Shown in pieces: positions 1 through 64,000 of a DNA stretch of 64,000 nucleotides. This DNA is from Tubulanus polymorphus. Taxonomy: Eukaryota; Animalia; Nemertea. The position numbers and the translations under genes are program-made. The stretch spans positions 29,670,150-29,734,149 of the forward strand of contig NC_134026.1 of assembly GCF_964204645.1 (NCBI RefSeq). The letters run 5' to 3'. Numbering within the stretch: position 1 is the stretch's first letter; each line of letters starts with the position of its first letter. The notes below the pieces were generated by a model, which worked only from the letters and a program-made list of their open reading frames with translations, searched no databases and was not told the origin of the DNA.

Positions 1-845
1 TCTTTTCTTATACTCCGTTACTTGTGCATTACTCAATTCAACATCTTTTGATTGTTTGATTTTCAGCAGTGCTGTTTGTACTGTATCGTCTATACTGGCT
101 ATATTCCTATAAACAGTCGGTCCACCTTCGGTAGTTTTATCTAATTTAATCCATTTTGCTGCAATTGCTTTGCTGAAACCTATTTTAGCGTTGGGTAATT
201 TCTGTAAATAGGAAACACTTCACATGATTGCTGTATCAATATCTATCTAATATCCATGTATTGGTATCATCGATCATAGTTTACCATGAGTTCTTTATGT
301 GGAATGCCGTCAGCGGCAGGAACAGCATGATAAATCCTTGCTTCATAACTTCCATTTGAAGCTACATCTTCACCTTCTTTAGAAAGATCCCAGCGTTTAC
401 TTGTTTGCTGTTTAGTGTTGATTACCTTCAATAAAAAACAGAAACAATTACAAGTTACGGAATTTTTGCCATTATTTCTACATGTATCGACAATATCAAG
501 ACAATTTCCTGATTTGTGCAATTGTTTGGCACCCGCAACAGGTTAAGCCTTATTAGTGCATCTGTTGGATGCTTTACGTTAATCACAGCTTAGATCTGTC
601 AGTAACCTGTCAAATCTCATTTCACTAGTCACCGGCAGGCGGCGCTGATGATCGCTAAAAATGATGCAATCTGCAGCGAAAAGAAGATAAATACGACATA
701 CATCACCGAAACATTCAATACTCTTGATTGCTCCGACGATCTTTTGATGTTCAATACCGAATGATGTAGCGACTACTTCTGAATCGACGCCGTCCGGCGA
801 TTTATCTGATAAATATTGCAGAACACGTTCCGCCAAGTCGGCCAT
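1..845 (-). CDS. FARSA: Phenylalanyl-tRNA synthetase alpha subunit, 5' exons (gene runs off the window start)
   Basis: Exons MADLAERVLQYL...EHQKIVGAIKSIECFGD / VINTKQQTSKRWDLSKEGEDVASNGSYEARIYHAV...ELM / KIGFSKAIAAKWIKLDK match the FARSA N-terminus; GT-AG introns. Confidence 0.9.
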
Positions 846-1031
846 GATGATTCAATAAAATACTAAATTTGATTTGAATTTGTAGTAACAATATCAACAG
901 TTTGCAGTAAGCTACGATATCGACAGTTTGTTGAGACCGGTGACGGGCGACCTTGGATTCAACCGCCTTGCATTGAATAACAGCTGGTATTATACAAGCT
1001 ACTATCGTTTTCGACTCGTAAAAGTTATAAA

Positions 1032-3460
1032 ATGTCTTTATCCGCAGTATTATTGAAGGCAATTCGATGCTCAAATCCTCTGGGAAGATGCATGTCGAGT
1101 GGTTCATGTGAGTATCTGTTTAAAATCTCATTTGTTATTTTTATATGATCGCTCAAAAATATAAACTGTTGAGCTCAAACTGTTTGTGACTTTTCATCAA
1201 TCAAATATAAATGCGCGTTTTATTAACAATGATATTTGGTTTTATAACATTTGTGTAGCTTTAACTCGATTTAACTGGAAAGATGCGTTGAATCTGGAGT
1301 CTCAGTTGACTGATGAAGAGAAGATGGTGCGAGATCAATTTCACACGTATTGTCAGGATAAATTAATGCCGAGAGTTTTAATGGCGAATAGAAATGAAGG
1401 TATCGTAAAGTCCTAATTATCGAGTACCTGAGACATAGTATCACCAAGAACCTTTCTTTTTAAATATTCCTCATTTTTATTTCAGTATTTCATCGAGAAA
1501 TAATCACAGAGATGGGAGAATTGGGCGTTTTAGGGCCGACTATTCAAGGCTATGGCTGTGCTGGTGTTTCATCAGTTGCTTATGGTTTAATTGCAAGAGA
1601 AGTTGAAAGGTAAAATAACTTAAAGTTAAGATTCACGGTTTATAGCAATGGAAATTTCTGGAATTGATGTTTATTAGATAACCTAGTTTTTAGAAAAGAC
1701 CTGGAATTGAAATTGCCATGATTATGTTTGGTTTTATTTATAGGATTGATAGTGGATATAGATCAGCTATGAGTGTTCAATCCTCACTAGTTATGCATCC
1801 TATTCATGCCTATGGTACGGATGCCCAACGGGATAAATATCTACCTAAATTAGGTAAGTTTGTGAGTCGCAAATATTTGAAATCTGAATCTAGTTAAAGA
1901 TCTGAAAATGTTGTTGAATTAGAAACTGGAATTGTTGTGTTTATATTTGTTTAGCTAAAGGAGAATTAGTCGGTTGTTTTGGTTTGACTGAACCTAATCA
2001 CGGTAGTGATCCAAGCGGAATGGAAACTAAAGCTGTTTATAATTCTTCCAATAAAACTTATAAACTCAATGGAACCAAATCCTGGTGAGTGAATATCATA
2101 ACTGTGATTTTCCATCCTTGTCAAATTGAATTCTAATTTTCATTCTGTCTTGTATTTCAGGATCACAAATTCGCCGATTGCCGATGTTTTTATCGTGTGG
2201 GCAAAATGTGACAAAGACGGGGGTAAAATTCGTGGATTTATTTTAGAGAAAGGAATGAAAGGATTGTCAGCGCCGGTAATCGAAGGCAAGTTCTCTCTAC
2301 GTGCCAGTATAACCGGGCAAATAGTGATGGAAGATGTTGAAATTCCCGAGGAAAATCTGCTGCCAAATGTTATCGGTTTAAAGGTAAAGATAATTTATAT
2401 TTATCGCTGAACTACAGTAAACCTCGCCTTACTCAGACAAACTGGGCCCTGCAAAATTGGTCCAAGGTCAGCAAAGTCCGAGTTCAGGATCAGAAAATAA
2501 GTTAGGAAGTCAAAAAAATTATTTCCTTTTTGTCTGAGTTAGTCTAAAGTACAAGTTGGGAAGTTAGCCATGTCCAAGTAAGGCCAGGTTTACTGTACTA
2601 GAAATCACTACCAGGAATGGAAATTGATGTTCATTATTCGGATATTTCAGGGTCCATTCGGTTGCTTGAATAATGCCCGGTATGGTATCGCCTGGGGAAC
2701 TCTAGGAGCTGCTGAATTCTGTTTAGATACTGCCAGACAGTACACACTAGACAGAATACAGTTTGGTAAACCATTGGCTAAAAACCAACTCATACAAAAG
2801 AAATTCGCCGATATGTTGACTGAAATATCTGTAGGTTTACAGTCGTGTTTACAAGTTGGAAGATTGAAGGATCAAGGAATGTAAGTTATCAACCACTTCT
2901 AAGAGAACTTAACAACCATTATTTACCAAGTCCTTTAATGCTGAAGACAACATGTCAAATATGATTTGGTAACATTTATTTAATGTAGCAACTTTACAAA
3001 CACAAGATAAGTTGTTAAAAACATATTGAAGATATTACATTACAAAGTCATTATGGCAGTGATAGCCGGCAAAATGTGTTTTGAAAAACATTTAATCATA
3101 TAGGTACTGATGACGAAGACATTGTTAATATTCACGATTGTTTTCATTTTCAGAGTTGCTCCTGAAATGATCTCGATGATAAAACGTAATTCTTGCGGTA
3201 AATCATTAGATATAGCTCGTTTATCTAGAGATATACTCGGTGGTAACGGTATTTCTGATGAGTATCATGTTATACGACATTGTATGAATTTAGAGGCGGT
3301 CAATACGTACGAAGGTAAGACTTTAGTTTCATATTCATAGTAAATTTAGTAGAAGAATCGACGTTAATGACTTTCTTTATAATTTTCAGGTACACATGAT
3401 GTCCACGCGTTGATACTAGGACGAGCGATTACTGGAATTCAGGCATTTACATCTGATTAA
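1032..3460 (+). CDS. GCDH: Glutaryl-CoA dehydrogenase, mitochondrial (multi-exon)
   Basis: [107 protein letters not shown]; ATG 1032, TAA 3458-3460. Confidence 0.96.
2415..2595. mobile_element. Tc1/mariner(pogo)-type MITE in a GCDH intron
   Basis: TA|CAGTAAACCTCGCCTTACT ... AGTAAGGCCAGGTTTACTG|TA: terminal inverted repeats with TA duplication. Confidence 0.75.
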
Positions 3461-4106
3461 ACTCAAAACAATTCGTATTCAGCTGTAGTTATTTTCATCT
3501 TCTCTAAATAATAGTTGGAAGTATTTTAGTTGCTGCTATATCCTCTGCTGAAATGACAATGTTTGTAAATTGATGTGGATTCTAATGGCTTACCTCTCAG
3601 AGGTAATTTTTGTGTCTGTTTAACTTCTGTTTGTGATCAACAACAAAAAATACATTCCTCCAATTCATAATTTACCGTAAGTTATCGATATTCTAAGATC
3701 TGATGTTTTAAATGTGCTATTATGTTAACTCACCGACTCCCAATATATTCGATCATGTTCTGATTTGATGCAATATCGGTATACATGTAAATAGTGGGAG
3801 ACATTCTGTAAACGTTTTATAGAAATGTAGCTCCATTGGTGGTGAAGTTGTGTGTAAATAAAATGATAATATTTATATTTTAGATATATTGTTGTTTGTT
3901 CATATTTGAACTGTAGTGTCAGTGTTAAAGGATGATTGCTTCTATCATGCAATATGATAATTTACTCATAGATAGAATGGAGTTATAGATTTTAGTAGAG
4001 ATCTGTAGGGATTCAGTGTCTCCTCTCAATGCCGCTACGAATGACGATAATTACTGTAATATTACACCAGGCGGCTGATACATTCTCACCGATTACTTGC
4101 AACTGG

Positions 4107-6201
4107 TTAAACCCGTTCTTTATTACGGTCGTCATCTTGTCGGAGTTGTCCTTGCTGTGTTGGCTGATGTAAACCCATTGGACACAACGTATCTTTTGTA
4201 TCATTCATGACTTCTTTACAGGCTCGAGCGTAGCTATAATATACCGCAAAATTATTACTGATTATCGGTATGACTAAACCGCATAATAGGATACCGGTTA
4301 CAGCGCAAACTGAGCCGATCACATAGCCAGATTTACTGATCGGTAACATATCCCCGTATCCCACTGTCGTCATAGTAATTATTGACCACCAAAACGCTGA
4401 AAATATGTCCGGAAACGAGACCATATTGTCCAATTCAGCTTGGAATATCAGCAACGAAAATATAATCATTCCAATCACCAGGAATAGCAGTAAAGTGAAC
4501 AGTTCGCAAATGTTCTTTTTCATGACGATCATGAATATTTTCAGACTCTTGAAAATGTTCGATAATCTGAGAATTCGGAATACACGAAGAACGATGATGA
4601 AAACGAGGAAATTAACTGTATAGTAATACTCAGCTTCATCATCAGCAAGGGTTAATGATTTCACAGTGTTCATGATAATGATGTAAATCCAGTAAGATGA
4701 TGAAGCCAAGAGATCTAACCAATTTAGAACTGATTTCATGAACTGTAACTTCGCCGGTGACAAGAGTAACCGCATTAGAATATCAACTGATAAAACTAAA
4801 TTAATGACCACATCGAAATAAAACAACCATCTCAATGGTTTAGTCGTAGTAATCATCATTTTCTTAGGGTTTATCGGGTATGTGGGAATCAATGAAACAT
4901 TCGGTGGCGTCATGTACGGTATCGCGTTGTGAAAACCGAAATCGGCTTCCCGCGGTAGAGGATCGGTTCTACCTGCCGGGTGAAAGTAAACAGCCATTAT
5001 CAAAACTGATAACACAGCGAATATTCCAACACATATTGCGTAAATCTGAAACAGTAAACAAATATATAAGTAATTTTTTTTCATCATTGGAAAATGTTGG
5101 TGTTGACGATGAAGAATTACTCGAGGATTGAAGAGAAATGATGTTCCGGACCACTTGTTTCCGTAATAATCAACAAATTGGTTGTACAGATGTATGCCCT
5201 CCACCCATGAGAACTATGATTGAATTACTGCTAAAACTAATTAAGCCGAACTAATAAGTGAAGATCGCGAGGGATTCACACCTGGTGATGTTAAAGTACA
5301 CGATTGGATCGAAATGAATTTCGAGAAAGGCAATTTGAGCACAAAAACCCAGGATGAAGAAAGTACACAGTGAATTTAGTCTTTGGTTGATTCACCGCCC
5401 GTTATACTAGATAGATCTGACGCTTTGAAGATTTTATGTGTTTTTTCATAAATCTATGTGAAACTCGTAATATCAGAGAATGATGGGGGGCATTCGATAC
5501 CCATATGGCCACCACACCAGCGAGTGGGGCTCACTGGTCTCGTCACCAGAAATGACTGGCAGTAAGTAGACTTGTGGCGCAGAGACGCCGTCGGTTTGAT
5601 CAAGGGGTTACGATTTTGTCTTTTGGCTAATCATATCCTTTTTCATATTCCACTGTCTACGGGCCTGATTTCAGATACAAAAAGACGAATTGTTTTTTTT
5701 AAGGTATTTTTGATTTTATCTAAATCTTACCTTGGCAAGTGGAGAATAATCAGGATATTCCAGGGTTAACCATGCTCTTCTTAGAAATTTCTTGAAAGGT
5801 GTTAAATTCTCCATTCGATTTTCCTCATCCTGAAAATCCACGTGGAGTTCTGTTTGCAGATCTTTAACGGTTTCTCGAAACGAATCGTTTTCAATGAATT
5901 TTCGTCTGCAACAAGCCGGCATGAACCTCATCGGTATGGCCCAATATTTCAACTCCAATTCAAATCTCTCGACACAAGCACATGCGGGCACATGTAGTTC
6001 ACCGGTCCTGTAACTGTCTAGAATTACTTCAAAGTAAACCGCGGACCGATCGAAATAGAAAGTATTCGTAGCCAGATCATAGTTTTGATCATCTCGCCTT
6101 AGTTCAGACAAACGAGTATTTGAAATAGTTCTCAACGTCGAAAAACAAGTTGTAAAAGATCTCCCTCCAATATTCAGGTGAATAATGTCTTTCGGCCACA
6201 T
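4107..6201 (-). CDS. Voltage-gated K+ channel, Shaw/Kv3-like; two exons (6201-5731, 5045-4107)
   Basis: T1/BTB domain (IHLNIGGRSF...YFDRS, HX5C..CC Zn motif), S1-S6, S4 RVFRILR, pore FWWSIITMTTVGYGD. Confidence 0.9.
5120..5400 (-). pseudogene. Relic of an adhesion/secretin-class GPCR TM2-TM3 inside the Kv intron
   Basis: Minus strand reads NSLCTFFILGFCAQIAFL...C ESLAIFTY*FGLISFS, then after a frameshift SWVEGIHLYNQFV, resembling the class B TM3 motif WMLVEGLHLY. Confidence 0.45.
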
Positions 6202-7676
6202 GTCCTCAAATACAGAATCCGTATATTTTTCATAAAATTGGTTTTAAAGCAACGTTTGCCTTGTTAGTGTTTGCCTTGTAGTGATGTTATTCTTTCCAGC
6301 TACAGCTTGGTTAACGTGATGTCTAATCTTTGTAGAACCATAACTCGAAACTCCTCCAATTTAGTGGAAAATTCATCAAAATGTGTATGGTCGCTGCGGT
6401 GGATTCCTGGGATATGAGTTAAAGGGAGATTGATGCTGGCTATTCTGAGAGATCACAGGCAACATATCTCTCTGATAACTCCGCCAAGTAAAAACGGCGC
6501 TACAGAAGCGCTGCTGATAGCACCATTCTATATATCAACTGATCATTAGATTACGAACCATTAGTTTTGGCCATTTCCATTGATATGTAATATTCAAACA
6601 GTTATAAAAGCGCGTTTATTTACTTAATATCGAAAACATTAATGGGCGATAATAATGGCAATGTGGCGGACTCGAGGGATCTGGATGACGTGCGCTGAAA
6701 TTGGAGAAATTCAACGGGGATTCGAATGTATGGACTGTGCATCTGATTAGTATTCTCAATATTCTACTGTCTCTGGATGATTGATAATAAAATCAACCAT
6801 GTCACACATCTACGATAGTTGAATTGCTGGCGGCGGAAAGAACAGTCTGGACCCGACTGATTTTCTAGGGTATCAGAGATCATTGATTAAAATAACAACA
6901 ACAAACATCGATCCTCTCTCATATCAGGGAGGCACAAATCACGGCCTTAACAAATTCTGTTCCGAAAAGTAGCACTTAGTAGACTTGCTTCAAACCGTGA
7001 TATGAAACCAGAAACACCGACAAGAAATATAAGAACACACACGATCGAGTTTAAATATCTGAAATATATTGAAATCACAAAACCAACGAGTAAGAGGACA
7101 TTGCTAAAATGCTAATTACTACCACGACGAGACCGTCCATGCCAGTGTTTAATGGCAATTAATATGTTGTATTATTACATAGAGCGCACCATATTACTGA
7201 TCCTTTAATTATATACAATTATATATACAAATCTATATTATATTCTGTTGACATAAAGATTGACAACCCCCTTTCCACGAGTTGACCAGAAATGTAAAGA
7301 ATAATATTATTTTGAATGCAAACTTTAAGAGGTGGTTAGAAAAAGTTAAAGAAGATTAATCTACGTACACAATAAGGAGAAATTCAGTCACGACAGACAA
7401 TGATTTATTAATTACTAAATATAAAGACAATATTCACCTTCTACATCAAGATGATAACATAATATTATTGAAATCAGTTAACAAAGAAATACAAACAATT
7501 CTACAGCAACTCGACCTGAATTAGATCGACAATTGACTCGTTATGAGCATTGGTCTTCACGAGGGGGAAAGTCCGAAATTAGTGATGAAAATATAATATT
7601 TGAGTAATAAATGACACACAGGTAGGTTTACATGTACATATATCACAGAGTTTTAGTCATAATTACAGCGACACAT

Positions 7677-10568
7677 TTACTCCCAATTTTCCCAATCATC
7701 GTCCTAAAAATAGATCAAACCAGAAATTATTTCATTATCAGCTGAAATAACTTACAGGTTAATGTATGGTTTATATTTACTTACTGCTAAATCCACATTT
7801 CCGTCGATTGAAACATTTTTCGCGAGTTCCTGAGCTAATTTCAAATCTTCCTCAGTAATTTCCAAATCGAAATCTTTCTCCCAGTCATCTTCCAGACTAT
7901 CTGTAAGACATGCAGATAGAATGCGATTAGTTTTATGTAGATTTCCAGTAGGTAAATCTGACCGGATTTCACATTACCTTTCCCATTGCTGCTAGCTTCA
8001 CTACTGCTGATAGTAGGAGTAATAGAACCCATTCCGACTACAATCATATCTCCTTTTTCTTTAGTTTTCATATCAGTTTCACAGGCATCAACATCGCTTT
8101 TCGTTTCAATGACATCAGTGATTTGTTCTGGCTTTTCAGCAACTACTTCTGGTTCACTAACGGATGAATCTATGATCTTCCCATGAATGTTATTAGGATC
8201 AGATAAAGCATTACCTGCTTCTCCACTTTGAGCAATATTGTTCTTTTCTATAACGCATGTTTGTCCATCCGCAATATTAGATATGTTCTGAGCTGTAGCA
8301 TCAGCATTTTGCACGTTCTCAATTTCGTTAATGTCTGAGGATTTTACAATAGTCTCATACACGATAGGGTCTCGTAAAACGGGATCAGATGTTTCGTTAT
8401 TTTTCTCCGATATCTGCTTCTGAAATGGCGTCGATTCTTCATTCGAAAGTTTCTTAACAACTTCAGTTTCATCTTCAGAATCTAATGAATAAATGAATGG
8501 AGTTTCGATCAAGTAATATTGTTAAACGTGAAGACTTGTGTAGTATTTTTCAGGTTAACTGATTCTATTGAGATTATGAGCCTTCGATACTAGCGCATGG
8601 TAGCTTTATCAGGTAAATGAGTTTTTCTAAATTGGCTTTACGCTACTATGAACTCCTCGCAAAAGCTCGTAATCTCAGTCTTCAAGTTTATTGATTCAAG
8701 GTCCCTACAGATGGGTAATTCCTGGATATAAGGAGTTTTCAAGGCGTTCGAAAGGAGAAAATTTGTACAACTACAAACATTTCTAATAGCCTATTTTTCT
8801 CAAAATTAAAGGAATTTTGGGCATTTTGCTCAAATAAAAGGAGTTTCAAGCACCTTTAAAAGCATTTTCAGTTAAGTAGGAGTTTCGAAGAAATCAAGTA
8901 GTCGTTAAGGACCTGGTGATTTGACACCAGGTTTAACACGGCTCCTCTACAATTCTTCTTCGTGTCAAGCACAATATTTACCATTTCCCCAGTCGACATC
9001 TTCATGAATACTTCCAGCGATATCATTAGCTCGTTTCTTAAGATCAGCGCGCCTCGCTTCATCCTGTTCCAGTTGATGAATCCGATAGAAATATCTCTGC
9101 CAGAATACTGCATGAGATATCACTGACGGAACCTACATTATAAAATATCGATTTAGAAGTAGAAATTTGCAAATAAACGCTAGAATGTTTGAGCCACAAT
9201 GTAAGAACTGAATTGTTTTAAACTACGCTAAGACATCTACCTTTTCATTATGGTTTTCACACTCTTCAATATTGAAATTGAAAATTCAAAATATCTTTTC
9301 ATCATTTGGTATTGAATGGATGCGTTGATTTAATGCTACTAACCATTTGTGTGTATAAAGTACGGACTTCTATTTTTGAAACCAGTAACTCTGATATGAT
9401 TCCCTTCTTTTCATCCAAATTAAAATCATTCAACCATTCATGAAACTGTTCTGGTGGACCACTCGGTTCTTGACAGTACGTCTCTGGATCTACTTGTATG
9501 GAATGAAGTCTAGCCTGTTGTTAGAAAGTAACAAATACCGGTATAAGAATAAGTTCAGGTTGCCAAACTGCACAATATCATACTTACAACAATAGATCAT
9601 ATACCTTTGCTTTGTCAAATATAGGGGTTGGGTCTCCTTTATTTGTGTAAACTAGAAGCTGTTCATCTTCATCATCGGGTTCAATCACTAAAGCTTTAGA
9701 TATTCCATTCAAAAATGAAGTCAAACCAGCTTTTACTTTATTTGTTGCAGCTGATGTCGTTTCTTGCTACGAGAGTAAAAATACTAATAATTGATTTATC
9801 GAATAGCTGTTAGATAAAAAAAATCACTTTTAAACAAACAATTGTTTAAGTAACAGAAAGCAATGCTGGTATTTTGTGCCTTTCAGTTTCAAAGACATCG
9901 AGATTTAATCGTTAACATCATGAAAGTTCTCAAGATACCAAACATAAGGTATATCACCAAAAAAGAAAATGACTTAGGCCTATAAGGTGAAAAAATAGAA
10001 ATGTTTAATTCAAATCATATGATGGTTGGTTTCGTACAATCCTATAGTTAACTTTTACTGGTATTTAAACTTACATTTAGTTTGTCTTTAATAGATTCAC
10101 TGGTGCCTTTGACGACTTTCTTCGTTTCCACTTGCATTGTCTGAGAAAACTCACTGAGATCTTTGGAAACTAAATCATACGCAGAAACTGACTGTAAAAA
10201 AAAACAGCAACAACAAAATTGACAGTGAGTGAAACTTTACAGGTAGTTAATACAAACTGAAATGACCTACTCGGTATCATTCACTGATCATAAATCACTG
10301 ATGTAATGGTGCTTTGTTGATGAATATGGTGAATAAAAAGGTGATGATGATGATGATGATGACATCAAATAAACTGAATTGGATTATGTAAATTCGTTAC
10401 CTTGTCTTTAACAGTCTGTAGCCAGTCTCCCCACCAGTTCCCACATGCTCCTCCTCCAGCTGCTCCTTCGCTACTACAAAATACAACAATCAAAACCTCC
10501 ATAATTAGCATTCCCTGTAAAAATCCCCGATCAATTACTGAAGACGATTTAATTTACCTTTCAGCCAT
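7677..10568 (-). CDS. BSDC1: BSD domain-containing protein 1 (multi-exon)
   Basis: MAE.. / GNWWGDWLQTVKDK / ARLHSIQVDPETYCQEP / VPSVISHAVFWQRYFYRIHQLEQDEARRADLKKRA; C-terminus DDWEKDFDL..DDDWENWE*. Confidence 0.9.
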
Positions 10569-10886
10569 TTTTGTTGGTATTTCCCAGTATGACGTCACAA
10601 TGCATCCATAGTTTTAGGAAATCGCGTTGGTGGCGCGGCGAGAGCTGTCAAATCACGGAGGCCACGCGTGTTTGTTTACTTTTAAGCAAGGTGATTGTTT
10701 ACATTGATATCCAATCAGCGCGTCCGAATTGTATTATCTGACACGGAAGTTCCAGGTTGGAGAAACCATGTAAGCAATTAAAAGTCATCAACGTTGACGT
10801 AAATTGAGTCACCAGTTCTAGATATAAGCGGTCAGATCCTGTTACAATGTTCATTTGGAGTTTTGTTTGCATAAACGACAAGGAAA
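10569..10886. promoter_or_regulatory. Putative bidirectional promoter BSDC1/FBXO4
   Basis: 318 bp between divergent ATGs; locally CpG-rich; TGACGTCA (CRE), CCAAT and TGTTTAC motifs. Confidence 0.6.
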
Positions 10887-12989
10887 ATGTCCGTAGAATT
10901 GGAAACAGTGACTGTGTTGAAATCGTTACCTGACATAAGGATTAACGTAGCTGAGGAAAATGAAATTTCCTCGTTAACTCGGGGTTTCCCAAAAACAGGA
11001 TATTATCCAAACTGTGGAACAGTAAATTGTCACAATACGAACTGGTCTTCGTCACCAGTATGTCAGTCTAATTGTGCCTCGATGCATGATTCAACCGACA
11101 ATTTTCTAGTGAAGTATACTGTAACGTCTGGAGTTGATGAACACGAAGATGAAATCAGCATCAGTCGATTGGGAATTCATCAATCTAAGGATCAGGAACT
11201 TCCAGCAGGAAACATAACACGAAATACAAACAAAATGTGTTCATCGTCAGATATTTATTTACATGATGTTCATATTACAAGTTTACCAGTAAGTATAAAA
11301 TCTACCATTTCTTCTCTTATACAAATGGTTTTGCATTTCATGCAAATAGTAGATTTTCAATGCATCCAAGTTGCGATCATTTCAATGTATCAATATTTCG
11401 AATGACTTTAAATCAGATACAGTACCGTTAATTAATCTTCATCTCATATCTAATTAAAGTATCTTTCGTGAATTCACGATCAAAGGTGGACTCTCTTTAC
11501 AGTCCACGATTCAATGGACCCCGAGGAATAAGTTACACGATTACATTCAGAAACGATCATATGAAATATAACCAATATTGAAAATTTAAACACGATGATT
11601 TCATTCGTAGAGAGAGGTTATGTTACACGTTCTACGATACTTAAACGGAAGAGATTTATGCGTCGCATCAGCTGTATGTAAACAGTGGTTCGATTGTAGT
11701 AATGATGAATGGCTGTGGCAAATGAAACTGAAAAATGATATGTACCACTGGAAAATCATTAACCATCGAACTAATCCAAATATGTATTGGGAATGCGCTT
11801 CTGACTGGACCAGTAAAGAAATGTAAGGCTCACACTGTACCGTACTCAGTTCATGAAAAACGCTAAGCTTAAAACTGTTAAATTTGAATTGTTGTCCTAA
11901 TGAAAACTTAACCTGTTATTGCAATTAAAAATCAAGATTCTTACATTTCTTACAAAGATCATCGCTATTTTCTCACGTATTAATTCCCCTCCAGATATTT
12001 GAGATGTTGTCCAGATACAAATCAACAACGTGGTCATCACCAAGAAGTCGTCGGGTTCATGAATCTAACTTCGTTTATCCGATCATTTTTACCGAAAACA
12101 CCACCGAGAATCGCAATGTTCGGACCCGGATTGGAATCGAAAACGAGCGTCATAGCCGCTAAAATAATGCGAGACCAGGGAGAGCACTTTTTAACAACGG
12201 GTCTCGTGCCAGGCATAGCAGGTATAGCTATATATTTACAACTGTATCAATGATTGATCTATCCAGAATATCGTGAATCTGTAATCAATAAATGACATGT
12301 TATTTCAGGTGTCGGATCCGGTGTATCGTTCAAACTGAGGAATAAACTAGATTTTCAACTATCTCTACTTTATTCAATGACTAAAAAACAAAGAGAAAAC
12401 TTGACGATTTACGGCGATAGAATCAAACATAATCACATGTTAAAACGTAATGAGGCGAGTGGTGACGATTATAAAAGTCAATTGGAGTTGAATACATCTA
12501 TACAAGATTTGTGCCGTTTGGTGGCTGGATTCATTTTTGTTATAAATGTCGAAACTCAGTCAGCGGATGATCGTAAGTATAGAAATCACCTGAAGTAATC
12601 GCTTAACTCATTGAAATGCTCTCTGGTTATGATTGATGATTGTTTCTGTAGTAAGTGTAGCTCATCACGAGTTGTTCGCTATGGTTAATGAACGTTGGTC
12701 GCTGCAGAAAAAACCGCTTCTAATATTAGCGTGTGTTCGTGAAGCCGATGATAAAGCAATACCTGTGATTGATGTTGTTAAACATCTGAAACTCGGTAAA
12801 CTGAGGAGGCCCTGGCAGGTGACTAATTTCGCAATCAAGCCGTTTCCGAAGATGAAATCTACTAAATGTAATAATTCAACTAAAATAATTCTTTCATTCT
12901 CTTTGCAGATTATGAATTGTTCGTTAGACAAACTGGAAGAAATCTGTGATGGATTTCAGTGGGTTATTGAACGATGTCACCAACCATGA
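10887..12989 (+). CDS. FBXO4: F-box only protein 4 (multi-exon)
   Basis: F-box ITSLP/REVMLHVLRYLNGRDLC...SNDEWLW; PRIAMFGPGLES; GIAGVGSGVSF; GFIFVIN; PLLILAC; stop at 12989. Confidence 0.85.
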
Positions 12990-13419
12990 AAACTTTCATA
13001 AATACTCTTATCATATTCTTTCAATGATTTGTAAATTATTGTTTCTATAAACTTGTTATATTCTATAATATCCGTTGTGATATCAAAATAGATTCTGAAT
13101 CGGGAAAATATGAGGGTTTTAATTATGTTTTGAGGATTCGAATACAATTAATGACAGTATTAAACCGCTCGACAGAATGGATATAAAAACCACTTTATCG
13201 CATACGAGACACATATATAAAATGCATTGTTCACTCATAGAGATCTAGAGACACATGATTCACAGTATTATCAATAATTCCTGTTTCTATCACAAATACA
13301 CCAATAACTGATTCGCGTGATATTTTGAATGGCAGCAGTTTGAAACTTTATTCTCGGTATCAAAGCACCAGTACTGCGATAAAGAATGAAATCAAACCTA
13401 ATTTTGCTCGGCTCAATTT

Positions 13420-16400
13420 TCATTCCTTTTTCAAATGGAAATAAGTCTTTCCTTGTATGACTTGTTTTTCTGGATTGATTTTTTTGAGTATTTGCGCTAC
13501 TGCTGACACTAATTGTTCATTACTCAATCCAGTTTTCTTAGAATTGAATTTCTGTAATATGTCTTTAGTCATCATAGGTTTTCTCATTAGATATCTGCGT
13601 ACATTCTCTTCAGTAACTCCAGCACTACAAATAAATACATACATAATACCATATCATTTACAAGTTTTTTAGAGGAATTAATGATAGAAAGTGTTATACA
13701 GTTAACTCAGCTTTACTCAGTAGCATTAGGACTGTAAATCTTTGTAAGCATTAGGACTATAACTATTATTATCAAATATTCCACAAGATGAAATCAGGAG
13801 AAAAAGGAGGCGTTTCAAGATAAATTCTGGTAAAATCCAGCAACTTGATCGCTTTACCAAGGAAGGAAGGTGGAGTCTTTTGTATAGCCTACTGTAAACT
13901 TTCAGAAACTTACACATTCATAGCTGGTTGTTGTGAGGTTTGTACCGGGCCTGGACTTTCTGTTCGAACTTTCTTATTTTGAGTTTCATCAGTGTCTGCA
14001 CCTGCTTTCCTTTTCACCGCTCCTAAAAATCACCATAAACCTTGAACTTTAAACCGTCTTCAATCGAAGTTTTAATAATCTTGAAAGGGAACATTTACCC
14101 TTCTGATCAGAATCTGGTACAGGTGTAGTAGATCGACTTCCTTGTTTATTGCTTTTCTTTTTTTCACTTTTCTTAAAGAGAACGAAACTTGTTCATACGA
14201 TACGAGTTACTGGTAGCAGTTTCTTTTTCGATTCGATCTGTAGATAAATAAATACCTGCATAAACAGAGCTGAGAATTTACCCTCTTCTTCTAAAGCATC
14301 CGAGTCATCAGAATCTGAAGCCGAACTTTCACTACTATCCGAATCTATAAAATAAACAATCGGCAAAAATATAAAACACAATGTTTGAAAAACAGAATGC
14401 AGTTGATGCGAAGACTATACAAACCTGGCTCCGATTTTTTGGGCTTTTCTTTTTCCGGTTCTTCCTCTTTCTTTTCCTCTTCCTCCTCATCTTCATCACC
14501 AGATTCGTTCAACTTGCGTAAACCGTCCTCGTCGACGACTCCTTTATCTTCTGATTTATCCTCTAATACATCGAGCTCCTCCTCACTATAAAAAAATCAC
14601 ATCGCGTTTATTTGTGAAATGAAATCAAATCGATGAAAATTGCGCCAACCTTGTCAACCTGAGTTTACGTCGAGTGAGAAATGTCTAATTTTTTACATGG
14701 GGAGACTAAGAATTTCGATGGAAAAATCCAGAATTTGCTGATTTTATCCCTGATCTACACGAACCCTGGATACGACACGTAATATAGCGGGATAGCTGGT
14801 TCGTCAAACTGCGGTTAGGCTAAACAAAAATGATACCTTGTTTCTCCGCAGCGGCCGGGTCATTTTTGTAAAATATGATAAAATTCATAAACAGTTCATT
14901 TCTATAGCGGAGGGGTCTGTTATGGTGAAATTGATCACGATTTTTAAAAAAGTAATGTATAGGGTAGATAGGCGGCCGGCCGGGTCAACATTTAAGCTCA
15001 CCAGAGCGGAGAAACAAGGTATCAATTTTTTTGGCCTTAATGTGATATTTTACCTGCTCGAATCTGTTATATAATCAACTTCTTTATCATCATCGTCTCC
15101 ATCATCACTCTCCTCTATCGCTTCATCGGCATCATTCATTTTACCCATCTTCGATTTCTTTTTCGCCTTCTTCTTTTTATCATCTTTTTTATTGGATTTC
15201 TTTTTTTTCTCTGAAGAAATTCATCATTATGAGAAGTCCGATTCATGAAGCTACTTTTCTCAGGAAGATTTCTGAGATTTCTTACCGTCATCCGCATCAT
15301 CATCATCGCTGTCATCTTCATTCTCATCAGCATCTTCATCTTTATCCGACCAATCATCCATCTCAGTTAACTTCTACAATTTGATTCAATGATATTTTCA
15401 TGTTTTGTATTAAATATTTCCATCAAATCCTCATACAGAAGACTGATTGCCTCCGACCTTGTGGGACCAATACATTTTTTTCAGAGACAGTAAGCGATTG
15501 CTAAGCTGTCAGTTTGAGGTGACATCATCACATAAGTTGGAGAAGGAAACTTTCAAACATTTTCTCCAGGGGACGCTATAATCCACGGCAAGTAAAGTAT
15601 ACTCTACAATACAATCTTTGGTTCTTTCTTACGAAATTTTTATCTTTCTTTTTAGACTTTGAAGCTTTATTGCCTTTTTCTCCCTCCTCTCCATCGGCGT
15701 CATCTAGATCTTCGTCATTTTTTATCCTTCGTCGTAACATCACCGAGAACTTATTCAACGTTTGATCTCGCCTGAAAATTATCCGTAATTTCAAAAGTGA
15801 AACTGGCTTAACTTACCATAGCTGGGGTGAACATCATAATGTTACTTATTTCTTGCTGATTTCTGCCATTTCTGCTAATACTTACTTACTGAATTCTTCT
15901 TCTGCTTCTTCGGAATTCAAATATTTATATTTGAGCATTGGATTAAACCTGTACCATTCCTCAATCGGATACGCCTCGAATGCACCATCAGGACATTGCG
16001 TAAATATGAAATACGACGTATTTTCAGCTATAGTTCCTTCTCTTGTTCCTTTATATCTGAATAAAAATCACGCAAAATACGATAAAAAACTGGCTTTCAA
16101 AAATATTCTCAATCCTAATCATTTTAATCAGACCGAGACCTTTTGCCAGATTTTCCACCAGTTTTTAGAATCCACGGCTGATCATCTGGATTATATTTCT
16201 TCACCATGATTCCGTATTTCTTTTTTCGAGCTTCCTCTTTCTGTTCTCTGCCGAATTCGCTTCCAGCTCCGAATTTTGGCATCTGTTCCAAATCATTAGC
16301 TGTCTTATATTCCTTTAAATTATTCTCCCGCTCGATTTTACACTGTAATATATTCACATTCAACAAGATTTGATGAAATTCATAATTCACGATCTGTTTA

Positions 16401-16811
16401 TTGTTGATTAGAGAAATGTTTTTTACTTACAGCTCCACATTTAGTAAAATCTACAGAATTTGCTCCTGAAAATCTCATTATACTAAATTTCTTATTTTTC
16501 TCACTGAAAAAGGATTTACAAACAAGGAAAATGACATGTACTTTTAGTAATGATGTAAGACTTTAAATTTAAATACTTACTTGGGAAGGCGCACTTTAAA
16601 TTCTTGACTTTGAGCCGCTGTAGCACTACCACCTGCAGCAGAACCAGATGTTCCACCTCCAGCCTTAATAAAAAAAGGTGGTAAACAAAATGCAATCGAA
16701 TTTTTTAAATTATTCTGAGCTAGCTTGCCTGTTGCCGTGGTGGTGCTGACGATTACACACACAGTGCAGGGGTTGCTACAGGGTACTTACATGGGCTTGG
16801 CTACTTGACAT
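13420..16811 (-). CDS. GTF2F1: General transcription factor IIF subunit 1 (RAP74), multi-exon
   Basis: 21-nt first coding exon MSSSQAH (16811-16791, gtaagt donor) in phase with ...QEFKVRLPK; MPKFGAGSEFGREQKEEARKKKYG..DDQPWIL; AFEAYPIEEWYRFNP; C-terminal winged helix VTEENVRRYLMRKPM. Confidence 0.93.
14818..15036. mobile_element. PIF/Harbinger-type MITE in a GTF2F1 intron
   Basis: TTA|GGCTAAACAAAAATGATACCTTGTTTCTCCGC ... GCGGAGAAACAAGGTATCAATTTTTTTGGCC|TTA; related copies near 18390-18592 and 53755-53966. Confidence 0.75.
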
Positions 16812-17164
16812 ATTGACGGTTTATTTGATGATAGATTAAGTTTTTGATCAAATCTGAGGTAGTTTTTGACTATCGTGAAGTGAGCCTATTATTCCAGCCT
16901 CGTATTCAGATATAGTGTGTACACACTGAACAGCTGCATGTAGATACTGGTTGATGTGAAATGTATAACCTAACGCTTTGACCTGACGAAACGACGATCA
17001 TTCAATGAAGTCACCGGGGGCAGTAGAGTGCTCAATAATTGTTTTATATAATTCATTATTGTTTAATTTCATAGATTCTCATCGAAAACTAAAACCTGAA
17101 AATCTAGTATATTGTGAAGGAGACCCTGTTCTTTAAGTTGATGTAAAGCAGATGTCTATGCATT

Positions 17165-17956
<792 letters not shown>

Positions 17957-18389
17957 AGTAAAAAAACGAAATATTTCAATACACGATTGCATCATGGCGC
18001 GATTTTTAGGCCACTTGGGGAACACAAAGTTTTGTCCCAAGTAGGCTATCGGTGTATTGATTTCACTTTTCGCAAAGAACGAATGATGTTATTGACACAA
18101 TCTTGGTATTTGGTTTATGGCATTGATTATGCCTACTACTTGGCATTCCTATAGTTGGATGAGGGGTTGATAATTTTATGAGATACCCGCACGATTGATT
18201 GGGGAAAACTTAGGTCATTTCTCAAACATTTGTTATTCATAATTTACAATTTGTCGTGGTACTGGTTTTGGGAATTTTTTTGAGACAGATTGGGAAAAAA
18301 TTCAGGTAATTATGATTGAGAAAATTGACGACTCATGTAGGCCTAAGGCCTACGTAGCGGAATGGCTGTGAACGAAAAATATGGCCTGA

Positions 18390-18592
18390 TAGCACGGCTG
18401 GGTCATATTTGTAAAATATGATAAAATTTGTAAACAGTTCATTTCTATAGCGACCGGGTCTGTAATGGTAAAACTGATCACGATTTTAAAAAAAAGTCAT
18501 GTACAGGGACAGGGTAGATAGGCGGCCGGCCGGGTCTACTTTTAAGCTCGGCAGAGCGGAGAAACAAGGTTCCAAATCAATTTTTTTAGCCT
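18390..18592. mobile_element. Second, 5'-truncated copy of the 14818-15036 MITE
   Basis: Shares GGTCAT.TTTGTAAAATATGATAAAATT...GGGTAGATAGGCGGCCGGCCGGGTC...GAGCGGAGAAACAAGG. Confidence 0.75.
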
Positions 18593-18718
18593 TAGACATG
18601 CTTGCAACTGCTTTGATGATGAGATAAGCTATTTAAACGATAAAGCCCCTTTTAAATTTTTCGGAAGGCATTAGAGAGGATGGCTAGCCACCCTCACCCC
18701 CTAGATCCGCCCCTGCTA

Positions 18719-18801
18719 CAGTAAACCGGCCGCCCTACTGGAACTAGAGACCCGCTAGATTGGCACTATAGTTGCAGTGAAAATCCGAAAGAGGTTTACT
18801 G
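18719..18801. mobile_element. Short Tc1/mariner-type MITE
   Basis: TA|CAGTAAACC ... GGTTTACTG|TA, same termini as 2415-2595. Confidence 0.55.
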
Positions 18802-19643
18802 TAGTTTTCTATCACCTAATGTATCAATAAACTGGAAAATATAATCCCAGGGACTATCAAGTTTAAATGTGCATGAGTAGACCGAGTTCTAACTAAAATC
18901 TATTAAAACAAGTGAGTACAGGTGATTGTACGGACAATATATTGAGTTTGAAAGTGTCTGAGTCCGAGTCAATACTATAATTGATTAGTGTGATTCGAGT
19001 TAAAGAGCCGAGAGCTGAGTCAACTGTAGATCACAGAAAAATAACAAAAACAATTTGTAGTGAACAACTAAACCACGAATAGGTTTTAGTTGTTGTGATT
19101 AATAGTTCTATATGTATTTACATGTAAACAAAGGTCAACCAATTATCAAACACCAATCACAAGCCTTTTAAATCAATTAAGCAACACAAAATCAATATAA
19201 TTCATCAATGTAACAAATAAAAGACAAGATAAACTGGTAACGTTAGTACTTTCCACCTCGTTTTACTATTCTACACCAAGTTGAGAATACAGCTCGTCTA
19301 CGAATCGATCATGTCATTTCATAGAAATAAATATGGTATTTACAAAAACAAACGAGTTAAAATGCATTGTAATTAACCAACACCGACAGAAGTCAACACG
19401 AAGAAATCAAGGTCAGTCATCATGTCATGTCGATATTCAAACGCAGTACGGAACTGACTGCTGCATTTCAGTTCGACCTCAAAACAACATCAACAATTCT
19501 TTAGAAGCGATCAAAGATATTCTAACTTGTTTTATTTAAATCAAAATAAATAAATAAATAAAAAATCTCAAATTGAACACATATATTCATACACACAGTC
19601 AGTTGCACACACAAGAATTATCAGTCTTAACACGCAGAAGAGT

Positions 19644-19895
19644 TGTCCAAGTTCCAGCAACGCATTAAGAGTTCTCCAAGTTCGAGCAACGCATTAGAGT
19701 TCACCAAGTTCCAGCAACGCATTAGAGTTCTGGAAGTTCCAGCAACGCATCACAGTTCTCCAAGTTCTAGTAACGCATTAGAGTTCTCCCAAGTTTCAGC
19801 AACGCATCTCGAAGTTCCAGCAACGCGTTAGAGTTCTCTTAGTTCCAGGAATGCATTAGAGTTCTCTAAATTTCCAGAAACGCATTAGAGTTCTC
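19644..19895. repeat. Minisatellite, ~28-bp unit
   Basis: AAGTTCCAGCAACGCATTAGAGTTCTCC about 9 times, degenerate. Confidence 0.9.
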
Positions 19896-20024
19896 AAATG
19901 ATTAACAGGTGCCATCTTATTATTAAATTAGATGTATCACACATTTCTTCGCCTAGAAGACAAATTAAACAAACATTAAAGGATATTTTAAACAATCAAT
20001 AAAACATTTCAAGTCGTTTTTCTA

Positions 20025-21300
20025 TTACAATATACCTGATTTATAGTCTGTTCAGATTCATGAATCATCCATTCTTTCATCCTTTCAACTTTGGAAGAAT
20101 ATTCATGTAAATCCCTGCAGGTATTTTTCCATCTTGTAGTAACATAACATCTTTCTATATTTCCTACTTACAACATGAAAATTCAAAATATGAATAATTT
20201 TTGAATAATGTCAGATATGAAAATTGATTCATGTAATTTCAAAATTATACCTGATTTAAAGTCAGTTCAGACTAATGACTCGGCCTTCCTTTGCAACTGT
20301 TCACTTTGTGACACTACTTTGTTGTTGACTAAGGCAGGTAACTCAGTATTACTGATCTCAGCGGTGACATTCATCTAACTGATGCCTGGTGATTGTCTCA
20401 TCTATAGTGACTTAGTTCTGTGGACCTCTCAATATTTGCTACAAGAAAACACAAAATATGAATACCGGCAATTTTCAATTTTTGAGATTTTTATATAATT
20501 TCAATATTATACCTGATTTATTGTCAGTTCAGACAAATGACTCGACGTTCCGCTGGAATTGTTAACGTGTGACTCTTAATTGTTACTTCGTTCCTGACTT
20601 AGAGGCAGATACAGCACAGCACCACTGATCTCATCTCACTTGTGATCCTCTTATCTCACTGGAGACGCCCTGATCTTACCACTTGGATAGACATAGTTCT
20701 GTACTGATCTCACTGGTGATATTCTCATCTCTGGTGACACTCAGTTCAGTGGTAAACCTCTCAATATTAGCTAAAAGAAAACAAAATATGAATAAATTTA
20801 GATTTTGACACTTCTATAGTCAGTTCAATGACTGATCCTTCCTCAGGTATTGCATGTCTAATGATTTGCTACAAGAAAACATGTAACAGACCATCATAAC
20901 GTTTGAGACTTTCCCAACAACAAGAAATCCATGTCAATCTAACTTAATATACCTCATTTATAGTCAGTTCAGACTAATGACTCGACATTCCTCTGGAACT
21001 ATTAACCTTCCTTGTGACTCTGTAACTTTGTTGCTGACTTTGACGGAGATGAATCAGTGCTACTGATCTCAGTGGTTCATCTAACTGATTCCTGGTAATT
21101 GTCTCATCTCTGGTGAGACTCAGTTCTGTGGTAAACCTCTCAATATTTGCTACAAGATAACACAAAATATGAATAATTTTCAATTTTGAGACTTTGAAAA
21201 TTGATTTACACTATTTCAATATCATACCTGATTTAAAGTCAGTTCAGACTTATGACTCGACATTCCTCTGGAACTGTGAACTTTCCCCGTGACTCTTGTT
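20025..21300 (-). repeat. Tandemly duplicated exon+intron-like modules (~5-6 copies)
   Basis: Recurrent ATACCTGATTTA.AGTCAGTTCAGAC.AATGACTCG (minus-strand CAG|GTAT donor) and TTTGCTACAAGAAAAC..AAAATATGAATA (minus-strand TTGTAG acceptor). Confidence 0.65.
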
Positions 21301-21302
21301 CC

Positions 21303-21606
21303 TGACTTTGAGGGAGATAACTCTGTACAACTGATCTGGCTGATCTGACGCTCTAATCTCTCTATAATCACTGCGACTTAATCTTCACTATATTATTTAA
21401 GACATTGATGATTTCACATTTCATTTTTTCCATTTTACAATTAATCATTAACCTTGACTTTGAGGGAGATAACTCAGTACAACTGATCTGGCTGATCTGA
21501 CGCTCTAATCTCTCTATAATCACTGCGACTTAATATTCACTATATTATTTAAGACATTGATAATTTCACATTTCATTTTTTCCATTTTACAATTAATCAT
21601 CAACCT
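21303..21606. repeat. Two-copy direct tandem duplication, ~152 bp
   Basis: TGACTTTGAGGGAGATAACTC.GTACAACTGATCTGGCTG starts at 21303 and 21455. Confidence 0.9.
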
Positions 21607-22419
21607 TTTATATTTTTGTCTACAAAATGGGTATCTAAGATTGTTTGAAGAATTAATGCTTTTCTATGACAAACACTGAAACATTATCACAAATTATATC
21701 AACACACAAACAAAAGATAGATAGCACTGTACATGCTAATCAAGTTTTTAAGGACCCGCGGGTGTGCATGTGTATCCCCTGAAATATACATAAACACAAT
21801 TTGTGTGTCTTTATGTATTTAGTGCCATTTCATGCAAGTGCGTTAGTGCATGGATGCATCAGTGCAAAGTGAGACGTCAGGTGCTTAGTGAGGAGACGTC
21901 AATTGTTTTCACCGGTGTTTATGATGATCGATCTTCACTTAATAGGCTATAATGGACAAGAGTTGGCTCCAATGTTTTGAAGTTTTATTAACTCAGGTTT
22001 AGAGTTTATCAGCATTCATAAAACGCTCTGACCCAGTTTAGCTGATTCAAGGGCTATCTAACACCTAGGCTATCAAGGGCTATCAAGCAATAGCATCTTT
22101 GAATGTAACAATCTTAAAACGCAACTCCGTAATGTGATAATAAGTTGCTGATACAATATATAAACAGTACCAACACCAGTGAAATTTCAATGATACAACC
22201 ACCACAAAGCTATCAACTTAAACGGTAAGTCGCGACAAGGGAGATCAGAAAACATAATCAATCCCAATTCACCGACATATATTACAATTTATACACTGAA
22301 CCAACACCAGCGACATTTCAATGATACAATCACCACAAAGCTTTCGATGGATAGCTCTCTTTTGAATATCTATACATTTAAATCATAACGTCATAATAAG
22401 AACGATCAGGAAACAAAAC

Positions 22420-23990
22420 TCACCAAAACTCAATATCACCCCAAAACAAGAGTGTATCAATTAACATCCAGCAGCAAGCAGCAGTATTAAGGAGGTCATC
22501 AGTGATGTAACACACTAACAATTCAGTTGTTTGTCACGTTTCTACATGACAGTTGAAGAAGGAAGGAGGAGACTCCTTAACTCAATATCACCCCAAAACA
22601 GAGTGTTTTAATTAACATGCACCAGCAAGCAGCAGTATTGAAGGAGGCCATCAGTGATGTATCACACTGACAATTCAGTTTGTTTGTCACATTTCTACAT
22701 GACAGTTGAAGAAGGAAGGAGGAGACTCCTGAACTCAATATCACCCCTAAAAAGTGGAATGATTAACATGGAGAAGGAACTTGCCAGCTTTTTAGATGAC
22801 AATAGTGTGTAATTTGATAATGTAATTATGTAACAATTCATGATGTAATAATGTTTAATGTAATAATTTTTATTGTGATAATGTTTAATGTAATAATTCA
22901 AGAAGTTCAGGGAAGGAGGTAAGAATTACCACCCAGCAACAACGAGCAGTATTAAAGGAGGCCATCAATGTTGTAACACACTGATAATCAGTTTGTTTGT
23001 CACGATTCTGCATGACAGTTGCAGAAGGAAGGAGGAGACTCCTGAACTCAATATCACCCCAAAACAGAGTGTATCAATTAACACCCAGCAGCAAGCAGCA
23101 GTAGTAAAGGAGGTCATTAGTGATGGAACACACTGACAATTCAGTTTGTTTGTCACGATTCTACATGACAGTTGCAGAAGGAAGGAGGAGACTCCTGAAC
23201 TCAATATCACCCCAAAACAGAGTGTATCAATTAACACCCAGCAGCAAGCAGCAGTAGTAAAGGAGGTCATTAGTGATGGAACACACTGACAATTCAGTTT
23301 GTTTGTCACGATTCTACATGACAGTCGCAGAAGGAAGGAGAAGACTCCTTAACTCAATATCACCCCAAAACAGAGTGTATTAATTAACATGCACCAGCAA
23401 GCAGCAGTATTAAAGGAGGCCATCAGTGTTGTAACACACTGACAATGCAGTTTGTTTGTCACGTTTCTACATGACAGTTGAAGAAGGAAGGAGAAGACTC
23501 CTGAACTCGATCGATATCACCCCAAAACAGAGTGTATCAATTAATAACGTTTAATGTTATAATTCAAGAAGTTAAGGGAAGGAGGTAAGAATTTACACCC
23601 AGCAACAAGCAGCAGTATTAAAGGAGGTCATCAGTGTTGTAACACACTGACAATTCAGTTTGTTTGTCACGTTTCTACGTAACAGTTGAAGAAGGAAGGA
23701 GAAGACTCCTGAACTCGATCGATATCACCCCAAAACAATCAATTTACACCCAGCAACAAGCAGCAGTATTAAAGGAGGTCATCAGTGTTGTAACACACTG
23801 ACAATTCAGTTTGTTTGTCACGTTTCTACGTAACAGTTGAAGAAGGAAGGAGAAGACTCCTGAACTCAATATCACCCCAAAACAGAGTGTATTAATTACC
23901 ACCCAGCAGCAAGCAGCAGTATTAAAGGAGGTCATCAGTGTTGTAACACACTGACAATTCAGTTCGTTTGCCACGTTTCTACATGACAGT
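22420..23990. repeat. 153-bp satellite, array 1
   Basis: Unit ...GCAGCAGTATTAAAGGAGGTCATCAGTGTTGTAACACACTGACAATTCAGTTTG...; period measured 23101->23254. Confidence 0.95.
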
Positions 23991-24069
23991 TATCAACCTT
24001 CAGGTGCAAAGAACAAATGTGAAGCTATCAAGCGATAGCATCTTTGAATATAACACTTTTAAAATGTGT

Positions 24070-25205
24070 AATATGATAATAATTTGCTGATACCATATAT
24101 ACAAAGTACCAACACCAGCAACATTTCAATGATACAACCACCACAAAGCTATCAATGGATAGCTGTTTTGAATATTTATACATTTAAAACGTAAAGTCGC
24201 AATAAGGATGATCAGGAAACATAATCAGTTCCAATTCACCGACATATATTACAATATATACAAAGTACCAACACCAGCGACATTTCAATGATACAACCAC
24301 CACAAAGCTATCGATGGATAGCTGTTTTGAATATTTATACATTTAAAACGTAAGGTCGCAATAAGGACGATCAGGAAACATAATCAATCCCAATTCACCG
24401 ACATATATTACAATATATATACAGAACCAACACCAGCGACATTTCAAACATTCAACCACCACAAAGCTATCGATGGATAGCTGTTTTTAATATTTATACA
24501 TTTAAAACGTTAAGTCGCAATAATGACGATCAGGAAATATAATCAGTCCCATTTCACCGACATATATTACAATATATACACAGAACCAACACCAGCGAAA
24601 TTTCAAAGATTCAACCACCACAAAGCTATCGATGGATAGCTGTTTTTAATATTTATACATTTAAAACATTAAGTCACAATAAGGACGATCAGGAAACATA
24701 ATCAATCCCAATTCACCGAAATATATTACAATATATACACAGAACCAACACCAGCGACATTTCAAAGATTCAACCACCACAAAGCTATCGATGGATAGCT
24801 GTTTTGAATATTCATATATCTAAAACGCAAATCTAAATTATATCGAAATTCATATATCTAAAACGCAAAGTCGCAATAAGGACGATCAGGAAACATAATC
24901 AATCCCAATTCACCGGCATATATTACAATATATACACAGAACCAACATCAGCGACATTTCAATGATTCAACCACCACAAAGCTATCGATGGATAGCTGTA
25001 TTGAATATTTATATATTTAAAACGTAAAGTCGCAATAAGGACGATCAAGAAACATAATCAATCCCATTTCACCAACATTATATATACAAAGTACCAACAC
25101 CAGCGACTATTCAAAGATTCAACCACCACAAAGCTATCGATGGATAGCTGTTTTGAATATTCATATATCTTTAACGTAAGGTCGTAATGAGGACGATCAG
25201 GAAGC
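24070..25205. repeat. 159-bp satellite (also ~2 copies at 22140-22415)
   Basis: CACCACAAAGCTATCGATGGATAGCTG recurs at 24301, 24460, 24619; internal hairpin AGCTATC-GATG-GATAGCT. Confidence 0.95.
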
Positions 25206-25214
25206 AAAACTAGC

Positions 25215-26958
25215 CAAAGCTCAATATCACCCCAAAACAGAGTGTATCAATTTACACCCAGCAGCAACGAGCAGTATTTAAGGAGGCCATCAGTGTTGTA
25301 ACACACTGACAATTCAGTTTGTTTGTCACGTTTCTACATGACAGCTGAAGAAGGAAGGAGAAGACTCCTGCACTCAATATCACCCCAAAACAGAGTGTAT
25401 CAATTAACACCAAGCAACAAGCAGCAGTATTAAAGGAGGTCATCAGTGTTGTAACACACTGACAATTCAGTTTGTTTGTCACGTTTCTACATGACAGTTG
25501 AAGAAGGAAGGAGGAGACTCCTGAACTCAATATCACCCCAAAACAGAGTGTATCAATTAACACCCAGCAGCAAGCAGCAGTATTAAAGGAGGCCATCAGT
25601 GTTGTAACACACTGACAATGCAGTTCGTTTGTCACGTTTCTACGTAACAGTTGAAGAAGGAAGGAGGAGACTCCTGAACTCAATATCACCCCAAAACAGA
25701 GCCAGCAGCAAGCAGCAATATTTAAGGAGGATGATTCATGATATTATAATGTTTAATGTAATAATTTTTATTGTAATATTGCTAATGTAATAATTCAAGA
25801 AGTTCAGGGATGGAGGTAAGAATTAACACGCAGCAGCAACAAGCAGTATTAAAGGAGGCCATCAGTGTTGTGACACACTTACAATTCAGTTTGTTTGTCA
25901 CGTTTCTACATGATAGTTGAAGCAGGAAGGAGGAGACTCCTGAACTCAATATCACCCAAAACAGAGTGTATCAATTAACACCCAGCAGCAAGCAGCAGTA
26001 TTAAAGGAGGTCATCAGTGTTGTAACACACTGACAATTCAGTTTGTTTGTCACGTTTCTACATGACAGTTGAAGAAGGAAGGAGAAGACTCCTGAACTCA
26101 ATATCACCCCAAAACAGAGTGTATCAATTAACACGCAGCAGCAACAAGCAGTATTAAAGGAGGCCATCAGTGTTGTGACACATTGGCAATTCAGTTTGTT
26201 TGTCACGTTTCTACATGACAGTTGAAGCAGGAAGGAGGAGACTCCTGAACTCAATATGACCCCAAAACAGAGCCAGCAGCAAGCAGCAGTATTAAAGGAG
26301 GTCATCAGTGTTGTAACACACTGACAATTCAGTTTGTTTGTCACGTTTCCACATGACAGTTGAAGAAGGGAGGAGAAGACTCCTGCGATCAATATCACCC
26401 CAAAACAGAGCCAGCAGCAAGCAGCAATATTTAAGGAGGATGATTCATGATATTATAATGTTTAATGTAATAATTTTTATTGTAATATTGCTTATGTAAT
26501 AATTCAAGAAGTTCAGGGAAGGAGGTAAGAATTAACACGCAGCAGCAAGCAGCAGTATTAAAGGAGCCCATCAGTGTTGTAACGCACTGACAATTCAGTT
26601 TGTTAGTCAGGTTTCTACATGACAGTTGAAGAAGGAAGGAGGAGACTCCTGCGATCAATATCACCCCAAAACAGAGCCAGCAGCAAGCAGCAGTATTTTG
26701 GGAGGATGATTCATGATATTATAATGTTTAATGTAATAATTTTTATTGTAATATTGCTTATGTAATAATTCAAGAAGTTCATGGAAGGTGGTAAGAATTA
26801 ACACCCAGCAGCAAGCAGCAGTATTAAAGGAGGCCATCAGTGTTGTGACAAACTGATAATTCAGTTTGTTAGTCACGTTTCTACATGACGGTGAAGAAGG
26901 AAAGAGGAGACTCCTGTACTCAATATCACCCCAAAACAGAGTGTATTAATTAACACCC
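25215..26958. repeat. 153-bp satellite, array 2
   Basis: Same unit as 22420-23990, with recurring AT-rich insert variants. Confidence 0.95.
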
Positions 26959-27279
26959 TGGGAATGAGAATGGGAAGGAGAACACTTTCAATGGAATTCT
27001 ATTATTAATATTTCATAGCTATCATTCATTAATGTTAATATCAAAGATCGAACCAGCCAGTATCATAGTTATTGAACACTGACATTTTTCATATCACCCC
27101 TAAAAGCAGGAAGGGAGGTAGAATGTGCCACCAAATCAGTATGTGTATCAATGTTTCAGCATGTGTATCAATATTTCAATACATGTATTAATGTTTCGGT
27201 TCATGTACCAATATTGCAGTACATGCATTAATGTTTCAAGACAGCAGAACCTCACAGCAATTTACATACCATACAACAC

Positions 27280-28122
27280 CAATTAACGTCACTGATAATG
27301 GAATTGGAAATTGATTACAGCAGCAATCAACAGTATTTGAACAAGGCAGCAATCAGTGTTTTGAGTCACTGACAATTAACGTCAATGATAATGCGAATTG
27401 AAAATTCATTTCAGCAGTAATCAGCAGTATTTGAAAAAGGCAGCAATCAGTGTTTTGAGTCACTGACAATTAAAGTCAAAGATATAGCAACCCAGAAATT
27501 CATTACAGCAGCTATCACCAGTATTTGGAGGAGGCAGCAATCAGTGTTTTGAGTCACTGACAATTAACGTCAATGATAATACGAATTGGAAATTCATAAC
27601 AGCAGCAATCAACAGTATTTGGAAGAGGCAGCGATCAGTGTTCTGAATCTCTGACAATTAACGTCACTGATAATGTGAATTGCAAAATTGATTACAGCAG
27701 CAATCAATAGTATTTGGCGGAGGCAGCAATCAGTGTTTTGAGTCACTGACAATTGATGTCAATGATAATGCGAATTGGAAATTCATAACAGCAGTAATCA
27801 GCAGTATTTGGAAGAGGCAGCAATCAGTGTTTTGAGTCTCTGACAATTAACGTCAATGATAATACGAATTGGAAATTCATTTCAGCAGCAATCACCAGTA
27901 TTTGGAAGAGGCAGCAATCAGTGTTTTGAGTCACTGACAATTAATGTCAATGATAATACGAATTGGAAATTCATTTCAGCAGCAATCAGCAGTATTTGGA
28001 AGAGGCAGCAATCAGTGTTTTGAGTCTCTGACAATTAACGTCAATGATAATACGAATTGGAAATTCATTTCAGCAGCAATCAGCAGTATTTTGAAGAGAC
28101 AGCAATCAGTGTTTTGAGTCTC
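27280..28122. repeat. 94-bp satellite
   Basis: GGCAGCAATCAGTGTTTTGAGTCACTGACAATTAACGTC; period 27351->27445->27539. Confidence 0.95.
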
Positions 28123-28887
28123 TTGTACTCGAAATTTCAAGAACAGGAGATAGGAGATCCCGAATCTCAACATCATCCCTACATGAGGAGCAGGAGGAGG
28201 AGGAGGAGGAGAAAATTCATAATTCTTTTAGTATACCTTATTATTTCATACCTATTATTCATTTGATATATGTATTAAAAGTGTGAGGTCACATCAACTA
28301 GCCAGTATCATAGCTATTGAACACTGACATTTATCATATCCCTAAAAGCAGAGGAGAGGAGATAAAACGTACCACCAAATCAGTATGTGTATCACTGTTT
28401 CAGTACATGTATCACTGTATCAGTACATGTATCAATGTTTCAGTACATGTATCAATGTTTCAAGATGGCTGAACACCACAGAAGCTATCAGCATCATTCA
28501 GTGAAGTTGATAAGTTGATGTAGAAGCAACTACCATACAGCAATAACCAAGGAGAAACATTATTTCAAACAAATTATAATTATTTTACTAAGCCTATTAT
28601 TATTCTGTTCCTATTATCATTTCATACCTATTATTATTTAACATATTATTCTATATCTATCATTATTTCATATCTATCATTATCTTATACCTACTTCAAA
28701 TATCAAAGAGCGAAGAAGGTCACATCACCCCTAGGAAGGGGAGGTAGAACAAGCCACCATATCAGTACACATATCAATGTTTCAGTACATGTATCAATGT
28801 TTCAGTACAAGTATCAATGTTTCAAGATAGCTGAACTTAACAGCAATTTACATAGCGCACAACACCATGTATTACAACACTATGTAT

Positions 28888-29922
28888 AGTCTTAGACTTA
28901 GACCTATCCCATAAGCAGTCTCAGATTTGTTCCTGTCTTATAAGCCGTCTTAGAAGTCTTAGACTTAGACTTATGCCATAAGCAGTCTTAGACTTGTACC
29001 TATCCTATAAACAGTCTTATAAGCAGTCTTAGAAGTCTTACACTAAGACCTATCCCGCAAGCAGTCTTAGAAGTCTTACACTTAGACCTACCCAGCAAGC
29101 AGTCTTAGTAGTCTTACACTTAGACCTATCCCGCAAGCAGTCTTACACTTAGACCTATCCCGCAAGCAGTGTTAGTAGTCTTACACTAAGACCTATCCCG
29201 TAAGCAGTCTTACACTAAGACCTATCCCGTAAGCAGTCTTAGAAGTCTTACACTTAGACCTATCCCGCAAGCAGTCTTACACTTAGACCTATCCCGTAAG
29301 CAGTCTTAGTAGTCTTACACTAAGACCTATCCCGCAAGCAGTCTTAGAAGTCTTACACTTAGACCTATCCCGTAAGCAGTCTTAGTAGTCTTACACTAAG
29401 ACCTATCCCGTAAGCAGTCTTGGTAGTCTTACACTTAGACCTATCCCGCAAGCAGTCTTAGTATTCTTACACTTAGACCTATCCCGCAAGCAGTCTTAGA
29501 AGTCTTACACTTAGACCTACCCAGCAAGCAGTCTTAGAAGTCTTACACTAAGAACTATCCCACAAGCAGTCTTAGAAGTCTTACACTAAGACCTATCCCA
29601 CAAGCAGTCTTACACTTAGACCTATCCTGCAAGCAGTCTTACACTTAGACCCATCCCGCAAGCAGTCTTAGTAGTCTTACACTGAGACCTATCCCGTAAG
29701 CAGTCTTAGTAGTCTTACACTTAGACCTATTCCGCAAGCAGTCTTAGTATTCTTACACTTAGACCTATCCCGCAAGCAGTCTTAGTAGTCTTACATTTAG
29801 ACCTATCCCTTAAACAGTCTTAGAGGTCTTACACTTAGACCTATCCTACAAGCAGTCCAGTCTTAGAAGTCTTACACTAGACATATCCCATGAGCAGTCT
29901 TACACTTAGACCTATCCTATAA
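28888..29922. repeat. 38/29-bp minisatellite
   Basis: CTTACACTTAGACCTATCCCGCAAGCAGT(CTTAGAAGT). Confidence 0.95.
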
Positions 29923-30112
29923 GAAAGACTCATAGGCTTGAATATTTTGATAGTTGCCCAAGGGAAGCAGTATTCTTATCGATGTCTCTTATGACAAATC
30001 CACTAGAGGTATCTTATACAGTGTCAAATGAAAATCTTCTTAACTGCTGTTCAGTATAAATTCTGTATCACCATCATCATCATCATCATCACAATCATCA
30101 TCAAACCAAACC

Positions 30113-30590
<478 letters not shown>

Positions 30591-31254
30591 CAGTTTAACG
30601 TCGTACCTCAGGACAATTCTAAAACACTGGTAAAGGTATAAACCCAAGATTTGATAAATTCTTCTTATGGTTGTATTAAATAAAGCAATTTATGAAAATG
30701 TGGACTCAACTGTATTAAAAATCTGGGCTAAATTAGTTAGGAATATTAAAAGGTTTTAAGATAATATTTAAAATCCATGTTTAAAAGATACCTAAAAAGT
30801 ATATTTACATGTAGAAATTATAATCAATAAAAAATATAAAATATACAAATAAAAACCAACAACTATTTACAATTTAACAATATGTACAATAGTGTTAGTA
30901 CGGATAAAATGTGTCGATCAATTTGATGATATATCTAAATCTTTAGTTTTTATCATTATTTACCTATAATAATAAAAGCCCAAGTGATTTTAGAATAACT
31001 GTGCCAGGCCAATCACTCACTCGATGATCATCAATTACTGGTACTACACAATCACAGAAAGAGTGGTTTTTACCACGTGGTATATTAGGCCAGGTGCACC
31101 TCCCAATGATAATGCCAACTATTATGTTTGGCTTCTTTTGAGTTGTTATGTACATTGATATTTATTGAATGAGAAAGCTGCAGGTAGTAGAGAAGAGCGA
31201 TAGAAAAAAATTGCATGCAGAAAACAAGTGCATACGAGACACAGGAGATTACTG

Positions 31255-32425
31255 AAATTCAATATGGCTACCAGTCAGCCATCTTGATTGTGAAAATGAA
31301 AAGAAGATAAATCCAATTCAGCCACCAGTCAGCCATCTTGATAATGAAAATAAAATAATGAAATCTGATATGGTCACCAGTTAGCTTTACAACCAATATG
31401 GTCACAGGTCAGCCATTTTAGTGTGATTTCAACCTTTGTGGTACCTTACACCTTTCCCTTGAAAATGATAAATTAACAGTATGTGTAATCATGGCTGCCA
31501 GTCAGCCATCTTGATTCAGACTTCATAGCCAAAATGAATATCAATCATTACCATAGCACTCTAGCCCTAACTTAATCAAACTAAACCCCTAAAGTTTTGG
31601 GAATTAAATATGGCTGCCAGTCAGCCTTCTTGAGCATGCATGTAACTAATGCTTCACTTAGCACCCTACATCTTTTCCATGGTAATAATGATTTCGAGTA
31701 CTAGACTAAATAATAGTTTTAATTATCAAATCTGGCTGCCAGTTAGCCATCTTAAGTACCGCTATTAATGTGGATAGATGGAGAGGCCACAGCCATGACA
31801 ATAGATTGTGCGACTAAAGACTAAAGAGAAATAAGTGAAACATGAAAGATTATGGGGGAAATATGAAAATGAAACAAGGTTAGAACTAATTTCATTCAAT
31901 AAATATAGCTGTTTATATGAAATGTGTTTGAGAACCTCAAAAGCGCTGACACTTGTGGTCTAGGGACACCATGCCCTTTGAATGAAATGCTTGACAATCT
32001 GACAATGCGCCCGGTGAAAATATACAGAAACCAAAGACCTTTAAACTCACCACAATCATAGAACGAATACCAATATAAATGGAACAATTTCATACAATTC
32101 AATATTAGGCTAACCCCAATTCCACGTATGGAGATGTGTCCAATGAGAATGCTACGAATTAGCAAATTATCAAGACTAGATGTTTGATTTGAAAATTTCC
32201 CTTGTAAAATTCAAAAATGTGTACAAAGTACTGAAGTACTGATTTTAGCGAACAATAATCACCGCCAGTTGGCCATATTGATTCTGTTTGGGCCTTCTTT
32301 TGGTGTCTAGGGTAGATACATGTATAAACCAAATATCATGACGATCCATTGAAGCATCTTCCCAAAAAACTAGATTCTGTCTACGAACAGATGACGATGG
32401 ACAAAAAGTGAATGCAATAGTCTAC
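31255..32425 (+). mobile_element. Helentron/HINE-like non-autonomous element remnants with repeated ATGGCTGCCAGTCAGCCATCTTG motif
   Basis: About 7-8 copies of the semi-palindromic motif; 3' part ACCAAATATCATGACGATCC...GAACAGATGACGATGGACAAAAAGTGAATGCAATAG resembles invertebrate HINE-type ends (recognised from memory). Confidence 0.4.
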
Positions 32426-32989
32426 ATGTGCTCAAAGGTTCAAGAAGATCAAAAGAAATATTTGAGAAAAAAGAAACTGAACCCCATAGAAGTTAGGATA
32501 GAAATAACAAACCTAAAAAACTAGAAAAATCTTTTTTTTCATTTCCCTATTTTCCTAAATAATTAAAAATTGATTTAAAAATCTATTCTTTCCTTCATTT
32601 ACAATCTATCTTATATACAAATCATATCCTAGAAAAAATCATCCAAGATGAATCCCACACATAAAAATATAAAACTGATATCTAAAATAAATCTTTTCTA
32701 GGAAAAATGTTCCATTTAAACAATTATAATGACATCAATTATGCTCAAATGCTCTATTGAATAATCAACTGACTTGTAAATACTTCTGACATCGAACACG
32801 AAACAAAGGTAAAAATAGATCTAACAATTAATTTTTTCTATTTAATCAGAATGTCTTCCAAAATGAAATCCTAATCTGAAAAAAATTCTAAGAATCAATA
32901 GAGATGGCCCTGACACAAGTTGATTGATAATCATCTGTTCCATTACTTCGAATGTTACTGACATCATCGAATCCATATCACACTAAAAT

Positions 32990-35220
32990 ATTTCAATGAC
33001 CCAGGAGTAATTCTATTAATGACAAAAATTACCCTACCCTCAGTTCATCAATCATTAAAAAAAAACCTAACCGTATTCTATCATGATTAAAAAGACATAT
33101 TATTTTACTGATGAACTGAGAGTAATTCTATCAATGACAAATTTACCCTCAGTTCATAAAACAATAACAATAACCTCACGCAGTATTCTATCATGATCCA
33201 AACTGATCAATTTTACTTTAAATATATTTTAGTGTTAATCCTACTAACTATATAATAAATGTATTTTACTGATGATCCCGAGAGTAATTCTATCAATGAC
33301 AAAATTACTCTCAGTTCAAAAAACAATAAAAATAACCTCACAACAGTATTCCATCATGATTCAAACTGATCCATTTTACTTTAAATATATCTTAGTGTTA
33401 ATCCTACTAACTATATAATTAATGTATTTTACTGATGATCCTGAGAGTAATTCTATCAATGACAAAATTACCCTCAGTTCATAAAACAATAGAAATAACC
33501 TAACAGTATTCTATCATGATTAAAACTGATCAATTTTGTTTTGAATATATTTTAGTGTTAATCCTACTAACTTTATAATTTATGAATTTTACTTATGACC
33601 TGAGAGTAATTCTATCAATGACAAATTTACCCTCAGTTCATAGAATAAAAATAACCTACCAATATTCTATCATGATTAAAACTGACCAATTTTACTATAA
33701 ATATATTTTAGTGTTAATCCTACTAACTTTATAATTTATGAATTTTACTTATGACCTGAGAGTAATTCTATCAATGACAAATTTACCCTCAGTTCATAGA
33801 ATAAAAATAACCTACCAATATTCTATCATGATTAAAACTGACCAATTTTACTATAAATATATTTTAGTGTTAATCCTACTAACTTTATAATTTATGAATT
33901 TTACTTATGACCTGAGAGTAATTCTATCAATGACAAATTTACCCTCAGTTCATAGAATAATAAAAATAACCTACCAATATTATATCATGATTAAAACTGA
34001 CCAATTTTACTATGAATATATTTTACTGATAATCCTTCTAAATTTATAATTTATGAATTTTACTTATGACCTGAGAGTAATTCTATCAATGACAAATTTA
34101 CCCTCAGTTCATAGAATAATAAAAATAACCTACCAATATTCTATCATGATTAAAACTGATCAATTTTACTATAAATATATTTTACTGATAATCCTTCTAA
34201 ATTAATAATTTATGAATTTTACTTATGACCTGAGAGTAATTCTATCAATGACAAATTTACCCTCAGTTCATAGAATAATAAAAATAACCTACCAATATTC
34301 TATCATGATTAAAACTGATCAATTTTACTATAAATATATTTTACTGATAATCCTTCTAAATTTATAATTTATGAATTTATTTATGACCTGAGAGTAATTC
34401 TATCAATGACAAATTTACCCTCAGTTCATTAAACAATGATAAAACCTAACAGAATTCTATCATGATCGGAAAAAGCTTATTAACCTCCATTATAAACATA
34501 ATTTCATCTTCATTTTACAAAAACAAATAATAAAATTGTATTTGTTTCAATAAAACTATTTTTTTGAAAATTCAAAAAGAGAAATCTGATGAAGCGTACC
34601 TATAAATGTATATTACTGATGATCCCGAGAGTGATTCTATCAATGACTAATTTACCATCAGTTCATAAAACAATAAAAATAATCCAACAGTATTCTATCA
34701 TGATTAAAACTGATCAATTTTACCTTAAATATATCTTAGTGTTAATCCTAGTCACTTTATAATTAATGTATTTTACTGAAGACCTGAGAGTAATTCTATC
34801 AATTCTATCAATGACAAATTTACACTCAGTTCATCAGGCAATGAAAAAACCTACTAGTATTATATCATCAAATTAAATACAAAAAAATATATTGAACTTT
34901 ATCATTCATGTAGTTTACTTATGAAATGAGAGTAATTCTGTCAATGACAAATTTACCCTCAGTTCAAAAAAGAAAAAAGTCTATTACAAACTGTTTCAAT
35001 AAAACTAATTTTTGAAAATTCAGAAAAAGAAATCTGATGAAGCGTTCCTATAAATGTATATTACTGATGATCCTGAGAGTAATTCTATCAATGACAAATT
35101 TACCCTCAGTTCATAAAACAATAAAAAATAACCTAACAATATTCTATCATGATTAAAAATATCTGATGAGTTAACATTAATGTATTTTATTGATGATCCC
35201 AAGAGTAATTGTATCAATGA
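32990..35220. repeat. AT-rich ~156-163-bp satellite
   Basis: GAGAGTAATTCTATCAATGACAAATTTACCCTCAGTTCAT at 33602, 33758, 33914, 34073 and further copies. Confidence 0.95.
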
Positions 35221-35289
35221 TGAAAACTTGTTTATCCTGAATATAGAAACAAATGACTTCATACCTTTAATAACTAAACTTAAAAATAA

Positions 35290-35645
35290 TCATATAGCTT
35301 GACCTAAACAAACTTAAATAACAAGACTTAAATACACTTAAATAACTAGACTAAAATAAATAGACTAAAATACACTTAAATAACTTGGCCTAAATAGACT
35401 TAATTAACCTGGCCTAAATAGACTTAAATAACAAGACCTAAATATACTTAAATAACTAGACTAAAATAACTAGACCTAAATAGACTTAAATAACTAGACC
35501 TAAATATACTTAAATAACTAGGCATTGATAGACTTAAGTAACTTGGCCTAAATAGACTTAAATAACTAGATCTAAATATACTTAGATAACTAGAAATATA
35601 CTTAAATAAATAGCCATGAATAGACTTGAATAACTATATCTAAAC
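35290..35645. repeat. ~24-bp minisatellite
   Basis: AAATAACTAGACCTAAATAGACTT, degenerate. Confidence 0.9.
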
Positions 35646-36353
35646 ACAATAAACATATAAACTGAAATCAAAAAGTGAAGACAATAAACTCACTGACAAA
35701 CTGAAAATATCTTTAAAAAACTAGGAAAATCAAGAAAAGAAGATAAAATAAAGTATGAGAAAAAGTTCTCAATCACATTTCATATGAACTATGAGTACAA
35801 GCTCTTCGTGCATACATTATAATACATGGGCCTCATACATAACCACTATTTATATCTGCGTTGTGGACCACGTAATTGTGTCAAAGAGTGTTCAGTGATA
35901 AAACCTGGACCTTCAGTTATCCTTTCCAAAATATCTTGGGTTCCAATATATGATATAGTCAAATACATAGAGAAATCTAGTCAAGATAAATAATTCATCA
36001 AATTGATCTGTAGGCGTGTTTTAAAAAACGAATATTATGTAGTTCTTGAAAATATAAAATGGTTCTAAATTATATACAAATAAAGAAGTTTAAAATGAGT
36101 ACAAATAAAACGATTTAAAATACAATACAGATTAGAGAAAATTAGTTCAAAAACTCAAAAGTTGGAGTAAATTAGAATCTTAAGCAATGAATGCCTTGAA
36201 ACATAGAATTTGGCTGAATCTTTAGGAAATAAATGAAACACTGTAACGGCAATAATCATAACACTAACTGTTCAATAACTGGAATATCGCTGAAATGTTT
36301 GTTGGCTATTGATGATGATGATGATGATGATGCTGGTTTTTGTTTGGATATGT

Positions 36354-38960
36354 ACCTCTATACAGGGGTTCAACCTACTCTCTATGACTGTCCTCTATAC
36401 AGGGGTTCAATCTACTCTCGCGTCCTCTATACAGGGGTTCAACCTACTCTCTATGACTGTCCTCTATACAGGGGTTCAACCTACTCCCTATGACTGTCCT
36501 CTATACAGGGGTTCAATCTACTCTCGCGTCCTCTATACAGGGGTTCAACCTACTCTCTATGACTGTCCTCTATACAGGGGTTCAACCTACTCTCTATGAC
36601 TGTCCTCTATACAGGGGTTCAACCTACTCTCTATGACTGTCCTCTATACAGGGGTTCAACCTACTCTCGCGTCCTCTATACAGGGGTTCAACCTACTCTC
36701 TATGACTGTTCACTATACAGGGGTTCAACCTACTCTCTATGACTGTCCTCTATACAGGGGTTCAACCTACTCTCTATGACTGTCCTCTATACAGGGGTTC
36801 AACCTACTCTCTATGACTGTCCTCTATACAGGGGTTCAACCTACTCTCTATGACTGTCCTCTATACAGGGGTTCAACCTACTCTCGCGTCCTCTATACAG
36901 GGGTTCAACCTACTCTCTATGACTGTCCTCTATACAGGGGTTCAACCTACTCTCTATGACTGTCCTCTATACAGGGGTTCAACCTACTCTCTATGACTGT
37001 CCTCTATACAGGGGTTCAACCTACTCCCTATGACTGTCCTCTATACAGGGGTTCAACCTACTCCCTATGACTGTCCTCTATACAGGGGTTCAATCTACTC
37101 CCTATGACTGTCCTCTATACAGGGGTTCAATCTACTCTCTATGACTGTCCTCTATACAGGGGTTCAATCTACTCCCTATGACTGTCCTCTATACAGGGGT
37201 TCAACCTACTCCCTATGACTGTCCTCTATACAGGAATTCAACCCGTCCTCTCTGACTGTCCTCTATACAGGGGTTCAACCTACTCTCTATGACTGTCCTC
37301 TATACAGGAATTCAACCCGTCCTCTCTGACTGTCCTCTAAACAAGAATCAACTTCCCATGTATATGACAGCCCTCTATACAGGGGTTCAACCTACTCTCT
37401 ATGACTGTCCTCTATACAGGGGTTCAACCTACTCTCTATGACTGTCCTCTATACAGGGGTTCAACCTACTCTCGCGTCCTCTATACAGGGGTTCAACCTA
37501 CTCTCTATGACTGTCCTCTATACAGGGGTTCAACCTACTCTCTATGACTGTCCTCTATACAGGGGTTCAACCTACTCCCTATGACTGTCCTCTATACAGG
37601 GGTTCAACCTACTCTCTATGACTGTCCTCTATACAGGGGTTCAATCTACTCTCTATGACTGTCCTCTATACAGGGGTTCAACCTACTCCCTATGACTGTC
37701 CTCTATACAGGGGTTCAACCTACTCTCTATGACTGTCCTCTATACAGGGGTTCAACCTACTCTCTATGACTGTCCTCTATACAGGGGTTCAATCTACTCT
37801 CTATGACTGTCCTCTATACAGGGGTTCAACCTACTCCCTATGACTGTCCTCTATACAGGGGTTCAACCTACTCTCTATGACTGTCCTCTATACAGGGGTT
37901 CAACCTACTCCCTATGACTGTCCTCTATACAGGGGTTCAACCTACTCTCGCGTCCTCTATACAGGGGTTCAACCTACTCTCTATGACTGTCCTCTATACA
38001 GGGGTTCAACCTACTCTCTATGACTGTCCTCTATACAGGGGTTCAACCTACTCTCTATGACTGTCCTCTATACAGGGGTTCAACCTACTCCCTATGACTG
38101 TCCTCTATACAGGGGTTCAATCTACTCCCTATGACTGTCCTCTATACAGGGGTTCAACCTACTCTCTATGACTGTCCTCTATACAGGGGTTCAACCTACT
38201 CCCTATGACTGTCCTCTATACAGGGGTTCAACCTACTCTCTATGACTGTCCTCTATACAGGGGTTCAACCTACTCTCTATGACTGTCCTCTATACAGGGG
38301 TTCAACCTACTCTCTATGACTGTCCTCTATACAGGGGTTCAACCTACTCTCTATGACTGTCCTCTATACAGGGGTTCAATCTACTCCCTATGACTGTCCT
38401 CTATACAGGGGTTCAATCTACTCCCTATGACTGTCCTCTATACAGGGGTTCAACCTACTCCCTATGACTGTCCTCTATACAGGGGTTCAATCTACTCCCT
38501 ATGACTGTCCTCTATACAGGGGTTCAATCTACTCTCTATGACTGTCCTCTATACAGGGGTTCAATCTACTCTCTATGACTGTCCTCTATACAGGGGTTCA
38601 ATCTACTCCCTATGACTGTCCTCTATACAGGGGTTCAACCTACTCCCTATGACTGTCCTCTATACAGGAATTCAACCCGTCCTCTCTGACTGTCCTCTAA
38701 ACAAGAATCAACTTCCCATGTATATGACAGCCCTCTATACAGGAATTTAACCTGCACTCTCTGACTGTCCTCTCTATACAGGAATTAAATTCCCTTTTAT
38801 CTGACTGTCTTCTTTACAGGGGTTTCCTCTCTGTCCCCTATACAGGAATACAACCTGCACTCTCCGATTGTCCTCTATACAGGAATTAAATTCCCTTTTA
38901 TCTGACTGTCCTCTTTAAAGAGGTTTCCTCTCTGACTGTCCTCTATACAAGGGTCCTCAA
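36354..38960. repeat. 37-bp minisatellite (~65-70 units) with higher-order duplication
   Basis: TGTCCTCTATACAGGGGTTCAACCTACTCTCTATGAC; 32-bp CTCGCG variants; the same degenerate block occurs at ~37305 and ~38665. Confidence 0.97.
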
Positions 38961-40684
38961 TACAAGGGATCAATTCCCCAATTTCCCAAGTATATATCCT
39001 CTATACACTTGGCAATTTTGAACATCCAAAATTTGAATAATATCTAATTTTGATTAGAATTAATCATTTCAATTCATCGTTAATGATGTTTCAATACTTG
39101 CTGATCCTAGGTCAAATCCCAGCAATTTCATTTCAAAATATCGATGATTAATCTCAATTTTCAATCACATTATCTAAAAATATCTCAATCTTATCTTTTA
39201 TTCATTAGCTTAATTAGCGAAATACTTTTTCTCTCTCCTCTGCTCAATAAACAAGTCAAATTCTGAGCCTGATGATAATTAGGCTCATTATTAGCCAATA
39301 CAACTTCACCGACTTGACAACAACAAATTCTCTTATCAGAGATCTTTTTTATTCCGCGTTTTAACTGAATCTTTACAGAATTCTATAAGGTTCCATTTTA
39401 TCGCAATTATCAATTATGAAATTCATGTATTGATCATCGATCAAGTGAATCATTCCATTTCACACCCTAAATAGGACCATTGGTGCAGCAGGATCAATTG
39501 AGTAAAGTTTACCGTTGAGCATTTAAATGGATTTATGGGATTTGCAATAAGGTGTGAAGATGTCATCTTAGTGCACACAACACCACTGTGTAGTAAAGCG
39601 TGTTCAACTATGATGATTTGCATGGTATTAGGTTATTCCCATGACTTACGAGCAATTTAGTTGAGATCAATTTAGTTGAGATAATCGCTCGTAGCCATGA
39701 CTCACTGGCACATGGCAGAACAATCCATACAATTTTTACAAGGCCAACTTGGATGCTGAAGTACTATCCCAGTGACGTCATTATCGAGGAACAAGGTCAA
39801 GCATCGATAAGTAGACATGGGGAAAATTCATTTGCTCATTTCTCTCAGTATTTCCAATCCACTAAGAGCTGATGGACAAAACCTTCCATATTAATTCCAA
39901 CGCCTATTTCTCTTCTAATGACAAAATATCAGCTGTGTATATCCGATGGTTATAATTCTACCACCCAGAGCTAACAGAAAGTTACTCTCAGAACCGTTCT
40001 ATAAAGATGAACGTAGTTGATCCAATAAGTGTAATGAAATTGATTACCGTTGTTTTTGCTGTGATTTCCATTCTTGTGCAACATTTTATCCAATATCACG
40101 TAATTATGCGTATGAATACATATTCCTATTCCTAAACGAGTGGATATTTGAAATCCATCCGTTCACATTTAAAGGATTTCCTTCCGCTGTTTGGCAATAG
40201 ATATTAACATTTCAAGTTTTCGCGATAAATCAAATAAATCTGTAACTAGAAAAACAAGTATTTTAATAACAATGAACAATGATTTTAAACTTGACATATG
40301 AACGTCATAGTATCAGGGGTGGGATAACATTGAACACATTGTATTTCAATGTAATTCTATAAGAAATCGCATTATGTGTAAAACATAGCTGTTCCTTCTC
40401 CGTGTTTTGAAAAGAATCACATTATGTGAATCAAAGCAATCCTTATATTTGAAAAAACCATAATTTAGAGACGTTCTTTTAAATTTTTTTTCAAACTCCA
40501 CAGAAAAATTATGGCAGAGATGGCACTTTCCAGCGTGTCCTAGAGGACTTTTCGAAAGGCCATAACGATTACAGCAATTGAATAGGTGATTAATTACCAC
40601 GAGTTCTGCCACTGAAAAAATGGCAAGGATGGATACAGATGGTAAAGATGGTAAAGATGGATACTGAGGCTGAATGCTGCTGCA

Positions 40685-41025
40685 AAATGGAACGCAAGAA
40701 TGGAACTGCATGAGTCAGTTCGAATGCAGGAATGGAACTGCAGGAGTCATTTCGAATGCAGGAATGGAACTGCATGAGCGAGTTCGAATGCAGGAATGAA
40801 ACTGCATTGAGTCAGTTCTAATGCAGGAATGGAACTGCATGAGTCAGTTTGAGGATGCAGGAGTGGAACTGCATGAGTCATTTTGAATGCAGGAGTGGAA
40901 CTGCATGAGTCAGTTCGAATGCAGGAATGGAGCTGCATGAGTCAGTTCGAATACAAGAATGGAACTGCACGAGTCAGTTCAAATGCAGGAATGGAACTGC
41001 ATGAGTCAATTTGAATGAAGGAATG
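40685..41025. repeat. 32-bp minisatellite
   Basis: GGAACTGCATGAGTCAGTTCGAATGCAGGAAT about 10 times; period 40702->40734. Confidence 0.95.
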
Positions 41026-41511
41026 GTGTGGGAGGGTTTGGTAGGAACACAGCGGGACGTACAGTCAAAAAAAATAGATTAAAATGATTTTAAATAAGTA
41101 TGGATGATATGATGGAACAAATTCTAATTTGCCCAATAAAATAAATAAAGGGATGAAATGAATTGATGGTTTCTTTTTTTATTTTTAGTTTTTATAATTT
41201 TTTCAGGAGAACCGTAAAACTCCCTATAAAACCGGTAGGATCTGGTTTTTATCTTTTATTTTTTTTTTTAAATAAAATTGAAATGAAGGACTGCACGCCC
41301 ACTGGTTCCTAATGCAAGGGGGTTGACAGATATTTTGTGGCACCGCGCCAACTGCAGACCGACGAAGAAATGAAATGAAACGAAATGAACGAGTTCTTAA
41401 AACTCACTTGAGCGGTAATAAAAATGAATGATGAAAGGAGTGCCGATCTGCAGACGTGCATGGGCTGATGTTGTTGCCCGGAGTGATGGCGAGTGAAGGG
41501 GGGATGGTTTT

Positions 41512-42230
41512 TTAATTTCTTCTTGGTCTTTTATTTCTCATAAATGTATAATTACCATCAAAGGCCCCTTCAACATCGCGGAGCAATTGCACAGGATCTT
41601 TCATGCGGATGTTTCGAGACCAACCAGGGCCGCGTGCAACCAGCTCTACAGCGGGGGCGGGTGGTACCCCCGCTGGAGCGCCCGATGTTCCAGCCTGGGC
41701 GGGCATATTATTATCGTCATTATTATTACTTCTTTTTCTTTTTCTTTTTGGTTGCACGCACACAGGTGGTTGTGGTGGTGGTGGGGGCCCTGGTTGTGGA
41801 GCTCCAGGAGCCGCTGAGGACTCCTCATCACTGGACTCCTCAAAATTTGGTTGTGGTGGAGGAGCCGCACGTTTTGGTGTTCTTTTTTGTTTAGGCCGCC
41901 CCGAACCTTCCGTATAATTAACATTTTTTCTATTCTTGCGGGGCGACCTGCGCAGTGCAGGAGTCTGGTCCTGTGGCGCCTCTGTCGGGGCAACCACGGC
42001 AGGGGCGACCTCCTGCTTCACGATAACAGGTGGCACGACCTCCGTATCCGAAGATACGGTGACCGCAACCACCTGCACCGCAGAAGCAGGGTCCACCACC
42101 TGCGGGGGAGCCAACGGTGTTGGTGGATTTGGCTCCCCGTGCTTATGAGACGATAAACGCTCCACGCACCTTTTTAGTCTCCTTTGAAGAAGGGAAGCCG
42201 CCTCATAAGCGTGGCCAGACTCATCTTTTC
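41512..42230 (-). CDS. Orphan GC-rich Pro/Ala-rich basic ORF or terminal exon
   Basis: Frame open for >217 codons, extends to a CAG acceptor-like site near 42231; NLS-like RRSPRK, PKRKRKR, RNKRPRR; GC content well above surroundings. Confidence 0.45.
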
Positions 42231-42897
42231 TGTTGACAACATCAATAACAATTGATTCAGCTGAAATGAAAAGAAAAACTATTAAGGATCACAAATATTA
42301 CACATTAATACCACGTAGACTTGCAAATGTGACTGCAAATATGCAATTAATTGCCAGTTTATCTGATTCATTTCTAAATCAAGAGTTTGAAGGCAATTTC
42401 AGTTTTGTCATAGTATGTGTTGATACATCAATAATGGTGTTGGTATTAGCTTTAGGAATGCATACCAATAACTGGAATTATGGTACAGTTCAGGTTTCAC
42501 AACTACATAAATTTGTTTTGGAATAACTCATATCACAATTTAACAGAAAACCAGAGAAAGCTCATAACAGCTCATTATGATCCAGCCTTACATCGTTCTT
42601 TAGTAGATTGTTGCTGAAAAGCTTTCAAATGTATCTTCTTCATTCCTCATAATTATCAAATTTGATATTATCGTTAATTCATTTTCATAACATTTATAAC
42701 GCCCATTGCTATCAATACAGTTTGGGTATAACTGCAGATGCCTCTGGGGTAGAAACAAGTATAAACCAAATATCAAGAAAATCCATTATGCATTTCCTCA
42801 ATCTGTTCTTAATATCTTTTAAGAAAATGCTCAGTAACAAATAATCAAGACAAAATAATTACTTTAATTTGTTCATATTCTATTATCTTAACTATAA

Positions 42898-43627
42898 GGC
42901 GCATTCACACGACGAAATTTAGACCGGTCTTAATTTGATCCGGTCCAATTTAGACCGGACCAAGCGTTAACACGAGCAAAAATACTGTTCCAAATTAGAC
43001 CGGTCTAGTTTAGACCGGTCTAATTTGGCATGGTGTAAAAGAGCGAACCAGGTCCGGACCAAATTTTGGACCAGTCTAAATAAGAGTGTGTGGACAGAAA
43101 CTGGTACTAGGTCCGGTCTAAATCGTGATTCTGAATCTCTGCGATAGATGTCGCGACCTCTGCGGTAGAGTGTGAGTCCAGTTTATTAAGTTTTAAATGC
43201 TTTTATGACCGTTTATGTAATTATTTTTAAGTACTGTTTTTCCTCCCTATTCTATGGAAACGTTTGGAGCTTATTCGTATTCGCGATCATCATCCATTTT
43301 ACTGCCGTGCTTTGAATCGTGTTTAAATGATACTTAGAATTTCAGCGTGATAGAACAAAATCGAATTCGCAAAAATGTCTAAACCTGACAAGAGGATCGA
43401 ATTGGTCAAATGAAGAATGTCTTGCTCTACTTCGAATCTGGAAGCAAGACTTCATCCAGACGCAATTAATTATTTAGCAGATGGCGACATCTTGTGGGCC
43501 CGGTGACAAGCGATTTTGTCACCGCGTGTCAAAACACCGTGTGAACGCTAACCAAAATTAGGTCGGGTCTAAGGACCAGGTACGGACCCATTTAGACCGG
43601 TCTAACTAGTTGTCTTGTGAACGCGAC
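42898..43627 (+). mobile_element. Non-autonomous Harbinger-derived element with Myb/SANT (trihelix) remnant
   Basis: Ends GGCGCATTCACACGAC..TTAGACCGGTCT / AGACCGGTCTAA..GTCTTGTGAACGCGAC; subterminal TAGACCGGTCTA repeats; 43400-43470 reads NWSNEECLALLRIWKQDFIQTQL. Confidence 0.75.
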
Positions 43628-45535
43628 AATAGACAGTACATGGTAAATCATATTCAATTTTCACATATTTCAAAGTTTTTTTACATTTTATTCATGGTAG
43701 AAAAACAATGCAAAGAATTTGATTCAAATTTCATCAGAAATCGAAGGACAGATATAGTCGCAATTTTACTGGATTTTTTGTTTTAATCGAAGTACATAAT
43801 TGGAAAGCTTTGGTTCCAAATCGTCTGAACAATCATTCAACCAGCCTGAACTGACTGTTCTTAACCAAAACATCACATTTCTCGACGTGATTATCATTTA
43901 AGTTACCAAACGGGATATGCAATACATCAGTTCTCGAGGATATTACAAATATAACGTTTCACCATTGGCAAAACCTATCTATATATCATGCGCCGGCCAT
44001 GTTATCAAACCAATTCACTGCTGGCTACATCCAATTCTACAAATAAAACAATTTGTATTGATTTAATCAATAATAAATGACATCTGGAATTAGGCCTATT
44101 TTTTGACGCCGTAAAAACCGTTATATGATAATGTTTTTATCCATTGTTAACTACAACGCTTTATCTGTGTCAACATTCCTGTTTCTAAATAACAATTAAT
44201 TTTCAGCATTTATTCTATCGCTAGATATATCTATCTTGTACATATATCTTATACATCTATTTTGTATTTTGAAAATTGAATTATATTTTCGATAAATTTT
44301 TCATTGAACTACATCAATAATAATGGAGCTTGCCTGCCCGGGCAAACCTCCGTTTTCGAAGGTGACAAATTGAAACCGAATGACAGTCAGAACTACAGTC
44401 CGGAAACGGTCAAACGCGGGATTGAGCACGGTTGCTGTAGTTCGCACCTAGTTTCAAGATGGCCGACACTGAAATATGTAAGGACCGAACTATAGTGCCT
44501 TTGGTTATTAGCTCCGACCTTTAATTGACTAACGATAAAAACCAGGTTCGCCCTGGTTAGACAGATTGCAACTCAATTCACTGTTGATTTATTCACATTC
44601 AAAATAACCAAGATCTGAAACCATGAGCCCTGGATTGATGAAGGATCAGCGACTGGGTCACTTCACCTCAATGAAGGCCTATTTCACATAAATTCAAGAC
44701 TTATTCAAATGAGCCACTTACCCCTTGAATATCGAATCCTTCAGACACAGCTTATTTAAGAATTCAAAGGTTTTTGAGTTGTGGCGATAAACACAAAAAC
44801 TTCACACAGACGCAGCACAGGTAAAACTTTATCTCCGACGACTTCATCAAGAGGATATGGTACTAGTGGTTCTGATGAAGTTCTGGAGTTGTATTAAACA
44901 ATGTTCAGCTCATATTTGACATAATCTAAGACAATATTCTGACAAAACGCTACGTTTGAATACATTTTAATGTTTGAATACATCTTTATGTGTATTCCTC
45001 TGAAACGGATTTTAACCATTTACAAAAAGCGATTTGTCTTGAAATCAAACACCAAAATTCATTTTCACTTAAACCCGATTTTAACTATTCACATAAAATG
45101 CTTATCATATGAAAAAAGTACAAAATAAGTTTAGGCCTCATTGAAACCTCACCAAATCTTCAAATACTGGACAGTCATTAGTTACAACTTTGCAGTTGAG
45201 AGCAATAAAAAATATACCGAGACCAACGCGAATCGAAAAATTGCTTATATTTCATAATTTTCAGCTCTTCTTATGGGAGTATCGATACTAAAAAATACTA
45301 ATTCAACTTGATGAGATGCTGTTCAATTCAAGGAAAATAATATCACAACATGATAATTCATTTACCATTTTGATTTACATGTATAAGAATTGTACAATGG
45401 TGATACAAATAAACAATTCAAGATGGAGGGACGCATCAAGAAACCTGTTAAGGTTTATGAAAGTAGTTGATGATATTTACATCAATACAAGCAGCCTATC
45501 GGCTGATACAGCTCCGCTGTTTTATGATAAGACTT

Positions 45536-45890
45536 AACAAGGACCACCTACACAGCACTCTCAAGAGTTCAAATCCAGAAAACGGCTCTATTACTTTTTA
45601 GCACTTGGCCCATAGTATCTACATACCAAGTTTCGTCAACATCGGACAATAATTGTAGGACAAGTAGCGATTTAAAGATTTTACAAGCGCCACCCGTACA
45701 GTGTCCCCTAGAGATCAAATTGGGAAAATGGCTATGTAACTTTTTAGCCCATGGCCCGTCGTATCTACATACCAAGTTTCGTCAAGATCAGAAAAGAACT
45801 GTAGCACTAGTAGCAAATTGAAGCAAAAGTTGACGGATGGACAGACCGACGGACGGACGGATAGACGACGACGGATAATCCCCCTAACCC
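45536..45890 (+). mobile_element. Helentron/HINE-like interspersed repeat
   Basis: AACAAG start, internal duplicated GTATCTACATACCAAGTTTCGTCAA, (GACG)n tract near the 3' end. Confidence 0.5.
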
Positions 45891-46399
45891 ATCAAAACCC
45901 ATAAAAACTCATTGGAAAACGGGTTTCATTGAATATCCCTTCCCCAAATATACCAATTTCAAATTTCAATGTAATACCGCTAGCATCAGGCTTAAAAATG
46001 ATTTTTGCGGCATAAATACCCACAAGAAAGCCATTTTGTTTCTGATCAAAAAATGTTTTTGAGATGATAAAATAAAGGGTATCATAAATGTATAACCAAA
46101 ATTCAAGACGAGAAAAAATATGCAAAATGTACTTATTTTGACCGAGAAACAACAAAGGCTGCCAGTCAGTTATCTTAATTCTGATAAGGGCCAATACTTT
46201 AGATTCGTTCACTGAATATTGAATTTCAACCAAAAAAATTATTCTGACAATTCTGATTTCTCAATGTATCATTTTATTTAAAATGTTTTCTATTTCATCA
46301 TTTTATTGAAGTATTCACAGAAACCAAAACCAATAGAAACCGAACAATCAACAATCAGCAGTTTGTAGAATAACCAGACAGCTACAGTTAACAATAATA

Positions 46400-46642
46400 A
46401 GTACTGGGTGTAGATGGTATCACTGGTACTGGCTTGATGCACTGGTAACACTGGTACTGGGATAATGTACTGGTATCACTGGTACTGGGATGATGCACTG
46501 GTATCACTGGTACTGGGATGATGTACTGGTATCACTGGCACTGGGATGATGCACTGGTATGACTGGTACTGAAATGATGTACTGGTATCACTGGTACTGG
46601 GTGCTGGCTTGATATGCTGGTATCACTGGTACTGGGATGATT
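46400..46642. repeat. 28-bp minisatellite
   Basis: ACTGGTATCACTGGTACTGGGATGATGC about 8 times. Confidence 0.9.
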
Positions 46643-48439
46643 ATACACTGCAACTGGGTTGGTGTGGGTTGATAGTACTTAATCTGTAGTAATGAAGAAG
46701 GCGGCCAATCTCACTACTGGATAGCCTAGTATCAGGTGCTGAACTCAGAAGCGGTGCTGCGACGTTGCATAACCAATTCATAGCCGGCTTCAATTCAACA
46801 AATTCATTCTAAATATAATAAACACATTTTCATCTACGTCGTCATAAAAAAACCAATATAAATCATTAAATAATGAATAAATGAGGGATCGATTACACTT
46901 ACATTTAGTACATTGTTATTGTAAGTTGCGCAATTATTCAAACTTTCTCCCACAACCAGGTGACTTCATATAAATCAATCAAATCCATTTACTACAAAAT
47001 ATCAAATACATTTTCATTCAATCATAAAACAAAACATCATTAAACAGTGAATAATGAATAATAATTAGAATCTAGGCCTATTTCACATATACCGATATAT
47101 TCAAATAAATATTCGAGATATTTCAAATAAATCACTACTTACCCCTCGAATATTGAATCCATCACCGGAATAATTCACTGACACTGTCAATATAATGACA
47201 GCTACTTCCCCGCAGGAAAAAACGCTCATAGGCTGGAAAAACACTAGGCTGGGGTTGCTAGGCTTATGAATGGACAAATATTTGGGTCCCGTACCTACCG
47301 TAGCTTTTTAGGCCTAATTGAAAATAATTCTTTCAACAAAATAGAAACCTTTTCTAACTTGCAATATGAGTTTCAAATTCAAGAAATCAAACATTTCGGC
47401 CTGACTCGCAACGATGAGTTTCAAATTCAAACTTCACATAGGAGGCCTTTTTAATAGTTATTTGTATGTAGGCCGTGTGGGTGGTGCATATGCCAGAGCC
47501 AGCCCCAGCGCCAGCGCCCAGGCCCTGATACGGTCTGGACCGGGCGGAGGGAGGACTCGCCCACCACCCGTGGCGTCCCAGCTAACGATGTCAATGACGA
47601 CTGAGGCCTATTATCAATTAAACAGTTTCAAACTGTTTATTTGCTGTTTTCTGAAAGGAATTAAACAGCATCAATGATACATGCTTGGAGCGCATGATGG
47701 AAATTCTTTACGAACGGCACGTCAAATTTGGACCCGGAAATAGGTTTTTACATCATTATAATAAATCCCATCCATCAGAGTCACATTCTATTAAATTCAA
47801 TTCAATTTTGTTCCGTGAATATTTGTGTCGAGAGACGGAAAGGAAATTCTATGTCGAGACATCAAGGATAGTTTTATCGTTATTACTGCAGTTAATTTAC
47901 TGTTTCAATGCAGATATAGAAATAATTGTCTTTCCTTATTGAATGTTTCTAAATTTTTTTACTTTTCAATAAATTGAGAATCTACCTAGAATGAAATATT
48001 TAAGATCAGTAAAATTGAAAAAAATTGAAATATTGAGATATTGAAACGTCGATATTTTTGTGATCACTTTTGAGATTAAGAGTTGAAATAATTAAACTTT
48101 CAAAGTGACTGAGGTATTCAAATGAATAAGAAAATATCTGAATAGAATTGGATAAGTGTTTAGCAGTTTAGATATTCTAGTTTCTAGATTTCGGATTCGA
48201 GAACTATTTAAATTAAATTTCAGAGATTCGTGCTAGATATGTTGTGGATTTGAGATAACCAAGATAAGTAATTGAGATATTTGAGGCATACTAATTGAGA
48301 TAAGGTAATGAGTAAAAACTTACTTAAATTGAGGAACAGGTCGAGTGCCCCGCCATTTTTCAGCACCTCGACCTGTACGGATTTCAGCACGTCGAATAAA
48401 AAGTTACATGACATGATTGTTGTAGTTTTTGTAGTTAGT

Positions 48440-48700
48440 TGTCGACGTTGTTGTAGGTTCCGTAGAAGGTTCTCACGGTTGTCGAAGGTTCTGTTGTAGA
48501 AGGTTCTAACGGTTGTCGAAGGTTCTCACGGTTGTCGAAGGTTCTCACGGTTGTCGAAGGTTCTCACGGTTGTCGAAGGTTCTGTTGTCGAAGGTTCTGT
48601 TGTAGAAGGTTATGTTGTAGAAGGTTATGTTGTAGAAGGTTCTTTTGTAGACTGTTCTTCTTGTTGTAGGTTCTCTGATTGCTGCTGCTGCTGCTGCTGC
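48440..48700 (-). repeat. 15/19-bp repeat reading as a decayed EPSTT mucin-like exon
   Basis: Minus strand EEQSTKEPSTT*PSTT*PSTTEPSTTEPSTT, preceded by (CAG)n and an acceptor-like TTGCAG. Confidence 0.6.
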
Positions 48701-49070
48701 AATATTGATAAAAGAATAATTAATACCAAGATATTAAATCAATCAAGAAACATTTCATCGACAGAAAAAATAAAATGGACGCAGTTTAGCATACCGGAAA
48801 ATGGCCGAACTGGAAAGAGTGACCCCGTGACCGGGCCTTATATACCGACACCGGTGTGACGTCATATTACACAATACTGACCAATGACAAGTAACTTGAC
48901 ATTCCCGCCGAGAAGTCAAAGAATGAAATTATTGCCACCGAAATGCCATTAGATTCGAATCCTGCAAACGGAACGATAGTTGATTTTCTATTAAGGGGTG
49001 CCTTCACGTTGGAAAGCGCCGATGCCCGGCCCACACCAGTCTACTTAGTTTTGTGGCCAATTTAACATAC

Positions 49071-49275
49071 CGTAAATCGGGGTGACTTGAGACGCTTATT
49101 TGTGATTTTTTCAAATGCAGCTCGAGGACCTACCAACAATCTACCCAAATGATGATTATTTGGACAACAATTGGTCCCTCTTCAGTTCTAGGCATGATGA
49201 AAAAAATGTGTCTAATGATTTTCTAATTTTTCTTATTCAGAAACAACTGTCTCATATCACCCCAAGGTTAGGGTC
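49071..49275. mobile_element. Degenerate pogo/Tc1-like MITE
   Basis: TA|CCGTAAATCGGGGTGACTTGAGAC ... GTCTCATATCACCCC inverted match. Confidence 0.45.
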
Positions 49276-51578
49276 TTGAAAATTTGCTGTAAATAAAAGT
49301 TTGATTTTACGCCGATAATTTGATTCTGTTTGTTCACCAGTTGTTTCACCAGACTTTAAGCAGCTTATACAACTGTGGACAATTGGATTCAAAACTCAGT
49401 AGAACTGGATCCAGAACTGTAGAACTGAACCGCTGACTACGTATTATTAGAAATTAAATAAAGCCAGAAAATTTGAAGGAAATTTCGTTCTAGGAGACGA
49501 CGCCTTTACTCAAGCTGGTCAGTTAGGGATCGAGTTCAACTAATACACCTTTAACCTGTGGAAACAGTAGGATATTATGTACAGCCTTGCACCGATAATC
49601 AAGTCTTTTTACTCTGGATCATTTAACCAATCCGTGAAATTGATTGTCCGAGAACTATTTCCTAAAAAAATGTTGAAAGTCTCTTTTACTCTCCCAAGAC
49701 CGACTGAGGTGCATGGACTGTATATATGGTGACTTGAAGTTACCACAGGCAGCCGTTATCAATATAACTTTTTGAATTCATCGTGGGAAAAAACCAAACT
49801 TTTTGAATTCTGGATCTTAGGTAGAGAGTCTATAGATAATTCAAGATCCATAGCGTATTTGCTAAGGTCCCAATTTTGTTGAAAATAACCCCTCTTCCCT
49901 AAAACATCACGCTGGCCATGCTTAACAATGCAGGCCCAACTTAAAAGAATAGCCTCTTAGAAAGAGTTGCCTTGTCAAAATACTCAATTTTGGAATAAGT
50001 CGAAATCATTTTTCAATGGCCTAATTCCAAAATATTCAGTATTATTGGAAATGTCCATCTATCGTATATCGCTATTCTATGGTTATTTGCATTGATTGAC
50101 CAATTTATTCGAAGACTAATGTTTCAGTCCACTGGAAATACACTGCCAAATTTTCCTTGAGATCTGAGAGTAGGGCATAGGCTAATATTTTCATTAGATA
50201 GAATAGGTTTGCGGATTTTTACTTCATCATATTTAGAAATATTCTGGGAAGGATTAGCCATGCAGTATCTGCTGATGCTGTACTATATACACATCATCGC
50301 TCCGTCATGCCGAGTTATACATTTCACATCAACCAGTATCTACATGCAGCTGTTCAGTGTGTACACACTATATCTGAATACGAGGCTGGAATAACATGCT
50401 CACTTCACGTAGGTTAGTTTTTGGGCAAGTTAAGTTGTACCATAAAACTGAGAAATTCTCTATCAACATGGTACATTCTTCGGGAATCCCGTAACACTAA
50501 ATCAACAAAATGGAATTACAATGACTAAATCGCGGACATTGGACTCTGGAAATTGAGTCTCGCATCGCCGGCTCGTTTCACTGAGTCGAGCCGGTCCTTG
50601 GAAGGTAAAAGAGGTGGCTGCCGCCCAGGACAGCCTTAGCCCTGCCTTTTCCTTTTCCATTTCCTGCCCATTGCCAAAACAAATCATTTATTATTCACTT
50701 ATTTTAGAAATAAATTACAACAATTTGTTCGTTGTAAAATAGGACTGGAGTTACAGAGGCGAAGGCATCGTGCGGCGTATGTTCTGAGGAAAAAGGAATT
50801 TTAGAATAAAATGTAGTAGTTTATTAATAAAGAAACAAGTTGAAAATATAACTGCGATAAATACAGGTACTTCTTTGGAAATAAAACACACAATATGCTA
50901 CGAATATGACAGCTTGAACTGGATTCCCTAAAAGGGATTATAAATTGATAAGTAAATAATGGCGTTTCATCTTCGATTAGAAAATATTCAAACTTTTACT
51001 TTATTCTATTGTCTGACTAATTTGATTCCAAAGTTTAAGACCCTCTGCTCTTCAAGCTTAAGTGTAGCCTGTTCATCAAAATTCGCCATTATGGTTTCAT
51101 TTATAAACCCATATGCCAGAACAAAAAGTTTAGGACCCTTTGAGATTTTTTTACGTTAGTAGGCCTACAGTTGTATTTCTATTAACGACAAAATGGAGAT
51201 AATTCCTCGATGATGATTATGAATTGATGCATTTAACTCAAAAAGATCAGCGAACGTGCGAGGTAGAAGGTTGTGTGAATGACAATGATACAGCTACCCG
51301 AGACAAATTATCAATGCCGAGAGCCAACGGGTTGAAAGGACATGTCTAATAACAAGATTAATAGAATCTAAAACCAGTGATTGAAGAAATTCAATAAATT
51401 TGTGTTTATTTATAGTTGTCCAGTTCGTCCCGACAATCAATTCCACCATGGACATCTTTTTCCTTTAGATACTTGAACATAATTATTACACAGACAGAAA
51501 AGTTTAAGTGAAGTTAATGTTTTCAGCTTTTTTAAAATTTAAACACAGGGAATCTATTCCTAAATGGTTTATATATTA

Positions 51579-51746
51579 CAGTCAACCCCCGATTTACCGC
51601 CCACATCGGTGCAGAACGATTTTGGCGGTATAGAGAGTATGGTGGTATATCAGGGGTGTTTTACTATGTATTTGTATAGAGGTGTATATTGAGAAAACCT
51701 GGCGGGGTGGCGGTATATGGGAAGGCGGTATATCGGGGGTTGACTA
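51579..51746. mobile_element. Tc1/mariner-type MITE
   Basis: TA|CAGTCAACCCCCGATTTACCGCC ... GGCGGTATATCGGGGGTTGACTA. Confidence 0.75.
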
Positions 51747-51850
51747 TCTGGAAGACAATTCAATATATTATATATATACACTGTACGCATGTATGTTGTA
51801 TCATTAGATGATGAAACTGAAGACTTCGGCCACTTTATCAGAAACCAATG

Positions 51851-52018
51851 TGGGATCATTCATTTATTATGTACGCATAAATTTTGAATTTTTCAACCCC
51901 CATCCCCCTCTGTACGCAAAATCGGCCATTTTTTTTCATATACATTATGCATTACAGTACGCAATTGCACTGACCCCTCCCCCTCCCCTAATGCGTACGT
52001 AATAAATGATTGACCCCC
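51851..52018. mobile_element. Harbinger-type MITE
   Basis: GGGATCATTCATTTATTATGTACGCAT ... ATGCGTACGTAATAAATGATTGACCCC inverted repeats. Confidence 0.7.
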
Positions 52019-52312
52019 ATACACTTTAGTCTATCAGTGATTTTACCATACATAAAACAACCTACTTGAATTCAATGAAGAAATTAATAATGAATATGAT
52101 ACATGAAAGAAAGCTAATACACAAAGCATGATAATCAATATTTAAAATATGTTGGACATGTATTTGCTATTGTAGTAACAAGTATTTTTTATTTTTCATA
52201 TTGCTGATATTAAGCAGAAAAAAGTGATCACATATTAACAACATATCACAAAAGATTCAAAGACAGACACAGAAACTGCCATTTCTCTGATTGAATGAAT
52301 TCATTTGCACTT

Positions 52313-54870
52313 TTAGGAACGATAGATTTTAATGACGTCTTTGACGGGTTGGCGACAAATAGGACATAGTGGATTACGTTGTTTTCTGAGGGTCCCCGCG
52401 CAACTAGAACATATACACATGTGTCCACATGCGTATAGCACAGTGTCTGTTATATTCTCATAACAAATAACACATTCTTTACTATCTTTATCACCATTTG
52501 ATCCTGAATCAGAAACTGTTCCTGCTTGTCCAGAAATGGAAGGAGTTGGTTGAGACATCTGTCCGGGTGATCTTTGAGTCTCTCCGCACACGCCTGAAAC
52601 GGCAGAACATTGTATTCAAACTCATGATTCGATGTTTAAATCATTGAAATACGCACACGGAACAAGAATTATTACCTAATGATTTAACTTTAGTTATGTT
52701 TCCATATAAATCAAAGAAAGCCCACAAAGGTAAAGTGGTATCAACGTGCATTAAACAGTTCAAGTCCTTATCATTTCTTCCATAATAAACTTCACCTAGA
52801 ATATAAATAAACCCATGTATACAACGTACTGGCAATTGAGATCAAGTGTAAATAACAGTGTTCTCCATAACAGGTTTTAAAGGGTAGCCATCCCCTTCAT
52901 TTTTAAATGCACTCCTCTGAGAATCAGCCAACCCTTAAATAATATCTTCTGCCCCTACCAGAGTGGATGTCAATATTCTATCAATGCTGCTAATTGCTTT
53001 GAAATATATTGAGCTAACGTGAAAAAAAAGAAGATTACGCCAAAATCAACTTTAAATTTTCTGCATGTTTTGGGGGATCTAAAGCCTTGCTCTTCAGCAG
53101 CCACAATGTCATGATATGTAGCTACTTAACAATTCCATTGTAGCTTTTAAAAGTTATTTAGTAACGTACCAGTATCCGCGACTTTAATGGTTAATTCATC
53201 TCCTAATTCCGGATTCACGCACAGGTTTTTATTGACGACCCAATATTCACGTCTATCAAGTAATAAATCGGCATCATCGGGCAACGAATCGGAATCTATC
53301 GATGCCGGATTACACGACGTCAGACCGAACGCTAAACCACCAACGAACGAACGATCGATTCCTTGAATCTGAATCACCATCTTTTCTCCCCATCGAATCG
53401 GACGAGCGGTGAATCCGTACGCGTTGCAGTACTCCTCCGGTTTTCGGGTCGCGTACCGTTTATCGTCGGAAATCTGAATATTTCTACCATGGAAATCATT
53501 GAACAGTAGACTGCCGGTGATCGTGTGATATCTGACCGGTAGATTCGGATTACTAACACGCTCTGTTGATTTCGGTCGAACGTTATTCGGTGTCGACAGC
53601 GGTAGGGTGGGACCTATTCCGATATCAGTATTGATCACTTGTGGTCCATCTGAAAATCAAAACAGTTATAATCAACACGGAATCATTCTAAATTTTAAAG
53701 CTGTAAAATGCCAATTATAAAGCCTAAAATGTATCCAATTTCATGACCATCATTAGGGAAAAAAATTATAATTCGTTTCTCGTAACCAGCTGCAGGTCAT
53801 TTTGTTTAAAATGCATTAAAATTTGTAATCAGTTGATTTCTTAAGCTGCCAGGTCTGTAATAGTTAGCTCGGTCATGGCTTATAATATACAGGGTCGATA
53901 GGTGGCTTGTCGGGACAACTTTTAAACAGTAGAAATGAGAAACAAGGTATCAATTAATTTAAGCCTTGTGAACACATTTTTCCAAACACCTATTATATAT
54001 TACTTTTTCCTAAGCAATTAGACTAGGTTAAAACCAAGTGGTAATAAATAGCCTCACAACTTCTCTTGTAGCGCCCATTTTTTCAAAATCAATGTCATGA
54101 AAGTTACAGTCATGAAATTTGCTAGAGCTCAATCTCCGCTCAAGGAGAGCTGGCTATATGAACTCACCACAGAATTCCACAGCTATCGTATTACCATACA
54201 CATCTACGAGTGGCCAGACCGTTAAATTTGAATTTACACCAGAAAAAAACACTCCTTTCTCTTCACCATTTACTCCGTACATAACATCACCATTTCTTTG
54301 AATATAGAAAAATACGACGTTTCCAACTTCGGCGAATCTTTCACCGAGAGCCTTGCACCAGTATCCGCTCTTACTAGTCAGATCAGGACAAGCGTAACGC
54401 GGCAGAGTACGGCTATTTATAGATTGTGGGTCGTGTGACGTATATCCGAATCTTAAAACTCCGCTCCAACTGGTCGATATATCGGCAAAACGAACGTAGA
54501 TTTTTTCACCCGGTTGAACTGGCCGGCTGCCGAAACAAATTCCTTTACAAAAACTGTCAATTCGACGCGCCCGTTTTCTCGTACCTTCAACTGCTATGTT
54601 ATCGCTGTGGTTATCGTGAAAATACATCGCAGCCTGTGGTCCTGTGTTTTGCATTATATCTCCTACAAATCCAATAAACAAAAGGTCAATAAATGAAGAC
54701 GCATATGTTTTTGTTATATTCCAAAAATGCCAGGCAGCAGTTCGCCAGTTTTGTGATAAAACGAAACTGCTTTACTGGGGGCTGGATTTTTAACGATTTA
54801 TTTGCAAATTAGACATGATTAAACTGAATATTGAAACTATACCTCTAGCGCTCTGATGAGCATTCCCCAT
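52313..54870 (-). CDS. neur: E3 ubiquitin ligase neuralized (two NHR domains + C-terminal RING)
   Basis: MGNAHQS first exon; FHDNHSDNI..SFCKGICFGSRP..LPRYACPDLT..YWCKAL; second NHR FHGRNIQIS..LPDDADLLLDRREYWVV; RING CVICYE..CGHMCIC..CPICR. Confidence 0.93.
53755..53966. mobile_element. Diverged third copy of the 14818-15036 MITE family
   Basis: GTTTCTC...GGTCATTTTGTTTAAAATG...GAGAAACAAGGTATCAATT..GCCTT. Confidence 0.55.
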
Positions 54871-55120
54871 TCTAGTAGAAAAACATCGAAAAACGGTTTT
54901 AATCAGTCGCTAATTGCGTGAGGAGAACAATCGAGCTGAAAATCAATCGAATTCAAGCGATTGAATTTATTGATTAGGCATCACTGGTAAGCGAGTATAT
55001 CCCTTATTCGGTCCGGTTCCGCATTTTATTTTTCAGTCCTATTCGACCACTAATACAAGTAACTGGACTATTTTTTATGTCATATAATCGGATTAAGCCG
55101 GATACAATCTCTAATTAATA

Positions 55121-56850
55121 ATGAGTTGCTGCTGTATTTGTTTGGTAGTTGCTGCGCTGATATTTCTACCGCTGTTTATATTGTATTTGTATTTAAGGTT
55201 GACAGTCGGTCGATATTCATCTGATGTTGATTTAACAGCGAAAACTGTCATAATCACAGGAGCTAATGTCGGTAAGGACTGATCGGAACTCCCTCCCACT
55301 AGCACTTGCACCCTAAGAAAAAAATCTAATTATTTGTAATCTTTTCTTTTATTCATCTATTATTAGGTATTGGATTTGAGACTGCTCTAGATTTGGCGAC
55401 AAGAAATGCCAGGATTATCTTTGCCTGTCGTAACTTAGAAAAAGCGGAACAAGCAAAACAGAAAATATTTGAAGAAACCGGCAATAGACAATTAATCGTC
55501 AAACATCTCGATCTGGCCAGTTTAGATTCGGTCAGAAAATTTTCTGCTGAAATCTTGAAGGAAGAAAACCGTTTAGATATTCTGATCAATAATGCAGGAG
55601 TTGTAGGTATGAGTTTGAACTATTTATTGATTTAAACTGAATTATTAATTTCAGTGTTCAAGATCATGTATGAGTTAATAAAATTTTCTTGTTTTTCCAG
55701 AAGTGACACCGCAGAAAACTAAAGATGGTTTTGAAATGATGTTTGGTGTCAATCATCTGGGCCATTTCTTACTTACACTTCTTTTGAAAGGTTTGAAGTT
55801 TCATTAGGATAATTTTCAAGTCAGACTCAAATTACATGTATATGTCATTCCTGCTTATTTTTTGTTTCAGATTTATTGATGAAATCAGCTCCGAGTCGAG
55901 TTGTAGTCGTTTCCTCTGTTGCTCATATGTGGGCTAAAATCACAGCTAGTGAAATAACAGCTGACAGATTAAACACATATAACCGTAGCCAATACGGAGT
56001 ATCAAAGCTAATGAATATACTGTTTACAAGGGAACTTAGTCAACAGTGGAAAGATTCCGGTAAATATGCAAATATGTTTATAGAAATCACAAGTGACTGT
56101 CTATTAAACAGATGAAAAAACCCATAATCAAAAAGAAAGTTTTAAAGATTTTCTTTTGTGGGTTTTTCAGTTGTTTAAATTCTATCACTTTGATATCACT
56201 GTCCTTGTTTGTATATTTCTAGGTGTGACTGTGAATGCCCTTCATCCGGGAGCTGTTCAATCTGAATTACTACGTAATCTGCCTCCAGTGCTCCAGTTTA
56301 TGTTTGACAAAATATTGTGCAAGATCTTCTACAAGGTAGTGATTATTTACTGTTCCCAGTAAACTCACGTCTGTCCTCTGATACCTAACTCTAGTTTAGA
56401 ATTCATTCATTAATTACCTTAGTACCTGGCTAATTTCCCTATCACACACCTGAATGGATTTACTTATTAGCTTTACCACTGCCTGTGCACTGTCTATCTT
56501 AATTAAGAGTATGATCAATCATAACATTCAGCCCCCAAACATCTCTGATAGTTAGTCAAATGCTTGGCTGACAATGTGCGAGTTAGGCGTTAGGTGTATT
56601 GTACTTATTATCACACATTACTGAAGTTCTTCCAGTGTTCATCGTAAAACATTTTACTTCTGTATTTCAGACAACTAAAGAAGGAGCTCAGACCTCAATC
56701 TACGTCGCTGTGGCGCCCGAACTGAAACATGTAACCGGAGAATATTTTTCAGATTGTAAAATCAGTAAACGTTTACTCGAAATTGCTCGAGATGATGGAG
56801 TTGCGAAGAAAGTTTGGGAGATAAGTGAGCAATTTTGTGGCCTGAAATGA
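55121..56850 (+). CDS. Retinol dehydrogenase 11/12/13-like short-chain dehydrogenase/reductase
   Basis: N-terminal hydrophobic anchor, [43 protein letters not shown] catalytic motif, [15 protein letters not shown]. Confidence 0.92.
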
Positions 56851-57177
56851 GCCCTCAATGACCCTAAGTCAAACGAGGCGATAGATATTGAAAAGGATGG
56901 ACATAAATCATATGGATCTGCTGAATAAACATAGACTTCAAATTATCACTTCTATTTTGTATCTAAAGCATAATTGTAGATTATTTTGTAAATAATTATC
57001 TACTGTTTACATAAGTTTAATAATAATTACACAATATTTGAGATATTATAAGATTGTTTGTTGTTCCTTAAATTACCGACTGTGAATAATATAGACGAGG
57101 ATTGATAGATCACGGACTCGAACTATGGATGAACCTTTATGACTCTCAAGTTTATTGTCATAATAAAACATTTCATA

Positions 57178-60100
57178 TTAATCTACTGATCCGCTTCCTG
57201 ATTTTAAACCCGACAACAAATTAGACTTCTTGAGTTTCTTCACTGGTTCCCCTAAAAAATGAAATAAACACATGTAACGTTTTCAAAGAGAAGTTTTGGA
57301 ATAAGATCAGCTAGAGAATTACTGGTACCTTCATGATAATGATCAGTTGTTCTTTTACGTATCTGGTCGACAGAATCTTCAGATTCTGCCCACTCTAAAA
57401 CAAGACGGCGTCCGAATAAATGTGTGCTGTGACATAACGCTTCAAATGCTCTCTGAAAATCCATATAAAAACTTTTTACCACCTTACAAATTAAATGATC
57501 TGAGCATCATATTGGTCTAGGCTTACCTTTGCATCTTGTTTCGTGAGATAATCTACAAATCCAAATCCCCTGTGCGATCCTGTACCACTTAATTTCGTTG
57601 GCAAACGAACAGATTTCAATTCACCAAAAACTCTATTGGAGAAAATAAATTGATATTCAGTAAGGTTCATTCTTATGATGTAAAGTGATTTGTTCTCAAC
57701 ATCTAATTTCTTACTTGAACAATTCTCTTATTTCATTTTCTTTTGCTTCAAAAGGAACATTGCGGACTAGAATTTTAGTTGATACTTGTTTCTTAATTTT
57801 TTGTTTCTTACGATGGGATTCGACAACTCTGAAATTAAAAAAAAAACCTCAGAAAATGATGCTTAGCTTAGATCGTAATACAAGACAATGAGATATCGAT
57901 GACTTACCCCGTAGCTCTTTGCGAGAGTTTTAATTCAACGGTGAAATCATCAATTTTAGTCCGTTGAAGTTCTTTTAACGCTTTCTGTGCATCATCTTTT
58001 CTGGTGAATGTAACAAAGCCATAACCCATCGACAAAAATTGTCCCGGATTTTTCATATCTTTCTTCTTAGCCACACTCGCGCTATGAATACGGCCACATT
58101 GCGAGAATGCTTCTTTCAGGGTTTCATCAGTCGTGTCAAAATTTAATCCTTTCACGAATACAGTAGAATCTGGTTCTATCTCAGAATCCTCCTCATCATC
58201 CATTGTTTTCTCAGAATCTTCAGTTGTTTTTGTATTTTCTACACTGTCCGTTGTTTTGGAATCCATATTTTCATCCGTTGTGTTCGATGCAGTTTTAAAA
58301 ACTTCAATTGGAGCCCATTCCAAATAAAGCGGAACGTGTTCAAACTATAGAAAAATATTTTTGTCCAAAATACGCATTAATCTTTTATCAGCGTTTTGTC
58401 TACTCACTGATGGCTGTGGGTTGTACACATACCTTGGTGTAAGCTAATCTTCTGAAAGCCGTTTTAGCTTCGGTTGGTTCTAGGAATTCGACGATGGCTG
58501 TAACTCCAGATGGAGGTATCAATACTCGACCCAGCTCTCCGTGTTTAGAGAATAAATCTCGAATACTTTCATGTTTAGTTCCAGCCGGAAGATTCTTGAC
58601 CAGAATCACAGTTTTACTTCGAGCCGAAGCAATCTGAAATATTTAAAGGTTTTTCACGTATGCTGTTAAAAAGAACTATAAATTATGTTGACCAATTACG
58701 ACTCTACCTGACTAAATGCATCCAGCTGAACTCCATTCTCTATCAAAAACTGTCTCGTTTCAGCAACAACCTGGGTCTCCCCGAGAGCCATTCTAACACC
58801 CAAACTCTGCTTACCATCCTGAAAGATGAAACCCGGTACGTTCAGATTCCAGCATCATTCCAGCAAGATCTGCACAAACCAGAATTCAATACCGCAGTGA
58901 AAACTTACAGAGGTTAAAATATCACTTTTTGCTTTTCCATATTTTTCAGCCATCACATCAGCTACAGCATTAGCACCAAGGAACAGTGTATTCCAGTTGT
59001 GTGAACTAAAATAAAGTTTAACAACTTGTTTTAATATATACTGCACTCAGACAAGAAGTACAAATAATTATCAAATATGTACCTCATAGCTTTAGCTTTC
59101 TTCTCTTTCTCCCTCTTTTTTTTAAATGATTCAGGACCTAGAATTAAAATAACAGTTCAATTTCCACAGAAGTGACTTAAAGTACATCTCGTATGCGGTG
59201 ATGTATTGGCCACACGTATGAAATTACCAGATTCTTTTTCATTGTGATCAACCTTTTCTTGTCCGGGTAAAATGTGTAACATACGACCCTGAAAGATCGT
59301 ACCATCCAACTCAGTAAATGCCTTCACTGCATGCTCCAGCATCATAAACGTGATGAATGCGAAACCCTTGATCTTCTTAGTAAATTTATCGATTGGTAAA
59401 TGAATGTCAGTGACTGGTCCTGAAACAGATTGAAAATTCTTCCGAGATTAACTAAATTCACCCGCATTGATAAACAACAGAATGAATTGCAACGGTATAA
59501 AACTAACCATATTTTGAAAAGGTTTCTTCCAAGATTTCCTCCGTACAAGCATCATAAGCAAGATTCCTCAAATACAGTCGACCAGTCTATAAAACACAAT
59601 GTACTTTATTGAAGAATGCAACGTGATACCGTTATATCGTTGTGATTATTTATTCAGTCCTGAGCTTATGGCTTACCTCCCCAATGCTTTCCATTTCTTT
59701 GTCTTGTTCTTCCATTTGTTTCTGTTGAGCTTTTATTTCCCAAGGTCGAGGTTCGTCTTCGACTAACAGTTCTTCTTCTTCTTCAGGAGTTCCACTCAGC
59801 ATCTTCTTCACGTGAACCTTTTTACCATCTGAAATTTTGAATACTGATCGATGCATCCTATTCTATCCTACTCCGAATTTATGAGACAATTAATTAAGGT
59901 GTACGAAATGGAAATCCTACCTAGAAAGTTTTTATTCCGCCTGGCGGCCTGGTCCTGTTCCTTTTCAGTTACAAAATCAACGTACGCAACACCTGAAAGC
60001 GTATAACACTACTGCATCAGTATATTCTTGTACCAATAAATCTAAATAAAGATGATACGTTTATTCCTTACCTATAACTCGTTTAGCAGCATTACGAGCA

Positions 60101-62187
60101 ATTCTAACGGCCAATACATTCAAAGGTTTAAAAAAATCACGTATTTGGCCCTGTTTGATGAAAAAAAAATGTATTTCCTTTTAATGCAAATTTCTGTAAT
60201 TATCTTAAAATTCTAAATTTGAATACGAAAAATACCTCTTTTATAGTAAGTGGCAATTCTCTCATTTTGATGACAAATTTAGGTTTTTCTTCTGCAGCAA
60301 TTTTTCCTTCCTCCTATGATGTAGATTTGTCAATGATACAGGAAAGAGCTTGACTATTTCATTCTCAAAATGAACCCTTGCTATGAAACTAACCTTCGAC
60401 TGAAGTGATGAATTCTTTTCATCATTCTTATTTTTACTATCTTCATCTTCATCATCACTACTATCAGACTCTGAGGACGATGACGACTCATTTAGAATGA
60501 CATTTGTCTTCTTTTTTGACTTGAGATACTGTAAAATTAATACACCACGGTTTGTAATAATAGAATCTACCATGACTGCATATTTAATTCTAAAACTTAC
60601 ATCAAGATCTGAAATTCCTTTCTTCATAGCAACTGATTTAGTTTTGTCATCTTTCACAATCGCTGGAACTGCAAGTTTTATCATATAAATGCTTGACATA
60701 TCAATCTCAATAAACATATCAATCTTATCTTATACACATCTAACTACCGGTAGCAGAGATGAGATGCAAGATTCTGAAACGTTCACATTATTCACACACA
60801 AATTTTTACTTTTTTTCCAACATTTTTCACATGCATCTCATCCCTGTAATAGTAAACCATAAAATGAAAAATATATTCCGAATTTGATCACTTACCTTCA
60901 TCGATGGTTTTAGTTTCCCCAGAATTGTCTTCCTCCTCATTTTCATCACTATTACTGTCATCATCCTCCTCCTCGTCACTACTGTCATCATCAGCGGTTT
61001 GTTTCGGTTTAGTTTTAGTTTCGTTCTGACTGACAGTAGCCACGTCATCTCCCCACGCAGTTTTTGTGCTTCGATTCTTATGAACTTCAAGGAATTCTTT
61101 AAATTCGGGATCATCTTTCAGCTAAAAATCACACGATTACTTAACCCTTTCAGTGCGTCTACACCGCAGTGCGGTGTATAAATCAGTGATGGATTTTGCT
61201 AGTACACCGCACTGCGGTGTATTGATGTAATTAGTAATTTGTAATTATCTCTATTGAAAAATGGCAGCAAGTGTCAAACATAGTGAAATACTAGTAACTA
61301 ACGATACACCGCACTGCGGTGTAGACGCACTATAGTGGAATTCCCATTGTTCAACACACTAGGGTGGAATTTTTTAGAATTTTCAAATTTTCTCCAGCAC
61401 TATAGGGTATTAATTAGTCAGCACAGAAAGGGTTAATACACAAATCAAAAACATCTCACAGATATCAAACTCTATCAGGGCAATAATACTTACTGTTCCT
61501 AAAAGACTACCAAATTTTTCTTCTCGTTCTTCTAATTTCTTCAATTTCTTTTCCTATGAAAAGGAAAGAAACATTATCTCTAAAAGTTTCATATCGATTT
61601 CAAATGAACTTTGAAATAAAGAATTGAACCTTTTTCAATTTCTTCCTTTCGAGTTTCAATTCTTCTGCCGTCTTCTTTTCTTTCGTTTTCATGAATCGTT
61701 CATAAGCGGAACTTCCTTTCGAATGTTTACTCCAGGCGCGAGGTTTGTTCGGATTATTAAAATCTGAACAGAGCTCCACCTGAAAAAAATGTAACATTTA
61801 TGAAACACATTCTGAACCTGGCATTTTAATACAACTAAACATCCAATAGCCTTGTATACTATATACCTGTAATTTTGAGGTGTCAATAAATGAGTTGTTG
61901 AAACATTTCATAGCATTTCGAGCTTCATCTTCATTGGAATACCCGATAAAACAGAATTTTCGGAAAACGCCCTGTTTTGTATATTTCAGGGACAAATCAG
62001 TGATAGTCCCTTTGGCAGAAAATATACTCCTTATTTTCTCATCTTTCACCTGAAATGTAAGTAAATAATGTTAATTTGATTGAATTGAATCTACGAGACT
62101 ATTTAATTTTAACGTAATATTGAATGTTAACGCTGTTTATCATCCGCTTACATCTTTGGGGAGATTTTTTACAATAATTCGTGACAT
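57178..62187 (-). CDS. RBM19: RNA-binding protein 19 (multi-RRM ribosome biogenesis factor)
   Basis: MSRIIVKNLP, FRKFCFIGY, PRAWSKHS, FQGRMLHILP, SHNWNTLFLGANAVAD, LSMGYGFVTF, KILVRNVPFEA, STHLFGRRLVLEWA. Confidence 0.95.
61145..61432. mobile_element. piggyBac-type MITE in an RBM19 intron
   Basis: TTAA|CCCTTTCAGTGC ... GCACAGAAAGGG|TTAA; three internal palindromes TACACCGCA(G/C)TGCGGTGTA. Confidence 0.85.
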
Positions 62188-62887
62188 AATTGAAGTCTAT
62201 ATTACGAGTAAGTGGCGCATTATCAGTGATAATTTAACAATATTCCTGTCTTCACTGCATGTAAACAAATGCACGTGTTCAGCGCTCCACACGTCCTTCA
62301 ACAATAATTGACATTTTGAATCGGAGTCCAGTGGAGGTCGAATCCCGGGAAACATGAACCAAGGTTAGGCCACTGCCAATTCCTGTGCCGCCAAATAGTA
62401 GTAACCAATATGGCAGCGCCCATAAAAAAATTTTCCGATGCCTTTATTAAAATCTTCTATCAGTAGTATCATCTGGCAATCTAAGTGTGTGTTGTAGTAG
62501 TAGTATTGACTTTGTTTTGGATCCCATAACATCCCACGCGTTTGTTTACTAAGACGTGGCGACGAGCCGTGTGTGTGTCCAATATTTATCTGGTAGCCAT
62601 GCGATAATTAATTAGTCTGTCAGTGTCACTGTCAGGGGAAGATACAGACTGAGTGAGGCTACGTTCTGCATGCATGGGTGAAGTGGAACTGGAAGTGATG
62701 ATAAGAGTCTGAAAATTAGAATCCTGACAAACCTTGTTTGTCTTTTCTGGATTCTTCAATTGATGTAGTCAGTAACCTGTCTGTGGTTTAGTTTCACGGT
62801 CGGATATTTTCACAAACCACAAGTTGGTATAAGCCCATCCGATTATAAAAAGCTTACCACCAACGATTAGGTAACTAACTACAATTG

Positions 62888-64000
62888 ATGGTGATGATGG
62901 AGTCAATGGAATGGAAAAATGTAGCGTCATCATCGATGGTTTTAACTGACAAAATAGAACTTAATTGGGCGAACCAATTTTGGCAAGCTGTCGATATCTG
63001 GATGCAGAAACCTCAAGTAGTAAACAAACGTCTGTGCGGAGCAATTATTCTCGCAAGAATCGGTTTGAAATGTCGCCGGCCCTCCAGTAAAGAATTTGGA
63101 TTTTATCAACAGCTTAAGCAAAAAGTTGAAGAGAATCTGGATGATTTAGAATCTGCATTTAATGATTTAGAGTTGAATCATGAAGATGAGATTGAATTGA
63201 TCGTAAGAGATGTACTTCCTAAACAAAGCGATAAATGTCAAACTATAAGAGAAGTTGTTATCTTAGGTATCATCAAAATAGCTCTAAAATACCTCGATTA
63301 ACTCATTCAAGTTTTACATTCTAATAAATTTCGAAATTTTCCTCCTGTTTTACAGATAAGAAGATGCAAGAAATCATTTATTTTCCGATCTCTAACATCA
63401 GAGATTCGAGTGGTGATATATACATGCAGTCTTACATGGTTAAAATGATCGATGGCAGTTCAGATAAAAGGTGATTAGGTCTACTTCCATTTCAGTTGAT
63501 TCATTCAATTATTTAATGGAATGAGGAGTTGTAGTGAAGCTGTATCAACCTAGTGTCAAATCAGTAAATATGAACACTGATTGATTAGTACCTAGTTGGT
63601 CAATTTAATTTGTATTAAAATCAAGTTAACCTATAACAAAGTACTTCGAGTCTTCAGTTTTACCTTCTTTAATATAGGATAGAAATAAGTGTCAACTCTG
63701 GTGAACACATAGTTCCACATGTACATCATACTGCCTCATGGTTAAAGGATGTTTTACTACCAAAATTACTGAAATGGATGAATGAAGGAGAACTTCAGAA
63801 TCTAACGAATTCGCTTCAACTTGTCGCATTAGATCATTATAACTCAATGTATCAAAACTTGAAAGTCAAATACGGAAAGGATTTGGTTCAGGTATCTATC
63901 ATACTCTATGTATTACTCTGACCATTTATAGATACATTGTGACATATTTACAATGTTACCTGTTTCTAGTCTTGGTGTGAGAGCACTGATCCTCAAAAGT
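62888..64000 (+). CDS. TRMT44: tRNA (uracil-O(2)-)-methyltransferase, 5' exons (runs off the window end)
   Basis: FWQAVDIWMQKPQVVNKRLCGA, WLKDVLLPKLLKWM, SLQLV...Y..LKVKYGKDLVQ, W.ESTDPQK. Confidence 0.88.

What the first reader, a model, noticed from the sequence alone, without database searches (positions are those of the whole stretch)
16791..16969. Element inserted 58 bp upstream of the start codon of the core transcription gene GTF2F1
Seen: ATG at 16811, TSD at 16860-16868. Removing the element gives, on the minus strand, ...CTTAACTTGCC-CAAAAACTA-CCTCAG|ATTTG..., which looks like a branch point plus 3' splice site. Inference: either a 5'-UTR intron grew by 33.5 kb with the true promoter beyond 50424 (GC-richer patch 50530-50790), or GTF2F1 is now driven from the TIR or element interior.
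Basis: partly seen in the sequence, partly recalled or inferred. Interest (0 to 1): 0.7.

Follow-up and report, generated by a model that had tools for sequence, protein, structure and literature searches.

The report
Giant transposon parked on TFIIF promoter
In a ribbon worm, a 33.5-kb piece of jumping DNA sits 57 bases in front of an intact core transcription gene, and it likely landed on the gene's start region and cut off the old promoter rather than swelling an intron, so the gene is likely now read from the transposon's edge, as Mutator transposons do in maize.

Summary
A 33,546-bp element (16869-50414), with 101-bp terminal inverted repeats (96/101 identical) and a perfect 9-bp target duplication, ends 57 bp before the ATG of an intact 13-exon GTF2F1 (523 aa, identical to a RefSeq Tubulanus polymorphus protein). 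The left junction also stands in a public DNA-like run on a haplotype about 1% different. A 33.5-kb 5'-UTR intron is therefore unlikely. Best reading (0.55): a non-autonomous Mutator-like element landed at or beside the ancestral start site, and GTF2F1 on this allele now starts in the left end or the residual 57 bp. No transcript 5' end was seen, so the start site is inferred. A silent or weak polymorphic allele remains possible (0.2). The mechanism is known from maize Mu. The size, the animal host and the likely essential target are the unusual parts.

The parts
13420..16811 (-). GTF2F1 (TFIIF alpha, RAP74) coding region, 13 exons, 523 aa, intact
   Evidence: Exact spliced mapping of P0001 = XP_074641856.1; Pfam PF05793 on three exon ORFs; run X5 contig joins 14425-14585 to 15054-15210, i.e. 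across intron 8
16791..16811 (-). First coding exon piece (7 codons) with the ATG at 16811
16812..16859 (-). Residual host sequence between TSD and ATG; A-rich, no upstream ATG; likely 5' UTR and possibly the start site
   Evidence: function inferred
16854..16855 (-).
16860..16868 (+). Left target-site duplication, 9 bp
16869..16969 (.). Left TIR, 101 bp; all 5 differences from the right TIR lie in its outer 20 bp (16871, 16872, 16873, 16886, 16888)
16869..50414 (.). 33,546-bp TIR element; no transposase domain found; about 13.1 kb of tandem arrays, nested small repeats, orphan ORFs
17167..17649 (+). 161-aa open frame near the left end, repeated in the genome; unassigned (its Cys/His tail recalls LINE ORF2 ends, from memory only)
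   Evidence: only a sub-threshold zf-nanos hit; no longer homolog; high depth
41515..42288 (-). 258-codon Pro/Gln-rich open frame inside the element, same strand as GTF2F1; orphan
   Evidence: 0 hits at E<=0.001
50314..50414 (.). Right TIR, 101 bp
50415..50423 (+). Right target-site duplication, 9 bp
50424..50800 (-). Sequence that lay directly upstream of GTF2F1 before the insertion; likely the displaced ancestral promoter; holds three ATGs that would overlap the main ATG out of frame
   Evidence: promoter role inferred and weakly supported
52313..54870 (-). neuralized, the next gene upstream on the same strand; its stop was 1,946 bp from the GTF2F1 ATG before the insertion and is 35,502 bp away now

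Best explanation
A 33.5-kb element with long inverted ends and a 9-bp target duplication, likely a non-autonomous Mutator-like transposon, sits 57 bp before the GTF2F1 start codon; it likely landed at or beside the ancestral transcription start and cut off the upstream promoter, and on this allele the intact gene is likely transcribed from a start in the element's left end or in the residual 57 bp, not through a 33.5-kb intron. Shown: the element, its ends, the TSD, the intact ORF, spliced GTF2F1 sequence in a public run of the same species label, and the left junction on a second haplotype. Inferred: superfamily (no transposase found), position of the ancestral start (from short 5' spacing of neighbouring genes and three out-of-frame upstream ATGs at -77, -103 and -110 in the empty allele, which would confine an unspliced 5' UTR to under 77 nt and so put the start within about 30 nt of the target site or downstream of it), and the present start site. 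The element probably grew by satellite expansion and nested insertions, and its altered left tip suggests it no longer moves.
For: Ends and TSD. TSD of 8-11 bp and long TIRs are the listed MULE features (PMC6446971 passages); non-autonomous Aedes MULEs share TIRs and carry heterogeneous interiors (PMC5225508 passages). Mu inserts within 50 bp of start sites of highly expressed genes and is 64-90-fold enriched in 5' UTRs (PMC7337890 passages). 20 of 33 maize Mu alleles make transcripts that start inside Mu and read out into the gene, often at near wild-type level, with no read-through of the element (10.1101/2023.06.05.543741 abstract, sections 3 and 7). Intron route is weak. Gene intact and only one protein labelled T. 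polymorphus among the 120 of 168 hits listed, so a second copy is not evident. Run X1 holds one contig from 15010 to 16918 that runs across the TSD 50 bp into the TIR while differing from the window at 22 letters and 7 gaps in 1904: the junction is present on a haplotype about 1% apart. It ends at 16888+30, the last 31-mer that holds a left-TIR-specific letter, which suggests these letters are private to this copy and the insertion is not brand new (inference; word length 31 assumed). Another X1 contig carries the TIR with 7 other letters and runs on about 1,850 letters into unlike sequence, so the TIR is a dispersed family (record 6).
Against: No transcript 5' end, CAGE or long read was seen; the start site is not shown. 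The left end does not look like the window's promoters: 2.1 CpG per 100 nt over the first 377 bp against 4.4-5.4, and 58% of non-coding windows are as CpG-rich; no shared promoter word was found. The initiator-like match at 16855 is expected by chance. The upstream-ATG argument is weak: other genes have their nearest upstream ATG at 16-185 nt and a 74-nt ATG-free run has probability about 0.25. X1 may be the sample behind the window, and contigs show presence only, so an empty allele is not excluded; 359 loose ends were not displayed. The spliced X5 contigs cannot be assigned to a filled allele. No transposase was found, so MULE membership is untested. The outward-promoter precedent read here is from maize, not animals.
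Confidence: 0.55

Rival explanations
1. The insertion is a segregating allele that silences or weakens GTF2F1 on its chromosome; the species' transcripts come mostly from empty alleles with the old promoter at 50424-50800.
For: 33.5 kb now separates the ATG from its former upstream sequence; the left end is not promoter-like by CpG or shared words. Old genic insertions downstream of start sites are under-represented for several maize DNA-transposon families and P insertions are rarely fixed (PMC7337890 passage). No population data were seen.
Against: The junction is on a haplotype about 1% different from the window, in one contig that crosses the TSD without breaking, at depth 36 against 41 for the neighbouring single-copy contig. 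The left tip has gathered 5 private-looking changes, which takes time, while the ORF stayed intact.
Confidence: 0.2
2. The element lies in a 5'-UTR intron: transcription still starts beyond 50424 and the 33.5 kb is spliced out to the AG at 16855-16854.
For: An AG and a YTRAY exist in the empty allele; with the element in place the acceptor score rises to 2.44, above 5 of 45 true acceptors. The patch at 50530-50790 has promoter-like CpG density. An intron would explain tolerance without a new promoter.
Against: Acceptor below all 45 true sites in the empty allele; YTRAY not discriminating and moved 33.5 kb away from the AG by the insertion; no donor of normal strength at a workable distance in 50424-50850; introns here are 72-518 nt, median 88; 89 acceptor-like decoys and 26 AATAAA inside the element on this strand.
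Confidence: 0.12
3. GTF2F1 is driven from deeper in the element (for example the TATA-like site at 17050-17044 with a 116-161-nt mini-intron to 16853), or receives a trans-spliced leader at 16853.
For: TATA-like site at 17050, CpG-dense 16970-17050; donor-like sites at 17014, 16982 and 16969 score 4.8, 4.9 and 3.5 and give normal intron sizes.
Against: Two of the three donors bring in an out-of-frame ATG that overlaps the main one; acceptor is weak. Three literature searches gave no report of spliced-leader trans-splicing in nemerteans; the one paper that held all terms names Nemertea only in a reference title.
Confidence: 0.1
4. The arrangement is an assembly error joining a repeat-rich block to the gene.
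For: The interior is about 39% tandem arrays. The right junction was not checked with reads.
Against: Matching 9-bp duplication at both ends with TIRs; the left junction is in an independently assembled short contig.
Confidence: 0.03

Closest known systems
Maize Mutator (Mu) insertions with an outward-reading promoter, e.g. hcf106-mum1 and the UniformMu alleles of 10.1101/2023.06.05.543741
   Same: TIR element at the 5' end of a gene; gene body intact; proposed start inside the element end; no read-through of the element.
   Different: There the start inside Mu was measured; here it is inferred. Mu TIRs are about 220 bp (section 3) and the alleles are new lab insertions; this one is 33.5 kb, in a nemertean, and looks aged.
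Non-autonomous animal MULEs such as the Aedes aegypti Muta1 derivatives (PMC5225508) and plant Pack-MULEs (PMC6431247 passages)
   Same: 8-9-bp TSD, TIRs over 100 bp, heterogeneous interior without transposase, genic insertion bias.
   Different: Muta1 is 3.2 kb with subterminal tandem repeats inside the TIR; Pack-MULEs in the cited survey did not exceed 7 kb. No tandem repeat was called within these TIRs and no captured host-gene fragment was identified.
Promoter replacement at Drosophila ras85D (PMC8790561, abstract and outline only)
   Same: A conserved animal gene whose promoter region was partly replaced by sequence of mobile-element origin.
   Different: Based on comparison across many species; here there is one allele and no comparative or start-site data.
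Drosophila P element (PMC7337890 passages)
   Same: Animal DNA transposon that targets start sites of highly expressed genes.
   Different: P makes 8-bp duplications and has short TIRs (recalled); this element has 9 bp and 101 bp.

Membership tests
Mutator-like elements (MULE) | TSD of 8-11 bp directly outside the ends | tested here: met
   9-bp perfect duplication; feature as stated in PMC6446971
Mutator-like elements (MULE) | Long TIRs (commonly over 100 bp; 14-500 bp reported) | tested here: met
   101 bp, 96 identical; range from PMC6446971, PMC5225508
Mutator-like elements (MULE) | MuDRA-type DDE transposase in the element or in a partner with the same TIRs | tested here: inconclusive
   No transposase Pfam hit in the element: 147 of 165 window ORFs of 65 aa or more and 124 of 126 ORFs of 42-64 aa in the non-array interior. 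Short or broken exons and the two big array blocks at 42-64 aa were not covered. A partner elsewhere could not be sought: no genome is held.
Mutator-like elements (MULE) | Dispersed family sharing the TIR, with different flanks | tested here: met
   X1 record 6 and loose ends at 16874 in X1 and X3; TSD lengths of other copies not seen
Mutator-like elements (MULE) | Family-wide preference for 5' ends of genes | not testable with these tools
   Only one insertion site has known gene context; no genome held
Pack-MULE | Captured host gene fragments between the TIRs | tested here: inconclusive
   Interior ORFs have no Pfam hit above cut-off; 258-aa ORF has 0 hits; no genome for a DNA comparison
5'-UTR spliceosomal intron | Acceptor of normal strength for this genome | tested here: not met
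   -0.48 bits, below 45 of 45 true acceptors; 2.44 with the element, above 5 of 45
5'-UTR spliceosomal intron | Donor at a workable distance upstream | tested here: not met
   Best in 50424-50850 is 4.2 at 31 nt, next 3.7; 42 of 45 true donors score 4.7 or more; first normal-strength site is at 50999 (4.8)
5'-UTR spliceosomal intron | Junction reads from beyond 50424 to 16853 | not tested
   The one answered read-laying covered 12500-17600 and showed only the best-supported rows; no base-level view of the RNA 5' end was obtained
TIR-derived outward-reading promoter | Capped 5' ends inside the TIR reading into the gene | not testable with these tools
   Only assembled contigs were offered, which cannot show a start

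The most novel reading that the evidence does not exclude
The insertion is fixed in the species and its left TIR has become the only promoter of a core Pol II factor. All five TIR differences crowd into the outer 20 bp of the gene-side TIR (P about 2e-4 as five substitutions, 7e-3 as three events), and the one at 16886 removes an ATG that in the right-TIR version would open a 28-codon frame overlapping the GTF2F1 start out of frame. This would be a 33.5-kb animal transposon domesticated and tuned as a housekeeping promoter.
Probability: 0.15. Interest if true: 0.7.

Novelty: new member of a known kind. Interest (0 to 1): 0.4.

Why it matters
If the filled allele is the common or only one, a general transcription factor that is conserved across animals has swapped its upstream promoter for transposon sequence in one step, in a genome where neighbouring housekeeping promoters are only 200-400 bp long. 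That would extend the maize 'Mu supplies its own promoter' coexistence strategy to an animal and a 33.5-kb element, and give a natural test of how little sequence a housekeeping start site needs. If the allele is a rare silent one, it is an ordinary promoter-seeking insertion, notable only for size.

Tried and rejected
No whole genome is held, so copy number, other target sites and an autonomous partner could not be sought. Run search: no RNA holder listed on record; 5 of 6 runs hold part of 14000-16860, kind not recorded. X5 has depth 0.94 in bin 16775-16945 and none in 16946-17600; back-calculation fits either about 30 nt at depth 5.4 or 63 nt at depth 2.6, so it cannot place the start, and lack of cover proves nothing. 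TIR depth in X1 is roughly 140 times the flanks; I treat this only as a sign of a repeat, not a copy number. A closer read view of the 5' end, and any view of the right junction and 50424-52300, were not obtained; the start site and the empty allele stay open. Rfam: 0 matches at gathering score in the window; 4 chance-level matches (E 1-3.6) in 50200-52400, so no known RNA gene explains the GC-richer patch; it folds at z = -2.5. Shared 6- and 7-mers of four window promoters did not separate the right flank, the left end or background; the motif list is recalled consensus, not tested. Homolog searches for the two interior ORFs were empty; the protein atlas gave no answer. Earlier-findings look-ups by place and sequence were empty; the word look-up gave 8 prokaryotic notes with no bearing. 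Literature: 12 of 13 papers listed for 'Tubulanus polymorphus' + 'genome' show no title on its transposons or this gene (listing only). bioRxiv supplements were not seen; the Mu preprint's tables could refine where in the TIR transcripts start.

Full report
What is there. The window is animal DNA with short introns. A GTF2F1 exon matches a RefSeq protein labelled Tubulanus polymorphus at 100% (XP_074641856.1). That protein maps exactly onto 13 minus-strand exons from the ATG at 16811 to the stop at 13420, so gene, start codon and intact frame are confirmed. A 33,546-bp element occupies 16869-50414, bounded by 101-bp inverted repeats that agree at 96 positions and by a perfect 9-bp duplication at 16860-16868 and 50415-50423. 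57 bases separate it from the ATG. Beyond the right end lie about 1.9 kb without a recognised gene and then neuralized on the same strand.

The element. About 13.1 kb of it is tandem arrays. It also holds a copy of a small repeat found in GTF2F1 intron 8 and in neuralized, a nested repeat with a weak Myb/SANT-like hit (E 0.046) and orphan frames. No transposase domain was found in 147 of 165 ORFs of 65 aa or more (the 18 left out lie in microsatellites, arrays or antisense to GTF2F1) or in 124 of 126 shorter ORFs of the non-array interior. The 258-codon frame at 41515-42288 has no relative among 1.84 billion representatives. TSD and TIR lengths fit the MULE description (PMC6446971 and PMC5225508, passages), but without a transposase this is 'works like a non-autonomous MULE', not proven membership.

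Is it real and how old. In run X1, one contig spans 15010-16918: it crosses the TSD and 50 bp of TIR and differs from the window at 22 letters and 7 gaps. So the junction is present on a haplotype about 1% apart; X1 may be the window's own source, and contigs cannot show that an empty allele is absent. The contig stops at 16888+30, which is where 31-letter words stop containing a left-TIR-specific base; I infer that the five tip changes are private to this copy. Another X1 contig carries a diverged TIR with a different long flank, so the TIR belongs to a dispersed family. Run X5 has contigs that join GTF2F1 exons across intron 8 exactly as mapped: the gene is spliced in material with the same species label, though the allele is unknown.

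Testing the splice idea. I annotated 45 introns in four genes; all four joined frames are open to their stops. With the element it scores 2.44, above 5 of 45. The branch-like word precedes 38% of true acceptors and 30% of random ones. In 50424-50850 the best donor scores 4.2 but is 31 nt away, too close for an intron here (minimum 72); the rest are 3.7 or lower, while 42 of 45 true donors reach 4.7. The element offers 89 decoy acceptors and 26 AATAAA on the transcribed strand. The 33.5-kb intron is not excluded, since weak 5'-UTR sites exist, but nothing in the sequence asks for it.

Where the promoter was and is. The right flank has the CpG density of the four promoter regions in the window (4.2-5.4 per 100 nt), the left end of the element half of that; yet 17% of non-coding windows match the flank and no shared motif emerged, so this is a weak pointer. 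In the empty allele three ATGs at -77, -103 and -110 would overlap the main ATG out of frame, which suggests an unspliced 5' UTR shorter than 77 nt and a start close to the target site at -57 to -49. That is where Mu and P elements land: within 50 bp of start sites of highly expressed genes (PMC7337890 passages). In maize, 20 of 33 Mu alleles give transcripts that start inside Mu and read outward, often at normal level, and read-through was ruled out (10.1101/2023.06.05.543741 abstract and sections 3 and 7). I therefore favour a start at the junction: in the left TIR or in the residual 57 bp with TIR sequence upstream. This step is inferred; the data at hand cannot place a 5' end.

A detail worth testing. 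All five TIR differences fall in the outer 20 bp (P 2e-4 if five substitutions, 7e-3 if three events). One removes an ATG that, in the right-TIR version, would open a 28-codon frame across the GTF2F1 start. This was noticed after the fact, and built-in asymmetry of the family's ends or ordinary end decay would explain it too.

Rivals. Silent or weak polymorphic allele 0.2; giant intron 0.12; deeper start with a mini-intron, or trans-splicing, 0.1 (three searches found no report of leader trans-splicing in nemerteans); assembly error 0.03.

Verdict. A real, large, promoter-proximal TIR insertion at a core gene. The mechanism class is known from maize Mu, and promoter turnover by mobile elements at a conserved animal gene is described for Drosophila ras85D (PMC8790561, abstract only). 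The size is well above the Pack-MULE range quoted in PMC6431247 (passages). New member of a known kind; interest 0.4, rising to about 0.7 if fixation and a TIR start are shown.

Noticed in passing
window 50436-50475: A 40-bp imperfect palindrome with 8-bp perfect arms lies 12 bp from the right TSD, i.e. next to the target site before insertion; 50424-50800 folds at z = -2.5 with several hairpins and no Rfam match.
   Followed up: partly
window 14815-15039, 18395-18594, 53761-53955: Three copies of a roughly 200-bp very high-copy repeat: in GTF2F1 intron 8, inside the giant element and in a neuralized intron.
   Followed up: partly
window 22427-26941, 27280-28120, 28888-29902, 33102-34466, 36355-38968: Several unrelated satellite arrays inside the element (periods about 153/159, 94, 38, 159 and 37 bp; the last has 66 copies). 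Whether other family members carry them is unknown.
   Followed up: no
window 41515-42288, 46535-46808, 48438-48733 (minus strand): Exon-like frames of a possible decayed multi-exon gene inside the element, on the same strand as GTF2F1; the longest has no homolog.
   Followed up: partly
window 42900-43625: Nested repeat with related ends and a weak Myb/SANT-like fragment at 43331-43474 (E 0.046); recalls Harbinger-type derivatives (from memory); ends not resolved.
   Followed up: partly
window 846-1031, 10570-10886, 54871-55130: Three head-to-head gene pairs share 190-320-bp intergenic stretches (PheRS alpha with an acyl-CoA dehydrogenase; an unassigned gene with an F-box gene; neuralized with a short-chain dehydrogenase), showing how compact promoters are here.
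   Followed up: partly
window 51580-51747 and 61121-61400: Short inverted-repeat elements downstream of neuralized and in an intron of the multi-RRM (RBM19-like) gene.
   Followed up: no
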